A stretch of 64,000 nucleotides of DNA, from the NCBI GenBank assembly GCA_002441305.1, contig DJVT01000005.1, positions 11,704 through 75,703 of the forward strand, given 5' to 3'. The notes under the pieces are model-generated. The model was not told the origin of the DNA. It saw only the letters and a program-made list of their open reading frames with translations, and did not search any database. Below, piece by piece: positions 1 to 64,000 of this stretch (within the stretch, counting starts at the first letter, position 1; each line of letters starts with the position of its first letter). A program made the position numbers and the translations under genes. Source of the stretch: Candidatus Omnitrophica bacterium UBA6249. Lineage in GTDB: Bacteria > Omnitrophota > Gorgyraeia > Gygaellales > Profunditerraquicolaceae.

Positions 1-811
1 TGAGCATCCTGACGGAATTAGCGATAAAAGAGAAATTTTCCGGAGATCTTCTTTTATAAGCGATCATTCTGTCGATTACCTCATCCATAATCTTAAGCCT
101 CTCCTTTGGTATAAACCCCGGAAAAACCTTGTCCCTCTGCGTCTGATCAATATTATTGGCGACGACCGGCTGAAAAATAACCCTTTCGATCTTTAATTCC
201 CTGCAAAGCTCTACGACATCCATAAGTTCTTCGATATTATCATCCATGATTGTGCATACGCTGACTATCTTGGGAAATTCGATCCCTCTATTGTCTTTCA
301 TGGAATTCAAAAGACGTATATTCTCGGTAATCCTGCCAAACACCTTCTCCCCTCTTACCTTGGCGAACGTCGCTTCAGAAGCAGCATCTATAGAAATACT
401 CAACCATTCCACTCCGGACTTAAAACATTTTTCAATATTCTCTTTATTCAGCATAACCCCATTGGTGACGATAATCGGAGACAGTCCCAGGTTTTTTGTA
501 AAAGCGACAAGCTCAAAAAGATCGCTTTTTATCAGTGGTTCCCCTCCTATAAATAAAACAGTTCTTGTCCCCAGATCCCTGGTCTCTTTTATTATTTTCC
601 TCATCGCCCGGCTGTCTATTTCTACTCTTTTCCCCTGTTTCTTCAGAAAGTCCAGCTGATCGTGCATACTGCACATCTTGCAACGAAGGTTGCAATCGAA
701 AGTAAAATTAATCTGGACCAGATCTGGAGGCACCAGGGGATAGTTTATTTTACGCGAAAGCCAGAAAAGAAAGTTTCTTCTTAACAAACTACACAGGTAT
801 TTATAGTTCAT
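1..811 (-). CDS. radical SAM domain protein (C-terminus runs off window edge)
   Basis: Absent from the ORF track because it is open-ended. My minus-strand translation from the ATG at 809-811 reads MNYKYLCSLLRRNF..INFTFDCNLRCKMCSMHDQ..VLFIGGEPLIKSD. It has the CX3CX2C cluster motif and the GGEPL motif. The start overlaps the upstream stop by 11 nt. Confidence 0.8.
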   Translation of the reverse strand, partial: MNYKYLCSLLRRNFLFWLSRKINYPLVPPDLVQINFTFDCNLRCKMCSMHDQLDFLKKQGKRVEIDSRAMRKIIKETRDLGTRTVLFIGGEPLIKSDLFELVAFTKNLGLSPIIVTNGVMLNKENIEKCFKSGVEWLSISIDAASEATFAKVRGEKVFGRITENIRLLNSMKDNRGIEFPKIVSVCTIMDDNIEELMDVVELCRELKIERVIFQPVVANNIDQTQRDKVFPGFIPKERLKIMDEVIDRMIAYKRRSPENFSFIANSVRML

Positions 812-2723
812 GATCGCAAAAACAGGGCAGCAGACAAGGCCATCTGCATCTTCCCGTCTCCTCTTTAGCGGATAAGGCTTCTTTACTCTGGAGAATTTCT
901 GCCAAGCTCCTGTTTTTTGCATCTCCGTAGGCAGAAAAACAGGTGGTACAAATACCTCTATTGGAAATCAATACGGTTTTATCCACAGAACCGCATACAA
1001 CATCACCGGAAACTAAGGAACCCCGGTAATATTTCTTCATCAAAGCAAGATTGGAAATTGAGTTTTTTATAAAAGCACCGTGTTCTTTCTTGAAAGCTAT
1101 CAACCGGTCCAAGGTTTCATCCAAGACTTCCAGTCTGTCTCCGGAAATCCAGAATTCCGACTTTTTCCTTTCCGCCATTCTCAAATTACTGGGAAGGAAA
1201 GCCTGGAACTGCAGGGAGTTAGCCCCCTGCCTCATTGCGTATTCGGCCAACCCCGGCAACTCTTCCAGATTTTGATTCAATACTATCGAAATAATATTGA
1301 AATTGACCCGGGGGAACTCTTTCTTTAACAAAGCAAGTTTGCCAACCGCCGTACTGGTCCTCTCCCAGGCAGAATCGGAATTCCTTATATAGTTATGCAC
1401 TGCGGGGCTTAAAGAATCAAGGGAAATGACCGGAGATACCGAACCGTCGATAAGATACGGTTTCAGCCTCTCTAAATGCTCCTCAACCAATAATCCGTTT
1501 GTCAAAAGACCAAGCTCTTTTATCCCGGACTTTCTTGTAAAATCGAATATCTCAAAAATGTCCTTTCTTGACAAAGGCTCTCCACCGGAAAGGGCTATTC
1601 CCTGGATTCCCAGCTTAACAGCTTCAGAAATAATTTTTTTTATGCTCGCCATATCGAGCCCTTTTTCCTTGGGAACAGTTTTCCAAATATCGCATATCCT
1701 GCAACTAAGATTGCAGGAATGGGTAATGTCCAGGATGAGCAGCCGGGGAACAGGCGCCTGCTTATCCGGCAAAGCGCATTGTTTAACAAACAGGTTTATC
1801 CTGAAAAATTCCCGTAAGTTGCCGAGAATATACAAGATTTTATGCATAATTAAACATAAATAGACGGAGATCCTCCGACCAGGGCCCTTGACCTCAAATT
1901 CTCCGATCAGCCTATTGCCCAGGCAATATGCGAATCTGGGTATTTTTATGATATTTACCAGGGTAGCAGACCAAAAAACAAATCTGCCCGTTTTTAACTC
2001 TTTTAACAAAGGGTGGTCTTCGTGCAGGAACTTCACCATAAAATTACCCCTGCCATAGGAATACGCCTGTTTCAAGAAACTTCCCAGCCGGGAATCCCTG
2101 TCATGGATAACTTTTGCCTGACGATTCCAAACAAATCTATAACCATCCTTGAAAATACGCCAGAAGAATTCCAGGTCTTCCCCTCCGGGAAGGGGGAACT
2201 TTTCGTTAAAACCGTAAGCATCGAAAATTTCCTTCCTCACTGCCGCGTTACAAGTAGGGAAAAAAATGGTTTCTTCCCTACCGCCGACCGAAGTCTCTAC
2301 GCTCCCGGTGCTTAAAAATTGGCTTACCAAGGCGAACGTCTTCCTCGTAGACGTCAAGGTATCCCCCCCTGAAGCGGCCAATCCGGGGTTAGCGTTTAAA
2401 CCCTCCAGTATCAAACTCACCCAATTGCTCTCAAGCCGGCAATCGTCATCCACAAAAGCTATAATACTGCCCTTGGCCTGCCTGGCTCCTGTATTACGGG
2501 CAACGGCCGGACCTTTACGGCATAAAGGGATATAAACGATGTTGGGAAAGACCGTGGAAAGGCTGCCGATCAGCATGCGAATACGCTCCTGGGGATAATC
2601 ATCCACTATGATTATCTCGATTTTTTCCTTGGGATAATCCTGCGCAAATATAGAACGGATGCATCTTTCAAGCTTATCCGCCCTGTTGAATGTGGGGATC
2701 ACTATAGAAACATCGAATGTCAT
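801..2723 (-). CDS. fusion protein: N-terminal family-2 glycosyltransferase + C-terminal radical SAM/SPASM-like domain
   Basis: N-terminus VSIVIPTFNR..IIIVDDYP..FVDDDC is a GT2 (GT-A, DXD) signature. Mid-protein ITHSCNLSCRICDIW (CX3CX2C) and LSGGEPL mark the radical SAM core. C-terminus CGSVDKTVLISNRGICTTC (CX13GX4C) plus CRWPCLLPCFC is Cys-rich and SPASM/twitch-like. Confidence 0.8.
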   Translation of the reverse strand: MTFDVSIVIPTFNRADKLERCIRSIFAQDYPKEKIEIIIVDDYPQERIRMLIGSLSTVFPNIVYIPLCRKGPAVARNTGARQAKGSIIAFVDDDCRLESNWVSLILEGLNANPGLAASGGDTLTSTRKTFALVSQFLSTGSVETSVGGREETIFFPTCNAAVRKEIFDAYGFNEKFPLPGGEDLEFFWRIFKDGYRFVWNRQAKVIHDRDSRLGSFLKQAYSYGRGNFMVKFLHEDHPLLKELKTGRFVFWSATLVNIIKIPRFAYCLGNRLIGEFEVKGPGRRISVYLCLIMHKILYILGNLREFFRINLFVKQCALPDKQAPVPRLLILDITHSCNLSCRICDIWKTVPKEKGLDMASIKKIISEAVKLGIQGIALSGGEPLSRKDIFEIFDFTRKSGIKELGLLTNGLLVEEHLERLKPYLIDGSVSPVISLDSLSPAVHNYIRNSDSAWERTSTAVGKLALLKKEFPRVNFNIISIVLNQNLEELPGLAEYAMRQGANSLQFQAFLPSNLRMAERKKSEFWISGDRLEVLDETLDRLIAFKKEHGAFIKNSISNLALMKKYYRGSLVSGDVVCGSVDKTVLISNRGICTTCFSAYGDAKNRSLAEILQSKEALSAKEETGRCRWPCLLPCFCDHEL

Positions 2724-5437
2724 CTACTGCTCTCCAAAAGTATCCTCCCGTTAAAATATGGATATTCCCCGGCGGACAACTTTTCCTTCCCCGCCTTCAG
2801 GCATTGCAACATCCTGCCTCTATGATAAAGATCGGAATTAAGCAGGTTCACCTGCCATTCTTCCCCCATGCCGTCTGGGGCAATCCCGATCTCCGGGAAA
2901 GCTTTTCCTGCGCAAGAATCCGGGGCCAAAATTGGGTATAAACCGCTTTTATTTATTCCGGCCGAAAAAATAACCTGCCAATCATCGTCTATATCTCCGG
3001 TAAAATCCGGCAAGACGCCTTCGTTCCCCGCGGAGGACCATTTATCATAAAATTCAGAAAGCATGATATTTGTCTGAAGGCGGTCTACTTCTAACCCCTC
3101 TTCTACTATCATGGCTATGGCGAGCTTTATGCTATGCTCATTTTCCAGGCTGATCCGCCATTCCTGCCTGAGCGGCAGGTGTATCCATTTAAAAGAAATA
3201 GCTGCCTCCCCTGCGCGGATTCCGGATTCACAAACTGCGCATGTAACGGAATCATGCCACTTGCCTCTTGAGCGTAAAGAAGTATACAATCCCAACCCTT
3301 TAGTTATCTCTCTTCCCATCCAATATATCCTGCAAGTATTGTTATCCAATTGAAACTCTAAGTTGCCGTTCTTAAGTACAGGTTTTGATTGAATAGGGAG
3401 ATATTTTTCTCTCTCACAGGACCTTAACCAGCCCATAAACAAATCGTGCCGTCCGGGAGAAACCCTGGTATTCGCTTCAGGGTCAATTTTGTATATACGC
3501 AGCTCCCTCGCCGTAGATAAAATGTCAGTATTAAAAAGCTTGAAAAAGTTATTCAGGGCCTTGCCGAAACCGGCAGCAACGCAAAGTTCCGGATTCGCAC
3601 TGTATAATCTGATTTCTCCCGAGGAAATGCATTTTTGAAGCACGTCCTCATACGAATCTGAAAACTCCGCCGGGAAAAAACCTTGCCCGGTGTCCGTACG
3701 ATAAGCATCAAAAACGGGAGAGAAATTGAACTTCATGCAAGACTGTTCGATATCTATCTCTTTGAAAACATCGATGCCTACCTTCCAGAAAATAGTGCCT
3801 TCAGGGCCGATCTCAAAACACCACTCCTGGACAACCGGCAAACCTTTCCATTCTCCTCTGGCAACCAATTGATTCCCATTTCTCTTCGCCAAAGTCCAAT
3901 GCGCAGTTCTCGAAGAATAAACATTCCCTGCCATGCTCATCTGCACGGTAAGATTACCGCCTTTGGTTAACGGGTAATCTTTATAATAAAACATACCCTG
4001 CCCCTGGGTAAACTTGAACCTCAGATTTCCGTCTGTTACTACAGACCCGTTTTGCAACTTATGCAAATACCCGTTCAAATCCGGAGTATTTATTATAATC
4101 CTGCCGGAAAAATACCCGAACTTGCTGCCCATATCCTCGGTATAATTTTGCAGCCATTTTCTATAATATTGTAAAACCCTGCAACTAGATAAATAATCCC
4201 CGTTGAATAATTTAAACCCGCTTGCTGGATGTATTTTTTCTTGCTCTATTACAAAAGATGGAACTTGCTCTCCAAGAGAAAATACCCCCGTACACGCTGA
4301 AAAGTTGTCATCATCCATAACAACATGCCAAGCGTTATCCTTACTGCCGATTTCCGGAAAAACCCCCTGTTTCTGCTCAGTACACCATTGACTGTATTCA
4401 TCGGTTAACATTGCATTCAAACATCCATCCTGGATCTGCAGGGGTTCCCGGGAATCCATGACTATCTCCAGCGATATCGCATTGTCCTCCGATATCCACG
4501 CCTTAAGCAGCTGAGAGCAGTTTAATTGATGGAATTTACCGGCGGCTTCAATCTGCCCTCCCTCGCTCACAGAAACTTCCCAGTCCGCCTGAAAAGAATT
4601 GTACCACCGGTCAGTAAGAAAAAACGAGGCGTAAACCCCGGAACCCGGGGTCAACAATCTGCCCCGCCAGTTAACAAAAAGGCGCCCGTTGTTGAAAACA
4701 AGCTGAATTTCCCCTTTTTCCGATATTCCAATCCCTTTTTTAGTACCGACTGTCTGGGTATACAACGCTACAACATCGTCGGTCAATCCGTCCTTGATCA
4801 GTCTCCCTTCTTTAAGCAAAAGCGTTCTCCCGCAGATTCTTTTAAGCATATTCATGTCATGGAGCACAAAAACAATGGTTTTCCCGGAGCTCTTCAGCTC
4901 AAATATCTTTTTTATGCATTTTTTCTGGAAGAATTCGTCGCCTACAGCCAAGGTGTCATCGATAACGAATATCTCCGGATCAACATGGACAGCTACGGAA
5001 AAAGCAAGCCGTACGAACATCCCCTGAGAATAACATTTTACCGGAGCATCCATGAATTTTCCGATTTCCGCGAAATCAACGACTTGCTGGAATTTTTCCT
5101 GCGCCTGGCTCGCGTTTAATCCAAAAAGCTCAAACTGCAAAAAAACATTTTCCCTCCCCGTGAGCTCCATTTGAAAACCCGCGCCTAACTCCAGCAGCCC
5201 GGATACGCTCCCTGAAACGCATATTTGACCACGGTCCGGCTTTAGCATGCCGGTAATCAGTTTTAAAACGGTGGATTTCCCGGAACCGTTTTCTCCGATT
5301 ATCCCCGTTATCTCCCCGCGCTCCAAGGCAAAACTGACTCCTCTCACGGCCCAAAAATTCTCCCAGGCAGTCTTTCCCGGAGAGGCAAACTTGATGCGAT
5401 ACATCTCCCAAACGTCTTTAAATTCGATTACGGGCAT
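2720..5437 (-). CDS. polysaccharide/O-antigen-type ABC exporter ATP-binding protein (Wzt/TagH-like) with ~650-aa C-terminal triple-repeat extension
   Basis: Walker A GENGSGKST, signature YSQGMFVRLAF, Walker B IFVIDDTLAVGD, H-loop VLHD. Residues ~240-905 form three related ~225-aa modules. 4-nt overlap with the downstream gene. Confidence 0.85.
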   Translation of the reverse strand: MPVIEFKDVWEMYRIKFASPGKTAWENFWAVRGVSFALERGEITGIIGENGSGKSTVLKLITGMLKPDRGQICVSGSVSGLLELGAGFQMELTGRENVFLQFELFGLNASQAQEKFQQVVDFAEIGKFMDAPVKCYSQGMFVRLAFSVAVHVDPEIFVIDDTLAVGDEFFQKKCIKKIFELKSSGKTIVFVLHDMNMLKRICGRTLLLKEGRLIKDGLTDDVVALYTQTVGTKKGIGISEKGEIQLVFNNGRLFVNWRGRLLTPGSGVYASFFLTDRWYNSFQADWEVSVSEGGQIEAAGKFHQLNCSQLLKAWISEDNAISLEIVMDSREPLQIQDGCLNAMLTDEYSQWCTEQKQGVFPEIGSKDNAWHVVMDDDNFSACTGVFSLGEQVPSFVIEQEKIHPASGFKLFNGDYLSSCRVLQYYRKWLQNYTEDMGSKFGYFSGRIIINTPDLNGYLHKLQNGSVVTDGNLRFKFTQGQGMFYYKDYPLTKGGNLTVQMSMAGNVYSSRTAHWTLAKRNGNQLVARGEWKGLPVVQEWCFEIGPEGTIFWKVGIDVFKEIDIEQSCMKFNFSPVFDAYRTDTGQGFFPAEFSDSYEDVLQKCISSGEIRLYSANPELCVAAGFGKALNNFFKLFNTDILSTARELRIYKIDPEANTRVSPGRHDLFMGWLRSCEREKYLPIQSKPVLKNGNLEFQLDNNTCRIYWMGREITKGLGLYTSLRSRGKWHDSVTCAVCESGIRAGEAAISFKWIHLPLRQEWRISLENEHSIKLAIAMIVEEGLEVDRLQTNIMLSEFYDKWSSAGNEGVLPDFTGDIDDDWQVIFSAGINKSGLYPILAPDSCAGKAFPEIGIAPDGMGEEWQVNLLNSDLYHRGRMLQCLKAGKEKLSAGEYPYFNGRILLESSR

Positions 5438-6238
5438 CTAAATCCTTTTTAACACTTCATTCTCGCATTTAACCGACACCAACATGCCGCAGAACAGGCT
5501 GAAAATGCTCCATAGCGCAGCCTTACACAACATTCCCGGATCCGGGGCCTTCGCCCAAAAAAATATGTCTTGATAGCAAACAACGAAAGAGGAAAACGGG
5601 TTGAGGTCAAAAACCCATCGGAATTTACCGGGGACCATGCCGATAGTGTAAAAAACGGGAGTCACCCAAAACCAAAACATTAGCACTGTCCCTATCAATT
5701 GCTCCAGGTCCCGGAAGAGGATATTGATTACACTAAACAATACAGCCATCCCGGAAGTAAAAACAAGCGTCAGCAGGAATAATGCCGGCAAATAAATAAA
5801 CAACGGGATAGTCTTGGGACTGCGTATAATAAAAATAGGGCACACTATGCACCAGCTGACCAGGAAATTCATAAAGTGCGACAACACTACCCCCAGAGGC
5901 AGGACCTCCTTGGGCAGGCCGAACTGATGCAAAACGCCTCTTTGCGTCAACAAGGAAGGAGACGCTTCGCACAGGGTTCCGGAAAAAAACATCCAAGGCA
6001 AAATTCCCGCAAGGACAAAAAAACCGAAATCTTTGATCTCCGCTTTAAACACCGCAGTAAAAACGAAAGTTATCGCCAGCATTATCAAAACCGGATTTAC
6101 CGCCACCCAGAATACCCCTAAGAAAGAACCGGCATAACCGGCCTTGAATTGCTTCAGCCCCATACCCCATAAGGCACGGCGAAAATTATAAATCTTTTTC
6201 AGCTTCTCTCCTGCAGATCCCAAAATATATTTATCCAT
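5438..6238 (-). CDS. ABC-2 type polysaccharide exporter permease (Wzm/TagG-like)
   Basis: 266 aa with about 6 hydrophobic helices. N-terminus ..RRALWGMGLKQFKAGYAGSFLGVFW is typical of the ABC-2 family. It abuts the ATPase gene with no gap. Confidence 0.8.
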   Translation of the reverse strand: MDKYILGSAGEKLKKIYNFRRALWGMGLKQFKAGYAGSFLGVFWVAVNPVLIMLAITFVFTAVFKAEIKDFGFFVLAGILPWMFFSGTLCEASPSLLTQRGVLHQFGLPKEVLPLGVVLSHFMNFLVSWCIVCPIFIIRSPKTIPLFIYLPALFLLTLVFTSGMAVLFSVINILFRDLEQLIGTVLMFWFWVTPVFYTIGMVPGKFRWVFDLNPFSSFVVCYQDIFFWAKAPDPGMLCKAALWSIFSLFCGMLVSVKCENEVLKRI

Positions 6239-6246
6239 ATCGGCAG

Positions 6247-7746
6247 TTAATCCTCTCGCCTGGAATTGCGCCCTTCGATGCTCTCGATAGAATCCCGGTA
6301 AAAAACAGCCTCTCCGGAAGAAGACCCTAAAAAAACCTCCAGCACTATCCTATCAGAATATTCCTTCTTTATCTTCCCCCGCAACTGACGCCCATCTTTA
6401 AAACGGACCACGGATACGTCCCGCCCACCGCCCTTATCCGGTAAGCTATAACTGCTTAATCTCGATATCTCGTTTTTTATAAAATCTTCGCCTGCCGAAA
6501 GCCGCCTGGCCTGTTCCATCGCCCTAACGGCCGACTGCGCATCCTGCATCTTCTCGCTTATCTTGGCCAAAGTCAAATAAGCCTGGCGGTAACGGGGATA
6601 ATCCCTGATTAATCCATCCACCACCTCCTTGGCCTTGCTTGTCTGACCAAGCCCGCTTAGAGCGTAAGCATAATTATTTAATATCTCCGCGTTGCCGGGA
6701 TCAAGCCGGAGCTTCTCCCGGCAAGCCTGCGCCTCTTTTTGATATTCAGCAAGTGCCGTATTTCGATCCGATAGATTGTCGTAAATGTCGGCAAGGCTGT
6801 TATGTAAACCTGGGTAGTCGTTTTCCAAGGCATTCAGTTTGTTGTACTCGGCAATCGCCTCTTTGAACATTTTATTGTCGCGATACAAACTGCCTAAACT
6901 GAAAACATAATCCGGGTTATCGGGATCAAGGCTTACGGCTTTTTTCATGTAGTTTATCGCTTCGGAGTACTGCTCAAGGTGCATCAAAGCCAATCCAAGA
7001 TCATTATAGGCAGAGGCATCTTTTTCATCGAGAGCCGCCGCCCTCCTGGCGTAAAACAACTCCTTCTTAAAATCACGCTTCCTGAAGTATATCTGACTTA
7101 ACAGCTTATATGCATAACTGAATTTTGGATCCAGGGAAAGCGCCTTATTCAAACTCAATTCGGAATTGATATAATCCCCTGAAGAAAAATAATAATATCC
7201 TAAAGTATACTCGGCGACCGCCGAATCGGGACAGATAACAAGCGCATTTTTTACCAGGGAAAGCGCCTTGGCGCTCTTTCCCGCCAGGAAAAATTCGGTG
7301 CCCTTATTTAAAGTGGAAACCATAAAAGCCTGGCAGCAATCTCGGGAGAGCTTTTCGATTTCTGCGTCTCCGGGGTTCCCCTCCAGAGCGGATTTCACCG
7401 TATTCAACGCCTCCTCATGCATCCCCGCCTGCGAGTACGTCTCCGCCAGAGATTTATATCCGTTCAGGGACGAGGGATTTATTGCCAGGGTCTTTTTGTA
7501 TTCGGCCGCCGCCTTAAGGTAATCCCCTTTATCCCTGTATGCTTCGGCAAGCCCAAAATGCCCCCTCCAGGAACGCGGATTTACCATCAAAGCCTTTTCA
7601 TAAGACTTAGCGGCCTCTTTTGGCAAAGAGCGTTCCAGGTAAAAATTACCTTGGTTGTAGAAAAATGCCTCCACCTTATCTTTGGCGATGTATAAAAAAA
7701 CGGCTACCACCGCCGCAAGGACGAGCAATTCAAGCGCTCTTCTCAT
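6247..7746 (-). CDS. membrane-anchored tetratricopeptide (TPR) repeat protein
   Basis: N-terminal TM LELLVLAAVVAVFLYIA, followed by more than 10 34-aa repeats with the A..Y..AL..NP pattern. Confidence 0.8.
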   Translation of the reverse strand: MRRALELLVLAAVVAVFLYIAKDKVEAFFYNQGNFYLERSLPKEAAKSYEKALMVNPRSWRGHFGLAEAYRDKGDYLKAAAEYKKTLAINPSSLNGYKSLAETYSQAGMHEEALNTVKSALEGNPGDAEIEKLSRDCCQAFMVSTLNKGTEFFLAGKSAKALSLVKNALVICPDSAVAEYTLGYYYFSSGDYINSELSLNKALSLDPKFSYAYKLLSQIYFRKRDFKKELFYARRAAALDEKDASAYNDLGLALMHLEQYSEAINYMKKAVSLDPDNPDYVFSLGSLYRDNKMFKEAIAEYNKLNALENDYPGLHNSLADIYDNLSDRNTALAEYQKEAQACREKLRLDPGNAEILNNYAYALSGLGQTSKAKEVVDGLIRDYPRYRQAYLTLAKISEKMQDAQSAVRAMEQARRLSAGEDFIKNEISRLSSYSLPDKGGGRDVSVVRFKDGRQLRGKIKKEYSDRIVLEVFLGSSSGEAVFYRDSIESIEGRNSRRED

Positions 7747-9043
7747 TACTCACAGCCTCCGCCGCATGCTTACCGTCCAGCATAGCGTCCTCCATAGACA
7801 TATAGCGCCAGCTTCCGTAACGGCCGCAGGAAATCACATCGTTCCCCGTCAAGAATTCCTTGATTACCGCTGTAGCTTCCGGATAATTTTCGTCATATAC
7901 GGGGTAGCCGTATTTTATATCATTGATATCCAAAACAGATATTTTATTATCTCTACCCAGAATCCCGCTGGAAACAAGATCTTTTATTACCCTCTTGGTT
8001 ATATTCTTCTTGTCTAAGGGCCTTCGCTTGGAATAGGCAACTTCCGCATATACGGCGCCTTTTCCCGCGGGAGCCGCGCTATGAGAAAAATTATGAAAGA
8101 ACCCCGCCCTAAAAAACGAGGTGCTCTTGTGTGGAAAATATATCCAGTGTCTTCCGGGTTGGCATTTTCTTTTTACCCCTATATTCAAATTAAATATGGA
8201 ATTCCAGCGTAATTTATTGAAGGCAACGGAAAGCCTTCTTGGCAAAGGATTGAGTATCTTCGCCAGTTCAGGCAAAGGTATGGTCGAAATCAATAGGTCA
8301 AACTTAATTTTGCCTTTGCCGCGGGCAACTAACTCTTTTCTTTGTAAGTCAACGGAATCAACTTTGCATTCCTTAAAAACGTTTTTCAATCCACGTTCAA
8401 AGGCCAAAGGAAGTTGCTCTATTCCCCCGGAGCGGGGATACCAAAACTCGGAATTGTAACCAAAGCGCCCTTTGTTTTTCCCGAAAAAACCTTTAATCAC
8501 CTCCGAAGGCTTAGGTTGAGGAATAAAATTACCGGTCCAGGTATAAATCATCTCTTCCAGGGGCACCGTCCAGAATTTATCGTTATAAGGAAGCATAAAA
8601 TGCCTGGCAATGCCTGCTCCGAAGGACTGGTCGATCCATTCCCTAAAGTTCAAAGCGCCTCTCTCGCCTGATTGAACCGCCTTCAGGAATCCCAAAAGGC
8701 ATTCCTGGCCTATGTTGTCGGGCAAGGAATACAAATTAGCCTGGAAGGGATATGGGCTAAAAATGCCGAAGTTGCTGATCCAGGCGCTTCTTTTGTGGGA
8801 AACAATATTCCCGTTCAGAAGCCTTTTTACCAAACGGAATATATATTTATCCCTGAAATGCAGCAAGTGGCCGTCGCAATCAAAGCTAAACCCTTTGAGC
8901 TTCCTGGATTTACACAACCCTCCGACTGCATGATCCTTCTCAAAGACCGAACAGTCCAGGGCTTTCTCCTGAAGATGCCAAGCTGCGCTCAACCCGGCTA
9001 ACCCGGCCCCTAAAATAACGACTTTTTTATTGTTCACGGACAT
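7730..9043 (-). CDS. FAD-dependent oxidoreductase, UDP-galactopyranose mutase-like
   Basis: Dinucleotide fold VVILGAGLAGLSAAWHL..FEKDHAVGG. The motifs FMLPYNDKFWTVP and FWYPRSGGIEQL resemble eukaryote-type UGM motifs as I remember them. It sits in a glycan operon. The specific activity is an inference. Confidence 0.55.
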   Translation of the reverse strand: MSVNNKKVVILGAGLAGLSAAWHLQEKALDCSVFEKDHAVGGLCKSRKLKGFSFDCDGHLLHFRDKYIFRLVKRLLNGNIVSHKRSAWISNFGIFSPYPFQANLYSLPDNIGQECLLGFLKAVQSGERGALNFREWIDQSFGAGIARHFMLPYNDKFWTVPLEEMIYTWTGNFIPQPKPSEVIKGFFGKNKGRFGYNSEFWYPRSGGIEQLPLAFERGLKNVFKECKVDSVDLQRKELVARGKGKIKFDLLISTIPLPELAKILNPLPRRLSVAFNKLRWNSIFNLNIGVKRKCQPGRHWIYFPHKSTSFFRAGFFHNFSHSAAPAGKGAVYAEVAYSKRRPLDKKNITKRVIKDLVSSGILGRDNKISVLDINDIKYGYPVYDENYPEATAVIKEFLTGNDVISCGRYGSWRYMSMEDAMLDGKHAAEAVSNEKSA

Positions 9044-10013
9044 CTATCTGTATTAATTTCCAAAATAAAATCACGCTGGAGAAAAACACCGTTATAATAA
9101 TAGCGATGGCTGCATAATTAGAAACCCTGGTCAACAGGACACCGGCGGAAGAAAAAATCAAACACAGCAGGAACATGAACAAAATCGTCTTTACGGGTCC
9201 CGCGGCATGAAGCCTTATCCGGAAAGCGATATGGTCATCGCTTTTCTTGAAAGGTATTTTTCTTTTCATAACCCTGAAAACGATAAGCAGCAATGTATCT
9301 ATAATGGGAAGCCATAAAATCAATACCGGGCTCAATAAAGCGAAGGCGTTCTCTTCGGAAGCATAACGCAGAATCAAAACAAAGGCGCAGATCAAAAAAC
9401 CCAGTAGATGGCTTCCCGAGTTTCCCAGATACGCCCTTGCCGGAGGCAGATTAAACACAAGGAAACCCAGGCTGGCTGCGCATAAAACCAAAAAACATAT
9501 CTGCATGTTGATATCCGGATTCAAAAAAGACACGGTTAACAAAGCGCTGCTGACGATCACGGCTACGCCCGCGGCCAGGGCATCCATTATATCCAGCAGG
9601 TTAAAAGCATTGGTAACTCCCAGGATCCAAAAAAAGGTGACCAAGGCGTTGCCCCAGAATCCGAGATACATTATATCGGTAGAAACCCCCAGGGAAATCA
9701 GGGCAACGGCACACGCCGATTGAAACAAAAACTTCTGGAGCACGGATAATTCCTTTAAATCATCTACCAGGCCGAATAAAAACACCAGAGATGAAACCCC
9801 GATAACCGGAATTATCCTGCCCGGGGGGACCCCAAATACATAGGCTCCGAAGAAATACCCCGCGGTAAAAGAAACAAAAATAGCAATCCCGCCCACCAAA
9901 GGGACCCCTTGCGCCTGCAGCAGTTTCCGCCTTAACGCCCATTTGCCCAAAACAAGGACGCTAAGCATGCTAAAGACCAAAACCCCGGAGAACACAATAA
10001 AATACCTGAGCAA
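9027..10013 (-). CDS. polyprenyl-phosphate sugar-1-phosphate transferase (glycosyltransferase family 4, WecA/MraY-like)
   Basis: About 10 TM helices. Motifs VDDLKELS and NAFNLLDIMDALAAG correspond to the canonical NAxNxxDGxDGLA, here with the Gly positions substituted. Confidence 0.8.
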   Translation of the reverse strand: MLRYFIVFSGVLVFSMLSVLVLGKWALRRKLLQAQGVPLVGGIAIFVSFTAGYFFGAYVFGVPPGRIIPVIGVSSLVFLFGLVDDLKELSVLQKFLFQSACAVALISLGVSTDIMYLGFWGNALVTFFWILGVTNAFNLLDIMDALAAGVAVIVSSALLTVSFLNPDINMQICFLVLCAASLGFLVFNLPPARAYLGNSGSHLLGFLICAFVLILRYASEENAFALLSPVLILWLPIIDTLLLIVFRVMKRKIPFKKSDDHIAFRIRLHAAGPVKTILFMFLLCLIFSSAGVLLTRVSNYAAIAIIITVFFSSVILFWKLIQIDVREQ

Positions 10014-10021
10014 TTTTCCTC

Positions 10022-11176
10022 CTAAGACAATAAATCTGAATAAAAACTGCTTGTTTCTTTCACCATCCGGTTAGGAGAGTACTCGTTGAAATCCAAAGAG
10101 GCGTTAGCCGATGCGGCGATACTTTTTCTCAGGGAACCGCTGGCTAAAAGTTTCTCCAGAGGCTCCATAAAAGCGGTGATATCCCCCGCTTTAACCAAGT
10201 ACCCCGTTTCGCCATTTTTGACGATATCCCTTACCCCTCCCGTATCGGAAACGACTACCGGGACAAAAGAAGCTATCGCTTCAAGTACGGCAATCGGCAG
10301 CCCTTCCCACAATGAGGTTAATACAAAAACATCAAAAGAAGAAATAACCTCCGGTATATCCCTTCTCCACCCGGTAAGGATAACCTGCCGCTCCAAACCA
10401 AGTTTTTTTATCAGAGAACGCAGGCTCTCCCTCATTTCTCCGTCTCCCACCAAAACAAATTTTGCTCCCGGGAAAACCTTTACGGCAACTGCGGCCAATC
10501 TTATAAAATCCAGCGGCGCCTTCTGAGGCTTAAAACAGGCAATCATGCCGATAACCAGAGTTGAAGGCGGGATGCCGTATATTCTTCTCAACGAATACCC
10601 CGCACGCCGAACGGGAAATTCCGAAGAATCCAAAGCATAACGTATTATGCGATATTTCCCGGGAGTGCCGATTCTTTTTTGAAGAGCTGTCTCCCTGTCA
10701 TGCCGGGAAACCACTATTATCCCATCGGACCAAAAAGCACAGATTGTCTCCAGGAACCGGTAAAGAAGATGTGCCGGAAAGAACTGGTGATCGTGAAAAC
10801 TCCAGCCGTGCACAGTATGCAAAATCGCCTTAACCCCGGTAATCCTGGCTGCTGCCCTTCCTAGAATGCCGGCTTTAGAGCTATGCGTATGCACTATATC
10901 TATCTTATTATGCTTTATAAACCGGCATATAAAAACCAGGGCGAGGAGGTCCTCTACCGGCCGAACAGGCCTTTCCAAGGGCTTGCAGCGTATCAGAGTT
11001 AACCCGGGAATCCGTGCTGCCTCGTCAATCAACAACCCTTCTGCAGCGGTGATGAGAAACGGGTTGAATCTGTCTTTATCCAGCCCGCGGATTAATTCCA
11101 ATAGCTGCTTCTGGGCCCCTCCCAGCTCCAATTTCGTAATCACATACAGGATATTAACTTTCCCGCGAGGTGGCAT
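10022..11176 (-). CDS. glycosyltransferase, GT-B fold (family 1/GT4)
   Basis: N-terminus ILYVITKLELGGAQ. The C-terminal EGLPIAVLEAIASFVPVVVSDTGG motif is the E(x7)E signature of retaining GT4 enzymes. Confidence 0.8.
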   Translation of the reverse strand: MPPRGKVNILYVITKLELGGAQKQLLELIRGLDKDRFNPFLITAAEGLLIDEAARIPGLTLIRCKPLERPVRPVEDLLALVFICRFIKHNKIDIVHTHSSKAGILGRAAARITGVKAILHTVHGWSFHDHQFFPAHLLYRFLETICAFWSDGIIVVSRHDRETALQKRIGTPGKYRIIRYALDSSEFPVRRAGYSLRRIYGIPPSTLVIGMIACFKPQKAPLDFIRLAAVAVKVFPGAKFVLVGDGEMRESLRSLIKKLGLERQVILTGWRRDIPEVISSFDVFVLTSLWEGLPIAVLEAIASFVPVVVSDTGGVRDIVKNGETGYLVKAGDITAFMEPLEKLLASGSLRKSIAASANASLDFNEYSPNRMVKETSSFYSDLLS

Positions 11177-11254
11177 TAAAATATTATATTACGTTTGAGA
11201 CTGAACCGCAAGCTCATTAAGGGGTTACGGAAACTCCCGTAAATAGTCTTTATG

Positions 11255-11875
11255 TTAAATTATATTTAACCCGGACAGGTCTTCGAGCAGCTTATCCGCC
11301 CCTTCAAAGACAAAACTCTTTATACCAAGCAAAGAAGAGCTTTTGATGAATTCTTTGCGGTCATCCGTATAAAAAATATTTTCCGGCAGCACATCTAAAG
11401 CCCGGACGGTTTTCAAGTAAACTTCCCTGGAAGGCTTGGTATCGCCGATTTCAAAAGAAAGGAATAACTCATCGAATATGCCAAAAACAGGGAAATTCTC
11501 CTTAATATGATTATAATGCAAAATGTTAGTATTCGACAATACGGCGAGACGGTAATTCTTTTTTAAAAGGCTGGCTATATGAAAAACCGCTCGGTTCTGG
11601 AGGCCAAAGAAAAAAATCTCGTTCCATATGCAGACAAATGATTCGTACCCAATCCTTAACTCCAGGAGGCTGCACAGGTTGCGATGGAAGTCTTCCGGAG
11701 AAATCAGGCCTTTTTCAAAAGATACGGGCAGCCCGGAATCAAGCAAAGTTTTAAGAATCCACTCGGGGCTTTTGCCGTTAAACCCCGAAAACCTTCTCAA
11801 GGCAGGAGAAATATCGAAATTCACCAGCACATTGCCTAAATCAAAAAGTACAACTTTTATCCCCTCCGCGGGCAT
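11255..11875 (-). CDS. HAD-superfamily hydrolase
   Basis: Motif I VVLFDLGNVL, motif II LSNTN, motif III/IV K..FYTDD. Confidence 0.7.
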   Translation of the reverse strand: MPAEGIKVVLFDLGNVLVNFDISPALRRFSGFNGKSPEWILKTLLDSGLPVSFEKGLISPEDFHRNLCSLLELRIGYESFVCIWNEIFFFGLQNRAVFHIASLLKKNYRLAVLSNTNILHYNHIKENFPVFGIFDELFLSFEIGDTKPSREVYLKTVRALDVLPENIFYTDDRKEFIKSSSLLGIKSFVFEGADKLLEDLSGLNII

Positions 11876-11878
11876 CTT

Positions 11879-12865
11879 TCAATTGCCTTTACCGGTGTTT
11901 TTCCTGAACAAATCAAGGAATTTATCTTCGTACTCCTTATAAACATTCCATTTATCCAATTCGACTTTCAATTCCCCTGCCTTGGAAATATCGCGCCGGC
12001 TTTCTTCGAAAAGCCTGTCTATCTTTTCCTTAACCGAAACGGGGAGTTTGGTGAGCTGGCTCAGGGTTTTCTTTATCAATTCTACCTCTTCATCCCCTAT
12101 GGGGGAAGACTGGCCGGAAGAACCCAGCTTGAGATAGTCAAGCAACTTACTGATTTCGCTTTCCATTGCCTTTGCTTCGTCTTTTAACGGCTGCACATTA
12201 ATCTGCATACCGAGAACCTTGCCTATCCCGGTAAGTACCGCCGCCGAGGCCTTAGGATTCTCGATTTGAATTGTATAAAGCGGAATCTCCCCCAAAAGAC
12301 AGAAGCCTTTCAACCCTGTTTTTTTAGCCATTCCCAGGAATAATCCGTTCATTCCGCTAATCTGCCCTTCTTGCAAAGGGAGGAATCCTTGTTTATTCAA
12401 AGAATCCTTGGTCTTATTATCGGTGGCGGCAAACCACACCCGAGACTCCTGCGTATGGTCTGTGGCCTGCGGCATAGAAGCAAAACTTGCTACGGCTTCC
12501 ACGCCCAGGCTCTTTGCTAAATCTATGATCACCTTGGCATAATTATCCGCCCTGGACAAATCCGGCTGGGCGTTACTCAGAAAAATTACCAGATCGTTTT
12601 TCCCCTTTTGTTTTTTTGAAGAGGGATTCTTCCAAAAATAAAATTTCCCTTGCGGCAAAAGGGGAGTTTCGAGAATCCCGGCTTGCACCAGGCTCCCGGT
12701 CAGATAAAAGAAACTCTCCGGCGATATCTCCGCGAACTCCTGCGCCTTAAGCTCTTCTATCAGATAGGAGGCTGCCTTAAAAGCCACTTCCCCCATGCCT
12801 GGCCAGGCGGTAATGAGGTAGGGTTTTTTAAGTCTGGGCTTTTTGGATATTTTTAGCATTTCCAT
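11879..12865 (-). CDS. PAC2 (proteasome assembly chaperone 2-like) family protein
   Basis: N-terminus KKPYLITAWPGMGEVA and GMNGLFLG resemble the PAC2/DUF75 family. The C-terminal ~90 aa are predicted coiled coil. Confidence 0.55.
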   Translation of the reverse strand: MEMLKISKKPRLKKPYLITAWPGMGEVAFKAASYLIEELKAQEFAEISPESFFYLTGSLVQAGILETPLLPQGKFYFWKNPSSKKQKGKNDLVIFLSNAQPDLSRADNYAKVIIDLAKSLGVEAVASFASMPQATDHTQESRVWFAATDNKTKDSLNKQGFLPLQEGQISGMNGLFLGMAKKTGLKGFCLLGEIPLYTIQIENPKASAAVLTGIGKVLGMQINVQPLKDEAKAMESEISKLLDYLKLGSSGQSSPIGDEEVELIKKTLSQLTKLPVSVKEKIDRLFEESRRDISKAGELKVELDKWNVYKEYEDKFLDLFRKNTGKGN

Positions 12866-14010
12866 ATTTTCTCCTTATTTGCCGAATCAAATTCATATTT
12901 TCTCAAAAATGACTCCAAAACCAACGCTCCGTTATACAGGCTGCTTAAATGCGCGTATTCATCGGCGATATGGGCGCATCCTTCCCTTCCGAAACCGGTA
13001 GCAACTGCCGGTATGCCCTTGGATTGAAAAAAAGTTATTACCGTGGCCCCCTCGGATCCGGTTATCCGGGGTTTTACGCCCGCTTCTTTGATCGCCCCAG
13101 CCAATCCCCGGACCAAATGATGAGCAGGATCTATATTGTAAGGCGCCTGCAAACTCTGGATCTCGATCTTAAAATTCTTTGTATATTTATTGAGGCTTTT
13201 CCGCAAAGCCGCCAGGAATTCCTTTTCCGACATCCCGGGCAAGAACCTGTAATCCAGGGAAAATTCGCACCAATCGCTTACTACATTTACTTTATCCCCG
13301 CCGTTTATCGTACCGATATTAACCGTGGGGTTCCGTAAATATTTATTCTTAAGGCGGCAATGAAGGTGTTTTTTCAAATCCAGGATCACCTTAGCGGCGA
13401 TATCTATAGCATTTACCCCGAGCCAGGGATAAGCCCCGTGAGCTTTCCTCCCTCTTATACAGACCTTAAGATGCAGTAACCCTTTTTGCGTAACTACAAT
13501 TTCGAAGTCATCCGCATCCAGCACCAGCGCGGCGGTAGGTTTGATTAACCCTCTCTCCAGGAGAGGAATCAGGCCCAGGGAAGAACCGGCTTCTTCATCT
13601 GCGGTAGCGGCTATAATCAAATCGTAATCGAGGCGAATCCCATCTTCAACTATGGAATTGACTGCCTCCATGCAGCTGGCCAGATTGCCTTTACAATCGG
13701 TTGCGCCCAATCCATAAAGCCGGTCTCCTGCAACCTTGACGGTGAACGGATCGCTTCTCCAGTTCTTCCCCGCGGGGACCGTATCAAGATGCGGGGTAAG
13801 AAGCAGGGAATTCCTGCCCGCCCCTCCCTTCAAGACAGCCAGTACATTGTCTCTTTTTTTCTTAAAATGGAGAGTTTCCGTTTTAAGCCCGAGCTTTTTG
13901 AAATAGGTATTTACAAAATCCGCGACTTTCTCTTCATTCCCGGGAGGGTTTTGGGAATCAAGCGCAATCAGCCTTTTGATTGTATTAAACAAGCGTTTTT
14001 TATCGACCAT
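12853..14010 (-). CDS. M20 family metallopeptidase (ArgE/DapE-like deacylase)
   Basis: HLDTVP, GATDCKG and ATADEEAGS are the metal and catalytic motifs of the ArgE/DapE/CPG2 family. Confidence 0.8.
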   Translation of the reverse strand: MVDKKRLFNTIKRLIALDSQNPPGNEEKVADFVNTYFKKLGLKTETLHFKKKRDNVLAVLKGGAGRNSLLLTPHLDTVPAGKNWRSDPFTVKVAGDRLYGLGATDCKGNLASCMEAVNSIVEDGIRLDYDLIIAATADEEAGSSLGLIPLLERGLIKPTAALVLDADDFEIVVTQKGLLHLKVCIRGRKAHGAYPWLGVNAIDIAAKVILDLKKHLHCRLKNKYLRNPTVNIGTINGGDKVNVVSDWCEFSLDYRFLPGMSEKEFLAALRKSLNKYTKNFKIEIQSLQAPYNIDPAHHLVRGLAGAIKEAGVKPRITGSEGATVITFFQSKGIPAVATGFGREGCAHIADEYAHLSSLYNGALVLESFLRKYEFDSANKEKIWKC

Positions 14011-14638
14011 TTAAAGGGCACAATGCGCATTTAGGATTCTGCTTATGGCAATAGTCCTTCCCCAGCTTGACCAAAAGCGCATGGTATTCATTGAACATTC
14101 TTACACTTTTCTTAAGCCCACGCATAAAAATATCCTGTGCCTGGCCGTAAGTGCAGTCTTTACCGACAATGCCGTGCCTGGAAAAAATCCTCTTGGTATA
14201 GGCATCTATCACGAATACCGGCTTATCCAATGCGTAAAGCAAAATGGAATCCGCCGTTTCTTCCCCGATCCCGTTAACCTGTAAAAGCTCCTTGCGCAGG
14301 ACATGCAAGGAACGGGCGTGCATCCGCTTTATGTCCGATGAATAGCGGTCTCGGAAGAAACGCAAAAAATTCTTAAGCCTGGATGCCTTTATATTGTAAT
14401 ACCCGGCGCTTTTGATTAACGCGCCAAGCCTAACCGGGGATAAAGCCAAAATCTTGCCCGGGTTAAGGCACTTCTTGTTCTTTAGCGCCGCAACCGCTTT
14501 TTCCACATTACCCCAGTTGGTATTCTGGGTAAGTATAGCTCCTACGATCACCTCAAATTTACTCTCCGCCGGCCACCATTTTTGCGGTCCGAAAGCGGAA
14601 TAAAGTCGTGAAAAAATACTCTCCAGGCGGCATTTCAT
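14000..14638 (-). CDS. endonuclease III-related HhH-GPD base-excision repair protein
   Basis: HhH motif VNGIGEETADSILLYAL, catalytic-region VIDAYTKRI, and the C-terminal 4Fe-4S loop CHKQNPKCALCPL. Confidence 0.75.
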   Translation of the reverse strand: MKCRLESIFSRLYSAFGPQKWWPAESKFEVIVGAILTQNTNWGNVEKAVAALKNKKCLNPGKILALSPVRLGALIKSAGYYNIKASRLKNFLRFFRDRYSSDIKRMHARSLHVLRKELLQVNGIGEETADSILLYALDKPVFVIDAYTKRIFSRHGIVGKDCTYGQAQDIFMRGLKKSVRMFNEYHALLVKLGKDYCHKQNPKCALCPLNGR

Positions 14639-16590
14639 TCTTTAAGCCTAAGAGGATTTATTCCGTAATAGGCAAAAATCGTATAGGCGGTACCGGATAC
14701 GGAACCGGTATGCTTCCCCTTAGGCGTCATCCAGCCATGCCCGGTATCTACATAAGCCTGGCTTGCGTAAGGCAAACATCCCTCCCCCTGCCCGGAAGGA
14801 GAGGGGCTGGAGATGATCATTTTACTGAGCTGCCCCAGGTAGTTATCCGCTTTTTCCCGGTACGCAGCCGCCTTCTCGGCCTGACCTTTCTTGAGATAAT
14901 ACTCCTCCATAATCTTAAAGGAAACGATCATCTGGGCTGTCCATTCGCTGGAAACCACTCCCCCGCGGGAAACGTGAAGCTGGGGCGCAAAATCAAAACC
15001 CTGGACTTTCACCACTTGCCCACCGGGGCGGGTAAAGCTGACTTCAACCTTGCAGTTCTCTTCGGCGAACTCCATGATCTTGTCGGGATCCATGCCTATG
15101 GATTGTAATTTTTCCGGTCCGATGGCCGCGATAGACCAAGCGTACGTATCTGTAGCAATAGTGGAATCCCCCTTGCCGCGTTTAACCGGCAAGTCCTGCC
15201 TGTCATAGGTATGCCGCAGAAGCCATCCTAATGTCTTTTCCGCTGCCTGCTCGTATGCATCCGACTTGGTTACTCTGGCGAGCATCTTATATAAAGCATA
15301 TGCATCCAAATGGTGCTCCGTGGAATACCAGGTCATCTGCGGTCCCCCCCGGATACCGTTATCAAGGTCGGAATTCTGAAGAGCGATAATATTCCTGGCG
15401 ATCTCTTCGGCTATATGCAAATACTGCCTGTCCCCGGTTATCTGGGTATACTGGACTACGGAAAGACCTAACCAGATATTCGGTCCGCAGTGCAGGACGA
15501 ACTCCGCGGGGGCGCCGTCATTTACATAATATGCGTTCAGGAACCAGCCGTTCTCGCGCTTGGCTTCTTTGGCAAAAAAATCCAGCATCTTTCTGGCGCT
15601 GGGATAATCCGAAAAATCACTGAATACCTGTATTAACAATGCCTCGTCATAAAGAAAGGCCCAGCTGGCGATATCCTTATCTCCCTCGAAGCTCATTACT
15701 AATCCGGTATGCGGATTTTGACGCACCTTAAACCACTGGTACATCTTCTCCAGATTAGCTTTTTCCAAAATTGCTTTTTTAGCCTCCAGGCGGACGGCTT
15801 CCTGCTGCGCGGCTTTTTCACTGGCCCTTAAAGCGTCCAGCCGCGCCTGCAGAAGGTCCCTTTCCTGGGCGAGCTTTACGATAATAGCATTTAATTCCTC
15901 TGTTTTGTCCGGCGGCAAAACCTGATGCCCCGCTTCCCCTGCCGCTTCAATTTTTTTTACAGAAACAGCCTCTATCTGCGCAGTCAAAGATTGAATCCGG
16001 GTCTGCAGCTCCTTGCGCTCCCCGGCTATTTGGCTTAACTGTTGTTTTACCGATTTAGATTCCTGCAGCACCCTGACCAGCTCTTCGACAAGCATGTTGT
16101 TCCGGCGGGTCAACTGTATATTCAGATAGGAACCTATGCCCAAAGACAAAACCAGAATCCCTACCGATACCAGGACAAAGGGAAGAAAAAGTTTCCTTGC
16201 CCAGGCGTAGCGGATAAGCATGCGGTTTTGGCCGGGATTGATCTTCTCGTAATCCAACCCCAGTAAATAACGCTTGCTTGACCCGCCTGCGTCTTTTGTC
16301 CAGGCCAGAGAAACAGAAGCGCAGACAGTTTTTCCTCTTAAGGGAATATCTATTTCTATGGCAAGTTTTACCCTGCCCTCCCGCACGAGCTTAATCAATT
16401 CCGGGGAAGGATCGTTAACGGCAAGGCATATCCCGCCATGCCCGATATTGTTGGTAAAACCCTGGATCCACGGAGAAAGAGGCTGCTTGCTGTCCAGGCT
16501 TTCCAAACGGAACTGCACCGGGAAAACAGTATCCAAACGTATATATCTTCTGCGTTCTCTTTTTGCGTTCCTGTCTCGTTTTTCTGTCAT
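14635..16590 (-). CDS. PilZ domain - TM - coiled coil - C-terminal (alpha/alpha)-barrel-like domain protein
   Basis: PilZ motifs RRYIR (RxxxR) and NNIGHGG (D/NxSxxG-like). TM LFLPFVLVSVGILVLSLGIGSYL. About 150 aa are heptad-rich. The C-terminal ~350 aa are rich in W/Y/D/H helix-hairpin-like repeats. The fold assignment is tentative. Confidence 0.6.
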   Translation of the reverse strand: MTEKRDRNAKRERRRYIRLDTVFPVQFRLESLDSKQPLSPWIQGFTNNIGHGGICLAVNDPSPELIKLVREGRVKLAIEIDIPLRGKTVCASVSLAWTKDAGGSSKRYLLGLDYEKINPGQNRMLIRYAWARKLFLPFVLVSVGILVLSLGIGSYLNIQLTRRNNMLVEELVRVLQESKSVKQQLSQIAGERKELQTRIQSLTAQIEAVSVKKIEAAGEAGHQVLPPDKTEELNAIIVKLAQERDLLQARLDALRASEKAAQQEAVRLEAKKAILEKANLEKMYQWFKVRQNPHTGLVMSFEGDKDIASWAFLYDEALLIQVFSDFSDYPSARKMLDFFAKEAKRENGWFLNAYYVNDGAPAEFVLHCGPNIWLGLSVVQYTQITGDRQYLHIAEEIARNIIALQNSDLDNGIRGGPQMTWYSTEHHLDAYALYKMLARVTKSDAYEQAAEKTLGWLLRHTYDRQDLPVKRGKGDSTIATDTYAWSIAAIGPEKLQSIGMDPDKIMEFAEENCKVEVSFTRPGGQVVKVQGFDFAPQLHVSRGGVVSSEWTAQMIVSFKIMEEYYLKKGQAEKAAAYREKADNYLGQLSKMIISSPSPSGQGEGCLPYASQAYVDTGHGWMTPKGKHTGSVSGTAYTIFAYYGINPLRLKE

Positions 16591-16628
16591 ATGCCCTATC
16601 TTGCTGTCAACATGTTGTTATCGTATTT

Positions 16629-16657
16629 ATTGTATCCGTATTTTGGCGTGTTTTCAA
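16629..16657 (-). promoter_or_regulatory. candidate sigma70-type promoter for the PilZ gene
   Basis: Minus strand reads TTGAAA-17 nt-TACAAT, about 40 nt upstream of the ATG at 16590. Confidence 0.35.
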
Positions 16658-16669
16658 TCCCCAATATCT

Positions 16670-17491
16670 TCATATTATTTCCAGCTCCATTATGTTATCG
16701 ATCTTGAACCTGCATTCTTCCTGTTTCATGCAGCAAAACCCTACAAGATAGCTCCCCGAATCGCCTTCCCTGATCTCTTTCGGAACCACCTCCCTCAAGG
16801 TCACTTTAGAATCTTTCACGGAAACGTATTTAATCTTAACGAGAGAACCGGAGCGTATGGCCATTTCGATACGGGTAATCTTGGGTTCGATACGCTGCGG
16901 CTTCCGGCCGTGCCCGGGAGAAAAAGTCCGGGAAAAATCCGCAAAATCTTTTATCCCTCTGGCAGCACAAATATCTTTTAATCTGGCAAATACCCTCCAG
17001 GCCATCTCCACATCGGAAAATGCCCTGTGCTTCTGGACAGATTCCACTCCCAGCCTGGAAGCGATAAACCAAAGGCTGTAACGCGGTTGACCAGGCAAAA
17101 GAAACCTTGCCATTCCCAGGATATCAAAACATCCGCTGCTCTCCAGTTCCGGGCGTCCGATAATCCTAAGCTCGCTGTTCAAAAATCCCAAATCAAACTC
17201 TATATTGTAAGAACAAAGGAAGCTTCCCCGGGAAAATTCGATAAAATCAGGTATTGCCGTCTGCGCCCCCGGCGCATCCTTCAGCATTTCACCGGTTATT
17301 TTATTCACAGCGAAAGCCCCCGGGGAGATCTCCCTCCCCGGGTTCAATAACGTCTCAAACTTTCCTATCTCTTTGTTTCCCTTAACTCTCAACCCGGCCA
17401 ATTCGACAACCCGGTCACCGCAGCCGGGATTCAACCCGGTGGTCTCCGTATCAAATATGGTAAATTCCGCTTCATCGATATGTTCAGGCAT
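16670..17491 (-). CDS. DEDDh 3'-5' exonuclease (DnaQ/epsilon-like) fused to C-terminal WYL-like domain
   Basis: Exo I FDTETTGL, Exo II YNIEFDLGFL, Exo III HRAFSDVEM. The C-terminal ~80 aa, LVKIKYVS..VTLREVVPKEI..SYLVGFCCMKQEECRFKIDNI, match the WYL pattern. Confidence 0.75.
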   Translation of the reverse strand: MPEHIDEAEFTIFDTETTGLNPGCGDRVVELAGLRVKGNKEIGKFETLLNPGREISPGAFAVNKITGEMLKDAPGAQTAIPDFIEFSRGSFLCSYNIEFDLGFLNSELRIIGRPELESSGCFDILGMARFLLPGQPRYSLWFIASRLGVESVQKHRAFSDVEMAWRVFARLKDICAARGIKDFADFSRTFSPGHGRKPQRIEPKITRIEMAIRSGSLVKIKYVSVKDSKVTLREVVPKEIREGDSGSYLVGFCCMKQEECRFKIDNIMELEII

Positions 17492-18380
17492 TTCTGGTCG
17501 CGATATAGGCTTCGATCAGGCGCTCCGGCTTGTAGGAAAGTTTTGTTTTACGCAGATTCTCCAGCCCGGAATCATCCATGATGTTTATATATTTATAGCC
17601 TTTCAGGCTTATGCTGAATTCACTGAATATGAATTGCGCCAACCCCTTCACCGAAAGATCGGTTATTTCATAAAGCACGCAAAAGGTATCCCGGTTTAAC
17701 CGGTACCCGAAAGTAAAACCTCTTATCTTTCCTTCTATTGTAACGGCTATCCCCTCCAATCCCAGGCTCTTATAACAGGAAAAGGCCTCTTCAAGCACCT
17801 TTCTGCTGTCTTCGAGCATGCCGCAATACAGCGCCTCCCGGTATTTTTCCCGGCGCGCGCCGGACCACCGGTCAAACAGACCCAGGCACTCCTGTTTGTC
17901 TTGTTCCGCCAATTTTCTGACTCTGGAATCTTGATTCTTAAGGAAATGGTTGCGCAAAGCCCGCTGGGGCTTGAATTTATTTCCTTTAAGTGATGCCAGG
18001 CTGTCTCTTAGGCAAACATAGTCCGGGTATTTCCGGCAGCAACAACACCCCAGGTTCAAATATATTCCCCGTTCCTCTTCTCCGATATTCTCGATCCGGG
18101 AAATATCCCTGTTTTTATTAACTTCGTCCATAACTGAAAATACGGATTTTAAAATCGCGCTTCCGGGCCGCCTCCCCAGGGGCGGCAGATACATAAACCT
18201 GCTTAGGCGGTCAGTAAAGAAAACACATAAATTCCCGTCCGAGGCCGCCCAGCGGATATCGAAAAGCGGCCGCCAGATATAAATTCCCGGAAAAGAAAAT
18301 ACCGATAAGTTATGGCGCGAAGATCCTAAATATTTATCGAATAAGGCGCGGTCGTCCAAGGTCAATTTATTCAATCTCAT
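17484..18380 (-). CDS. DUF2156 domain protein (homolog of the aminoacyl-tRNA-dependent MprF C-terminal transferase domain)
   Basis: 298 aa. The N-terminus LTLDDRALFDKYL..NLSVFSFPGIYIWRPLF and the tandem GNAT-like layout are typical of standalone DUF2156 proteins. Confidence 0.65.
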   Translation of the reverse strand: MRLNKLTLDDRALFDKYLGSSRHNLSVFSFPGIYIWRPLFDIRWAASDGNLCVFFTDRLSRFMYLPPLGRRPGSAILKSVFSVMDEVNKNRDISRIENIGEEERGIYLNLGCCCCRKYPDYVCLRDSLASLKGNKFKPQRALRNHFLKNQDSRVRKLAEQDKQECLGLFDRWSGARREKYREALYCGMLEDSRKVLEEAFSCYKSLGLEGIAVTIEGKIRGFTFGYRLNRDTFCVLYEITDLSVKGLAQFIFSEFSISLKGYKYINIMDDSGLENLRKTKLSYKPERLIEAYIATRNA

Positions 18381-18876
18381 TCGGCAATTTTATTTCGGCA
18401 ACCTCCCTGACCTCTTCATAAGCCTGGATAATCTGAGGGTTATCCTTGATCTTGCCGAGGCAATCTGGAGAATTGAGGTAACCGGAAAGATAGGCAATAT
18501 ACTCTTTGGCTTCAGGGGAATTTATCCTTTCATAAACGTATGGGCAATTTAAATCTACGGTCAGAAGAACTTTCCCTTTCCGCAAATTGATCAAAAAAGG
18601 GTAAAGCTGGCATTCAAACGGCCTGGCGGAATAGATGGCGCATTTATTGTCTCCTACGCCCAGGAAAGGACAAATAAACCCTGATTCGCATGGCGCGCTA
18701 ACCGGTTGGATACGCCGGTTTATGGAGATCGAGGCGGGCGGTATATCCTTTCTGTCTAATAAAACCTGTATTTCTTCATCCAAAAGACACGGGCTCCACA
18801 CGGAATCCTGCTCCTTGAATCTGCAGCACCCCTTGCACTTCATGCAAAATTCCTGCGGCACGAACTGTCTGATCAC
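18367..18876 (-). CDS. YkgJ/UPF0153-type cysteine-cluster (Zn/Fe-chelating) protein
   Basis: CMKCKGCCRF (CxxCxxCC), followed by the conserved CPFL..NKCAIYSARPFECQLYP. Confidence 0.65.
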   Translation of the reverse strand: MIRQFVPQEFCMKCKGCCRFKEQDSVWSPCLLDEEIQVLLDRKDIPPASISINRRIQPVSAPCESGFICPFLGVGDNKCAIYSARPFECQLYPFLINLRKGKVLLTVDLNCPYVYERINSPEAKEYIAYLSGYLNSPDCLGKIKDNPQIIQAYEEVREVAEIKLPNEIE

Positions 18877-19211
18877 TTTACGATACTCCCTAATTTAAGC
18901 TGCCTCCCGGGGCTTATAACCGATAGAGACGTATCGTCTGAACCGGCCAGAATCATCCCCTGGCTTTCTACTCCGCGCAAAACTACCGGCTCAAGATTAT
19001 CTATCACTACTACAAGCTTACCGAGCAGGTCTTCCCTGGAATAAAAATTCCTGATTCCGGCCACTACTTGCTTTTGACGGTCTCCTAAATCCAGGGTTAA
19101 AACCAGCAGTTTGTCTGCATTGGGATGTTCGGTTACGTCCCTTATCTGCGCTATTCTCAAATCCAGTTTCTTGAAATCGTCGATAGTCGCCATCTTCTCT
19201 CCTTTAGGCAT
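18873..19211 (-). CDS. tRNA-binding domain protein (CsaA/Trbp111/MetRS C-terminal-like)
   Basis: DLRIAQIRDVTEHPNADKLLVLTLDLG..QVVAGIRNFY..VVVIDNLEPVVLRGVESQGMILA is the canonical OB-fold tRNA-binding domain. Confidence 0.8.
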   Translation of the reverse strand: MPKGEKMATIDDFKKLDLRIAQIRDVTEHPNADKLLVLTLDLGDRQKQVVAGIRNFYSREDLLGKLVVVIDNLEPVVLRGVESQGMILAGSDDTSLSVISPGRQLKLGSIVK

Positions 19212-19310
19212 ACAAATAACACCGGCGGGGAAGCTTCTGCCCCCTTGCTTAAAATGTCTAAATCAAACTTGTATTATGGTAACATCCGCGGCGGGAAAAC
19301 TCAAGACAAT

Positions 19311-19336
19311 AAAGGACGCCGGAAAAGGCGTCCTTT
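19311..19336 (-). terminator. candidate intrinsic terminator after tRNA-Asp
   Basis: Minus strand AAAGGACGCC-TTTTCC-GGCGTCCTTT followed by ATTGTCTT. 8-10 bp GC-rich stem. The U-tract is imperfect. Confidence 0.4.
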
Positions 19337-19345
19337 AAAAATATA

Positions 19346-19424
19346 TGGCGGGGCCGACGAGATTTGAACTCGCGATTTCCTCCGTGACAGGGAGGCGCCT
19401 TGAACCAGACTAGGCCACGACCCC
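19346..19424 (-). tRNA. tRNA-Asp (GTC), CCA encoded
   Basis: Hand-folded cloverleaf: acceptor GGGGTCG/CGGCCCC, anticodon arm CCTCC-CTGTCAC-GGAGG, T-loop TTCAAAT. Confidence 0.9.
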
Positions 19425-19526
19425 AGCAGATAAAATACAAATTGTGCGCGTAGCTTTGTGATCTCCGCTGAGAATTACGACTTATTTAATATACTCGATT
19501 TTTATATAAAATCCAGTATTATTTAA

Positions 19527-19603
19527 TGGTGGGCGATAGAGGAGTTGAACCCCTGACCTTCTGAATGTAAGTCAGACGCTCTAACCAACTGAGCTAATCG
19601 CCC
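19527..19603 (-). tRNA. tRNA-Val (TAC), CCA encoded
   Basis: Acceptor GGGCGAT/ATCGCCC, D-arm GCTCAGTTGGTTAGAGC, anticodon arm TCTGA-CTTACAT-TCAGA. Confidence 0.9.
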
Positions 19604-19618
19604 CCAAATCATATAGAT

Positions 19619-20068
19619 TTACATCTTCCCCAGGATAATCAGGGTAAAGACCATTACAAAAAGGGCCACTGTTTCGACGATCCCCACGACCGCCAGGTAA
19701 TTGCCAAATCCTTTGCCGGTCTCTCCCATCGCATCGCAGGCGCAGGCGCCGCATCTTCCCTGGAAATAAGCCGAAAGCCCGATCGCCAGGCCGGCGAAAG
19801 CGCCGACCCCCCAGAGATACTGCCCCCTGGCGGCCAACTCGTACATTTTGGTCATTACGATATTTCCGTAAATCGTCTGGGTCAAAGGCGCGCCAACCAG
19901 GGCGACAAGGAGGAAGGAGGCGCTCTTGTTCTGGCTGAAATTCTTCTTCCAGGCCCCCACCGCCGCCATCCCGGCGACCCCTGTGCCAAAGGCGGAACCG
20001 CAGGCCGCCAGGGCAAAAACCATAATAAAACCCAAATCCTTGAACTGTAATATTACTCCACTATCCAT
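19619..20068 (-). CDS. atpK: V-type ATPase proteolipid subunit K (4-TM, duplicated hairpin)
   Basis: 149 aa, Gly/Ala-rich helices. One essential carboxylate in the last helix (GIVETVALF), plus PLTQT and YFQG polar motifs. Confidence 0.85.
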   Translation of the reverse strand: MDSGVILQFKDLGFIMVFALAACGSAFGTGVAGMAAVGAWKKNFSQNKSASFLLVALVGAPLTQTIYGNIVMTKMYELAARGQYLWGVGAFAGLAIGLSAYFQGRCGACACDAMGETGKGFGNYLAVVGIVETVALFVMVFTLIILGKM

Positions 20069-20098
20069 TTTTTCTCCTTTTCCGCGAATGGTTGTTAG

Positions 20099-21871
20099 TT
20101 ATTCCGTCTCCCTGGCAAATGGCTTGTAATCAAATCCGCTCCAGCTCACCCCAAGATGACTGCAAAACTCAAGGACGTTAAGTCTCACCCCATGCACCAG
20201 AACCGACATCAAACCCAGGATAATATTCAGGACGTGACCGCAGATTAATATCAGGACCGCTGCCCCTAGAGTAAAGAAATTCCCTTTTTCCACGACCCCG
20301 GCCGCCATGTTATTAAAGGCGTCGGCGATCGCCACGGTCGCCAGGCCTACCGCAAAAAGCCTGATATAAGAAACTACGTCGGTAAAATTATTGACCAGGC
20401 TCAAGGCGATCGTCCCCAGCCCCGAAGCGGCAGCCTTAAAGATATTCTTCTGCGGGCTGGCAAAAAACAACACCAGCGCCAGGCCGGCAATGATCAATCC
20501 CCCTCCGCAAGAGGGAAAACCCCCCCCCAGGATCAAGCTGTCGGCAAGAAAGAACGCCGCCCAGATAATGCAAATCCAGCCGGCATCCGCCAGAGCGGAC
20601 AAAGAGGGAAGTTTCACAATCCCCTTCCAGGCGTGGGCCAGGGTCAAATGCAGGGCCCCCAGGAAAAAACAAAATTTCTGGATAAAAACGGTATCGGTCA
20701 AAACCGGCAAAAGTGGCTTGATCCCCAGGCTCAACAGCCAGGATTGGCCGAAAAATGTCCCCGTCAACAACCCCCATATCATAGCGCAAGAACTCAGGAT
20801 GTAAAAGAGAAAAAATGCGCTTTTGTCCTTGATCCTGCTGCCGAACTTGCGATGGACCCAGAGATTGAGCAGGAAATAAACCAATCCGTACCCGGCGTCT
20901 CCGATCAGGATCCCGAAAAAAACACTGAAGAAAATGATAAAAAGTAAGCTGATATCCAGCTCGTGGTAACCCGGAACGAGCTCCAGCAATTTAAGCAGGG
21001 GTTTGATAAAAGCTACCCAGCGGGGGTTACGCAAAAGTGTCGGGACCTCATCTTTCTCGTCCGGGTCCAGGGTAAAAATCCCCCACCCCTTTTTCTTGAC
21101 GCAGGAAACGAACTCCGCCTCTTTTTCCGACGGCAAATACCCTTTCAGGTACACTAATTCTCCGGCCTCGGCGGCTCCGTTCAGTGTTTCGAAAAAATTC
21201 TTTTTATAAATCAGCGACCTTCTCCCCTCGAGCACAGATTTACGGTAAGCGCCATAATCCTCCAGTTGTTTCCGGATCGTCTCCATCGCCCCGGCGTCTT
21301 CGGACAGCCTCCGGCGCATCTGCGACAGGGAGAGTCTCGGCGGATCCAATTCCTTGAAGCCTGAAGGGGCATCCTGCCGGCTGACCAGAATGCAATTCTC
21401 CACCGCTCCCTCCGAAAAAACTATTTTTACGGCCGTTTCCGGGCCAATCCCCTTCAAACTTTCCCGCGGGACCTGACAAAACTTCACGTATACGCCGGCA
21501 TCCGCCAGGCGCTTTATTTCCTGCGGGTCAAAATCCCCCCAGGGAGACCAACGGTCAATCGCGGATTTTAAGGTAACGGAATATTCCTTAAGCTGATCCA
21601 GCCTCTTCTGGAGATCCACGACATGGTGGCAAAATGACAATAGATCATCTTTTAAAGGCTCTTCGCCCTGCGGTGTTTTCTGCCAGGAGGACAAGATCAA
21701 AACCGCCTGGTCCGTCACGGCGATATTTTCACCAAGGGAAGATACCTCCTCCCCGGCGGGAGGCCTTTGGTGCTCGACATGCAATAACCCCAAAGAGGCC
21801 AGCTCCGACAAAGAATCCCGGGCATGATTCTTTTGCAAAAAAAGAAAAGCTTTTTTCATCGGAACAATCAT
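20099..21871 (-). CDS. atpI: V-type ATPase subunit I (a-subunit)
   Basis: 590 aa. Soluble N-terminal half, C-terminal multi-TM half containing SYIRLFAVGLA (the conserved Arg helix). Confidence 0.85.
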   Translation of the reverse strand: MIVPMKKAFLFLQKNHARDSLSELASLGLLHVEHQRPPAGEEVSSLGENIAVTDQAVLILSSWQKTPQGEEPLKDDLLSFCHHVVDLQKRLDQLKEYSVTLKSAIDRWSPWGDFDPQEIKRLADAGVYVKFCQVPRESLKGIGPETAVKIVFSEGAVENCILVSRQDAPSGFKELDPPRLSLSQMRRRLSEDAGAMETIRKQLEDYGAYRKSVLEGRRSLIYKKNFFETLNGAAEAGELVYLKGYLPSEKEAEFVSCVKKKGWGIFTLDPDEKDEVPTLLRNPRWVAFIKPLLKLLELVPGYHELDISLLFIIFFSVFFGILIGDAGYGLVYFLLNLWVHRKFGSRIKDKSAFFLFYILSSCAMIWGLLTGTFFGQSWLLSLGIKPLLPVLTDTVFIQKFCFFLGALHLTLAHAWKGIVKLPSLSALADAGWICIIWAAFFLADSLILGGGFPSCGGGLIIAGLALVLFFASPQKNIFKAAASGLGTIALSLVNNFTDVVSYIRLFAVGLATVAIADAFNNMAAGVVEKGNFFTLGAAVLILICGHVLNIILGLMSVLVHGVRLNVLEFCSHLGVSWSGFDYKPFARETE

Positions 21872-22485
21872 ACCATCGCCTCTTCCCGGACCAGTCCTTC
21901 AATCTTCCTTTTGGCGATTTTGCTGCGACCAACCGCGTTCGCCATCTGGTCACCGATATAAATCTTGATAAGACGGATGTTCTCCTCCGCCTCAGGAATC
22001 TTTACCTTCTCAAACAGGTTTACCCTCTGCGTAGTAACCCTCAACTCCCGGCGCAGAATCTCGATACCCTCCCGCAAGATCCCAATTTCCCTCTCCAGGG
22101 CAACCATTTCTCTCAAGGACTGTACTGCATTATCGAACCAGAGCGGGGTCAAAAAAAGATCATACTCCGCCGTAGCGAATACCAGAGAATCAAAAATCGG
22201 GACATCCACCCCGGCGATATTCTTGGAACGGGTAAGCGTCTTTTCCGGCTTCAAAAAGGGACGAACCCCTTCCGGGGATTCAGACAAAAGCCCGGCCCAG
22301 GCGAGAATCCCCTGTCTTTTTTTCTCCAGGGACTGCCCGACTTTCTGTAAAACCGCATTCTGCTGCAGAATCTCCAGCTGCAGTTGCTGTTTTTTAAGCT
22401 GCAGTGTGGGTAAATAACGCAGGAATTGTTTTAAGGCGTCACGCTGTCTTTTCAGCTCGCCCTTGGTAAACTTAACCTTTGCCAT
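21868..22485 (-). CDS. atpD: V-type ATPase subunit D (central stalk)
   Basis: MAKVKFTKGELKRQRDALKQFLRYLPTLQLKKQQL.. is the typical long-helix D subunit. 4-nt overlap with subunit I. Confidence 0.85.
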   Translation of the reverse strand: MAKVKFTKGELKRQRDALKQFLRYLPTLQLKKQQLQLEILQQNAVLQKVGQSLEKKRQGILAWAGLLSESPEGVRPFLKPEKTLTRSKNIAGVDVPIFDSLVFATAEYDLFLTPLWFDNAVQSLREMVALEREIGILREGIEILRRELRVTTQRVNLFEKVKIPEAEENIRLIKIYIGDQMANAVGRSKIAKRKIEGLVREEAMV

Positions 22486-22534
22486 CGCGCTTCTTTCGAT
22501 ACCCGTTTCCCGGCCGCCGTCCCTTTTTTATTTT

Positions 22535-23827
22535 TTAACGCGGCCAGAACTGTTGAATTACCGAAAGTTTAATCCCGGTTTCCTCCGGGGTAAAACAGTC
22601 GGACAAAATCTTCCAGCCCAAATCCAGGGCCTTCTCCAGGGAGATATTAACCTTCAGGGACATCATATTGCTCTCAAAAAGCGCCCCGTATTTCAGCAGT
22701 TTCTGATCCCAGGCGCTCATCTGAAAACCCATGGATTGCTTTTCCAGCGTCTCCCGGTAACTGGCAAAGAGTTGAATCATAGTGTCCATGATCGTGCGGT
22801 GGTCGGCGCGGGTTTTTCCGTTTACCTGCTGCTTAAGGCGGCTCAGGGAACCGAAGGGTTCGATTACCCCGGATTTCAGGTAAAACTGCCCTTCGGTAAT
22901 ATAACCGGTGTTATCCGGCACAGGGTGGGTAACGTCATCCCCGGGCATGGTGGTAGCGGCAAGAATAGTAATGGAGCCCGCTCCTTCGAAATCCACCGCC
23001 TTTTCGTAACGGGCGGCCAGCTGGCTGTAAAGGTCGCCGGGATAACCGCGGTTGGAAGGAACCTGCTCCATGGTAATGGCGATCTCCTTCAGGGAATCGG
23101 CGAAATTCGTCATGTCGGTCAGGAGCACCAGAACCCTCTTGCCGGAAAGGGCGAAATTCTCGGCAACCGCCAGACTGATATCCGGCACTAGAAGACATTC
23201 CACAGTGGGGTCGGAAGCGGTATGCATGAAAAAGATACAGCGGGAAAGGGCGCCGTGGGCATTCAAGGTATCCCGGAAAAAAAGATAATCGTCATGTTTT
23301 AGGCCCATCCCCCCCACGATAATGATATCCACCTCCGCCTGAATTGCAATACGGGCCAACAGTTCGTTGTAGGGCTCTCCAGCAATGGAGAAAATCGGCA
23401 GCTTCTGGGATTCCACCAAAGAGTTAAAAACATCGATCATCGGAATGCCGGTACGGATAATCTTCGACGGCACCACCCTCCGGGAAGGGTTCACCGAAGG
23501 GGAGCCGATATCGGTCAGCCCTTCGGAAAGAAGCGGGCCGTGATCGAGAGGAACGCCGCTGCCGTTAAAGATGCGTCCGAGAAGCTCCTCGCCGGTGGCT
23601 ACCCGCATGGGATGACCCAAAAACCTAACCCGGTCTCCGGTGGCAATCCCGCGGGTACCCGCGAATACCTGCAGGGAGACCTTCTTGCCTTCAATACGGA
23701 TGACCTGGGCCAGGGATACCCCGCGCCGGGTGGTAATCTGGGCAATATCGGAATACCCTACTCCTTCGGCCTCCACCGTAATAACATCTCCCGCGATCTG
23801 AATAATATTAGTATAGGATTTTTGCAT
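22535..23827 (-). CDS. atpB: V-type ATPase subunit B (non-catalytic)
   Basis: 430 aa. [16 protein letters not shown] and [19 protein letters not shown] are typical of the A/V-type B subunit. There is no P-loop. Confidence 0.9.
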
Positions 23828-23829
23828 CT

Positions 23830-25572
23830 TTATTTCTCTTTCTTAAGCCCCTTGCTTTCCAGCAGGGTTGAAATTTGTTCTTCGTTCTTTTTGAATTCCG
23901 GACTGCCGTAAGAAGCGGAATTCCAAGTGCGCATCAACTGGCGCAGGCTTTGGAAGAAATGCAGGGCGGAGGCCTTGTCCTGGAGGTCGTAATCCGTTTT
24001 GAGTATCCCGCCAATAAAGTCCAGAAGATAAACCTGCCTCTCCTTGGTGGTCGCCTCATCCACCGGGTCAAAGGCGTTCTGCTGCAGGTAAACAAAATCG
24101 AAGAACTCGCTTTTAAGGTATTCGATGTAATCTTTCAGAGAAGTCCCCTCTTCCCCGATAACCTTCATCATCTGGGATATCTCGTTACCGCGGCGCAGCA
24201 GGGCGTGCAGCTTCTCCCGGTTTTCGGATTTCACAAAACCTTCATATTTGCTCCAACTGATCAGAGGATCGATCGCCGGATACTTGCGCGCATCGGAACG
24301 CTCACGGGAAAGGCCGTGGAAGGCTCCCACCACCTTAAGGGTCGCCTGGGTAACCGGCTCTTCGAAATTCCCGCCTGCCGGGCTCACTGCCCCCCCGATG
24401 GTAACCGAACCGGTCTGGCCCGAACGCAGCCGGACCACCCCCGCGCGTTCATAAAAAGAAGCGATGCGCGACTCAAGATAGGCGGGAAACGCCTCCTCGC
24501 CCGGGATCTCCTCAAGCCTGCCGCTCATCTCGCGCATCGCCTGCGCCCAGCGCGAGGTGGAATCCGCCAAAAGCAGGACATTCAACCCCATCTGGCGGTA
24601 ATACTCGGCTATGGTTACGGCGGTATAAACGCTGGATTCACGCGCGGCAACCGGCATCGAACTGGTATTGCAAATTATTATAGTGCGGTCGATCAAGGGT
24701 TTTTTGGTACGCGGGTCGGTAAGCCCGGGGAAGGTCTTCAGGGTCTCGACAACCTCCCCGGCGCGCTCCCCGCAGGCGGCGATAATCACGATATCCACCT
24801 CGGCGTGCCGGCTGATAAGCTGCTGCAGAACCGTCTTGCCCGCCCCAAAAGGACCCGGGGTACAATAAGTTCCCCCGCGGTTGACGGGAAAGAGGGAGTC
24901 GATCAGGCGCATCTTGGTTACCAGGGGTTCCATCGGCCTCAATTTCTCCGCGTAGGCAAAGATCGGTATCTTCACCGGCCAGAGCTGCTGCAGGCATACC
25001 TCGTGCAAGGAACCCGAGGAATCCCGCAGGCGGGCGACCGGTTGTTTTAAATTGTATTTTCCGGCAGGTGAGATACTTTCCACCTCCAGGGTCCCGGAAA
25101 GGGCAAAAGGCGCCATGATGTAATGCCGGAATATCTTCTCCGGGACAAAACCCAGCCAGCTGCCGGCCATTACCTTATCCCCGGGTTTGACCAACGGGGT
25201 AAAATCCCATTGAGCCTCATCCGGGAGGGCCTCAAGATATACCCCGCGCTTGAGGAAGAATCCGCACTTCTCGGCCAGGGCCGGCAGAGGATTCTGCAGA
25301 CCGTCAAAAATCTGCCCCAGGAGCCCCGGACCGAGCTCCACCGAAAGCAGCTCGCCGGTAAACTCCACGGTATCGCCCGTCCTTAATCCCTGCGTGCTCT
25401 CGTAAACCTGCATCTCCGCCTGGTCGCCGCGCACGCGGATGACCTCCGCCTTCAGACGTTCCTGGCCGCAAACAATATAAGCGACCTCGTTCTGGACGAT
25501 CTGGCCGGCAACCTGCGCCGTCACCATATTGGCGTTAACCTTAATAACTTGTCCGGTCCTTTTGTTTTCCAT
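23830..25572 (-). CDS. atpA: V-type ATPase catalytic subunit A
   Basis: 580 aa. Walker A GPFGAGKT, Walker B-region [13 protein letters not shown], and the non-homologous insert typical of A subunits. Confidence 0.9.
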
Positions 25573-25574
25573 CG

Positions 25575-26105
25575 TTAATTCAAAACCGCCTCCTCTAACA
25601 AACGTTCCTTGTCCGCCTTCTGTACTTTATCCCAGCGCTCAAGGATCATCAGTTTCAATCCGTAAACCAGGAGAAACTCAAAATCAAAATAATGCCCGAA
25701 CCCCAGTCCTTCCAAAAACTCCCAACGCGCCCCGTCCAACAGCTTCTCCGCATCCAGAGCCGAAACGCTCCGGTAAGCATTCATCGCCACATGACTGATC
25801 TCCGAACGCGGCTCTTCGGGAAATCGCAGGAACCGGGCGGGATCCGTCTTTTTGCGGGCCGCCCTGGCGCGCGCCAGTTCATTGCGCAGGGTAATTTCAA
25901 AAACGGCCCACTCCCTCAAAACCGCCGGGGCGCGGGGGGAAAGAAAAAATTCCCGGTGTTCCCTCAATCCGCCAAGCATCCGGTACTCCTTCTCCGGTAT
26001 CAGGTCCCGGCAACGGGCCAAAAATTCCTCAAAGCCAAACGGCGGACGTGCGGAAAAGCTTAAAAACGGCAGACTGGAAATTAAATATACGTAATACGCC
26101 GGCAT
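25575..26105 (-). CDS. DUF2764-like protein (putative C/d-subunit substitute of compact V-ATPase operons)
   Basis: 176 aa and helical. It sits between subunits E and A, as in the Bacteroidota/Chlamydiota-type E-DUF2764-A-B-D-I-K operons I recall. The family call is from position and size, not from a search. Confidence 0.5.
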   Translation of the reverse strand: MPAYYVYLISSLPFLSFSARPPFGFEEFLARCRDLIPEKEYRMLGGLREHREFFLSPRAPAVLREWAVFEITLRNELARARAARKKTDPARFLRFPEEPRSEISHVAMNAYRSVSALDAEKLLDGARWEFLEGLGFGHYFDFEFLLVYGLKLMILERWDKVQKADKERLLEEAVLN

Positions 26106-26707
26106 TACTCACCGTCCAATATTTTCTTTAACTCCGGACGCAGGGATCCGGAAAGAAAATCACCCAGAGCCTGTCCGCTGAAATCAAAAACCGACTTGCC
26201 ACCGTCAAAACTGATCGTAAAACCGCTCTCCATGCCTTCGGAGGAGCTCAAGGTTATACCTTTCTTGGTCTCCTCGACCAGTTGTTTCAAAAATTCCTTT
26301 TCCAGCTTTTCCTTATCCTGCGGGCTTAAAGAAACTACCACCTGTGACCCCGAAGAGAGCGGGGTATTTTTGACCAAAGCGGAAATGATCCCGGCCAACT
26401 CCGCCCCGGTCATCACCTGTTTCAGGTCCGCCCTTACCAGCCTCTCGAGCATCGCGTTTATCTCCTGCCTCAGGCCGATAAGCAGGTCACGCCCGGACTG
26501 CTTCAGGGCGGCGCGGGTGGACTCCTCCATTCTTTCGGTATCCACTTTTGCCTCCGCGACAATCTTCTCCGCCTCGCTCCTGGCCTCCGAGATCAGGCGA
26601 GAGGCCTCCTTTTCGGCTTCGGATTTTATCTGCGCGGCCTCCTCTTGAGCCTTCTCTACACCCTCCTGACGGATCTTTGCGATCAAATCATCAATTTCCT
26701 GCGCCAT
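26105..26707 (-). CDS. atpE: V-type ATPase subunit E (peripheral stalk)
   Basis: N-terminal long Glu/Ala/Lys helix (IAKIRQEGVEKAQEEAAQIKSEAEKEA) and a globular C-terminus. Confidence 0.8.
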   Translation of the reverse strand: MAQEIDDLIAKIRQEGVEKAQEEAAQIKSEAEKEASRLISEARSEAEKIVAEAKVDTERMEESTRAALKQSGRDLLIGLRQEINAMLERLVRADLKQVMTGAELAGIISALVKNTPLSSGSQVVVSLSPQDKEKLEKEFLKQLVEETKKGITLSSSEGMESGFTISFDGGKSVFDFSGQALGDFLSGSLRPELKKILDGE

Positions 26708-27389
26708 TTAACTCCCCCAATATCTCTCTTGCCCGCGATAACGGGTCGTCCGCCTTAAGAATCGGCCGGCCGATCACCAAAAAATCACTCCCAGCTTTTG
26801 CGGCCTCCGCCGCGGTCGCCGTCCTTTTCTGGTCGTCCGCCGCGGAAATCCCGGGACGTATTCCCGGGGTAACGATAACAAAATCCTTTCGGATCTTTTT
26901 CCTCAAACACCCTGCCTCACGAGCCGAACATACTATCCCGTCCAGGCCATCCCGCAAGCCTTGCCGGGCAAGAGAGAAAACCTCCCCCGTATCGGCTTCC
27001 TGGCTGGTAAGAACCGTCACCCCGAGCAAAAGGGGCCGGGAAACCTTCAGGATTCTCGCCTGCCGGGCGGCCGCTTCCACCGCAGCTTTCAGCATAAGGC
27101 TGCCGCCGGAAACATGCAGGGTCAACATCCCGACCTCCAGGCGCACCGCCGCTTCCACCGCCCCCGCCACGGTATTGGGGATATCGAAATACTTGAGATC
27201 CAAGAAAACCTGGGCCCCTTTTTTCCGGATCATCTCCACCACCCGGGGGCCGTAAGAGGTAAAAAGACGGCTGCCAACCTTAAAAATATTGATCTCGGGA
27301 TAAATCCGGTTTACGAAACTCCTTGCCTCCTCCAGAGTATCCACATCTAAAGCGAGGATAAGCCGGGGATTGCTTTTCAATCTTGACAT
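26691..27389 (-). CDS. pyrF: orotidine 5'-phosphate decarboxylase
   Basis: LILALDV, FLDLKYFDIPNTV (the DxKxxD catalytic motif) and VIGRPI. Confidence 0.9.
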   Translation of the reverse strand: MSRLKSNPRLILALDVDTLEEARSFVNRIYPEINIFKVGSRLFTSYGPRVVEMIRKKGAQVFLDLKYFDIPNTVAGAVEAAVRLEVGMLTLHVSGGSLMLKAAVEAAARQARILKVSRPLLLGVTVLTSQEADTGEVFSLARQGLRDGLDGIVCSAREAGCLRKKIRKDFVIVTPGIRPGISAADDQKRTATAAEAAKAGSDFLVIGRPILKADDPLSRAREILGELNGAGN

Positions 27390-28300
27390 AATTTCAGACT
27401 CCCCTTCAACCGGCTCAGCTCCGGAATGCCGTTGTCAATCAGGTAACGCTCTAAACCGTGGATAACCTCCAGGCAGGCGCGGGGATTGACAAAATTAACT
27501 GTCCCCAAACTTACGGCAGCGGCGCCGGCGAGAAAAAACTCCAGCGCGCTTTCGGTATCCATTATACCACCCATCCCGATAATGGGAATATTAATTTTAT
27601 GGTATACCTCCCAGACCATTCTTACGGCTACCGGCCTGATCGCCGGCCCGCTCAAACCTCCGATACAAGAGGCGATTTTAGGTATACGCCTCTGCACATC
27701 TATACTCATCCCCGTAAGCGTATTGATTAAAGAAACGGCATCACTTCCCGCATCCTGCGCCGCTAAAGCGATTTCGGAAACGGAAGCGACATTGGGGGAA
27801 AGCTTGGTAATCAGGCATTTATCCGTTACCCTGCGCACTGCGCTGACCAGGGCAAATGTATCTTTGGGGTCCTGGGCGATAAGTTTATCCTTGCGCATAT
27901 TCGGACAGGAGATATTCAGCTCTATGGCGGAAACCGCGCCAATCCCGCCAAGTTTTTCCGCAAGGGTAAAAAACTCTCCGCTATCCTCCTCCGCTGCGAT
28001 ACTTACCACCAAAGGCACACCCAGCTTCTTCAAGAAAGGCATTTTATCACTGATGAAATTGTCCAGTCCGGGATTCTCCAAGCCGATGGAATTCAAAAGG
28101 CCCGCGGGCGTCTCGCATGTGCGGGGCGGCAGATTGCCGTTACGCGCTTTTACGGTTATGGTCTTGGTAACGATCGCCCCCAATTTTTTCAGGTCGATGA
28201 AATCTTTGAATTCTTCGGCGTAACCGAAAGTGCCGGAAGCGACCATCACCGGGTTATCCAAAACAAGACTGCCTATCTTTACTCGTAAATCCGGTCTCAT
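27377..28300 (-). CDS. pyrD: dihydroorotate dehydrogenase 1B, catalytic subunit
   Basis: NPVMVASGTFGY, ELNISCPN (catalytic Cys), GGLSGPAIRPVA, IIGMGGI. Confidence 0.9.
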   Translation of the reverse strand: MRPDLRVKIGSLVLDNPVMVASGTFGYAEEFKDFIDLKKLGAIVTKTITVKARNGNLPPRTCETPAGLLNSIGLENPGLDNFISDKMPFLKKLGVPLVVSIAAEEDSGEFFTLAEKLGGIGAVSAIELNISCPNMRKDKLIAQDPKDTFALVSAVRRVTDKCLITKLSPNVASVSEIALAAQDAGSDAVSLINTLTGMSIDVQRRIPKIASCIGGLSGPAIRPVAVRMVWEVYHKINIPIIGMGGIMDTESALEFFLAGAAAVSLGTVNFVNPRACLEVIHGLERYLIDNGIPELSRLKGSLKLCQD

Positions 28301-28304
28301 AGTT

Positions 28305-29075
28305 TTACCAAACCAGCTCTTCTCCCGAAAAAACCGGCCCTTCTTTACAAACCCTTTTATATCCGTTTTTCGTATTCACCACGCAGCCTAAACAGGCCCC
28401 GATACCACAGGCCATATGCTCTTCAAGGGAAAGCTGGCTCCCGATACTATTATCGCGCGCCATATTGGCGACTGCTTTAAGCATAGGATCAGGGCCGCAG
28501 GCAAATATTTGTGAAAATCCGCCCTGTCCGAGGCAGGACTCCAGCAAGCCGGTCACCTTGCCCTTAAATCCTGCGGAGCCGTCATCCGTAGCTATCTTCA
28601 CGGAACAACCCGCGTCCTTGAACTCCCTGAGACAAACAACCTGCGCCTTTGTCCTTGCGCCGATAAGCACCAGGGGCTCAATCGTTTTTAACCGCTTGGC
28701 CAAAAAAACCAGCGGGGCAACGCCCATCCCCCCGGCAACCAGAACAATCCTGTTTTTTTTATTCAGCCCGTCGCAGGCGAAACCATTTCCCAATGGCCCG
28801 ATAACATCCAGGAGACTCCCGCGCGCCCTTTCCGAAAGCATGCGCGTACCTCTGCCCACTGTTTCATAAAACAGGCTTATCCCCGCCTTATGCGCATCAT
28901 GAATGCTTATCGGCCTCCTCAACAACGGCTCCGCCCCCTCACCCACTCTGATTTCTACAAACTGACCGGGGCAGGCCTTTCCGGCTATCTCTGCGCATTC
29001 AAGCCTTAAGAGCCAATAATTATTTTTTACCCTCTCATTGGAGACTATTTTAGCTTTTAGCTGTGTTATTGCCAT
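28305..29075 (-). CDS. pyrK: dihydroorotate dehydrogenase electron-transfer subunit (FAD/2Fe-2S)
   Basis: RRPISI FAD motif, VAGGMGVAP NAD-fold, and C-terminal CGIGACLGC..C 2Fe-2S ligands. Confidence 0.85.
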   Translation of the reverse strand: MAITQLKAKIVSNERVKNNYWLLRLECAEIAGKACPGQFVEIRVGEGAEPLLRRPISIHDAHKAGISLFYETVGRGTRMLSERARGSLLDVIGPLGNGFACDGLNKKNRIVLVAGGMGVAPLVFLAKRLKTIEPLVLIGARTKAQVVCLREFKDAGCSVKIATDDGSAGFKGKVTGLLESCLGQGGFSQIFACGPDPMLKAVANMARDNSIGSQLSLEEHMACGIGACLGCVVNTKNGYKRVCKEGPVFSGEELVW

Positions 29076-29757
29076 TTTTTTTATTCGTCCAGACGCTAAG
29101 CAGGACTACAAAAATTATGAATAGAACAAACGTCAGAAACAGCCATGCAGATTGACAAAGATACGTCCAAAGGCCTTCCCTTGCAACATCTTCCCATGAT
29201 TCCACCAGCAATGTCAGAAAAAGAAGCGCCAGGATCGAACCGATCTCCTTTTTGAACCAAGACAACTTCATGGGGAGATACTCGCTTATATCCAGGCGGA
29301 TCAACGAAGAAAACGACGGGATAATCCTCGGCACGCGCCTGCAGTAATCCTTATACGACCCGGGGAAGAGAAGCAAAAGTTTCTTTTCTTCGTTGAATAT
29401 GAGCATTATATAACGGATGGCGAAAATTATTATGAATATCAAAACCGCCCACCATTTAAAAACCGCAAGCACCACTCCCAGCCCGATCAGGAATATGCCC
29501 AGATACATGGGGTTGCGCACGACCTGATACGGGCCTCCCTGGATCAATGCCTGGCTTTCACGGGAATTCTCCGCTTTATACCCGCGGGCAGAAACACGGA
29601 TAATCTGGCCCAAAAGTATGAGCGCGAATCCCAAAAGCTCTACATACTCCTCTATTCCCCCAGGAGGATTGTTGCGGAAAAATATCCCCGGGAAAAATAC
29701 GACCAATATAGTTGCAAAAGCCATAATTATTCCGTTTATCTTCAGGCGTTTCTTCAT
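29050..29757 (-). CDS. isoprenylcysteine carboxyl methyltransferase (ICMT)/phospholipid methyltransferase family membrane protein
   Basis: GPYQVVRNPMYLGIFLIGLG and EEKKLLLLFPGSYKDYCRRVPR are the family core. There are extra C-terminal TM helices. Confidence 0.7.
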   Translation of the reverse strand: MKKRLKINGIIMAFATILVVFFPGIFFRNNPPGGIEEYVELLGFALILLGQIIRVSARGYKAENSRESQALIQGGPYQVVRNPMYLGIFLIGLGVVLAVFKWWAVLIFIIIFAIRYIMLIFNEEKKLLLLFPGSYKDYCRRVPRIIPSFSSLIRLDISEYLPMKLSWFKKEIGSILALLFLTLLVESWEDVAREGLWTYLCQSAWLFLTFVLFIIFVVLLSVWTNKKNGNNTAKS

Positions 29758-29760
29758 CTT

Positions 29761-30582
29761 TTACCTCTGGCAGTTTGGGCAGAAATAAGTCCCTCTGCCG
29801 CTTTGATTTCTTCTTTCGATCGGAGTTTTGCAGACAAAACAAGGCTTGTTCTCCCTGCCGTAAACACGGTGAAACCTGACATAATCCCCCGGCTTGCCGG
29901 AAAGCCGCACATAATCATCTATCGAGGACCCCCCGTGTTTTATGGCGCTGGAAAGCACCTTTTTCGTCTCTTTATAAAGACAGTTCTTTTCTTTCTCGCT
30001 CAAACTTTGCGCCTGCCTCCATGGGTTTATCCTGGAGCGGAAAAGAATCTCCGCGGCGTAAAGGTTACCGATCCCGGAAATAAAACTTTGATCCATAAGC
30101 AAAGGCTTGATCTTGGTCTTCTTCTTAGAAAGCATCTCTTTGAACCGTCCGGCTGTCAGGTCAAACGGTTCGGGCCCGAGATTACGGATAAAGCGCACGT
30201 TATTTAAACTGTCCACCAGGCGCAATTCTCCGAACATCCGCTGGTCGTTAAAATTCAACATCTTCCCTCCGGACAAATGGAAACCTACCCTGCTGTCTTT
30301 GGAAAGGGCGGATCCACCCTTTGCTTCGCTGGAAAGCACCAGCTGCCCGGTCATTTTCAGGTGCACGGTCAGGAAAGTGCTGTTCGACAGCTCAAATACC
30401 AAAAGTTTTCCACGGCGCATAACTTTTTTGATGGAGAGGCCGCGCAGTTTTTTTTGGAACGCGGCAGAAGAAGGCTCGCGTACAACAGAAGGATTATACA
30501 CGCACACTTTAGCGATCCTTCTGCCGGCAACCTTATTCTGCAGCTCTTTCCTAATTGTTTCTACTTCGGGTAACTCTGGCAT
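29761..30582 (-). CDS. mutM: formamidopyrimidine-DNA glycosylase
   Basis: N-terminus MPELPEVE, H2TH GIGNLYAAEILF, C-terminal zinc finger CFVCKTPIER..GRGTYFCPNCQ. Confidence 0.9.
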   Translation of the reverse strand: MPELPEVETIRKELQNKVAGRRIAKVCVYNPSVVREPSSAAFQKKLRGLSIKKVMRRGKLLVFELSNSTFLTVHLKMTGQLVLSSEAKGGSALSKDSRVGFHLSGGKMLNFNDQRMFGELRLVDSLNNVRFIRNLGPEPFDLTAGRFKEMLSKKKTKIKPLLMDQSFISGIGNLYAAEILFRSRINPWRQAQSLSEKEKNCLYKETKKVLSSAIKHGGSSIDDYVRLSGKPGDYVRFHRVYGRENKPCFVCKTPIERRNQSGRGTYFCPNCQR

Positions 30583-32176
30583 GTCCGGTTTTTTTATTCT
30601 TTTTCATATCTCTATGGTACTCTTGCAATGACTTGACCTTTAACACTTTCTTCATAAAAGTATCGATTCCGCTCACTGTCGCCTGGGCACCAAAAATCGT
30701 AGTAGTGTAAGGTATGTTATACAGAATAACCTGAGAGCGTATCTTTACCTCGTCCTGCCGGGGGATCCTGCCGGAGGGGGTATTAATAACCATTTGTATC
30801 TTGCCGTCTTTCATCAGGTCTAAAATATTCGGCCTGCCTTCGCTGATTTTCGGCAGCACTTTGGCCGGGATGCCGTTTTTACCCAAAACCGAGGCTGTAC
30901 CGCTGGAGGCGTAAATACCGAAACCGAGATCTTTTAATTCCCGGGCAACGGAAATTACGCTTTTCTTATCCCTGTCGTGCACGGAGATAAATACATTGCC
31001 TTTCTTAGGTATCTTTTGCCCCGCGGCAATCTGGCTTTTAAGATAAGCGCTGGAAAAATCCGTATCGATACCCATTACCTCTCCCGTAGATTTCATCTCG
31101 GGGCCCAGCATTACATCTATTCCGGGAAAACGGTTAAAAGGAAAAACCGACTCTTTGACCGCCACATGGGACGGAACCGGCTCCTTCGTGAAACCCAAAT
31201 CCTTCAGCTTTCTGCCCAGCATAACCTTTGTAGCCATCTTTGCCAAAGGTTCCCCGATAACCTTGGAAACAAAAGGAACCGTACGCGATGCGCGGGGATT
31301 GACTTCCAAGACATACACCTTGGAATCTTTTACCGCATACTGCACGTTCATCAAACCGATTATATTAAGTTCCCTGGCCAGAGAATAAGTGGCCTCCCTT
31401 ATTTTTCTCAATATCTCGGGAGAAAGGGTATAAGACGGCAGGGACATCGCCGCATCTCCTGAATGCACCCCCGCCTGCTCAATGTGCTCCATGATCCCGC
31501 CAATGACAAAAGTTTCTCCGTCGCCGATCAAATCCACATCGACTTCAATGGCGTCTTCCAGGAATTTATCTATCAATATGGGATGTTCACCGGAAGCCTT
31601 TGCGGCCTCATTGATAAACCTTTCCAGCACCTCCAAATCGTAGACTATTTCCATGGCCCGGCCGCCCAAGACATACGATGGTCTGACCAGCACCGGGTAA
31701 CCTATGCTGCCGGCTACTTTTTTAGCTTCGTCGAAAGTAAAAACCGTTCCGCTATTAGGCTGCAACAACCCAAGCTTATCGATCATCTGCTTAAAACGTT
31801 TCCTATCCTCGGCTATATCTATGCTTTCTGAACTGGTGCCCAAAACATTGACTCCCGCCCGGCGCAGGGCTACGGCCAGATTAATCGGGGTCTGCCCTCC
31901 GAATTGTACGATAACCCCCAAGGGCTGTTCTTTGTTTATAATATTCATAATGTCTTCGAACGTAAGCGGCTCAAAATAAAGCTTGTCGGAGGTATCGTAA
32001 TCGGTAGAGACCGTCTCCGGGTTACAATTAACCATAATGCTGCTTATGCCTTCTTCCTTCAAGGCATAGGCAGCGTGACAACAGCAATAATCAAACTCTA
32101 TGCCCTGCCCGATCCTGTTTGGGCCGCCTCCGAGAATTATTACACTCTTAACCTGGCCGGACATTTGATTCTTCAT
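30551..32176 (-). CDS. carB: carbamoyl-phosphate synthase large subunit, C-terminal half only (second ATP-grasp + MGS-like allosteric domain)
   Basis: 541 aa starting VIILGGGPNRIGQGIEFDYCCCHA..IMVNCNPETVSTDYDTSDKLYFEPLT. This matches the second repeat of CarB (about E. coli residue 555 onward). No N-half or carA is in the window. Confidence 0.85.
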   Translation of the reverse strand: MKNQMSGQVKSVIILGGGPNRIGQGIEFDYCCCHAAYALKEEGISSIMVNCNPETVSTDYDTSDKLYFEPLTFEDIMNIINKEQPLGVIVQFGGQTPINLAVALRRAGVNVLGTSSESIDIAEDRKRFKQMIDKLGLLQPNSGTVFTFDEAKKVAGSIGYPVLVRPSYVLGGRAMEIVYDLEVLERFINEAAKASGEHPILIDKFLEDAIEVDVDLIGDGETFVIGGIMEHIEQAGVHSGDAAMSLPSYTLSPEILRKIREATYSLARELNIIGLMNVQYAVKDSKVYVLEVNPRASRTVPFVSKVIGEPLAKMATKVMLGRKLKDLGFTKEPVPSHVAVKESVFPFNRFPGIDVMLGPEMKSTGEVMGIDTDFSSAYLKSQIAAGQKIPKKGNVFISVHDRDKKSVISVARELKDLGFGIYASSGTASVLGKNGIPAKVLPKISEGRPNILDLMKDGKIQMVINTPSGRIPRQDEVKIRSQVILYNIPYTTTIFGAQATVSGIDTFMKKVLKVKSLQEYHRDMKKNKKTGHARVTRSRNN

Positions 32177-32196
32177 CAGTATCTCCTTAAAAATAT

Positions 32197-32646
32197 TTAT
32201 CCCAGTATTTTTTTAACTTTATCAATCGCTGCGTCTACTGTATTCAGCTTTATAGCCCCGGGGACATCCCAAGCGCCTAAAGTAATTACCGGAATCCCGA
32301 ATTGTATGCAATAAGCAATCTCCGAAAGAGTGCCGGCTTTCCCCGGAAGGGCAATTACCACATCCGCTGACTTAACCACTAAAACGTTTCTAGCCAGCCC
32401 TAAACCGGTAGGTATAACAATATCTATAAATTTATTGGCATCTTTTTTGCTATAACCAGGTATTATGCCTATAGTTAAGCCTTTCCCTTCTTTAAAACCG
32501 GCATTAACAGCCTCCATTACTCCACTTAAGCCGCCTGAAACTAATATATCCACCACTTTACTAAGTTTTTTGCCTAAATTCCTGGCTAACTGTTCCACTT
32601 TATCCGTACAGTTATGACCACCAATGACACTGACTATTTTTTTCAT
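32197..32646 (-). CDS. LOG/TIGR00725-type Rossmann-fold nucleotide-binding protein
   Basis: VSGGLSGVMEAVNAGF and ALPGKAGTLSEI (the PGGxGTxxE-like motif). Confidence 0.65.
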   Translation of the reverse strand: MKKIVSVIGGHNCTDKVEQLARNLGKKLSKVVDILVSGGLSGVMEAVNAGFKEGKGLTIGIIPGYSKKDANKFIDIVIPTGLGLARNVLVVKSADVVIALPGKAGTLSEIAYCIQFGIPVITLGAWDVPGAIKLNTVDAAIDKVKKILG

Positions 32647-32678
32647 TTATTGCCCATAATAAACTACTTATTTTTTAC

Positions 32679-32750
32679 TGCGCCTGGCAGGAATTGAACC
32701 TGCATCACCAGCTCCGGAGGCTGGTGCCTTATCCGTTGGGCCACAGGCGC
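32679..32750 (-). tRNA. tRNA-Arg (CCG), CCA not encoded
   Basis: Acceptor GCGCCTG/CAGGCGC, anticodon arm CCAGC-CTCCGGA-GCTGG, T-arm GCAGG-TTCAATT-CCTGC. Confidence 0.85.
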
Positions 32751-32754
32751 CCTA

Positions 32755-33993
32755 TTAAAATAACTTAAGTTGTTCCTCGTGCTTTTCTCCCGGGGAGTCT
32801 TTGTCGAAAAGGGAAATTATGCCGTACTCGCCGTCGTATCCAGGTTGTATGCTGACCTTTCCTTTGCGGGCTTTCATTATTCCTTCAACCACTTTATGCG
32901 GCAGCCTTTTAAGCAGCTCTTCCTCGGAGGCGCGCATAAGTATGTCAAATTCGGTACCGAAGCTTGCCAGATATCCCCTGTAATCTCGCTCCACCCCCAC
33001 ACTGGTCTTAGCAACTCCTCTTACTTCTGCAATTATCTGGTCGAGCGAAATAAGATTTTTAAAGGGGATCGCATTGGGGGGCACAAACCCTTCTTCCCGG
33101 TCGGCCAAAGCCTCGACCCTGCTTGACACTCCTACGGTTACTTTCTTCCCGCACTTAGGACACTTGCCGTTATACTGCTTGGTTTCCTGGGGAGACCAGC
33201 GAATCCCACAAAGCCTGTGCCCATCATAATGATATTTCCCCTCTTCAGGGAAGAATTCTATAGTATAGAGAAATCTCTTCTTGTCCTTCGTTTTTAAAAC
33301 TTCTCTTATGGTTCTATAATCGAGATCGCAGTTGAACACATTGGCCTCCCGGCCGATCCTCGAAGGAGAATGCGAGTCGCTGTTGGAAATCAAAGTAAAC
33401 CTGTCCAAGGCGCTCAGGCGCCAGTTCATCGTAGGATCGCTTGACAACCCCGTTTCCAGAGCGAAAATCTTATCAGTCTGCTTGCCAAAACAATCCTCAA
33501 TCCTGTCAAACCCTGACATTGAACCAAATACGGAAAACCAGGGAGTCCAAATATGCCCGGGGACAATCATGCAGTTTTCGTCGATATCGAACACTATACG
33601 TGCCAGGTCTTCGGCATCAAGACCCAGTATCGGCCTCCCATCGCTGGACAGATTGCCCAGCCTGCCCAACCTTTCATTTATTTTATCCACCACCTGGAAA
33701 GAAGGGCTGAAAATCAGATTGTGGATACGATACGTCCGGCCGTTCTTCGAATAGATACTGCTTACCTCGGCAGTAAGCATAAAATACACTCCAGCGTGCT
33801 TATACAAGCCATTCCCGCAGTCTTCAAGAGAATGCTTTAATTCCTCCAGCCAAAGATGATGAGTAAAATCACCTGTACCCATAAGAGCGACTCCCTTCAA
33901 TTTCGCCCATTCTGCCAGGTGTTTAACATCCATATCCCGGCTGGTTGCCCGGGAATACTTTGAATGAATATGCAAATCTGCAATAAATTCCAT
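32755..33993 (-). CDS. PHP-domain endonuclease Q-like protein (TIGR00375-type)
   Basis: N-terminus MEFIADLHIHSKYSRATS..LMGTGDFTH, SNSDSHS, and zinc ribbon CPKCGKK. This is collinear with archaeal/Bacillus EndoQ as I recall it. Confidence 0.7.
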   Translation of the reverse strand: MEFIADLHIHSKYSRATSRDMDVKHLAEWAKLKGVALMGTGDFTHHLWLEELKHSLEDCGNGLYKHAGVYFMLTAEVSSIYSKNGRTYRIHNLIFSPSFQVVDKINERLGRLGNLSSDGRPILGLDAEDLARIVFDIDENCMIVPGHIWTPWFSVFGSMSGFDRIEDCFGKQTDKIFALETGLSSDPTMNWRLSALDRFTLISNSDSHSPSRIGREANVFNCDLDYRTIREVLKTKDKKRFLYTIEFFPEEGKYHYDGHRLCGIRWSPQETKQYNGKCPKCGKKVTVGVSSRVEALADREEGFVPPNAIPFKNLISLDQIIAEVRGVAKTSVGVERDYRGYLASFGTEFDILMRASEEELLKRLPHKVVEGIMKARKGKVSIQPGYDGEYGIISLFDKDSPGEKHEEQLKLF

Positions 33994-33995
33994 AT

Positions 33996-35270
33996 CTACG
34001 CCTTAAAAACAAGCTTACCGTTACAAATCGTATACTCTACCAACCCCTTCACCTTTCTTCCTATAAAAGGAGAGTTTTTCGATTTTGAAACAATATTCTT
34101 TTTTTCGAGAACGAATTCCTTGCCCGCGTCTACGATCATTATATCCGCATCTGCCCCAACACTCAAGGTTCCTTTATTTATCCCCAAGATTCTCGAGGGA
34201 TTCAAGGCTGCTTTTTGAATAAACTCCGGCCAGGTCAAGACTGACTGATCGATCAATTCCACGACGCTTGCGGCCAAACCGGACTCAAGTCCGATCTTAC
34301 CGAAAGCGGCGCGCTCAAATTCAATATCCTTTTCGTTTTCGGTATGCGGGGCGTGATCGGAAGCGATAGCATCGATAATGCCGTCTTTCAACCCTTTCTT
34401 GACCTCCTTAAGATCCTCCGGACTTCTCAACGGAGGGTTCATTTTCATGTTAGTATCATACCCCAAGAGGGCCTCATCCGTAAAGGAAAAGTAATGCGGG
34501 GCGGTTTCACAAGTAACCCTGATCCCTTTTTTCTTGGCTTCGGCAATTATCTCTATGGATTGCCGGCAGCTTACGTGGGCAATATGCACCGGCACGCCAG
34601 CCTTACCTGCCAGATCGATGTCCCGCGCGATTCTCTTGTATTCCGATTCGTTGGATATCCCGCGCAGCCCCAGGCGCGTAGAATTAAAGCCAAGGTTGAT
34701 TACTCCTTTTCCGGAAAGAGCTTTATCTTCGCAATGGCATATGGTCAAAATGCCTGCCCTTCCCGCTTCTTCAAGCGCCCGAAACATCAATTTATCGTCA
34801 TCGACCGAATCTCCGTCGTCGCTTAAAGCGCAAACCCCGCTCTTTTTCAATTCCTCAATGCCGCTTAACTCTTTACCCAGGCGATCCCGGGTAATCGTCC
34901 CGCATATGAATACATTGATCTTTGCCGTCCTTTTTATTATTTCTTTCAACAACCCAACGTGTTCCGGACAATCCATTGCCGGGATGGTATTGGGCATAGC
35001 TAAAACAGAAGTTACCCCGCCTTTTGCCGCGGCATGCGTGCCCGTAGCCACAGTTTCCTTATCTTCCCTGCCCGGCTCACGCAAATGCACATGCATATCG
35101 ACCATCCCCGGGGCAACGATTTTGCCCGAAGCGTCGATCACGGAATCCGCCTGAATATCGATATTCGCGGCAACTCTCGATATCTTCCCGCCATCGACAA
35201 GAATATCCATCGGCGCGTCGATCTTATTCGCCGGATCAACCACTCTTCCGCCTTTAATCAATATCGCCAT
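33996..35270 (-). CDS. pyrC: dihydroorotase
   Basis: DMHVHLREPG, SDHAPH, and a size and layout typical of class I DHOase. Confidence 0.9.
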   Translation of the reverse strand: MAILIKGGRVVDPANKIDAPMDILVDGGKISRVAANIDIQADSVIDASGKIVAPGMVDMHVHLREPGREDKETVATGTHAAAKGGVTSVLAMPNTIPAMDCPEHVGLLKEIIKRTAKINVFICGTITRDRLGKELSGIEELKKSGVCALSDDGDSVDDDKLMFRALEEAGRAGILTICHCEDKALSGKGVINLGFNSTRLGLRGISNESEYKRIARDIDLAGKAGVPVHIAHVSCRQSIEIIAEAKKKGIRVTCETAPHYFSFTDEALLGYDTNMKMNPPLRSPEDLKEVKKGLKDGIIDAIASDHAPHTENEKDIEFERAAFGKIGLESGLAASVVELIDQSVLTWPEFIQKAALNPSRILGINKGTLSVGADADIMIVDAGKEFVLEKKNIVSKSKNSPFIGRKVKGLVEYTICNGKLVFKA

Positions 35271-36204
35271 TTTTTATTTTTTCCCTTGCCTGCGCCACCA
35301 GGAACAACACCGCCATACGCACAGCTATGCCGTTAGTGACTTGTTCGAGAATCACTGAATTGTCCCCGTCTGCAACCCCGCTGGACATTTCAATCCCGCG
35401 GTTAATCGGCCCGGGGTGCATGACAATAATTCCCTTTTGCGCCCTATCCAGCCTCTCCTCAGTAATCCCAAACTTCTTATAATAATCCAGTTGTTCGGGG
35501 AACGCCGCATTTTCATCCCGCTCAAACTGCATCCTTAACACGTTCACTGCATCCGCATCTTTCAAGGCTTTGTCTATATCGCTTGTTGCCTTTACCTTCA
35601 TTTTCTCTATCTCGGCCGGAAGGAGCAGCTCCGGAGCGCATACAGTAACGCTGGCCCCAAGCTTGGTTAACCCCCAAATATTGGAACGCGCCACGCGGGA
35701 ATGCGCTATATCCCCTACTATAGTAACCTTTAAACCTGCAATTTTACCCAACTTCTCCCTCAAGGTAAATATATCCAACAACGCCTGAGTAGGATGCTCG
35801 TGCCACCCGTCCCCCGCATTAACCACGCTGATATCCAGGGCCCGGGCCAGCATATTCGCCGCTCCGGAACAACTATGCCGGACTATTACGATGTCGGCCT
35901 TCAGCGCCTGGATATTTTTCCCGGTATCGATCAGGGTTTCGCCCTTGCGTACGCTTGAGGTATCGGTGGCAATATTGATCACGTCGGCGGAAAGTCTTTT
36001 GGCTGCCACCTCAAAAGATATGCGCGTGCGGGTAGACGGTTCGTAAAAAAGGTTTACTGCGGTTTTTCCCCGTAAAGCGGGGACCTTCTTGATTTCCCGG
36101 CTGGAGACCTCTTTAAAAGATTCCGCCGTATCGAGTATCAGGAGAATTTCTTCCTGCGTGAGATACTCTAGTCCCAAAAGATCTTTTTTTGACCAAAACA
36201 TCAT
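35254..36204 (-). CDS. pyrB: aspartate carbamoyltransferase catalytic subunit
   Basis: STRTR, HEHPTQ, HPGP motifs. Confidence 0.9.
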
Positions 36205-36737
36205 TCTTTCCCCGCAATCAATACTTCATCGCTGCCGTCAGCCTCTTCAAGATGAACCTCTACCGCCTCCTGGCTGGAAGTCGGTATATTTTTACCTACA
36301 AAATCCGCCCGGATAGGCAGCTCGCGGTGCCCGCGGTCGATTAAAACCGCCAGCTGTATGGACTTGGGCCTTCCAAAGTCGTTTAACGCATCCAAAGCCG
36401 CCCTGATCGTCCTCCCTGTATAAAGCACATCATCAACCAAAACCAGTTTTCTGTCATTCAGGTCAAAATCTATCTCCGTCTTGCGCACCAGCGGCTGCCC
36501 TGAAGCCATAGCCAAATCATCCCGATAAAGAGTGATATCCAGCGTTCCGCAGGGAATATCTTTATTTTCAATCTTCTTTATATTGTCCGAAAGGCGTTTT
36601 GCCAGATGCACGCCCCGATTTCTTATTCCCACCAGGCATAACTCTGCGATACCCTTGTTTTTTTCGATAATTTCATGGGCTATGCGCATAATCGAACGGT
36701 TGATCGCTTCTTTATCCAGTATTTTCACTTTCTTCAC
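36201..36737 (-). CDS. pyrR: bifunctional pyr-operon attenuation protein / uracil phosphoribosyltransferase PyrR
   Basis: [22 protein letters not shown] and the PRPP loop [13 protein letters not shown]. The track start (TTG 36761) runs through a strong SD, GGGAGGGGAG. I prefer GTG at 36735-36737, 7 nt after that SD, which gives a 178-aa protein. Confidence 0.85.
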
Positions 36738-36779
36738 AATCTCTCCCCTCCCAATCAACAAATTATAACAAGCCGGGAC

Positions 36780-36812
36780 AAAAAAATACCCCTGGTTTTG
36801 TTAACCAAGGGC
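36780..36812 (-). terminator. intrinsic terminator (attenuator) in pyrR leader
   Basis: Minus strand GCCCTTGGTT-AACAA-AACCAGGGG followed by TATTTTTTT. It lies between the promoter and the pyrR start. Confidence 0.6.
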
Positions 36813-36845
36813 TACAATTGTTTGTTTTATGATTTTATTCATTTT

Positions 36846-36872
36846 CCCGCCTTACCAGCTTCTCTGAGCTAG
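36846..36872 (-). promoter_or_regulatory. candidate PyrR-binding RNA hairpin
   Basis: The RNA reads CUAGCUCAGAGAAGCUGGUAAGGCGGG. Its AGCUCAGAGAAGCU core matches the Bacillus binding-loop consensus ARUCCAGAGAGGYU at 11 of 14 positions. Confidence 0.45.
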
Positions 36873-36891
36873 TTTTAAAGGTTGTTAAATT

Positions 36892-36919
36892 AGTATACCA
36901 CAAAACCATTGCATGTCAA
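36892..36919 (-). promoter_or_regulatory. sigma70-type promoter of pyr operon
   Basis: Minus strand TTGACA-16 nt-TATACT. Confidence 0.55.
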
Positions 36920-36961
36920 GAAAAATGGGCAGGCTGGGCCAAACAATCTTCTAAATCAACG

Positions 36962-37615
36962 TCAAACTACAACCACAAATTCGCCGCGGGGCTTGCTCTT
37001 CGAAAGTTGTTTTTGAAGAATTGCGGGACTGGCGCGCAGGATTTCTTCAAATTTTTTGGTCAGCTCTCGTACAAGAACTATATCCTTGTCCCCAAAAACA
37101 ACTGCCAGGTCGTCAAGACAAGAAAGGATTCTATGGCAGGATTCATAGAAAACCAGGGTACAACCGAAAAGTTTTAATTTTTCCAGCCTGTTCCTGCGCG
37201 CGACAGTGCGGTTAGGAAGAAAACCGGCAAAATAAAACTCGTGGCACGGTTTCCCGGAAAGCACCAGGGCTCCGATAAAAGCAGCGGCCCCCGGAATAAA
37301 AGTTATTTCAAGATTGTTTTGTATCGCTAAATTAATAAGGTTATACCCGGGATCCAGGATTCCGGGCACTCCTGCATCGGAAACCAAAGCGACATTTTTC
37401 CCCAATTTCAACAACCCTATAATATAATCCGCCTTTGTAAGCCTGTTGTGCTGAAAAAAACTGGTAGTCGGCTTATCGATTGCATACCGGGCAAGAAGAA
37501 TACTGGTATGCCGGGTATCTTCGCAGGCGATCAAGTCAACGTTTTTTAAGACTTCCACCGCCCTGAAAGATATATCTTGTAAGTTTCCGATCGGGGTGCT
37601 GACGATATAAAGCAT
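36962..37615 (-). CDS. rsmI: 16S rRNA (cytidine1402-2'-O)-methyltransferase
   Basis: MLYIVSTPIGNLQDISFRAVEVLKNVDLIACEDTRHT is the tetrapyrrole-methylase-fold RsmI N-terminus. Confidence 0.8.
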   Translation of the reverse strand: MLYIVSTPIGNLQDISFRAVEVLKNVDLIACEDTRHTSILLARYAIDKPTTSFFQHNRLTKADYIIGLLKLGKNVALVSDAGVPGILDPGYNLINLAIQNNLEITFIPGAAAFIGALVLSGKPCHEFYFAGFLPNRTVARRNRLEKLKLFGCTLVFYESCHRILSCLDDLAVVFGDKDIVLVRELTKKFEEILRASPAILQKQLSKSKPRGEFVVVV

Positions 37616-39450
37616 TATTCAACGGTAACTGACTTGGCCAGGTTGCGCGGTTGATCTACGTCGCAACCGCGCTTAACAGAAATATGGTAGGCTAAAAGCT
37701 GCAGCGGCAAAACCACCAGAAGCGGGGAAAATAGTTCGTTGCATTTAGGGATATAAACCACCTCCCCCGTAAGCTCCTTTATATTGCCGTCACCTTTCGT
37801 GGCAATGGAAATTATCCTTCCCTTGCGGGAATGTATCTCCTGAATGTTCGATATCATCTTTTCGTAAATTTTGGAGGCTGGGGTTATGCAGACCACCGCG
37901 CGGTACTCGTCGATAAGGGCAATGGGCCCATGTTTCATTTCTCCTGCGGCGTAACCTTCGGCGGGAATATAGGAAATCTCCTTTAATTTTAAAGCGCCCT
38001 CCAAAGCCGACGGGTAATTTATATTTCTCCCCAGATAGAGAAAAGATCCAAAATGCGAATGCCTTCTGGCGGTGCGGGCAATATTGCTCTGGTTTTTTAA
38101 AATCTCGGCCTGTTTTTTCGGAATAAGTTTCAATTCTTTAACCAGCTTGCGTATTTTATCCGCCTGCATGGAACGCCTCACCTTTGCAAGATAAAACGCA
38201 AATAGATATATTGCCACCAGCTGAGCCGTATAGGCCTTGGTGGAGGCCACGCCGATTTCCGGCCCCGCATGAGTATACATAACCGCGTCCGATTCGCGGG
38301 TCAGAGTGGATCCCAATACGTTGCATATAGAAAATACCGAAGCCCCGAATTTACGCGCCTGCCTAACTCCTGCCAAGGTATCCGCGGTTTCCCCCGATTG
38401 GCTGATCGCCAAAACTAAAGTATTCTTATCGATAAGCAGATCGCGATAACGGAATTCGCTGGAAACATCGATTTGGGTAGGAACTCTGGAAACAGTCTCA
38501 AAAATATATTTTCCTACCAGTCCGGCATGATAAGCAGTGCCGCAGGCCACAATAAAAATGTTCTTAACGCCTTTAAGCCTATCCTGAGAAATCTCCCGCT
38601 CTTTAAAAAAAACTTCCCCGTCCTTGGAAATTCTGGAATTTATAAGATTGTCCAGGATCCTGGGTTGTTCATTTATCTCCTTCAGCATAAAATGCTTATA
38701 ACCCTGCTTCTGGGCCTGCTCAATATTCCAATTAAGCCTTTCCGGATTCTTGCGCACTTCCCGACCTTCCAAATCGGTCACCCGGAAACCGTTTTTGTTC
38801 AAAACAACCATTTCGTTCTCTTCAAGAAAAACGATATCCTTGGTATATTCCAGAATTGCCGGGGCATCGGAAGCGATAAAGTTCTCGTTTTTCCCAACCC
38901 CCACTATCAAAGGGCTTCCCGAACGCGCCCCCACCAATTTCCCGGGCTCCCTGCCTGAAATAACCGCAATAGCAAAAGTCCCGGTAACTAACTTGAGCGC
39001 CTTACGGACAGCCTCTTCCAAAGTCGCATTCTTATAGAATTTCTCGATAAGATGGACGATGGTCTCGGTATCCGTCTGACTGCAAAATGAATGCCCCTCT
39101 TTTACAAGCTGGCCCCTGAGACTTTCATAATTTTCTATAATTCCGTTATGCACAAGGGCAATCTCTCCTTTGCAGTCAAGATGCGGATGCGCGTTTACCT
39201 GGGTAGGAGCCCCATGGGTAGCCCAGCGCGTATGCGCAATGCCCAAAGAACCTTCCAAAGGACGAGATTTAAGAAGTTTATCGAGAGAAGTTATTTTCCC
39301 GGACGCTTTTCTTACGGAAAGAGTATTTCTGGAAGGAATAACTACGGAGATCCCGCTTGAATCGTAACCGCGGTACTCCAGGCGCCTAAGCCCGGACAGA
39401 AGAACCTCCTGGGCCGATCTCTCACCGATATATCCCACTATCCCGCACAT
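37615..39450 (-). CDS. glmS: glutamine--fructose-6-phosphate aminotransferase
   Basis: N-terminal nucleophile MCGIVGY, two SIS domains, C-terminal ..LAKSVTVE. Confidence 0.95.
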   Translation of the reverse strand: MCGIVGYIGERSAQEVLLSGLRRLEYRGYDSSGISVVIPSRNTLSVRKASGKITSLDKLLKSRPLEGSLGIAHTRWATHGAPTQVNAHPHLDCKGEIALVHNGIIENYESLRGQLVKEGHSFCSQTDTETIVHLIEKFYKNATLEEAVRKALKLVTGTFAIAVISGREPGKLVGARSGSPLIVGVGKNENFIASDAPAILEYTKDIVFLEENEMVVLNKNGFRVTDLEGREVRKNPERLNWNIEQAQKQGYKHFMLKEINEQPRILDNLINSRISKDGEVFFKEREISQDRLKGVKNIFIVACGTAYHAGLVGKYIFETVSRVPTQIDVSSEFRYRDLLIDKNTLVLAISQSGETADTLAGVRQARKFGASVFSICNVLGSTLTRESDAVMYTHAGPEIGVASTKAYTAQLVAIYLFAFYLAKVRRSMQADKIRKLVKELKLIPKKQAEILKNQSNIARTARRHSHFGSFLYLGRNINYPSALEGALKLKEISYIPAEGYAAGEMKHGPIALIDEYRAVVCITPASKIYEKMISNIQEIHSRKGRIISIATKGDGNIKELTGEVVYIPKCNELFSPLLVVLPLQLLAYHISVKRGCDVDQPRNLAKSVTVE

Positions 39451-39528
39451 TAGGCACCTTAATTTTACTGCGCATTTTCCGCAGGCAGCGGTTAACCTCC
39501 CCCTGGAACGAAAAATGCGTTATCAAAA

Positions 39529-39603
39529 TGACCCTGACGGGATTTGAACCCGTGTCGAGAGCTTGAAAAGCTCTTGTCCTAGACCAGGCTAGACGACAGG
39601 GTC
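39529..39603 (-). tRNA. tRNA-Glu (TTC), CCA not encoded
   Basis: Acceptor GACCCTG/CAGGGTC, anticodon arm AGAGC-TTTTCAA-GCTCT, T-arm ACGGG-TTCAAAT-CCCGT. Confidence 0.85.
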
Positions 39604-39608
39604 GAAGA

Positions 39609-42038
39609 TCATTCTTCCTCGGCAATTACCGGGGCAACACATGAAACTAAATCTTTATTTTGCAGCTTAATCAACCGCACGCCCTGAGAAGAACGGCCGG
39701 TCTCGCGGATGTCTTTTATCGCACAACGCAGGAATATCCCGTTTTGCGTAATAACCATAAGCTCATCTTTATCGTTTACCGACTTTAAATTAACCGCTTC
39801 GCCGTTTTTATCCGTTACTTTGATATTGATAACTCCTTTGCCGCCGCGGCCGGTCAAACGGTATTCATCGATAGTGGTGCGCTTAGCAAACCCCAAGTTG
39901 GTAACCGTAAGAATGGTGGCATCTTTTTGCGGGACCACCATATCGATAACCTCATCCCCCTTGTCCAGGGAAATTGCACGCACCCCATGCGCAGCCCTTC
40001 CCATATCGCGCACGTCCTCCTCGGAAAATCTTATCGCCTTTCCCTGTCTCGTGCCAATCAACAATTCCTGCTTGCCGTCGGTCATCTCCACGCCGATCAA
40101 AGCGTCGTTTTTATCCAGGGTGATCCCGATAATCCCGCCTTTGCGGGGATTGCCGTAAAGGTCAAGTTTCGTTTTCTTGACCTGCCCCAGCCGGGTGACC
40201 ATCACCAGGTATCTGTCCGGCGAAAACTCCTTTACCGGGATAGTGGAGCTTATCCTGGCCCCGGCTTCCATCTGTACCAGATTGACTATCGCCTTGCCTT
40301 TGGATATGCGGCTGGCCTGCGGTATTTCGTATACCTTGAGCCAATGCACCTGGCCCTTATCTGTAAAAATAAGCAGATAGTCCTTGGTCGAGGCTACAAA
40401 AAGATGCTCGCTAAAATCCTCCTCCTTCAGCTCCGCCCCGGTCACTCCCACCCCCCCGCGCTTCTGCTTACGGTAAGAGCTTACCGGAAGGCGTTTGATA
40501 TACCCTCCGTGGCTGATCGTAACTACCACATCTTCTTCCGCGATAAGATCCTCTATTTCAAACTCCTCGGCCTCTCCCACTATATCCGTGCATCTCTGGT
40601 CTCCGTATTTTTTCTTCAAGTTCTCCAGCTCTTCCTTGACTATCGCTTCAACTTTTTTCTGGGAAGCCAGTATCGCTCTGCACAATTCTATTTTTTTCAA
40701 AAGTTCTTTATATTCGGCATCTATCTTATCGCGCTCGAGGGCGGTCAGACGCTGCAACTGCATTTCAAGAATCGCCTGCGATTGAATTTCGGACAAACCA
40801 AACTCCTTCATCAAGTTCGACTTGGCGCTTTCGACACTCTTGGAAGTCTTGATAATCTTGATAATCCTGTCAATGAACTTGAGCGCTATCTTCAACCCCT
40901 CCAGAATATGCGCTCTTTTCAAAGCTTTGTCCAGTTCAAACTGGGTGCGCCTGCGGATAACCACCCTGCGGTGTTCAACATAACATTCCAAAACCTGCTT
41001 TAAGTTTAAAATTTTCGGCCGGTTATCCACCAGGGCGAGCATAATAACCCCAAAGGTATTTTCCAGCTGGGTATGCTTAAACAGCTGGTTCAACACTATC
41101 TGGGATTCCGTATCGCGTTTTAGCTCAACAACCAAACGCATCCCTTCTTTATCCGATTCGTCGCGGATATCGGAAATCCCTTCAATCTTTTTGTCATCCA
41201 CCAAAGAAACGATCGATTCGATAATGCTTGTTTTTTGAACCTGGTAAGGAATCTCGGTAAAAACAATCAGGTCCTTGCCGTTCTTTTGGTGTTCAATAGT
41301 CGCCCTCGCGCGCACAACAAGCCTTCCCCTGCCGGTAGTATAAGCGTCCTTGATTCCGCCCTTGCCGCAAATTAACCCCCCGGTAGGAAAATCCGGCCCC
41401 TTGACATAACGCATAAGGTCTTTTATCTCGGCATCCGGGTTATCAAGCAGATATACAATTGCGTCACAGACCTCATTCAAGTTGTGCGGAGGAATGTTGG
41501 TGGCCATACCGACAGCGATCCCGCTTGAACCGTTCACGAGAAGATTGGGCAATGCGGCAGGCAAAAGAAGCGGTTCCTTAAGCGAAGAGTCGAAATTGGG
41601 GCCGAAGGAAACCGTATTCTTCTCGATGTCCCCGAGCAGCTCATCGGAAATCGCCGCAAGACGGGCTTCGGTATAACGCATCGCCGCGGCGGCATCGCCG
41701 TCTATGGAACCAAAGTTCCCCTGCCCGTCCACCAGGGGATAGCGCATCGTAAAGTCTTGAGCCAGCCTGACCAAGGTATCGTATATCGCCATATCCCCAT
41801 GCGGATGATATTTACCCATGGTTTCGCCGACTATACGCGCGCATTTTTTGTAAGGCTTTGAATGCTCAAGGTTCAATTCCTGCATCGCGTAAAGTATCCT
41901 GCGGTGCACCGGTTTAAGCCCGTCGCGAACGTCAGGCAAAGCCCTGCCGATAATTACGCTCATCGCGTAATTCAAATAAGAATCCTTTACTTCTTCTTCC
42001 ACATAAACCGGTACTATCTTTTCATTGCGCGTGTACAT
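39609..42038 (-). CDS. gyrA: DNA gyrase subunit A
   Basis: [27 protein letters not shown], active-site region AAAMRYTE, and a C-terminal beta-pinwheel with a GyrA-box-like QKRGGVG. Confidence 0.95.
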
Positions 42039-42840
42039 TATTCCCCGATACCTCTTTTAATTTTTTAAACAAAATTACCGCCGTCGCGGTCCAAAGCGGA
42101 GCAAGCACGATATTGGTAATAAAGCTCAGCACCGCGTCCATCCACCCAACCTGCTCCGGGCCGACCCCTGACAAATTCCCTGCCCCGATAACCATAAAAA
42201 TCGAAAGAATGGATAAAATAAACACCAAAGAATAAGTCCCTATAACAGGGGTTGCGTAATCGGAGATAAGTTCTAAGCTATGCCTCAAGGCTTCTATCGG
42301 CCTCATGCTCTCCAGAACGCAAACCATCGACCCTAAAGACCAGCGTATGGCAAAGTATACAAAACAAAATGAGCAGGCCGCCAACACAACAAGGTATAGC
42401 ACCGCCGTCAGAGCCATATTTACAGGTATAAAAATTTTTAAAACTATATTTACAGATATTATCCCCAGCAGAATAATTAAAACCAGGGTTAAAAATGTAA
42501 TTAAAACCGTGGCGACATAGCGGAAAAAGAAAACCCGCACCTGGTATATAATCTGCTTAATGGAACTATTTTCTTTTTCTAAACACGCGTTAACCCCGAG
42601 AAGCAAAGCGATATTTCCCCAAAAACTGATTACCGAAACAAACAGGTAAAAAACCAGCATCCAGAGATTCTGGTTCTGCAATTTATTGATTGGAATAAAA
42701 TAAGCGAGGCAGACCGGAAAATTAAAAATAAAATAAATGGACCCCAGTCTGCCCATATTCTTCCAGCAAAGGGCCCAAGCCTGTTTGAATATCAACACAG
42801 GGTGTATTCTTTTTTTGTTGTCGGGAATTGTTATTTCCAT
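42022..42840 (-). CDS. polytopic membrane protein of unknown function
   Basis: 272 aa with about 6-7 hydrophobic helices and no recognisable catalytic motif. It lies 5 nt after gyrB and overlaps gyrA by 17 nt. Confidence 0.6.
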
Positions 42841-42845
42841 ATCAA

Positions 42846-45562
<2,717 letters not shown>

Positions 45563-45563
45563 A

Positions 45564-46658
45564 TTAATTAATACGCATGGGCAGCACTATGTACACATAA
45601 CCATTGATCCGGATTACCCCGGGCTTCTCCCCGTCAATAAGCTCTAAATTTACAAAATCATCGTTCAGGTTTTTCAAAATATCTATCAGATAAACAGGAT
45701 TAAAACCTATCACCAGTTCTTTGCCCTGATATTCTGCGGCCATCTCCTCATAAAACTCGCCTACATCCGGGGTAGACTTCGAGATCACCAGTTTGTTCTT
45801 AAAAACCTCCAGCTTTACGGCTTGATAATCGGAAGTGGATAAAAGAGAGGCTCTTTTTACCGCCAGCAAGAACAGGTTGCGTTCGATCTTTATTTTATTA
45901 TCCGACACCGGGGGCACTACTTGTTTATAATCAGGGAACTCCCCTTCAATAAGGCGGGAAACTATGGCTACGCCCCCTAAATCAAAAAGAGACTGATTAT
46001 TCCCAACCACAATAGATACATCTCCCGCATCTTCCTTCAAATTACGTATCAGTTCATGTATGGTTTTAATGGGGACAATAATGTTTATATCCGCATCCAA
46101 ATCCACATCCAGCTTTCTCTCCGCTATAGCCAGCCTCTTCCCGTCAGTAGAAACAAGCGTCAAAATACCCTTGTTGATTTTAAAAAGAATTCCGTTCAAA
46201 ACATATCTTGTCTCATCGAAGGAAACGGCAAAAGAAGTCAACCCCAGCATTTCTCTTAGTGTAGATTGTTTAATCTTAACAACTTTTTTGTCTTTAAATT
46301 CAGGAAGTTTCGGGAACTCCTCTTTCGCTAACCCCATAATTTTAAATTGGCACAGGTCCGAATCAATAACCACCAGGTTATTCTTTTTCGTGGTTATGTT
46401 AACCATATCAACGGGAAACTCTTTAATTATATCGCTAAATCTTTTAGCGGGAATGGTTATAGCGCCGGGTTCCTGTATATCAACAGGTATTGCACAGGTT
46501 ATTCCTATATCTAAATCAGTGGCGGTAAGCCTGATTCCGAATTGTTGAGTTTCTATTAATATATTAGAAAGAATAGGTAAGGCGGATTTAGAGGTTATTA
46601 TGTTTTGTACGGTTTGAATAGAGCTTACCAGGTTATCTTTTTTCACCTTGAATTTCAT
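45564..46658 (-). CDS. dnaN: DNA polymerase III beta sliding clamp
   Basis: MKFKVKKDNLVSSIQTVQNIITSKSALPILSNILI.., three-domain length of 364 aa, C-terminal ..VLPMRI. Confidence 0.95.
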   Translation of the reverse strand: MKFKVKKDNLVSSIQTVQNIITSKSALPILSNILIETQQFGIRLTATDLDIGITCAIPVDIQEPGAITIPAKRFSDIIKEFPVDMVNITTKKNNLVVIDSDLCQFKIMGLAKEEFPKLPEFKDKKVVKIKQSTLREMLGLTSFAVSFDETRYVLNGILFKINKGILTLVSTDGKRLAIAERKLDVDLDADINIIVPIKTIHELIRNLKEDAGDVSIVVGNNQSLFDLGGVAIVSRLIEGEFPDYKQVVPPVSDNKIKIERNLFLLAVKRASLLSTSDYQAVKLEVFKNKLVISKSTPDVGEFYEEMAAEYQGKELVIGFNPVYLIDILKNLNDDFVNLELIDGEKPGVIRINGYVYIVLPMRIN

Positions 46659-46796
46659 TATTTGTTTCTCCTTATTTATTATATAAATATTTATATATCT
46701 TTGTAATATTCATTGGGTTAAATCTCTGTTGAAAAGTTTATAACCGGCATAATTTTAAGATATTACAGCAAAAAAACATGTTGAATAACCGGTGAA
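46659..46796. other. AT-rich dnaA-dnaN spacer, candidate DNA-unwinding element of a bipartite oriC
   Basis: It contains TTATTTATTATATAAATATTTATATATCTTTGTAATATTC, which is almost pure A/T. I see no perfect DnaA box here, only weak 7/9 matches. Confidence 0.35.
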
Positions 46797-48137
46797 TTAC
46801 TGTTTAATTACTTGGATAACTTTTTCAACCTGTTCTTTTAATAAGGGGTTTTTCCCGACACCGTCCTTTATCTTTTTACAAGAGTGCAATACTGTAGTGT
46901 GGTCCTTCCCTCCGAACATCTCTCCTATTTCGGGCAATGAAAGATCGGTTAACTCCCTGCTTAAATACATCGCAATTTGCCTCGGTAAAACAACCTGTTT
47001 GTTACGCCTCTTTGTCTTTAATTCCTGCAAAGAGACCCCGAATTCTTCCGCAACGCAGCGTTGAATAAAATCCACGGTTATAAGCTTTTTAGGTTCTTTT
47101 AACAGGTCTTTTAACACTTCTTTTGTTAAATCCAGACTTATAGGCTCTTCTTCCAGTAATGAATAAGCGATAGTCCTGATCAGCGCTCCTTCGAGTTCCC
47201 GGATGTTGGTTTTTATAAGCTGAGCGATAAAGAAGATCACATCTTCAGGAACGTTTACCGGTTCCCTTTCTATTTTTTTCTTCAGAATTGCCACTCTTGT
47301 TTCCAGGTCGGGGAGCTGGATATCGGTTGCTAAGCCCCATCCAAAACGCGATACAAGTCTTTCCTGGAGATTGGTGATTTCTTTAGGCGGCCGGTCGGAG
47401 GAAAAAATGATTTGTTTGTGAGCGTCATACAGCGAGTTGAAAGTATGGAAAAATTCCTCCTGGGTTGATTCTTTTCCGGCAATAAAGTGGATGTCGTCGA
47501 TAACCAGCACATCCAGATTGCGGTATTTCTGGCGAAACGACGAGGTTGTCCTATGGAGGATTGCATCGATCAGCTCATTGGTAAACTTTTCGCTTGATAC
47601 ATAGCAAATTTTTGTTTCAGGAGAAGAGCTGTTTTTTATTTGATGGCAAATAGCCTGTATGAGATGGGTTTTCCCGAGCCCCACCCCGCCGTATATAAAT
47701 AAAGGGTTATAGGTTTTTGCCGGGGAATTGGCAACCGACAGAGAATACGCATGAGCGTGCCGATTGGAGGGTCCCACTACAAAGTTTTCAAAGGTGTAGC
47801 GTGAATTCAGATTGAGTAACGCGCTTTTGGGGAGCGTCCTCGTTGCGCAGGCCTCTTTTTTTATTTCTATTTCAGGCAGGGCCTTTTCTCTGCTGTCTGC
47901 GCTGAGGGAAATGTCTGTGGAGTCAAGCCCGGTTTCTTTTAAAGCCAAAAGAATGGAATCCCAGTAATGCTTTTCCACCCAGGTTTTAAAAAATTGGTCC
48001 GGGGCTTCAAGATTAATTTTTCCCCCGTCGGAGGAAGAAATTTTCAAAGGGGATATCCAGGTCAAAAGGATGGTGTCTCCCAGTTTGGCTTTGAGGTGTT
48101 CCTTGGCCTCTTCCCAGGATTTTATCAAGTCAGACAT
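46797..48137 (-). CDS. dnaA: chromosomal replication initiator DnaA
   Basis: Walker A GGVGLGKTHL, box VII/sensor motifs, C-terminal HTH ..GGKDHTTVLHSCKKI. The track start is GTG 48203. I prefer ATG 48137 (MSDLIKSWEEAKEHL..), which gives a typical DnaA N-terminus. Confidence 0.9.
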   Translation of the reverse strand: MSDLIKSWEEAKEHLKAKLGDTILLTWISPLKISSSDGGKINLEAPDQFFKTWVEKHYWDSILLALKETGLDSTDISLSADSREKALPEIEIKKEACATRTLPKSALLNLNSRYTFENFVVGPSNRHAHAYSLSVANSPAKTYNPLFIYGGVGLGKTHLIQAICHQIKNSSSPETKICYVSSEKFTNELIDAILHRTTSSFRQKYRNLDVLVIDDIHFIAGKESTQEEFFHTFNSLYDAHKQIIFSSDRPPKEITNLQERLVSRFGWGLATDIQLPDLETRVAILKKKIEREPVNVPEDVIFFIAQLIKTNIRELEGALIRTIAYSLLEEEPISLDLTKEVLKDLLKEPKKLITVDFIQRCVAEEFGVSLQELKTKRRNKQVVLPRQIAMYLSRELTDLSLPEIGEMFGGKDHTTVLHSCKKIKDGVGKNPLLKEQVEKVIQVIKQ

Positions 48138-48217
48138 TTTACACAGGTGTTCACTTTTTTTGAAGGAACCTTTTGCGGTAATTGGAATTAACAGATTGTA
48201 CACATATTGTATAAATC

Positions 48218-48226
48218 TGTGGATAA
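48218..48226 (-). promoter_or_regulatory. perfect DnaA box (TTATCCACA on minus strand)
   Basis: The plus strand reads TGTGGATAA. It lies between the candidate dnaA promoter and the dnaA start. Confidence 0.7.
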
Positions 48227-48309
48227 GATAAAGCTACTGTCAAAAAGCCTATATTTATTTTTTGACCAGGAATTAAAACTATTGCCAATCTAAGAGTTAA
48301 ACTTCAATC

Positions 48310-48337
48310 ATTATACATTAAACTTCGCCCCCGTCAA
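48310..48337 (-). promoter_or_regulatory. candidate dnaA promoter
   Basis: Minus strand TTGACG-16 nt-TATAAT. Confidence 0.55.
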
Positions 48338-48345
48338 TAAAAAAC

Positions 48346-48374
48346 TTGACCACGCTAATATTGTATGTTACAAT
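48346..48374 (+). promoter_or_regulatory. candidate rpmH promoter
   Basis: Plus strand TTGACC-17 nt-TACAAT. Its -35 element is 8 bp from the divergent dnaA -35. Confidence 0.55.
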
Positions 48375-48452
48375 TCACAGAATTAACAAGCGTAGGAAAT
48401 ATAAATTCCCGGGGAGGTTGGGATTTCCCGGGACAAGCGGAGGTTGTTTTCG

Positions 48453-48590
48453 ATGAAGAAAAATCTAAAAACACCGTCGAATATCGTAGGGAAAAAACGC
48501 CAGGGATTCCGTAAAAAGATGTCAACCAAGTCCGGCAGGAAACTGATTGCTCGTCGACGGAAAAAAGGCAGAAAAAAGCTTTCAATTTAA
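48453..48590 (+). CDS. rpmH: 50S ribosomal protein L34
   Basis: Too short for the ORF track. My translation is MKKNLKTPSNIVGKKRQGFRKKMSTKSGRKLIARRRKKGRKKLSI. SD GGAGG lies 9 nt upstream. Confidence 0.9.
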   Translation: MKKNLKTPSNIVGKKRQGFRKKMSTKSGRKLIARRRKKGRKKLSI

Positions 48591-48596
48591 TTCCGG

Positions 48597-48806
48597 ATGA
48601 AACTGGCAGTAAATTTGATTAATTTATATCAACGATATCTGCGGCCTTTTTTGCCGGTAAGCTGCCGTTTCGAGCCAAGCTGTTCAGAGTATACTAAACA
48701 GGCGATACAGAAATACGGCCTAATCAAAGGATCAATTAAGGGGTTTAAAAGAGTCTTGATTTGCCATCCGTTCTCCGGCCGGTCAGGATATGACCCACTC
48801 ATTTAA
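48597..48806 (+). CDS. yidD: membrane protein insertion efficiency factor YidD
   Basis: LINLYQRYLRPFLPVSCRFEPSCSEY..HPFSGRSGYDP is the canonical YidD sequence. Confidence 0.9.
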   Translation: MKLAVNLINLYQRYLRPFLPVSCRFEPSCSEYTKQAIQKYGLIKGSIKGFKRVLICHPFSGRSGYDPLI

Positions 48807-48808
48807 TT

Positions 48809-50338
48809 ATGGAAAAACGTTTAATAGCAGCTATAGCGCTTTCTTTATTAGTACTTTTAAGTTGGTCTGCCTTGGCTCCAAAGTCGCAACATATTGGGGC
48901 TGATAGTGTTATAAAAAATCCCACGCAGACCGGTTATCCTGTTGCCGATAAGCAGGAAACTCCATCCACAGAGGCCATGGCAGATACTTCCCCGGGCGCC
49001 CCTAAAGAAAAGACGGTGTTTTACCAGCTCGATAGAGAGATAACTTTTGATCCGCTAAGGGCGGATATCGCAGAGGTAGTTTTTAAGAAAAATAGGGAGC
49101 ATCGTCTTGTACTGAAAAACGGATTATATTTTGATTCCCCGTCAAACTTTAAGCAAAAGGCGGCATCTAAAGAAGAGATTTCTTTTGTATCCGAAGATAA
49201 AAATAGACGTATAACCAAGAATTTCGTTATACTTAACAATAGTAATACCATAGAGTTAAAGATTTTGGTTCAAAATTTAAGCCCTCGCCCAATTTCTGTC
49301 AATAACAGGCTGACATTGGGTACTCTGGATATTTCAAACAAGAACAGCCAGGCGAGATATCAGGATGTTTATATAGGGACCAATGAAAAGACCTTCCATT
49401 CATCGGCTTCTAAAACAATCAATGAAGCAAGTATCAAATTTATAGGGTTGAGGGATCAATATTTTTGTGCCATTATTGAACCATTGGATAGCGATTATAG
49501 CGGTTATATCAAGAAGATCAGTAACCAGGAGTCTGAAATCGGAATATTTGGCAGTAATTTAAATTTAGGGCCGGGCGAACAGATTGGACATTCTTATAAA
49601 ATCTACTTAGGCCCGCAAAAATTAAAAGCAATTAATGAAATAAATCCTGAATGGACAGGCATTATTTATTTTGGAATATTTGATTTTATCGCCCAGCTTT
49701 TATTACAACTTTTAGGGTTATTTTATAATATAGTGCATAATTGGGGTTGGGCAATTATTATATTGAGCGTTGCCGTATTCCTTCTTTTGTTTCCTCTCAT
49801 GTTGAAGCAAATGAAATCCATGAAAGAAATGCAGGCGCTGCAGCCTAAAATTGAAGAATTGAGAAAGCAATTTAAGGATAATCCGCAAAGGCTTAATAAA
49901 GAAATGATGGAACTGTATAAGGTCCACCAGGTTAATCCGCTTGGCGGATGCCTTCCTCTATTATTGCAGATGCCCATATTTTTTGCTTTATATCAAGCCT
50001 TAATCCGTTCAGTAGATTTGCGAGGAGCAGATTTTCTATGGATCAAGGACCTGTCATCTCCAGACCAGCTTTTTGTTCTAAAAAATTCCATTCCTATCCT
50101 GGGCAATCAGGTAAATTTATTGCCCATATTAATGGCTATTGGGATGTTTGTACAGCAAAAAATATCTGTAGTTAAAGCTACTGGCGATGCTGCGCAACAA
50201 CAAAAAATAATGTCCATTGTAATGCCGGTAATGTTTGGTGTTATTTTTTACCATATGCCGGCAGGACTGGTGCTTTATTGGTTTGTGAATAGCACATTAA
50301 TGCTTGTTTATCAAATGCGCCTAAATAAACAAAAATGA
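48809..50338 (+). CDS. yidC: membrane protein insertase YidC
   Basis: N-terminal TM, a large periplasmic domain, and the conserved core WGWAIIILSV..LYKVHQVNPLGGCLPLLLQMPIFFALY. Confidence 0.9.
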   Translation: MEKRLIAAIALSLLVLLSWSALAPKSQHIGADSVIKNPTQTGYPVADKQETPSTEAMADTSPGAPKEKTVFYQLDREITFDPLRADIAEVVFKKNREHRLVLKNGLYFDSPSNFKQKAASKEEISFVSEDKNRRITKNFVILNNSNTIELKILVQNLSPRPISVNNRLTLGTLDISNKNSQARYQDVYIGTNEKTFHSSASKTINEASIKFIGLRDQYFCAIIEPLDSDYSGYIKKISNQESEIGIFGSNLNLGPGEQIGHSYKIYLGPQKLKAINEINPEWTGIIYFGIFDFIAQLLLQLLGLFYNIVHNWGWAIIILSVAVFLLLFPLMLKQMKSMKEMQALQPKIEELRKQFKDNPQRLNKEMMELYKVHQVNPLGGCLPLLLQMPIFFALYQALIRSVDLRGADFLWIKDLSSPDQLFVLKNSIPILGNQVNLLPILMAIGMFVQQKISVVKATGDAAQQQKIMSIVMPVMFGVIFYHMPAGLVLYWFVNSTLMLVYQMRLNKQK

Positions 50339-50526
50339 AAAACCCGCAATATATCGAAATAGAAGGAAAAACCGTCGAAGAAGCTATTAAAAAGGCTTTA
50401 CAAAAATTAAACCTGCCAAGAAATAGTGTAAAAGTACAGATTTTATCTGAAGAGAAAAAAGGACTTTTTGGTATGCCTGGAGAAAAACCGGCAAAAATAC
50501 GCGTTAGCGTAATTACGGGCCAATAA
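50335..50526 (+). CDS. Jag N-terminal-domain-only protein
   Basis: 63 aa. IEGKTVEEAIKKALQKLNLPRNSVKVQIL.E.KKGLFG matches Jag_N. No KH or R3H domains follow. ATGA overlap with yidC. Confidence 0.65.
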   Translation: MKNPQYIEIEGKTVEEAIKKALQKLNLPRNSVKVQILSEEKKGLFGMPGEKPAKIRVSVITGQ

Positions 50527-50574
50527 AGACCTTGACTTTCCTTGTTTTTTAGTATAGCTTATTTAAAAGGAAAA

Positions 50575-50590
50575 TGTTCCCCGTGGAACA
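50575..50590. promoter_or_regulatory. parS-like centromere site
   Basis: TGTTCCCCGTGGAACA against the consensus TGTTNCACGTGAAACA. It differs at 2 of the defined positions and keeps palindromic arms TGTTCC/GGAACA. It lies about 15-20 nt upstream of the parA start. Confidence 0.6.
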
Positions 50591-50603
50591 TTTTCTATTA
50601 ATA

Positions 50604-51401
50604 ATGCCAATGGGTAAAATAATAGCTATTTGTAACCAAAAAGGTGGAGTCGGCAAGACCACAACTTCTATAAATCTTGCTTCATATCTAGCCATGGCGG
50701 GCAAAAGGACTATGTTAATTGATTTAGATCCTCAGGCAAACGCCACTAGCGGGATAGGAATAAACAAGCACGACGTTAAAAAGAGCACATATCATATCCT
50801 GCTTGAAGAATCGGATATATCCGAGATTTTGAAAGAAACGAATATCAAGAATCTTTCTTTAGCCCCTTCAAATCTTGATTTAACTGGCGCAGAAGTAGAG
50901 TTAGTAGGGGCACTGGGAAGAGAATATAGGCTTAAAAAATCCCTGCAGATAGAAAAAGAAAAATATGATTTTATAATTATCGATTCTCCGCCATCCCTGG
51001 GGTTACTTACTATTAATGGATTATGTGCCGCAGATTCTGTAATTATCCCTGTGCAGTGTGAATATTATGCACTCGAAGGTTTAACGCAACTCCATAATAC
51101 AATTAGACTTGTAAGAGAAAACATAAATCCGCATCTTAATATAGAAGGGGTTTTGTTGACAATGGCGGATTTTCGTACAAACTTGACCAAAGAGGTAATA
51201 CAGGAAGCAAGGGATCATTTTAAAGAAAAGGTTTATAACACTGTTATACCAAGGAATATAAGATTGACCGAAGCCCCCAGTTTTGGAAAACCGATTGTAT
51301 TGTATGATAAAGATTCTTTGGGGGCGCAAAAATACGATGAACTAAGCAGGGAAATATTGGGTTTACCTTTAAACACCAATACGCCACAAGGAGATTTATA
51401 A
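50604..51401 (+). CDS. parA: chromosome partitioning ATPase ParA/Soj
   Basis: Deviant Walker A KGGVGKTT and DSPPSLG. The real start is probably MPMGKIIAI (50604 or 50610). The longer track start (50574) reads through the parS site. Confidence 0.9.
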   Translation: MPMGKIIAICNQKGGVGKTTTSINLASYLAMAGKRTMLIDLDPQANATSGIGINKHDVKKSTYHILLEESDISEILKETNIKNLSLAPSNLDLTGAEVELVGALGREYRLKKSLQIEKEKYDFIIIDSPPSLGLLTINGLCAADSVIIPVQCEYYALEGLTQLHNTIRLVRENINPHLNIEGVLLTMADFRTNLTKEVIQEARDHFKEKVYNTVIPRNIRLTEAPSFGKPIVLYDKDSLGAQKYDELSREILGLPLNTNTPQGDL

Positions 51402-52264
51402 TGGAAAGACGAGCCTTAGGTAAAGGTTTAAGTGCGTTAATTCCCGAGAAGGTATCCGAAGAGAGCGTTTCCGGCAAAAAAGAGATAATGTATGTTGCAG
51501 CTTCTAAAATCAAACCTAATCCTTTTCAGCCCAGGGAGGAGTTCGATCAGACAAGCATAGATGAGTTATCTCTTTCTATAAAGGAAAAAGGGGTTATTCA
51601 GCCTCTTCTTGTTAGAAGGAAAGGGGATTATTTCGAGCTGATAGCGGGAGAAAGAAGGTTCCGTGCTGCTAACTCGTTGGGGCTCAATGAGTTACCTGTA
51701 ATTATTCGCGATGCAGACGACCAGGATTCTTTAGAGCTGGCTTTAATAGAGAATATCCAGAGAGAAGAGCTTAATCCTATCGAGGAAGCCCATGCTTACC
51801 AGCATCTAGTAGAAAAATTCAGTGTTACCCAGGAAAAGATTAGTGATGTTTTGGGGAAATCCCGGGTTTCCGTGGCTAATACTTTGAGGCTATTAAAGCT
51901 GCCCCATGAGATCCAAGAGGAAATGAAGAAAGGCCGCATAAGCTTTGCCCATGGAAGAGCTCTTTTAGAGGTGGAAGATGTAAATTATCAGCGTAAGCTT
52001 GTGCAGGATGTTATTTCGAAAGGGTTGTCCGTAAGAGAGCTGGAAAGCCTGATAAAAAGCATCCGCCCCAAAACAATAAAAAGAAAAATGAAACAAAGGC
52101 ACGAAGATCCGGTAGTCGCTGTTTTTGAGGAAAGGCTTCAGCATTCTCTGGCTACCAAGGTAAGAATAGTAAAAAACAAGAAAAGGGGTCATATAAACAT
52201 TGAATTCTACTCGCAAGAGGATTTGGAACGCATAGTCAATGTCATAAAAGGAGGAAACGGATAA
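51401..52264 (+). CDS. parB: chromosome partitioning protein ParB/Spo0J
   Basis: NPFQPRE, ELIAGERRFRAA (the GERR arginine patch), and an HTH region. Confidence 0.9.
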   Translation: MERRALGKGLSALIPEKVSEESVSGKKEIMYVAASKIKPNPFQPREEFDQTSIDELSLSIKEKGVIQPLLVRRKGDYFELIAGERRFRAANSLGLNELPVIIRDADDQDSLELALIENIQREELNPIEEAHAYQHLVEKFSVTQEKISDVLGKSRVSVANTLRLLKLPHEIQEEMKKGRISFAHGRALLEVEDVNYQRKLVQDVISKGLSVRELESLIKSIRPKTIKRKMKQRHEDPVVAVFEERLQHSLATKVRIVKNKKRGHINIEFYSQEDLERIVNVIKGGNG

Positions 52265-52767
52265 TGTCTCAAGCGGTGTTGATTCTTATTAAACCCGACG
52301 GTTTAAAAAAGTCCCTTACCGGGAATATCCTCAGCAGGCTGTCTGAAACCAAGCTGGAAATTGTGGCCGCCAAGATGGTGCGCGTTTCCGGAGATCTGGC
52401 CAGAGAGCATTACAGGCACTTGGAAGACAAACCGTTTTTTGGGGAACTTATAAAATATTTACAGGGGGAGATGCACGATAGAAAAAAGGTTATGGCATTG
52501 GTTTATTGGGGAGAGGACGCGATTAAAAAATGCCGCACTTTGGCGGGAGCCACAAATCCGGAAGAGGCGGAATCTACATCTATCCGCGGTTCCTACGGGA
52601 GGATAACCACTTCCGGGCTTTATGAGAATGTCATACATGTTTCATCTGATGAATCGGATGCGGAAAGAGAAATCAAGCTTTGGTTTTCTCCCGAGGAGAT
52701 TATCGTCGACCTTTATCCTACAAAACCTATTGTTCAGAAGGAAATAAAAACCAGGGCTTGGGCATAG
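52264..52767 (+). CDS. ndk: nucleoside-diphosphate kinase (divergent, extended C-terminus)
   Basis: LILIKPDG, EHYRHLEDKPFFGELIKYL, IRGSYG, NVIHVSSDESDAEREIKLWF. The catalytic His is present, but the motif is HVSS instead of HGSD. Confidence 0.75.
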   Translation: MSQAVLILIKPDGLKKSLTGNILSRLSETKLEIVAAKMVRVSGDLAREHYRHLEDKPFFGELIKYLQGEMHDRKKVMALVYWGEDAIKKCRTLAGATNPEEAESTSIRGSYGRITTSGLYENVIHVSSDESDAEREIKLWFSPEEIIVDLYPTKPIVQKEIKTRAWA

Positions 52768-52788
52768 AGACTGGCAATTAAGGGGCTT

Positions 52789-53622
52789 ATGATGGCTATC
52801 AGCAGCATGACCGGTTTTGGAAGCCGGGAAGCGGATATTGATTCGATAGGCAGGATTTATGTAGAGTTAAGATGCACTAACCATAAATTCAGGGAGATTG
52901 TTTTTCATTTGCCTGAAGGAATGCTTTCTCTCGAGGACAAGATTAAAAAAGAAGTCGATCTGGCTATAGGCAGGGGGAGGGTTTTATGTTCCGTGAGCAT
53001 AAAGAGCGGGGAGGCGCACGGTATTTTTATAAACCGGAACCTGTTGAAAAAATACCTGCATGAGTTAAACGGGATAAAAAAAGAATTCGGGATAAAAGGC
53101 GGCTTAAGCCTTGATTCGCTCATTCGTCTTCCCGGGGTGCTGTCGCTTAAAGAAGATAAGCCGGCGGGCGCGCATATCTGGGAGTGTTTTAAACCTTTAC
53201 TGCAGCAGGCTCTTTTGGCTCTGGTGAAAACAAGACAGAAAGAAGGAAAAGCTTTGTCCGGGGTTTTAAAGAAGCGTTGCGAGGAGTTAAAAAAAGAGCT
53301 GTGTTTTGTTAGAAAGAGGTTTGGAGAAGCGGTTAAAACAAGGGCCCGCCGGATAAAATCGGAAGAAGAACGGGCGGCTTTCTTAAAAGGGGCGGATATA
53401 GCCGAAGAGATGGACCGCCTGAGTTTTCATATCAGGAATTTCCAGCAAAAGATCAACAAGGGGGGGCCTGCCGGCAAAGAGTTGGATTTTATCACACAGG
53501 AAATGCAAAGAGAGGCTAATACCTTGGCGGCAAAATCCTTCGATCTGGTTGTATCCGGAAGGGCTGTACAGATGAAAAGCCAGATTGAAAAAATCCGGGA
53601 ACAGGTACAAAACATAGAGTAG
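52789..53622 (+). CDS. yicC: YicC family stress-induced protein (endoribonuclease YicC-like)
   Basis: SMTGFG N-terminus and C-terminal GKELDFITQEMQREANTLAAKS..IEKIREQVQNIE. Confidence 0.85.
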   Translation: MMAISSMTGFGSREADIDSIGRIYVELRCTNHKFREIVFHLPEGMLSLEDKIKKEVDLAIGRGRVLCSVSIKSGEAHGIFINRNLLKKYLHELNGIKKEFGIKGGLSLDSLIRLPGVLSLKEDKPAGAHIWECFKPLLQQALLALVKTRQKEGKALSGVLKKRCEELKKELCFVRKRFGEAVKTRARRIKSEEERAAFLKGADIAEEMDRLSFHIRNFQQKINKGGPAGKELDFITQEMQREANTLAAKSFDLVVSGRAVQMKSQIEKIREQVQNIE

Positions 53623-54266
53623 TGGAAACCAAGAAGCCGAAAGGCAAGGATAGTTTGAAGATTCGCAGCTCTGCTTTCAGCAGAAGCGCAATCAAAGGGA
53701 AGATATTTGTAATTTCCGGACCTTCCGGATCGGGTAAAACCACCTTGTTGGCCAAGCTCCTCCATGATAAAAAAATCGGCAGGATTTTGGTAAAATCATG
53801 CTCTGTAACTACCCGGCCCAGGCGCGCGGGGGAGAGACAGGGGAGGGATTATTTTTTTGTCGGCAAAAATGAATTTAACCGTTTGTTAAAAGCCAAAAAA
53901 ATTCTTGAATGGACCAGGTATTTGGGATATTATTACGGGACGCCCAAAGACCTCGTGGAAACGCGACTCAAGGAGGGTAAGCATATCGGTTTATGCCTGG
54001 ATATCAACGGGGCAAGAATTTTGCGTAAAAAATACCCCCGCAACGCGGTGACAATCTTTGTCCTCCCTCCCTCGCTTAAAACGCTTAAAACAAGGATCGA
54101 GAGCCGGCGCAGAGAAACCAGCAAAGAAGAAGTCAGGCAGCGTTTGTTTTTGGCGAAACAAGAGATTCTGGCGGCGTCTCAGTTTAAATATTGCGTTTTG
54201 AACGAGAACCTGAAAAGCGCGCTTGAAGTCTTAAAAAAGATTTTTTTTAAAGAAACCGTTTCATAA
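53622..54266 (+). CDS. gmk: guanylate kinase
   Basis: P-loop ISGPSGSGKTT, TTRPRRAGE..GRDYFFV, and YYGT. GTG start with an N-terminal ~25-aa basic extension. Confidence 0.9.
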   Translation: METKKPKGKDSLKIRSSAFSRSAIKGKIFVISGPSGSGKTTLLAKLLHDKKIGRILVKSCSVTTRPRRAGERQGRDYFFVGKNEFNRLLKAKKILEWTRYLGYYYGTPKDLVETRLKEGKHIGLCLDINGARILRKKYPRNAVTIFVLPPSLKTLKTRIESRRRETSKEEVRQRLFLAKQEILAASQFKYCVLNENLKSALEVLKKIFFKETVS

Positions 54267-54288
54267 GTCCTGTCATCCGGAGGAAAAA

Positions 54289-54498
54289 ATGGAATATAAA
54301 GGAAGGGAAAGGCTTTTAGGAAAAAGTTGCGGGTCTATATATAAGCTGGTAATATTGGCTTCAAAGAGGGCTTTGGAGATAGCCGAAGGGAAGCCAAAGC
54401 TGGTTGAAGACGAGCTTTCCACTAAACCGTCTACGGTAGCCCTGCATGAAATAGAACAAGGGAAAGTGGAAGCAAAAGAAAACAAACCGAAAGAATAA
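54289..54498 (+). CDS. rpoZ: DNA-directed RNA polymerase subunit omega
   Basis: 69 aa. GSIYKLVILASKRALEI is the typical omega core. The conserved gmk-rpoZ order supports the call. Confidence 0.8.
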   Translation: MEYKGRERLLGKSCGSIYKLVILASKRALEIAEGKPKLVEDELSTKPSTVALHEIEQGKVEAKENKPKE

Positions 54499-55043
54499 TG
54501 TCAAAGACAGGAAAAACCGTTATTTTGGGAGTAACGGCAAGTATCGCTATTTATAAAGCCTGCGATCTTGTCCGCAGATTCAAAGAACGCGGGTTTACGG
54601 TAAAAGTCATTATGACCAGCGAAGCGGAGCGTCTGATCAGGCCGATAGTTTTTTCTTCTTTGAGCGGGAACAAGGTTTACGGGCCGGATGTGTTCAGCGA
54701 ACCGGAAAACTGGGAGATAGAGCATGTTTCTTTGGCCCAGGAGGCGTCCTTGATCCTGGTCGCCCCGGCCACGGCCAATATTATAGCCAAGATGGCAGCC
54801 GGCATCTGCGATGATCTTTTGACCTGTACCATATGCGCCAGCAGAACGCATGTCCTGGTTGCTCCCGCAATGAACGAGAATATGTATAAGAATAAAATCA
54901 CACAGGAGAATATAGCGAAATTGCAATCCTGTGGTTATAAAATTATCCAGCCGCGCGAAGGCCAGCTTGCCTGTGGCAGGTCCGGCTTGGGTTGTCTGGC
55001 AGGGGTGGATGATATTATTGGTGAAGCGGAAAAGTTTTTATAG
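54498..55043 (+). CDS. coaC: phosphopantothenoylcysteine decarboxylase flavoprotein (CoaC half only)
   Basis: ILGVTASIAIYKA, VAPATANIIAKMAAGICDDLL, PAMNENMY..G.LACG. There is no CoaB half. tRNA genes follow directly. Confidence 0.8.
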   Translation: MSKTGKTVILGVTASIAIYKACDLVRRFKERGFTVKVIMTSEAERLIRPIVFSSLSGNKVYGPDVFSEPENWEIEHVSLAQEASLILVAPATANIIAKMAAGICDDLLTCTICASRTHVLVAPAMNENMYKNKITQENIAKLQSCGYKIIQPREGQLACGRSGLGCLAGVDDIIGEAEKFL

Positions 55044-55047
55044 GTTT

Positions 55048-55122
55048 GGCGACGTAGCCAAGTGGTAAGGCAGTTGTCTGCAAAACAACTATTCAGCGGT
55101 TCAATTCCGCTCGTCGCCTCCA
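55048..55122 (+). tRNA. tRNA-Cys (GCA), CCA encoded
   Basis: Acceptor GGCGACG/CGTCGCC, anticodon arm GTTGT-CTGCAAA-ACAAC, T-arm AGCGG-TTCAATT-CCGCT. Confidence 0.9.
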
Positions 55123-55129
55123 TCATTAA

Positions 55130-55212
55130 GGGCAAGTGGTGGAATGGCATACACGACAGACTTAAAATCTGTTGGCCGCAAGGTCGTAAGGGTTCGACTC
55201 CCTTCTTGCCCA
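55130..55212 (+). tRNA. tRNA-Leu (TAA), long variable arm
   Basis: Acceptor GGGCAAG/CTTGCCC, anticodon loop CTTAAAA, variable arm GGCCGCAAGGTCG, T-arm AGGGT..TCCCT region. Confidence 0.85.
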
Positions 55213-55265
55213 GTATATATCTCCGCAGGCAAAAGGGAGATAATTCCAAGAAGTTGATATTGTAA

Positions 55266-55359
55266 GGGCTCATAGCTCAGCCCCTGCAAAAGCCGCAGGG
55301 GCTCCTCGGGATATCAAATATCCCTCGTCGTTGGGAAAAGAGGATTTCGCTATGAGCCG
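55266..55359 (+). ncRNA. structured RNA element beginning with an exact copy of the first 15 nt of the downstream tRNA-Val
   Basis: GGGCTCATAGCTCAG (55266-55280) is identical to 55374-55388. A 10-bp closing helix pairs GGCTCATAGC (55267-76) with GCTATGAGCC (55349-58). Inner hairpins are CCCCTGC/GCAGGGG (55281-55301) and GGGATAT/ATATCCC (55308-55324). It does not fold as a tRNA. Confidence 0.5.
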
Positions 55360-55373
55360 GCACTGAAATAATC

Positions 55374-55447
55374 GGGCTCATAGCTCAGTTGGTTAGAGCG
55401 TTGCGTTGACATCGCAAAGGTCAGTGGTTCAAGTCCACTTGGGCCCA
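55374..55447 (+). tRNA. tRNA-Val (GAC), CCA not encoded
   Basis: Acceptor GGGCTCA/TGGGCCC, D-arm GCTCAGTTGGTTAGAGC, anticodon arm TTGCG-TTGACAT-CGCAA, T-arm AGTGG-TTCAAGT-CCACT. Confidence 0.9.
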
Positions 55448-55454
55448 TTTAAAA

Positions 55455-57173
55455 ATGGACATATCTATTTTAAGACATTCCTGTTCGCATATTATGGCCG
55501 AGGCGGTGAAGAGGCTTTGGCCGGAGGTAAAACTGGCTATCGGCCCGGCTATCGAAGACGGGTTTTATTACGATTTTGATAAGAAAGATCCGTTCAGCAG
55601 CGATGATTTGTTAAAGATTGAGCAGGAGATGCAAAAGATTGTCTCCGCCGATGAACCGTTTGTGCGCCAGGAGATGGGGAAAGAAGAGGCGATCAAGCTT
55701 TTTGAGGGGATGAAGGAGGATTACAAGGTTGAATTGATAAGGGGCCTGCCGAATGAAAAGGTTTCCGTTTATAATACCGGCAAAGATTTCCTTGATCTTT
55801 GCCGCGGGCCGCACGTTAATTCGACCGGAGAAATAAAGTTCTTCAAGCTATTGTCTGTTGCCGGGGCGTATTGGCACGGCATTGAGACCAACCCCATGCT
55901 GCAGAGGATATACGGGACTTGCTTCAATACTAAAGGCGAGCTGGAAGAATATCTGAATTCTTTGGAAGAGGCGAAACTGCGCGACCACAGAAAACTGGGG
56001 CCGCAGCTGGGGTTGTTCGATATTTACCATGAGCAAGCCGGCGCAGGGCTGGTTTTTTATCATCCCAAGGGCGCCCTCCTGCGGACAATTATCGAGGATT
56101 ACGAGAAAAGAGAGCATCTGAAGCGGGGATACCAGCTGGTGATTACCCCGCATATCATGGATGCATCTTTATGGAAGACCAGCGGACATTATGATTATTA
56201 TAAAGAGAATATGTATTTTTCCTCGGAGGGAGACAGGGAGATTGTATTGAAGCCCATGAATTGCCCGGGGCATATCCTGATTTACAAATCAAAGAGCCGC
56301 AGTTACCGGGACCTTCCCATAAGGTTCTTTGAACTGGGCACGGTTTATCGAAAGGAAAAAGCCGGAGTCTTACACGGGCTTCTGCGCGTGAGGGGCTTTA
56401 CCCAGGACGATGCGCATATATTTTGTCTTCCCGAACAACTGCGGCAGGAGATAAGCGGCATCATTGATTTTGTATTTGAAACAATGAAAGTTTTCGGTTT
56501 CGAACACTGGGGAATAGAATTAAGCACGCGTCCGGAAAAATATATCGGTTCGGACGAAGACTGGCAGAAAGCAACAGCAGCGCTTGAGGATTCGTTGAAA
56601 GAAAAAGGGTTACCCTATGAAATTAACCATGGGGACGGCGCTTTTTACGGACCCAAGATCGACATAAAGTTAAAGGACGCCCTTAAGCGGACCTGGCAGT
56701 GCGCCACTATCCAGTGCGATTTTGCTTTGCCTAAAAGGTTCGATCTGGCATACGTGGATGAGGATGGCAGAGAAAAGCAGCCTATTATGCTGCACAGGGT
56801 TTTGTTGGGGAGCCTGGAGCGTTTTATCGGCGCGCTCATTGAACATTATAAAGGGGAGCTCCCTTTATGGTTAAGCCCTACCCAGGTTTTACTGATCCCG
56901 ATAAAAGAAACGGTCTTGTCTTATGCCGGACAGGTAAAAGAGTTTTTGGAAAAGAACCAGATACGGACGGATATGGATGCGCGCAATGAGACTCTCGATA
57001 AGAGGATACGTAACGCGGAGCTGAACAAGATTCCTTATTGTTTGATTTTGGGCGAGCGGGAAGCCAAACAGGGTACGGTCAGCGTGCGTAAGAAGGGCAT
57101 GGGGGACCAGGGGGCGGTAACGAAGGATAAATTTGCGGAAGACCTGTTAAATCAAATTAAGCAGTATAAATAG
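55455..57173 (+). CDS. thrS: threonine--tRNA ligase lacking the N-terminal TGS domain
   Basis: It starts at the editing (N2) domain: ILRHSCSHIMAEAVKRLWP..AIGPAIEDGFYYDF. It has the class II core (FRxE-like FELGTVYRKE, GFTQDDAHIF) and an anticodon-binding C-terminus. Confidence 0.9.
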   Translation: MDISILRHSCSHIMAEAVKRLWPEVKLAIGPAIEDGFYYDFDKKDPFSSDDLLKIEQEMQKIVSADEPFVRQEMGKEEAIKLFEGMKEDYKVELIRGLPNEKVSVYNTGKDFLDLCRGPHVNSTGEIKFFKLLSVAGAYWHGIETNPMLQRIYGTCFNTKGELEEYLNSLEEAKLRDHRKLGPQLGLFDIYHEQAGAGLVFYHPKGALLRTIIEDYEKREHLKRGYQLVITPHIMDASLWKTSGHYDYYKENMYFSSEGDREIVLKPMNCPGHILIYKSKSRSYRDLPIRFFELGTVYRKEKAGVLHGLLRVRGFTQDDAHIFCLPEQLRQEISGIIDFVFETMKVFGFEHWGIELSTRPEKYIGSDEDWQKATAALEDSLKEKGLPYEINHGDGAFYGPKIDIKLKDALKRTWQCATIQCDFALPKRFDLAYVDEDGREKQPIMLHRVLLGSLERFIGALIEHYKGELPLWLSPTQVLLIPIKETVLSYAGQVKEFLEKNQIRTDMDARNETLDKRIRNAELNKIPYCLILGEREAKQGTVSVRKKGMGDQGAVTKDKFAEDLLNQIKQYK

Positions 57174-57190
57174 AAAGAGAGGTGGTCGCT

Positions 57191-57697
57191 ATAAAAAAAT
57201 TCATTCGTATAAACGAACGGATTAGCTCGTCTCAGGTGAGAGTTATCGGTCATGACGGCAGTCAGCTGGGGATCATGTCTACGCAAAGGGCTTTGGATAT
57301 GGCTAATCAGCAGGAGCTTGATCTGGTGGAGGTTGCCCCAAAGGCCGTTCCGCCGGTTTGCCGCATTATCGAATTCAGTAAATTCAAATACGATATCGAA
57401 AAAAAAGAGCGGGAAGCCAAAAAACATCAGAAGCAAGGCCGGCTGAAGGAAATCCGCCTGAAACCCAATATAGATGAACATGATTTTGCTACTAAGGTAA
57501 AGCACGCAGCTGTTTTCTTGAAGAAAAAAGATAAAGTGAAGGTCAATCTGTTTTTCCGGGGCAGGCAGATGGAACATTTGGACCTGGGGAGAAAGGTGGT
57601 TGACAAATTCATCGAACATACTCAAAACGAAGGACAGGTGGAAAGGGCCCCGTCGCTTGAGGGGAGAATTATGTCCTTTGTGATTGCGCCAAAATAA
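57191..57697 (+). CDS. infC: translation initiation factor IF-3 (probable non-canonical AUA start)
   Basis: IRINERISSSQVRVIGHDGSQLGIMSTQRALDMA.. is the typical IF-3 sequence. The track start GTG 57182 abuts SD GAGAGG with no spacer. In-frame ATA at 57191 sits 9 nt after the SD. Confidence 0.85.
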   Translation: MKKFIRINERISSSQVRVIGHDGSQLGIMSTQRALDMANQQELDLVEVAPKAVPPVCRIIEFSKFKYDIEKKEREAKKHQKQGRLKEIRLKPNIDEHDFATKVKHAAVFLKKKDKVKVNLFFRGRQMEHLDLGRKVVDKFIEHTQNEGQVERAPSLEGRIMSFVIAPK

Positions 57698-57725
57698 GAT
57701 ATAATAAGGTTATAAAGGAGAAAAA

Positions 57726-57926
57726 ATGGGTAAATTGAAGACAAAGAGAGGGGTGGCGAAGCGTTTTAAACTTACCAAGAAGGGTAAAGTTAAATATTCT
57801 GCCGGTGGCAAAAGCCATCTGGCTTCATCCAAAAAAACAAGTAAAATCAGGAAACTGAGAAAACGTAAGTCCCTTGCCGGTGAAAAGGAAGCGAAATTCG
57901 TAAAATCCATGCTGCCTTATGGTTAA
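57726..57926 (+). CDS. rpmI: 50S ribosomal protein L35
   Basis: MGKLKTKRGVAKRFKLTKKGKVKY.. Confidence 0.9.
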   Translation: MGKLKTKRGVAKRFKLTKKGKVKYSAGGKSHLASSKKTSKIRKLRKRKSLAGEKEAKFVKSMLPYG

Positions 57927-57947
57927 GGGTTTTAAAGGAGAAACAAA

Positions 57948-58295
57948 ATGGCAAAAGTAAAACACAGTGTTGCAACCCGAAAGAGAAAGAAAAAGGTTTT
58001 AAAGCAAGCCAAAGGTTTTTGGGGCGACCGTAGCAAGCAGTATCAGCAGGCAAAAAGGACGCTGATGCACGCTTTAAAATATGCTTACCGCGACCGCCGC
58101 AACAAAAAGAGACAAATCCGCGGCCTTTGGATCACGCGTATTAACGCCGCTTGCCGCCAGGCCGGGATAAGCTACAGCGCTTTTATAAACGGGTTGAAGA
58201 AATCAAAGATCGGTCTGGACCGTAAAATACTGGCGGACTTGGCCGTAAAAGACAACGCGGCCTTCAATAAAATAGTCGAAACAGTCAAGAAATAG
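57948..58295 (+). CDS. rplT: 50S ribosomal protein L20
   Basis: [38 protein letters not shown]. Confidence 0.95.
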
Positions 58296-58322
58296 CCGTT
58301 CCCTTTTTGACAGGGGTAATCC

Positions 58323-58976
58323 ATGTATGTGATTATAGCTGGTTGCGGTAGGGTAGGCGCAGAATTGGCCAAGCTCCTTTCCGGAGAAGGGCACGACGTG
58401 GTTATCATAGACAAATCACGCGATTCTTTTCACCGGCTTGGGGATACCTTTAACGGGTTGACCATGGTAGGGAACAGTTTCGACCTGGCCCTTTTGAAGC
58501 AGGTAGGCATTGAAAAAACGGACGCCTTTTGCGCAGTGACCAATGGGGATAATACCAACCTTATCAGCGCGCAGGTCGCGAAAAAGATTTTTCACGTGCC
58601 CAAGGTTTTTGCCAGGGTATACGATCCGCAGCGTGCGCATATTTATTCGGCGTTGGGCTTGAATATTATCAGCGGGACGATGCTCTTTTCATCCATGCTC
58701 AGGGACAAGATAATAGAAAGCCGGTTTTCGAGCTATTTAATCGAATCCAAAGATTTGGGCATTATCGAAATCGAAGTCAAAAACAGCCTTGTCGGCAAGA
58801 CCATCCAGGACATAAATATCCCAGGGGAATTCATAGTAAGCGCCATCAGAAGGATGCAGGGGGTTATTATCCCGGAATCCAAAACCGTGTTGAAAAACAA
58901 GGATATATTGATGGGGGTTGTCAAGGTTTCCAGTCTGCAGGAGGTACGGGATAGGTTTCATCTGGGAGAAAAATAG
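58323..58976 (+). CDS. trkA: Trk/Ktr potassium uptake regulatory subunit (RCK_N + RCK_C)
   Basis: MYVIIAGCGRVGAELAKLL..GHDVVIID is a Rossmann GxGxxG fold, followed by a C-terminal TrkA-C beta domain. Confidence 0.85.
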   Translation: MYVIIAGCGRVGAELAKLLSGEGHDVVIIDKSRDSFHRLGDTFNGLTMVGNSFDLALLKQVGIEKTDAFCAVTNGDNTNLISAQVAKKIFHVPKVFARVYDPQRAHIYSALGLNIISGTMLFSSMLRDKIIESRFSSYLIESKDLGIIEIEVKNSLVGKTIQDINIPGEFIVSAIRRMQGVIIPESKTVLKNKDILMGVVKVSSLQEVRDRFHLGEK

Positions 58977-58978
58977 CA

Positions 58979-59641
58979 ATGCATATTCTGATTGTGGGGG
59001 CCGGTAAGGTAGGGTATTTCCTGGCTAAAAGACTGTGCCAGGGTAAGCATGCGGTGAGCATCGTAGATAAAGACCGTATAGTTTGCGATGAAGTAGCCAA
59101 GGAGTTGGAAGTCCTGGTGGTTAACGGAGACGGGTGCGATCCTAAGATACTGGAAGAGGCGGGGATCGGGCGGGCCGATGTCTTGGCCGCGGTTACCGGG
59201 GACGATGAGGATAATTTGATTATCTGCCAGCTGGCCAAGGAGAAGTTCAATCTCCAGCGTACGGTAGGGAGGGTGAATAATCCCGATAATGAGTACACGT
59301 TCAATGAATTAGGCATAGATGTCCCCGTAGATTCTACCAAGATTATAGCTAAGGTAATAGAGGAAGAAGTTTCCTTCTCCGATTTTGTGAATTTGATGAG
59401 TTTTAAACGAGGCAAGCTCGCCATAGTACGCGTGGATCTTCCCAGCGACTCCCCCGTGATCAATAAAGAAGTAAAGGATATATCCCTGCCGCAGGATGCG
59501 GTGCTTGTTTCCATTGTACGCGGCGAAGAGGTGATTTTACCTAAAGGAAATACGGTCCTTAAGCCGGGAGACGACGTTATCGCCCTTACCCTGGTTGGCA
59601 ATGAGCCGCAATTGTTGAATTTGTTGGCCGGTAAATTTTAA
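58979..59641 (+). CDS. trkA: second Trk/Ktr regulatory subunit (RCK_N + RCK_C)
   Basis: MHILIVGAGKVGYFLAKRL..KHAVSIVD. It is a paralog of the preceding gene. Confidence 0.85.
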   Translation: MHILIVGAGKVGYFLAKRLCQGKHAVSIVDKDRIVCDEVAKELEVLVVNGDGCDPKILEEAGIGRADVLAAVTGDDEDNLIICQLAKEKFNLQRTVGRVNNPDNEYTFNELGIDVPVDSTKIIAKVIEEEVSFSDFVNLMSFKRGKLAIVRVDLPSDSPVINKEVKDISLPQDAVLVSIVRGEEVILPKGNTVLKPGDDVIALTLVGNEPQLLNLLAGKF

Positions 59642-59642
59642 A

Positions 59643-59762
59643 ATGAAATTTAAAGCGGTTTGGAATATCATTTTAGGGATTACTACGGAATTTTTATATG
59701 TTTTTTCCATTATGCTTACGGCCCTGCTGATTTGCTCCGCCGTTTTTATTTTTAAAAGATGA
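59643..59762 (+). CDS. 39-aa hydrophobic small protein (unannotated in ORF track)
   Basis: My translation is MKFKAVWNIILGITTEFLYVFSIMLTALLICSAVFIFKR, with one predicted TM. The ATG is 1 nt after the trkA stop. Its TGA overlaps the trkH ATG (ATGA). Confidence 0.45.
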   Translation: MKFKAVWNIILGITTEFLYVFSIMLTALLICSAVFIFKR

Positions 59763-61261
59763 TTCTGCGCCCCCGCCTGGAAGATTTAAAGATAATCGGT
59801 TTTTATCTCGGCAAGATAATCCTGGGCCTGGCCCTTACTATGACCATCCCGATTGCCGCGGGATTGTTGTTTTGGGAACTCAACCCTTCTTTGGATTTTT
59901 TGATCGGGATGGAAATATCCGTCTTGCTTGGGGTCCTGTTGGTCAGGTTGTGCCGCACGGATAAAGATTTGAATTGGATGCAGGGAATGATCGTGGTGAG
60001 CTTGTCGTGGGTGGCGGCCATGTTCCTGGGGGCCATTCCCTTGCATCTCAGCGGGCATTGGAACTCTTTTCTTGACGCTTGTTTCGACTCGATGTCCGGA
60101 TTTGCAACCACGGGGCTGGTCTTGGTGCAGGACTTAGACCATCTTTCCTACACTCATAATCTTTGGAGGCACATCATTATGTTCCTGGGAGGGCAGGGCA
60201 TAGTGGTAATTGCCCTGTCGTTCTTTGTGCGCGGTTTCTCCGGGGCTTTCAAGATGTACGTAGGGGAGGCCCGCGAAGAGAAAATTCTCCCTAATGTAGT
60301 GCATACTTCCAGGTTTATCTGGCTGGTCAGCCTTGTTTATCTTATCCTGGGGACATTGGCTTTGGGGATAACTGGTGTCGTAAACGGGATGAGACCGCTT
60401 AATTCGTTTTTTCACGGAGCGTGCATATTTATGACCGCTTTTGATACGGGGGGGTTCAGCCCGCAGTCCCAAAGCATATTATATTATCACAGCGCGGCGT
60501 ACGAGATTATTACTATAGTGATAATGGTGATGGGCGCGCTTAACTTCAAGCTGCATTATCATTTATGGACCGGCAACCGCAGGGAGATTTACAGGAACAT
60601 AGAAACCAGCGTTCTTTTTCTTACCGTTGCGTCAAGTTTCTCGATTGTCGCGCTGGGGTTGTCGAAAACCGGCAGTTATTCTTCCGTCTGGTCTCTTTTT
60701 AGGAAAGGTTTTTACCAGTTGATTTCCGCTCACAGCGGTACAGGATTTCAGACCATCTACCCGCAGCAGTTTACAATGGACTGGAACCACTTGTCTTTGG
60801 TGGGAGTGATCCTGGCGATGTCTTTAGGGGGAGCGATATGTTCTACCACGGGAGCGATTAAAATGTTACGCATAGGCATAATTGTCAAGGCTTTCAAACA
60901 GGATCTGAAGAGGATAATTATGCCGGAAAGAGCTTTGGTTATCGAGAAAATGCACCACATTAAAGAGGTTTTCCTTGACGATAAGCTTGTACGCGGGGCG
61001 TTAATCATTACCCTGGCTTATATAATTTTGTATGTTGCAGGCGCGCTTGTGGGGATGTTTTACGGAAACAGTTTTTTAAATTCGCTTTTTGAGTCCACCT
61101 CAGCTGCCGCCAATGTCGGACTCTCGTGCGGGATTACCAATGCAGGAATGCCGGCTGTCTTAAAGACCACTTATATAATACAGATGTGGATAGGAAGGCT
61201 GGAATTCATGTCTGTTTTTACGATCTTAGGCTTTTTGATCGCGATTGTCAGGGGAAAATGA
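59759..61261 (+). CDS. trkH: Trk-type potassium transporter membrane subunit TrkH/KtrB
   Basis: 500 aa with four MPM repeats carrying selectivity-filter glycines (SGFATTG, TAFDTGG, SAHSGTG, AAANVGLS). Confidence 0.9.
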   Translation: MILRPRLEDLKIIGFYLGKIILGLALTMTIPIAAGLLFWELNPSLDFLIGMEISVLLGVLLVRLCRTDKDLNWMQGMIVVSLSWVAAMFLGAIPLHLSGHWNSFLDACFDSMSGFATTGLVLVQDLDHLSYTHNLWRHIIMFLGGQGIVVIALSFFVRGFSGAFKMYVGEAREEKILPNVVHTSRFIWLVSLVYLILGTLALGITGVVNGMRPLNSFFHGACIFMTAFDTGGFSPQSQSILYYHSAAYEIITIVIMVMGALNFKLHYHLWTGNRREIYRNIETSVLFLTVASSFSIVALGLSKTGSYSSVWSLFRKGFYQLISAHSGTGFQTIYPQQFTMDWNHLSLVGVILAMSLGGAICSTTGAIKMLRIGIIVKAFKQDLKRIIMPERALVIEKMHHIKEVFLDDKLVRGALIITLAYIILYVAGALVGMFYGNSFLNSLFESTSAAANVGLSCGITNAGMPAVLKTTYIIQMWIGRLEFMSVFTILGFLIAIVRGK

Positions 61262-61749
61262 AAAAAAACCAGGGGATCTGTATAACGCTGTTTTTCCTCC
61301 TATTCTTTAATTGCTTTATTGCTTCCGCGAACGCGGCAATTTTGAGCAGCAGGGAGTTGATTGGAAATGCCGTGAATTACGACGGGAAAACAATAGTTTA
61401 TTCAGGAGAGGTTATTGGTGATATAATGTTACGCGGGGAGCATGCCTGGGTTAATATAAGCGATGGAAGCAATTCCATCGGGGTATGGATGGATGCCCGG
61501 ATGGCCAGGGAGATACGTTTTTCCGGAGACTACAAGAATCGCGGCGATAAAATAGAGGTGATCGGGGTTTTTCACCGGGCCTGCCCGGAGCACGGCGGGG
61601 ATTTGGATATCCATGCTAAAACGATCCGGAGGATTGAGGCGGGCGGGCCGCTAAAAAGAGATTTGCAGGCAAGGAAAAAAAATATCAGCATCGTTTTATT
61701 TGGAGCTTTGATTTTGATATGGATATTAACGCTATTCAAGCGCAGTTAG
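61258..61749 (+). CDS. exported protein with C-terminal membrane anchor, unknown function
   Basis: The start MKKNQGICITLFFLLFFNCFIASANA is a signal peptide preceded by SD AGGGGA. It has a C-terminal TM IVLFGALILIWILTLF. The longer track start (61126) lies inside trkH. Confidence 0.6.
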   Translation: MKKNQGICITLFFLLFFNCFIASANAAILSSRELIGNAVNYDGKTIVYSGEVIGDIMLRGEHAWVNISDGSNSIGVWMDARMAREIRFSGDYKNRGDKIEVIGVFHRACPEHGGDLDIHAKTIRRIEAGGPLKRDLQARKKNISIVLFGALILIWILTLFKRS

Positions 61750-62732
61750 AAGATGATTTAAGTGCGGCATCGTCAGCGCAGGATATTGAAGCGATACGCG
61801 TCAAATACCTGGGGAGAAAGGGCGTCTTGGCGGATCTGACCGGAGCGATCGGCTCTCTACCGCCAGAGGAAAGAGGTGTTTTCGGAAGGGAGGTAAACGC
61901 TTTAAAGCTGCGGATTACAGAATCCGTTTCCTCCAGATTGAACGCGTTAAATATTAAAGCTTCCATTTCGGATAAAAAAGAGACGGATATCGGCCTGCCC
62001 GGGATTGCACAGGAATTAGGAAGCAGCCATCCGATAGTCCAGGTTATAGAAGAGATTTGCGGTATTTTTGCCAGGATGGGGTTTTCCGTGCTCGAGGGGC
62101 CCGAGATAGAGACGGAATTCAATAATTTTACAGGTTTGAACATACCCTTAGACCATCCTTCCAGGGATGCCTTCGATACATTTTATCTCAAGGATTATCC
62201 GAAACTGCTTTTGCGCAGCCATACCTCTCCTATGCAAGTGCGCGTTATGAAGAACCGCAAGCCTCCTTTGGCAATCGTTGTCCCTGGCAGGGTATATCGT
62301 CCTGACGCGGTCGACGCCAGCCACCTTTTTATGTTCCATCAGATAGAAGGATTACTGGTTGATGAAAATATAAAGTTTTCGGATTTAAAAGGGGTCCTGG
62401 AATTTTTTGCCAAGAGCGTATTCGGGAGCGATATCAAAATGCGCTTTCGGCCACACTTCTTTCCTTTTACCGAGCCGTCAGCGGAAGTGGATATCTCCTG
62501 TATTATGTGCAAAGGCAAGGGGTGCTCTGTATGCGGCAGGAAGGGGTGGCTTGAGATTCTGGGGGCAGGCATGGTTCACCCCAACGTTTTTAAGCATGCC
62601 GGGTACGAAAAAGGAAAATTTACCGGTTTTGCTTTTGGCATGGGGGTTGAGCGTATAGCCATGTTGAAGTACGGAATAAACGATATCAGATTATTTTTTG
62701 AAAATGACCTTAGGTTCCTGAAACAGTTTTAG
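61719..62732 (+). CDS. pheS: phenylalanine--tRNA ligase alpha subunit
   Basis: HPSRDAFDTFY, GRVYRPD and FHQIEG are class II motifs. C-terminal GFAFGMGVERIAMLKYGI.DIR. Confidence 0.95.
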   Translation: MDINAIQAQLEDDLSAASSAQDIEAIRVKYLGRKGVLADLTGAIGSLPPEERGVFGREVNALKLRITESVSSRLNALNIKASISDKKETDIGLPGIAQELGSSHPIVQVIEEICGIFARMGFSVLEGPEIETEFNNFTGLNIPLDHPSRDAFDTFYLKDYPKLLLRSHTSPMQVRVMKNRKPPLAIVVPGRVYRPDAVDASHLFMFHQIEGLLVDENIKFSDLKGVLEFFAKSVFGSDIKMRFRPHFFPFTEPSAEVDISCIMCKGKGCSVCGRKGWLEILGAGMVHPNVFKHAGYEKGKFTGFAFGMGVERIAMLKYGINDIRLFFENDLRFLKQF

Positions 62733-62755
62733 TTTTTAAACGGAGGTTTAGAGGA

Positions 62756-64000
62756 GTGAAAGTCACTTATAATTGGCTGAAGGATTTTGTAAACATAACA
62801 CTTAATCCTAAAGAGTTGGCGGAAAAGCTGACTCTGGCAGGTTTAGAAGTGGTTTCGCTTAAAGAATCTTCGGGAGATTCTGTATTGGAAATAGAGATAA
62901 CCTCCAACCGTCCGGATTGGTTGAGCATTGCGGGGATCGCGCGCGAAGTAGGCGCGATTACCGGCGTCAAGTTTGACATGGGCAGGTTCAACAGGCTGAA
63001 AGCAAAGGCGGGCAGCAAGCGCCGCATAGAAATTTCTGTGGCCAACGAGAAGGATTGTCCTTTTTACAGCGCTACGGTTATCCAGGGGGTCAAGGTGGCC
63101 CCTTCCCCGGACTGGCTTAGGAAAAGGCTGGAATCATTGGGATGCCGGAGCATAAACAACATCGTCGATATCACAAATTATATCTTATTTGAATTGGGAC
63201 AACCTTTACACGCCTTTGATTTGGATGCGTTAAAGAGGCCGTTTGTCGCCGTACGCCGCGCCAGGCCGGAGGAAAAAATCATCACTCTTGATGGCCGGCA
63301 GGTGGTTTTGAACCAGGAGATCCTGGTTATCGCCGACCAGGACAGGCCGGTGGCTGTGGCAGGGATTATGGGAGGTAAGGAAACGGAGGTTACTCTCGAT
63401 ACCCGTAACATCCTTTTGGAGTCGGCAGTTTTCGATCCCGTGCTTGTACGTAAAGGACGGCAAAAAACAGGTTTGCAGTCGGAATCTGCTTACAGGTTTG
63501 AAAGAGGGGTAGATTTAAAAGGTGCAAAAACCGCTTCTTTGGCTGCTCAGGAATTAATAAGAAAACTGGCGGGAGGAAAAGTTTTTTCTTATGGGAGCGC
63601 GGGTGCTTCCGAACCGTCCAGCACGACGATCAAGGTAAAAATGTCGCAGATAAACAGCCTCCTGGGGGTAAACGTTCCGGTCTTGAAGGCAAAACAAATA
63701 TTATCAAGGCTGGGTTTTTTTGTTAAGGTTAAACCGAAGGAAACCCTTTTGGTTAAAGTTCCATCTTTCCGCCAGGATGTCAAGTCTTACGTAGACGTAA
63801 TAGAAGAGGTTGCCAGGATTTACGGTTACAATAAGATCCCTATGTCCCTGCCGGCGGTAAAACCAAGTCAAAGCCAGGATGGCGCAAGGAGCAGTATATC
63901 GGAGGTCAAAAGGGTCCTCTCCGCGCTTGGTTTGAACGAAGTTATTACATACAGCCTGGTTGATCGCAATCTTCTTGCTAAATCCGGAATCGGCCAGGAG
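62756..64000 (+). CDS. pheT: phenylalanine--tRNA ligase beta subunit (3' end beyond window)
   Basis: Open-ended, so absent from the track. GTG start 9 nt after GGAGG. My translation is VKVTYNWLKDFVNITLNPKELAEKLTLAGLEVVSL..EIEITSNRPDWLSIAGIAREV. Confidence 0.9.
   Translation, partial: MKVTYNWLKDFVNITLNPKELAEKLTLAGLEVVSLKESSGDSVLEIEITSNRPDWLSIAGIAREVGAITGVKFDMGRFNRLKAKAGSKRRIEISVANEKDCPFYSATVIQGVKVAPSPDWLRKRLESLGCRSINNIVDITNYILFELGQPLHAFDLDALKRPFVAVRRARPEEKIITLDGRQVVLNQEILVIADQDRPVAVAGIMGGKETEVTLDTRNILLESAVFDPVLVRKGRQKTGLQSESAYRFERGVDLKGAKTASLAAQELIRKLAGGKVFSYGSAGASEPSSTTIKVKMSQINSLLGVNVPVLKAKQILSRLGFFVKVKPKETLLVKVPSFRQDVKSYVDVIEEVARIYGYNKIPMSLPAVKPSQSQDGARSSISEVKRVLSALGLNEVITYSLVDRNLLAKSGIGQE

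Follow-up and report, generated by a model that had tools for sequence, protein, structure and literature searches.

A tandem array of β-supersandwich units on a Wzt-type ABC ATPase from Omnitrophota, with remodelled ATP sites and a probable role in glycan recognition

Models of ABC-dependent glycan export rest on a few Proteobacteria and on Aquifex, where one jelly-roll carbohydrate-binding module (CBM) reads the chain-terminating cap. Omnitrophota are ultra-small, largely uncultured bacteria, and one of their wzt genes raises the question of how substrate recognition and ATP turnover are organised when the exporter is built differently. Within a 64,000-nt stretch of DNA, here called the window, this gene encodes a Wzt-type ABC ATPase in which the nucleotide-binding domain (NBD, residues 1-238) is followed by three homologous units of ~220 amino acids. 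What do these units do, and what has become of the ATP sites? The genes that surround it are as follows.

2-727, reverse strand: second radical-SAM/SPASM paralogue, start only, running off the window edge (tblastn)
801-2723, reverse strand: GT2 glycosyltransferase fused to a radical-SAM domain, 640 aa (PF00535 and PF04055)
2720-5437, reverse strand: wzt, complete, 905 aa plus stop codon (open reading frame list)
5438-6238, reverse strand: Wzm ABC-2 permease, directly abutting the wzt start codon (PF01061)
6247-7746, reverse strand: TPR protein (Pfam/NCBIfam)
7730-9043, reverse strand: FAD oxidoreductase (Pfam/NCBIfam)
9027-10013, reverse strand: WecA/MraY-family polyprenyl-phosphate sugar-phosphate transferase (Pfam/NCBIfam)
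10022-11176, reverse strand: group-1 (GT4) glycosyltransferase (Pfam/NCBIfam)

The gene order is kept across 33 related Omnitrophota loci, running GT4, WecA-like, FAD oxidoreductase, (TPR), Wzm, Wzt, GT2-radical-SAM and then several radical-SAM paralogues. The adjacent permease is of the Wzm/TagG type, with the galactan Wzm/RfbD model as its best NCBIfam match, and wzm is syntenic in most related loci that have enough upstream sequence. On the other side, the wzt stop and the start of the GT2-radical-SAM gene share 4 nt; of the 33 related loci, 23 have this gene immediately after wzt or separated from it by a single gene. The second paralogue shares 30% identity (tblastn) with the radical-SAM half of the fusion, has a generic radical-SAM/SPASM profile as its best family match and is complete, at 327 aa, on a 195-kb ENA contig. 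The Wzt protein itself is found as an identical 905-aa sequence on contigs of three independent assemblies (ENA, NCBI and Logan). Its domains and altered motifs are located on the window as follows.

4724-5437, reverse strand: NBD, residues 1-238 (PF00005, E = 1.2e-19, match over residues 32-163)
5018-5032, reverse strand: ABC signature YSQGM, with Gln138 where canonical Wzt has Ser/Ala (translation)
4955-4969, reverse strand: Walker B FVIDD, with Asp161 for the catalytic Glu (translation)
4049-4723, reverse strand: unit R1, residues 239-463, 'type 1', always directly after the NBD
3374-4048, reverse strand: unit R2, residues 464-688, internal
2723-3373, reverse strand: unit R3, residues 689-905, 'type 3', terminal (translation)

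The NBD carries Walker A (GENGSGKS, 48-55), the signature (YSQGM, 136-140), Walker B (FVIDD, 157-161), a D-loop (AVGD, 164-167), the H-loop His193 and a hinge helix with Tyr226. Its best relative of solved structure is Wzt of Aquifex aeolicus (8dku/6amx, E = 4e-65), it aligns with TarH and TagH at E = 1e-43 to 1e-51, and its best NCBIfam matches are the TagH and galactan-Wzt models, both below their equivalog cut-offs. It has several features of the Wzt/TagH type: a homologous NBD, a YSxGM signature, an LAVGD D-loop and the hinge helix. The hinge-helix Tyr226, with conservation of 90% or more, corresponds in the alignment to Aquifex Tyr233, which contacts the O antigen (PMC9445017).

The original prediction of a Wzt-type ATPase with a triplicated C-terminal module holds, both by homology and by pairwise alignment of the units. 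R1, R2 and R3 match one another by BLASTP over 188-218 aa with 23% identity (E = 1e-12 to 1e-18), and their Smith-Waterman scores of 118-169 stand far above a shuffle mean of ~31 (sd ~5; z = 18-27), whereas NBD-to-unit comparisons give z < 0. HMM mapping recovers the same three units in ~60 homologues. The earlier placing of the unit starts (240, 465 and 690) was right, as was the opening motif. The motif EYSQW...GVFP and its counterparts are likewise real and conserved, but they had been placed at the unit ends; they sit in the middle, at unit residues 108-126 of ~220, and another 95-102 residues come after them. A short linker helix (454-463) closes R1, and the linkers between units are short.

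No DNA-level repeat was found at unit spacing in the wzt gene; a recent DNA duplication is therefore rejected as the origin of the units, and the triplication is ancient. Purifying selection acts on each of the three units: among orthologues, conservation reaches 90% or more at 38 positions in R1, 24 in R2 and 47 in R3, making R2 the least conserved unit and R3 the most constrained. R3 bears the motifs LGLYTSLRS, VDRLQTNIMLS, DIDDDW and NSDLYHRGRxLQ, and the R3 of the window deviates from the family at four positions with conservation of 90% or more (G700N, W736C, G749F and F809L).

The AlphaFold model of R3 (pLDDT 94.6, pTM 0.91) adopts a galactose-mutarotase-like β-supersandwich, a two-layer topology of ~18-20 strands. 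Foldseek matches it to GH36-like, GH65, GH63 and GH97 enzymes, LacZ, galactose mutarotase, polysaccharide lyases and MdoD, with query-normalised TM scores of 0.5-0.68 (E = 4e-6 to 1e-3). The module had been described as unlike the single jelly-roll CBM of characterised Wzt proteins, and the model bears this out, the fold being a different one; the accompanying idea of an enlarged Wzt C-terminal CBM fails on the same model. Consistently, PF14524 (Wzt_C) has no match at E <= 1 in the whole protein or at E <= 5 in 47 individual units. Scanned against Pfam and NCBIfam, the complete extension and the same 47 units returned no family and no recurrent weak match, which rejects the counter-possibility, raised with the original prediction, that the repeats are a common annotated domain; a unit profile searched against PDB sequences returned noise only (E = 0.19). 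The units are a previously unannotated domain family of ~220 residues. It counts against a glycan-binding reading that β-supersandwich domains are also known outside glycan biology, as in YidC P1, and that some of them, of the mutarotase and MdoD types, are catalytic.

A pattern search seeded from the R3-only alignment (A3) traced the family, the seed from the all-unit alignment (A2) being unproductive. It comprises at least 679 clusters at 50% identity, mostly from Omnitrophota. Copy number after a Wzt NBD ranges from 1 to 5, with the first and last unit types fixed and the middle units variable. The triplicated module, called unusual in the original prediction, is so beside characterised systems, but within Omnitrophota this architecture is the norm, in hundreds of sequences. 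Among close NBD relatives of ~400 aa (n = 80), most have PF14524, and the array occupies the exact place of these Wzt_C CBMs. The module is also fused to other enzymes of such loci. GT-C (PMT_2) glycosyltransferases carry 1-4 C-terminal copies, closed by the same unit type as R3, and one of them (P0071) has an overlapping small GT2 gene and a Wzx-like gene nearby; further fusions are to radical-SAM/SPASM enzymes and to a signal-anchored sulfatase, and in other genomes a radical-SAM/SPASM domain is fused to the Wzt C-terminus. In the GT-C fusions the module is probably periplasmic, a placement drawn from family knowledge because crude hydropathy counts of transmembrane segments were too noisy. 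With GT-C, radical-SAM/SPASM and signal-anchored sulfatase partners, the module therefore appears portable and used on both sides of the membrane. Whatever the fusion partner, the units retain Thr, Ser, Gln, Asn and Arg residues (T26, S44, Q72, N181, S/T182 and R189 in unit numbering) together with many Trp and Tyr.

The second question concerns the ATP sites. The substitution of Asp for the Walker B Glu, noted earlier from the translation, is real: in the alignment with Wzt, Asp161 lies opposite the Glu of the Aquifex IIDE motif, and the canonical hhhhDE pattern is absent. Asp160 and Asp161 are invariant in 55 family members. More broadly, 139 of 156 module-bearing NBDs have Asp-Asp, compared with none of the 109 nearest Wzt relatives lacking the module, all 109 of which have Asp-Glu. 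The signature covaries with Walker B, with YSQGM in 126 of the 139 Asp-Asp proteins and YSS/AGM in 14 of the 17 module-bearing NBDs that keep Asp-Glu; since these 17 exist, the module does not need a degenerate site. The Walker A Lys, the H-loop His and the D-loop Asp are intact despite these changes. Glu168, after the D-loop, was considered as a relocated catalytic carboxylate and rejected, as Asp-Asp and Asp-Glu proteins carry it with equal frequency.

A second Wzt-like NBD was sought as a possible heterodimer partner, and no such gene was found in the window or in the conserved locus, so that a canonical partner site is not evident. A single Wzt gene implies that both ATP sites carry Asp for Glu. 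Degenerate sites, which hydrolyse slowly, are most often marked by two features, a Walker B Glu-to-Asp change and a deviant signature (PMC7756269), and both are present here. We therefore predict slow hydrolysis and long-lived ATP-bound states, and not a loss of function, for the Asp-Asp/YSQGM sites.

We favour, with moderate confidence, the explanation that the array is a set of glycan-substrate recognition modules on a Wzm/Wzt-type exporter of a polyprenol-linked glycan with remodelled ATP sites. The exporter assignment follows from the Wzt-like NBD, the adjacent Wzm and a locus with WecA-like, GT4 and GT2 enzymes. Glycan binding is suggested by the position of the array, a fold that matches carbohydrate-associated supersandwich domains, recurrent fusions, the retained polar and aromatic residues and the locus itself. 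The gene product would act as the exporter's ATPase subunit, and the three-unit array would bind the finished glycan, which may carry a radical-SAM modification, at the cytoplasmic face and hand it to the transporter. A division of labour among the units is plausible: recognition may rest mainly on the conserved terminal type 3 unit, the first unit may be fitted for docking on the NBD and hinge helix, and the internal units may supply valency or reach. The same module would be the substrate-binding part of the GT-C transferases, radical-SAM/SPASM enzymes and the sulfatase of such loci. In the presumed Wzt dimer the two ATP sites, being identical, would both carry Asp for the catalytic Glu together with the co-evolved signature Gln. 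Counting against this explanation are the four departures of the window's R3 from conserved family positions and the uncertain inter-domain arrangement of the full-length model.

The alternative that best survives these data, although we judge it unlikely, treats the array as mainly a rigid cytoplasmic stalk in which unit number (1-5) sets a distance. That distance could, for example, separate the polymerising enzymes at the membrane from a terminal unit that binds the cap or docks an enzyme; it would then determine chain length or organise the GT2-radical-SAM and radical-SAM enzymes around the transporter. A spacer of this kind would fit 1-5 copies with a fixed type 1 head, a fixed type 3 tail and a divergent, expandable middle, the low conservation of R2, the short linkers, and the radical-SAM enzymes fused to the array end in some genomes. 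WbdD-type rulers are coiled coils. Ruler-type control of chain length does exist in ABC-dependent O-antigen pathways, as reported for WbdD (PMC3482155). The internal units, however, retain the polar and aromatic core residues of the family and are therefore not mere spacers. A rigid rod is also hard to reconcile with the full-length 905-aa model (pLDDT 85.7), whose pTM of 0.54 leaves the inter-domain arrangement uncertain and whose R2-R3 linker (residues 679-683) has low pLDDT and was called disordered. Finally, a ruler is compatible with glycan recognition and does not exclude it.

A more elaborate proposal, which we consider quite improbable, is a device for both quality and length control in which the specialised terminal unit of a variable-length supersandwich array reads a radical-SAM modification and a homodimeric motor with two degenerate sites serves as a slow, ATP-occluding gate or timer. 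The gate or timer, in place of a fast pump, is suggested by the degeneracy of both sites (Asp-Asp plus YSQGM). Were this true, it would mark the first homodimeric ABC exporter in nature that works with both sites degenerate.

It is very unlikely that one or more units, R3 with its DIDDDW and NSD...R motifs above all, act as an epimerase, hydrolase, lyase or transferase that alters or trims the glycan before export. The supersandwich is catalytic in galactose mutarotase, MdoD and polysaccharide lyases are among the Foldseek matches, and in alignment A3 the residues R36, R100, D132, D133, D183 and R189 are invariant, with D43 and D99 nearly so. Yet the columns shared by all unit types hold no conserved His or Glu, so that the catalytic His/Glu dyad of the mutarotase is absent, and the R3-specific acidic and Arg residues are lost in the terminal units of GT-C fusions. 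A length of ~220 aa is that of accessory, not catalytic, supersandwich domains, and tandem copies with diverse enzyme fusions are typical of binding modules. A regulatory or auto-inhibitory array that gates the degenerate ATPase through protein contacts or a small-molecule signal, binding no glycan, could explain why the module and Asp-Asp/YSQGM co-occur in the same clade, and in canonical systems the CBD does influence ATPase activity by contacting the NBD (PMC9445017), but we find it highly improbable since GT-C, sulfatase and radical-SAM proteins have the module and no NBD, and 17 module-bearing NBDs are still Asp-Glu.

If glycan recognition is the role of the array, Omnitrophota would have placed a different modular reader, variable in copy number and common to GT-C, radical-SAM and sulfatase enzymes, at the CBM position. 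The module family could enter domain databases and provide candidate CBMs for assessment. The fixed Asp-for-Glu change and its co-evolving signature, in a presumably homodimeric transporter, amount to a natural experiment on tolerated catalytic-site degeneracy, and the radical-SAM paralogue cluster points to unusual glycan chemistry in Omnitrophota.

The closest known systems are the CBM-bearing Wzt proteins of E. coli O9a, Raoultella terrigena/Klebsiella O12 and Aquifex aeolicus WzmWzt (PF14524). They share with the window protein a homologous NBD, the hinge-helix Tyr, an adjacent Wzm ABC-2 permease, a polyprenol-linked glycan locus and an appendage at the cap-binding CBD position. They differ in having a single jelly-roll of ~150 aa, where the protein described here has three β-supersandwich units of ~220 aa (1-5 in the family) and no PF14524, and in having a Walker B Glu with YSSGM in place of Asp with YSQGM. 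In fold, the module resembles the supersandwich accessory domains (the N-terminal domains of GH36-like FpGalNase, GH65, GH63 and GH97, LacZ domain 5, and those of the lyase and MdoD) and YidC P1, at 7-12% identity and with no Pfam or NCBIfam profile-level match; galactose mutarotase itself has a catalytic His and Glu that the module does not conserve. Tandem arrays on an ABC ATPase are absent from the solved-structure Foldseek matches and from the literature found, in which nothing specific concerned supersandwich domains on ABC transporters or Omnitrophota radical-SAM glycan loci. Some GT-C glycosyltransferases, such as mycobacterial Emb and AftD, have C-terminal carbohydrate-binding domains. 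The family's GT-C (PMT_2) proteins with 1-4 modules parallel these acceptor-binding CBMs, although the module family is a different one and the window protein is an ABC ATPase, not a GT-C. Lastly, heterodimeric type I ABC exporters (TAP1, ABCC NBD1 and TM287/288) likewise combine a Walker B Asp for Glu with a deviant signature, but in these only one site is degenerate and the canonical site drives transport, whereas the single Wzt gene implies that here both sites are changed, while H-loop, D-loop and Walker A stay canonical.

The Wzt-type ATPase gene is a minus-strand open reading frame in which an ABC nucleotide-binding domain (NBD) is followed by three C-terminal units, R1 to R3. The original prediction placed the gene at 2720-4720, which covers only its 3′ two-thirds. 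The same 905-aa protein, 100% identical, occurs on contigs of three independent assemblies (ENA, NCBI and Logan; one contig is 195 kb long), and therefore it is no assembly artifact.

Features of the Wzt gene and its flanks
2720..5437, minus strand: Wzt-type ATPase ORF, 905 aa
4724..5437, minus strand: NBD (residues 1-238)
4049..4723, minus strand: R1
3374..4048, minus strand: R2
2723..3373, minus strand: R3
5438..6238: Wzm, directly upstream of the Wzt gene
801..2723, minus strand: GT2-radical-SAM fusion, downstream, overlapping the Wzt stop codon
2..727, minus strand: second radical-SAM (rSAM)/SPASM gene, start only, past the fusion

Beyond Wzm, the upstream flank holds genes for a TPR protein, an FAD oxidoreductase, a WecA/MraY-family transferase and a GT4 enzyme. 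This gene order is kept across related loci, and those in Omnitrophota usually carry two to six more rSAM paralogues in a row downstream. The locus paralogues share 22-34% identity with the rSAM half of the window's fusion, about as much as the rSAM domains fused to Wzt proteins in other genomes (23-26%), and none of the rSAM proteins reached a curated family cut-off. Directly past the glycan locus lies a PAC2-family protein (PF09754, proteasome-assembly-chaperone-like; 11879-12865, minus strand).

The NBD homology, the Wzm partner and the locus together identify the protein as a Wzt. Its NBD matches Pfam ABC_tran (E 1.2e-19), and among solved proteins it comes closest to Wzt of the O-antigen transporter from Aquifex aeolicus (8dku/6amx/7k2t, E ~4e-65), followed by TarH, TagH and mycobacterial RfbE. 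In NCBIfam it scores best against the TagH and galactan Wzt/RfbE models but reaches the equivalog cut-off of none.

We compared the three units after dividing the extension at residues 239, 464 and 689. BLASTP aligned them pairwise over 188-218 aa at ~23% identity (E 1e-12 to 1e-18), and their Smith-Waterman scores of 118-169 exceeded shuffle means of ~31 (sd ~5) by z = 18-27, versus z < 0 for comparisons of the NBD with a unit. A three-unit HMM mapped three full-length copies to the same positions in ~60 homologues. The predicted triplication is thus borne out, including the unit start points and the N-terminal motif of each module; the motif proposed to close each module instead sits at unit residues 108-126 of ~220, with ~100 residues after it. 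No DNA-level repeat was found at unit spacing within the extension, indicating that the triplication is ancient.

Profile searches left the extension unassigned. Residues 240-905 had no Pfam match when the whole protein was searched (E up to 1), nor did 47 individual units (E up to 5); Wzt_C (PF14524) was absent from the extension in the Pfam searches, no NCBIfam model matched it, and a unit profile found nothing among PDB sequences. For R3, AlphaFold2 gave a very confident model from a 47-sequence unit alignment (pLDDT 94.6, pTM 0.91); it is nearly all β, with 18 strands and two short helices. The same strand pattern recurs three times past the NBD in the full-length model (pLDDT 85.7), whose pTM of only 0.54 does not fix relative domain placement. 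Foldseek matched the R3 model to β-supersandwich, galactose-mutarotase-like domains in the PDB: GH36-like FpGalNase (E 4e-6, TM 0.68), galactose mutarotase (TM 0.62), the YidC P1 domain (TM 0.58), GH65 kojibiose phosphorylase, GH63 YgjK, GH97 enzymes, LacZ, rhamnogalacturonan and heparan lyases, and MdoD.

The module is portable, as it is found on NBD, GT-C, rSAM/SPASM and sulfatase proteins. Six GT-C (PMT_2/ArnT-like) glycosyltransferases (P0071, P0089, P0132, P0170, P0194 and P0209) carry one to four C-terminal copies. The module also precedes radical-SAM/SPASM domains or stands between them; P0102 and P0188 join an NBD to an rSAM/SPASM domain through five and two units, respectively. In P0212, it lies behind a sulfatase domain in a protein that starts with a hydrophobic signal or anchor. 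The GT-C fusion P0071 sits in a glycan locus with a Wzx-like gene, DegT aminotransferases, several glycosyltransferases and at least five radical-SAM genes, and a small GT2 overlaps its start; GT-C enzymes usually have a GT2 of this kind as their partner polyprenyl-phosphate-sugar synthase. Cytoplasmic proteins (NBD and rSAM) use the module. It is very probably also used outside the cytoplasm, on the signal-anchored sulfatase and, by analogy, as the C-terminal domain of the GT-C enzymes, which we take to be extracytoplasmic from their likeness to ArnT, PglB and Emb. Thr26, Ser44, Gln72, Asn181, Ser/Thr182, Arg189 and several Trp/Tyr residues (unit numbering) are conserved independently of the partner, and an acidic DIDDDW cluster with several Arg is confined to the Wzt-fused terminal unit.

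Querying a word index with the extension returned 71 proteins, ~60 of which are ~905 aa long with the window protein's layout; the named members are Candidatus Omnitrophica/Omnitrophota. When 1.84 billion cluster representatives were searched exhaustively with a profile, 679 proteins matched at E up to 1e-3, and 574 of them at E up to 1e-10. Among the best 148 of the 679 matches, one, two, three, four or five full units follow the NBD in 5, 19, 44, 12 and 10 proteins, respectively. According to subtype HMMs, the arrays are polar: the NBD-adjacent unit is confidently type 1, the terminal unit is confidently type 3, and zero to three more divergent units lie between. Scanning one genome per GTDB species yielded 33 module loci, nearly all in Omnitrophota MAGs, with some auto-labeled Planctomycetia and one Elusimicrobiota. 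Among orthologues, purifying selection acts on all three units, with mean pairwise identities of 0.47 (R1), 0.41 (R2) and 0.48 (R3), compared to 0.67 for the NBD; positions at least 90% conserved number 47 in R3, the most, 38 in R1 and 24 in R2.

The window protein is the most divergent of its group, with at most 49% full-length identity to other aligned members. It departs from residues at least 90% conserved in R1 (W311L), R2 (Y576F, I634L) and R3 (G700N, W736C, G749F, F809L); the Trp replaced by Cys at 736 is nearly invariant across all unit types. Very long relatives also exist outside the window: P0124 (2244 aa) has an NBD, seven to eight matched unit stretches and ~490 aa of unassigned sequence, P0184 has 1825 aa, and in P0142 (1403 aa) two further domains, one B12-binding rSAM and one rSAM/SPASM, are interspersed among the units.

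The Walker B motif reads FVIDD (4955..4969) and, as first noticed, has Asp in place of Glu: the Aquifex Wzt residue aligned with Asp161 is the catalytic Glu. Both D160 and D161 are invariant in a 55-sequence family alignment. Module-bearing NBDs have Asp-Asp in 139 of 156 cases and Asp-Glu in 17; the signature is YSQGM in 126 of the 139 and YSSGM or YSAGM in 14 of the 17, and position 162 co-varies with Walker B (Thr/Ile versus Val). Glu168 does not discriminate between the two groups. In module-bearing NBDs, conservation extends to the Lys of Walker A, the His of the H-loop and the Asp of the D-loop. Among the 120 best NBD homologues outside these sets, all 109 sequences in which no module is detectable have Asp-Glu (80 are ~400 aa long and for the most part carry Wzt_C; the remaining 29 are short). 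The other 11 have Asp-Asp and are all short and apparently truncated: six keep part of the module, and five (172-243 aa) have NBDs 64-69% identical to the window's. P0225, a 404-aa protein from an ENA contig, combines a Wzt_C jelly-roll, Asp-Glu and YSQGM with an NBD of 69% identity, and is possibly an evolutionary link between canonical Wzt proteins and the clade that bears the module.

In heterodimeric exporters, degenerate sites are most often marked by Walker B Glu-to-Asp changes and signature deviations, and their ATP hydrolysis lags far behind the transport cycle (PMC7756269). There is no second Wzt-like NBD gene in the window or the conserved locus; consequently, the expected homodimer should have this change at each of its two sites. 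The fixation of the change, the covariation and the intact rest of the catalytic apparatus argue for a site that is remodeled, not dead; it would still function, but probably slowly.

The window is chromosomal and covers the replication-origin region.

Features of the origin region
45564-46658, minus strand: dnaN
46797-48203, minus strand: dnaA
minus-strand block up to 48.2 kb, on the dnaA/dnaN side: gyrB, gyrA
48809-50338, plus strand: yidC
plus-strand block from 48.8 kb, on the yidC side: parA, parB

Transcription diverges within 45564-52264, where the cumulative GC skew reaches its minimum, and GC content dips to ~0.39 at 46-52 kb; the intergenic stretch 48204-48808 is likely oriC. The periplasmic P1 domain (PF14849) of the encoded YidC shares the β-supersandwich fold class with the Wzt units, with no sequence-level relationship between the two. 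Elsewhere, a 651-aa ORF (14635-16590, minus strand) matches nothing in Pfam at E up to 1e-5. A 590-aa protein (20099-21871, minus strand) weakly matches V-type ATPase subunit I (PF01496), which hints that an operon for a V/A-type ATPase is close by.

We lean toward the view that the array does what the CBD does in a CBD-bearing Wzt: its units would be glycan-recognition modules that pick up the lipid-linked polymer in the cytoplasm, once it is complete, for WzmWzt. The array occupies the CBD position in the protein, the unit fold is carbohydrate-associated, the module is reused on GT-C, rSAM and sulfatase enzymes in glycan loci, and the partner-independent conserved residues are polar and aromatic. 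In addition, the hinge-helix Tyr226 is conserved and aligns with Aquifex Tyr233, which touches the O antigen (PMC9445017). An added role as a spacer or ruler would fit the fixed head, variable middle and fixed tail of the arrays, though we think it unlikely. A catalytic or a purely regulatory array is less probable still, and we give each little weight.

Searches of the accessible literature returned no description of this architecture. In outline, the mode of action is probably that of characterized Wzt proteins. The CBM-bearing members among them have a Wzt_C domain and the catalytic Glu, and the window protein has neither. Its recognition hardware differs in fold, in tandem copy number and in being shared with other enzymes, and its ATP-site chemistry differs as well.

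Follow-up and report, generated by a model that had tools for sequence, protein, structure and literature searches.

The analysed window is a 64,000-nt stretch of the genome of a Candidatus Omnitrophota bacterium (UBA6249, GCA_002441305.1, DJVT01000005.1). It contains a cluster of three tRNA genes followed by thrS, and this Cys-Leu-Val-thrS gene order is kept in most of 80 related loci (Table 1). In agreement with an earlier sequence-only reading of this DNA, thrS starts at 55455, 7 nt past the end of tRNA-Val. The spacer between tRNA-Leu and tRNA-Val is 161 nt long, as compared to 15–22 nt in three related loci (L022, L050 and L042), where it is empty. LAGLIDADG and GIY-YIG genes are concentrated in this Cys-Leu-Val-thrS cluster, which is also a hotspot of 3'-end duplications.

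Table 1. Features of the tRNA-Val locus, in window coordinates.
Feature	Position	Strand	Basis
tRNA-Cys(GCA), first in the conserved Cys-Leu-Val-thrS cluster	55048..55122	+	ARAGORN; Rfam; synteny
tRNA-Leu(TAA)	55130..55212	+	ARAGORN; Rfam; synteny
Small 7-bp spacer hairpin, upstream of the element	55218..55242	+	RNAfold
5' stub, exact tRNA-Val positions 1–15	55266..55280	+	Sequence identity 15/15
P2 hairpin CCCCTGC-AAAAGCC-GCAGGGG, directly after G15 (arms 55281–55287 and 55295–55301)	55281..55301	+	Sequence, RNAfold
J2/3 CTCCTC, with predicted P4 pairing to AGAGG (55339–55343)	55302..55307	+	RNAfold
P3 hairpin GGGATAT-CAA-ATATCCC (arms 55308–55314 and 55318–55324)	55308..55324	+	Sequence, RNAfold
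J3/1, conserved unpaired stretch TCGTCGTTGGGAAAAGAGGATTTC	55325..55348	+	Family consensus
Antisense GCTATGAGCC, 3' strand of P1	55349..55358	+	Complementarity to positions 2–11 of stub and real tRNA
A-rich linker, new 5' leader for tRNA-Val	55359..55373	+	Loosely conserved, G(G)CA..AAAAATT-like
Genuine tRNA-Val(GAC)	55374..55447	+	ARAGORN; Rfam tRNA 71.6 bits
thrS (ThrRS without TGS domain), then infC; context only	55455..57173	+	

Anatomy of the spacer element

The spacer carries an element (55266–55373) that opens with a 5' stub, GGGCTCATAGCTCAG, comprising the acceptor 5' strand, U8 and A9, the D-stem 5' strand, and A14 and G15, all collinear with the local tRNA-Val. With two mismatches allowed, this sequence occurs twice only in the 64-kb window (55266–55280 and 55374–55388; expected 0.11). 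Stub positions 2–11 make up the 5' strand of P1. The antisense is the exact reverse complement of both 55267–55276 and 55375–55384, and GCTATGAGCC gave 3 matches as compared to 0.09 expected, a number reached in none of 100 shuffles. Both the 15-nt duplication and the perfect complementarity of the antisense to positions 2–11 of the two copies had been claimed in the sequence-only reading, and both are exact. The TTGG within J3/1 (55331–55334) corresponds to the remainder of the tRNA-Val D loop (positions 16–19).

RNAfold predicts a closed three-way structure for the spacer (55213–55373; –57 kcal/mol, z = –3.95), with none of 200 shuffles as stable, which agrees with the ~93-nt three-way structure with inner hairpins that had been proposed. 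The putative P4 pairing predicted in the window is also possible in L044, L115 and L149, and has a U-U mismatch in most copies.

A search of the spacer against Rfam, at the gathering threshold and at E ≤ 10, returned no match, riboswitches, T-box, small ribozymes and tRNA-like families included, in line with the earlier remark that the element was not recognised as a known RNA family. Within 55213–55373 there was no ARAGORN call and no match to the Rfam tRNA family (RF00005) even at E ≤ 10, and the tRNA-like parts of this interval are the first 15 nt of the element and TTGG only. Scans of 55200–55460 for sigma-70 promoters and intrinsic terminators found none. Sigma-54-like GGCAC and TTGACA boxes, noticed by eye in the linkers, have the wrong spacing and are unconserved. 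A small ORF starting from an ATG in the antisense, with an SD-like GGTG/GAGGA run before it, encodes merely M-S-R-H-stop; this ATG is lost in L044, and is thus a by-product of complementing CAT.

Distribution and covariation among relatives

The element was found in 8 of 66 related species-level genomes or loci and in more than 15 metagenome contigs, upstream of tRNA-Val or, in rRNA spacers, upstream of tRNA-Ile; looser analogues lie upstream of tRNA-Ala, tRNA-Arg and tRNA-Cys. A covariance model built from 7 copies retrieved 30 copies (28 distinct) from 26 sources. Wherever the contig permits, all of them are seen to lie directly 5' of their cognate tRNA and in the same orientation, with a search pattern that imposed no downstream tRNA. 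A search of the available literature for a tRNA-leader element or rRNA insertions in Omnitrophota found none, and this is a conserved, previously undescribed spacer element of the phylum.

Its distribution is patchy, and its copy number is 0, 1 or 2. The closest relatives, L022 and L050 (87% ThrRS identity), lack the element, as does L042, and L002 retains an internally deleted, decayed remnant. Tandem copies that are identical occur in L115 and L100, and a mixed array of type A and type B copies in L023. Ca. Velamenicoccus archaeovorus LiM likewise has two copies ahead of its tRNA-Val. Decay affects the upstream-most copies (L002, L024a, L023a and L044 copy 1), and only the copy that adjoins the tRNA body is intact in every case. 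The double hairpin was not matched in viral contigs, and LAGLIDADG or GIY-YIG genes located in the same spacers were not consistently associated with the element.

The stub follows the 5' end of the local tRNA by lineage (GGGCCCA for tRNA-Ile, GGGCGCG in L044, GGGCGCT in L144), and in L144 this identity persists even with an imperfect P1. The D-loop motif after the hairpins is likewise cognate (TTGGT for tRNA-Val and tRNA-Ile, CTGGGA for tRNA-Ala, GTGGTAA for tRNA-Cys), and in L160 it extends to a 10/10 match to tRNA positions 16–25. When the 3' part of the element was aligned locally with the tRNA body and compared to shuffles, most copies gave z = 0.4–2; L160 (z 4.1), L123 and L120 stand out. 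By eye, L120 and L160 suggest that this 3' part derives from the variable loop, T arm and 3' acceptor strand of the tRNA, but such a derivation is not claimed, as most copies are insignificant against the shuffles.

Both-sided changes in relatives were observed at 4 of 9 pairs in P2 and at all 6 modelled pairs in P3. In the element alignment 93.9% of cells are paired, as compared to 82.3% in shuffles, and the covariation score is 0.309 versus 0.116 (none of 500 shuffles as high; slid controls ≤0.056). P1 shows compensatory changes in the tRNA-Ile copies and in Velamenicoccus, namely C5:G in five Ile loci (antisense TGGGC), and G5:C and G7:C in L044 (antisense CGC). The sequence-only reading would have been weakened by an upstream copy and antisense that were not conserved or showed no compensatory changes; since the element was found in relatives with compensated changes in P1–P3, this objection does not arise. 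P1 pairing is not strictly needed, as there are two mismatches in L144 and L023a, and two in L004b and L040. In the element alignment, G:U versus A:C mismatches in the stems revealed no strand asymmetry (18 versus 20), so this test is uninformative for type A and leaves RNA-level selection undemonstrated there.

The family consensus of J3/1 is GTCnTTGGt..aaaagGtg..TTCGC, and its long unpaired motif, TCGTTGGT..GGTGTTCGCTA, is kept across lineages with ThrRS only 66–87% identical. Simple insulation of the stub would not call for such conservation, which hints at an extra function or a recognition site.

In type-B relatives, P2–P3 is a dispersed double hairpin in which TCCCGNC..GNCGGGR occurs twice. 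The window copy is a diverged type-A version, the P2 stem of which agrees with the repeat consensus YCCCNNC/GNNGGGR; its P3 is unlike the canonical second hairpin, and the assignment to the repeat therefore rests on the homology of types A and B. The junction CGGG[GA]TCCCG is found within the 23S and 16S genes of L100 and L124, in ITS regions, and in the T loop of 3' stubs of tRNA-Val (L021, L038, L039 and L056). These 3' stubs lie downstream of the tRNA and have no antisense. In L100, at least 5 double-hairpin sites fall within 6.8 kb, and in L124 at least 8 fall within 10.8 kb, with 16S, 23S, ITS and tRNA stubs among them; two of the L100 23S sites are insertions relative to the L124 23S. 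The double-hairpin repeat colonises the stable-RNA operons of Omnitrophota, in rRNA genes, rRNA spacers and tRNA stubs flanking intact tRNA genes. Type B is dispersed in the relatives, whereas the window has a single copy: a hairpin search of its 64 kb gave no further convincing copy and no REP-like abundance. Presence/absence polymorphism at orthologous sites is seen in the Leu-Val spacers, in the 23S of L100 versus L124, and in the occupancy of 8 of 66 loci.

The apical GNRA loops of the repeat are oriented (14 operon-sense versus 1 antisense), and P3 of type B carries tandem G-A motifs. The insertion borders look flush, with obvious duplication absent, and the 15-nt repeat is readable as one. 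No target-site duplication or common flank motif was found for the hairpin repeat, the flanks of which are heterogeneous. The sequence-only reading had considered the insert far too small to be an element; this was mistaken, because the D-loop remainder TTGG after the hairpins and the dispersal of type B identify a tRNA-derived stub with a hairpin pair that is a dispersed repeat in type-B relatives.

Competing folds and explanations

The window is predicted to adopt either P1 together with a normal tRNA fold (–75.1 kcal/mol) or a fold in which the antisense takes the real tRNA 5' end as its partner (–76.2 kcal/mol), and the gap between the two ranges from –2.7 to +5.1 kcal/mol over 23 loci; in silico, these mutually exclusive helices have comparable stability. 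The alternative pairing suggested in the sequence-only reading is thus real as a prediction. The accompanying claim that it would prevent cloverleaf folding does not follow, since the predicted MFE fold allows the stub to take the place of the real 5' strand in the acceptor stem.

We assign a probability of roughly 50% to the reading that 55266–55373 derives from tRNA-Val and is a non-coding stub, its D loop interrupted by a hairpin insertion and its spare 5' strand masked by an antisense. The element would be co-transcribed with the Cys-Leu-Val tRNA operon. Because stub, P2, P3 and antisense would emerge ahead of the real tRNA, P1 is expected to form first, sequestering a spare acceptor/D-stem 5' strand that, if free, could vie with the genuine 5' strand for pairing to the 3' half of the tRNA. 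RNase P would then cleave at the real 5' end of the tRNA, and the element would be thrown away as spacer. The 15-nt direct repeat would make the element easy to lose or to duplicate in tandem, and so account for a distribution that is patchy and for the presence of 0, 1 or 2 copies. The predicted ability of the stub to replace the real 5' strand and the lack of an antisense in the 3' stubs would support such insulation. A genomic hitchhiker that neutralises itself is a likelier description of the element than a regulatory switch; it encodes no known RNA and is probably not a regulator.

An attenuator-style switch had been proposed in the sequence-only reading. In a bistable cis switch, the antisense would toggle between the upstream copy (productive, with tRNA folding and RNase P release) and the real 5' end (non-productive), so that some signal would gate how tRNA-Val and, in rRNA operons, tRNA-Ile mature. 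The near iso-energetic folds, in the window and at 23 loci, are compatible with this, as are the compensatory changes that preserve P1 complementarity, the fixed orientation and distance to the tRNA, and the conserved unpaired motif, a possible ligand or protein site. However, near-equal energies follow automatically from duplication of the 5' strand and are no evidence for a designed switch, the antisense mismatches both partners in L144, L004b and L040, and neither a terminator nor an SD-sequestering or other expression platform is present, nor a known riboswitch match or an identifiable sensor. The element is also lacking in the closest relatives and in 58 of 66 related species, is in decay in L002 and has no constant copy number, which argues against an essential attenuator. 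Of the proposal the near iso-energetic folds stand, nothing specific speaks in its favour, and we consider it unlikely. Its variant, an action on the thrS mRNA, is also unlikely because the element precedes tRNA-Ile inside rRNA operons as well. A doubtful possibility, which we place above the switch, is that the tRNA-derived three-way junction has been exapted as a stand-alone or processing-related RNA, cut out by tRNA-processing enzymes and having its own role. It might, for example, serve the operon as tRNA-like punctuation or as a site of entry for RNase P, act as a decoy that binds a toxin or a tRNA-binding protein, or be a sponge like 3'ETS-leuZ. Covarying sequence and structure kept over deep divergence would fit such a role, and from its position between tRNAs the element would be cut at both ends by tRNA-processing enzymes; the sense-strand GNRA tetraloops and tandem G-A motifs of type B P3 point to structure at the RNA level, and the stub stays identical to the local tRNA where P1 fails (L144). 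Against this, positions 1–2 are mostly unpaired, a discriminator/CCA-like 3' end, T arm and anticodon-like loop are missing, processing sites are already supplied by the flanking tRNAs, no target or partner is in evidence, and the patchy distribution and decay speak against a needed function.

An origin as an integration or homing scar, in which a mobile element or freestanding homing-endonuclease cassette entered the 5' region of tRNA-Val, brought a new 5' end with it and later shrank to ~93 nt, appears highly unlikely. The 15-nt direct repeat has the size of an att core, the cluster is a hotspot of LAGLIDADG/GIY-YIG genes and 3'-end duplications, and the original leader ATTATTGTGCTC lies beside the upstream copy in L002 and before the tRNA in L001 and L042. 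However, the short architecture and junction sequences are common to more than 25 lineages and two tRNA identities, as expected of a propagated unit and not of independent deletion remnants, and the internal antisense and covarying hairpins would be left unexplained. The sequence-only reading had rightly dismissed an att scar of the classical integrase type: what is duplicated is the 5' end, the 93-nt insert has no ORF, and none of the 28 copies has a recombinase, integrase or endonuclease between the repeats. Assembly errors in the metagenome contigs L115 and L100 could in principle explain their identical tandem copies, but the repeat and its complement are far above chance, and the arrangement is met again in independent genomes and metagenomes, where it has acquired substitutions and compensatory changes. 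This recurrence across many related genomes excludes chance, and we attach almost no weight to a chance resemblance or to misassembly of a region rich in tRNAs. Finally, the element may be a phylum-specific tRNA-5'-mimic leader RNA, in which either three competing strands gate tRNA-Val/tRNA-Ile maturation kinetically or a released three-way-junction RNA has its own partner, with TCGTTGGT..GGTGTTCGCTA as the functional site; we advance this tentatively and do not expect it to be correct.

Related systems and implications

Mitochondrial double-hairpin or repetitive hairpin-forming elements of fungi and sponges are short, non-coding units of one or two hairpins in intergenic regions and rRNA genes (PMC2800124), and the GC clusters of yeast mitochondria are further short hairpin units of this sort (PMC4478555). 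They have conserved stems, variable loops and presence/absence polymorphism, and are reportedly retained in transcripts (PMC2800124; PMC4478555). The TCCCGNC..GNCGGGR repeat of Omnitrophota behaves alike. It differs in being bacterial and, in the sampled loci, confined to stable-RNA operons, and the window copy, a diverged type A, is distinguished by its location in a tRNA-derived stub with an antisense to its own 5' strand. A spliced tRNA intron (group I) was rejected as a candidate: the hairpin-bearing copies are always truncated, with an intact tRNA adjoining, and the spacer has no group I match.

Among bacterial repeats, REP/BIME, ERIC, Correia and Rickettsia palindromic elements are small, structured and co-transcribed, and occur in conserved loci with strain-variable copy number. 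In comparison with these and with MITEs, neither terminal inverted repeats nor a target-site duplication can be defined for the spacer element, no cognate transposase was identified in the 64 kb, and the 'inverted repeat' P1 is host tRNA sequence that changes with the host tRNA. The hairpin repeat resembles rRNA intervening sequences (IVS) in being inserted, at the DNA level, in 23S/16S loops sporadically among relatives; the window feature, in contrast, lies in a tRNA spacer. Remnants of attL/attR in tRNA genes likewise have a direct repeat of a tRNA end around inserted DNA beside an intact tRNA gene. Classical att duplications involve the 3' part of the tRNA and enclose kilobases including an integrase, whereas the element duplicates the 5' 15 nt around a 93-nt insert, as a unit conserved across lineages.

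With T-box and leader attenuators the element shares one strand that has two partners of similar stability, but it has no terminator/anti-terminator, specifier, T-box sequence, Rfam match or sensing domain, and its distribution does not fit a conserved regulator. The 3'ETS-leuZ sponge of the E. coli glyW-cysT-leuZ operon is an active by-product of a Cys-Leu tRNA operon transcript. A by-product of the Cys-Leu operon described here could likewise be active, a pure analogy with no sequence or structure similarity and no known target.

Should the element gate tRNA maturation, it would represent a new type of RNA control with a tRNA instead of an mRNA as the target. Its antisense and near-degenerate folds make it well suited to testing how RNA folds during transcription and how RNase P chooses its site, and pseudo-tRNA 5' ends and insertions in rRNA call for caution in annotation. 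If the stub-and-insertion reading is true, the Omnitrophota hold a bacterial counterpart of the mitochondrial double-hairpin elements, specific to stable-RNA operons, the traces of which include tRNA stubs that bear the module next to intact tRNA genes. It would then be a natural case of an insertion curbing its own damage through a closed fold, and would account for spacers of 3 to >500 nt in an otherwise conserved Cys-Leu-Val-thrS cluster.

Anatomy and distribution of the element

The first 15 nt of tRNA-Val(GAC), GGGCTCATAGCTCAG, occur in the window solely as an upstream stub and as the start of the intact tRNA, with two mismatches allowed (expected 0.11), and the antisense GCTATGAGCC is the exact complement of positions 2-11 in both copies (3 complementarity matches versus 0.09 expected). 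Folding of 55213-55373 gave a closed three-way junction (-57 kcal/mol, z = -3.95), in which helix P1, formed by stub and antisense, encloses the hairpins P2 and P3. The duplication, the antisense and both inner hairpins had been described in the sequence-only reading, which recognised no known RNA family, and all were confirmed; Rfam matched the three tRNAs alone, and the spacer had no match at E <= 10.

The gene order in the window is yicC, gmk, flavoprotein (coaC-like), tRNA-Cys, tRNA-Leu(TAA), element, tRNA-Val(GAC), thrS, infC. A 7-nt gap separates tRNA-Val from the thrS start and no Shine-Dalgarno sequence is present, so the thrS mRNA may be nearly leaderless once the tRNA 3' end is processed. 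The encoded ThrRS lacks an N-terminal TGS domain, Pfam detecting tRNA_SAD, the class II core and the anticodon-binding domain only.

A ThrRS-based scan of species-representative genomes yielded 80 loci at 62-87% identity, all Candidatus Omnitrophota or mislabelled relatives, in which the Cys-Leu-Val-thrS order is mostly conserved and the Leu-Val spacer varies enormously in length (3 to 516 nt). Among the long spacers read, the element was found in L004 (two copies), L014, L023 (two), L024 (one short and one full) and L040, L numbers denoting related Omnitrophota genome loci and metagenome contigs and a trailing a or b the copy within a locus. What survives in L002 (83% ThrRS identity) is a mutated remnant with an internal deletion, which has GAGGATTTCGCTAT in common with the window. 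A covariance model built from seven copies added L039, L044 (Ca. Velamenicoccus archaeovorus LiM) and L066, and a metagenome pattern scan that did not demand a downstream tRNA, filtered with the model, added ~15 further contigs. Wherever the contig extends far enough, a co-oriented tRNA follows the element immediately, and this tRNA's own first 15 nt open the element. The tRNA is tRNA-Val(GAC) for most copies; at five distinct loci the element, beginning GGGCCCATAGCTCAG, lies in the rRNA spacer upstream of tRNA-Ile(GAT), and looser analogues precede tRNA-Ala (L100, L124), tRNA-Arg (L137) and tRNA-Cys (L040, L058). In a survey of 267 tRNAs, all 15-nt 5' duplications with <=1 mismatch lay upstream of the tRNA and none downstream.

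Coordinates of the element and associated features
Feature	Locus	Position	Remark
Stub, first copy of GGGCTCATAGCTCAG	Window	55266-55280	
Antisense	Window	55349-55358	
Second copy of GGGCTCATAGCTCAG	Window	55374-55388	
tRNA-Val(GAC)	Window	55374-55447	
tRNA-Val to thrS start	Window	55448-55457	7-nt gap, TTTAAAAATG
ThrRS	Window	55455-57173	
Weak element-model match	Window	28751-28828 (-)	15.9 bits, E 0.3; probably chance
Double hairpin in 16S gene	L124	~3735-3800	
Double hairpins in 23S gene	L100	plus-strand ~1398, ~1858	23S positions ~1231-1478, ~1720-1802
tRNA-Val 3' stub	L021	2899-2990	
tRNA-Val 3' stub	L038	~1817-1935	
tRNA-Val 3' stub	L039	~1561-1690	
tRNA-Val 3' stub	L056	~268-400	
tRNA-Ala half-stub regions	L124	6431-6673, 6746-6900	
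16S region	L124	3586-5980	Rfam SSU match stops at 5227; GGATCACCTCCTTTCT near 5960-5980
Group I intron	L124	10235-10441	Rfam RF00028, 64.9 bits
LAGLIDADG gene	L003, L019, L023, L049, L075	Cys-Leu spacer	
LAGLIDADG gene	L072		
LAGLIDADG gene	L115, L149, L094	upstream of tRNA-Leu	
GIY-YIG ORF	L040	Leu-Val spacer	
GIY-YIG ORF	L045, L054, L078, L079, L072	after tRNA-Val	

Origin of the frame and the dispersed double hairpin

Both hairpins are followed by TTGGT in every Val and Ile copy, by CTGGGA in the L100 Ala copy and by GTGGTAA in the L040 Cys copy, each the D-loop remainder of the respective cognate tRNA; in L160, tRNA positions 16-25 are matched 10/10. These remainders indicate that the element frame is a tRNA 5' fragment interrupted between positions 15 and 16 by the hairpin pair; past the D loop, no homology to the tRNA body could be shown. 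Type A, which includes the window, has a P2 stem YCCCNGC, a junction CTCCTC, a P3 stem GGGAT..ATCCC and the stretch TCGTTGGT, while in type B P2 (CCCCGAC..GTCGGGG) is immediately followed by P3 (TCCCGAC..GTCGGGA). Frame and 3' motif GGTGTTCGCTATGAGC are common to both, and the type A model finds type B copies at E 1e-7 to 1e-10. A motif similar to the element's GGATTTCGCTATGAGCC, TTTCGCTA / TTTCGCCAT, recurs immediately downstream of unrelated hairpins in spacers (e.g. GTTGGAGTTTCGCTAGAT, GCAGGATTTCGCCAT), upstream of the element in the L002, L004 and L040 spacers and after tRNA-Val in L006.

A search with the type B junction CGGG[GA]TCCCG revealed this double hairpin in numerous further places: repeatedly in rRNA spacers, inside the L124 16S gene and twice inside the L100 23S gene, both times as an insertion relative to the L124 23S. 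In tRNA-Val 3' stubs (variable loop, T arm and acceptor 3' strand), each 7-13 nt downstream of intact tRNA-Val, the repeat lies in the T loop after GGTTC; the source allele of the L021 stub differs from the resident gene. The intact L124 tRNA-Ala has an upstream 5' half-stub (positions 1-35, D-loop insertion) and a downstream 3' half-stub with the repeat in the anticodon loop, and CTGAAATT follows both the intact gene and the 3' half-stub. Within about 565 kb of ThrRS-centred genome loci, the junction motif is confined to sites adjoining tRNA-Val. Read on the operon-sense strand, 14 apical loops of these hairpins are GNRA and one is its complement, a skew indicative of selection acting on the transcript or, at the least, on a single strand. 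A different partial tRNA-like 5' fragment (GGGGACCCATAGCGCAGTTGGTTAGCGCGTCCGCCAAAGGCGGAAGGTCAG), a further kind of remnant in the same spacer, lies directly upstream of tRNA-Val in L080, at a distance of about 56 nt.

The element is present in only 8 of the 66 species-level loci with enough upstream sequence, and the window's closest relatives (L022 and L050, 87% ThrRS identity, and L042) have Leu-Val spacers of 15-22 nt. Tandem copies are identical in L115 and L100 and diverged in L004; L023 has both types, a type B copy and a type A copy, the latter with a stub that fits another tRNA-Val allele. Both easy loss and tandem amplification are attributable to the direct repeat. The leader ATTATTGTGCTC stands before the tRNA in L001 and L042 and before the stub in L002, from which we infer that it is the upstream copy that kept the original leader. 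The copy that runs on into the tRNA body is the only one to be intact in every case.

Freestanding genes for a LAGLIDADG endonuclease of about 220 aa (Pfam LAGLIDADG_3, E 1.7e-12) are present in several Omnitrophota, and small GIY-YIG domain ORFs (80-110 aa; Pfam E 1e-16 to 1e-19) lie in tRNA spacers; homing-endonuclease-like genes have a hotspot in this tRNA cluster. The final 12 nt of tRNA-Val recur 384-405 nt downstream in L078, L079 and L072, resembling an att-type duplication around the ORF, and L047 also has a tRNA-Val 3'-end repeat, 141 nt downstream. In the metagenomic rRNA operon L124 the 23S gene contains a group I intron. Its SSU match stops well short of the motif that marks the 16S 3' terminus, and this gap suggests that a large insertion lies close to that terminus.

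Covariation and competing explanations

In a structure alignment of 30 copies (28 distinct), 93.9% of cells were paired versus 82.3% in shuffles, and both-sided changes were found at eleven pairs. The covariation score was 0.309 versus 0.116 (0/500 shuffles as high; slid registers <=0.056), with 6/6 modelled pairs covarying in P3 and 4/9 in P2, and chance or artefact as the source of the element is extremely improbable. P1 is mostly invariant because it is composed of conserved tRNA sequence, and is compensated where the tRNA differs (C5:G in 5/5 Ile loci; G5:C and G7:C in L044). It is imperfect in L144 and L023a, where the stub tracks a GGGCGCT-type tRNA and the antisense is still GCTATGAGC with an additional AAGCG that could pair with positions 4-8, and in L004b and L040 (antisense GCTATTCGC). 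Folded individually, most copies form P1, P2 and P3.

The antisense had been proposed to switch between stub and tRNA, acting on tRNA-Val maturation or the thrS mRNA. Strand competition does exist: the predicted MFE structure of 55266-55447 (-76.2 kcal/mol) places the antisense on the real tRNA 5' end, with the stub substituting in the acceptor stem, the three-way fold plus tRNA reaches -75.1 kcal/mol (-48.1 + -27.0), and the two lie -2.7 to +5.1 kcal/mol apart at 23 loci, in an energy model that leaves out tRNA tertiary structure and transcription order, the latter favouring P1. Such competition is, however, an automatic consequence of the duplicated 5' strand. We regard a regulatory switch as quite unlikely, and exaptation as a processing signal, decoy or small RNA as unlikely; the conserved unpaired motif keeps these functional-RNA explanations alive. 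An integration or homing scar we consider very unlikely.

No description of the element was found in the literature searched, the principal Omnitrophota genomics paper included. Among described elements, the nearest counterparts are the double-hairpin and repetitive hairpin-forming elements of mitochondria; like the present repeat they occur both in spacers and within rRNA genes, and they are reported not to be excised (PMC2800124). Hairpin repeats and tRNA remnants are known in kind; new to us is the combination of conservation, several tRNA identities, an antisense built into the unit and a double-hairpin repeat of bacteria that, in the loci sampled, is restricted to stable-RNA operons. We read the feature as a tRNA-derived stub with a hairpin-repeat insertion, made harmless by P1. 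One way for stub plus intact gene to arise would be a transient tandem duplication in which one copy received the insertion, with decay thereafter. Template switching around the palindrome could also, without any selection, have given rise to the antisense and have 'corrected' it later. The stub, transcribed ahead of the tRNA, could compete for its 3' half, and the antisense, located before the real tRNA, would sequester the stub; the 3' stubs, transcribed after the tRNA, have no antisense, which fits this sequestration logic.
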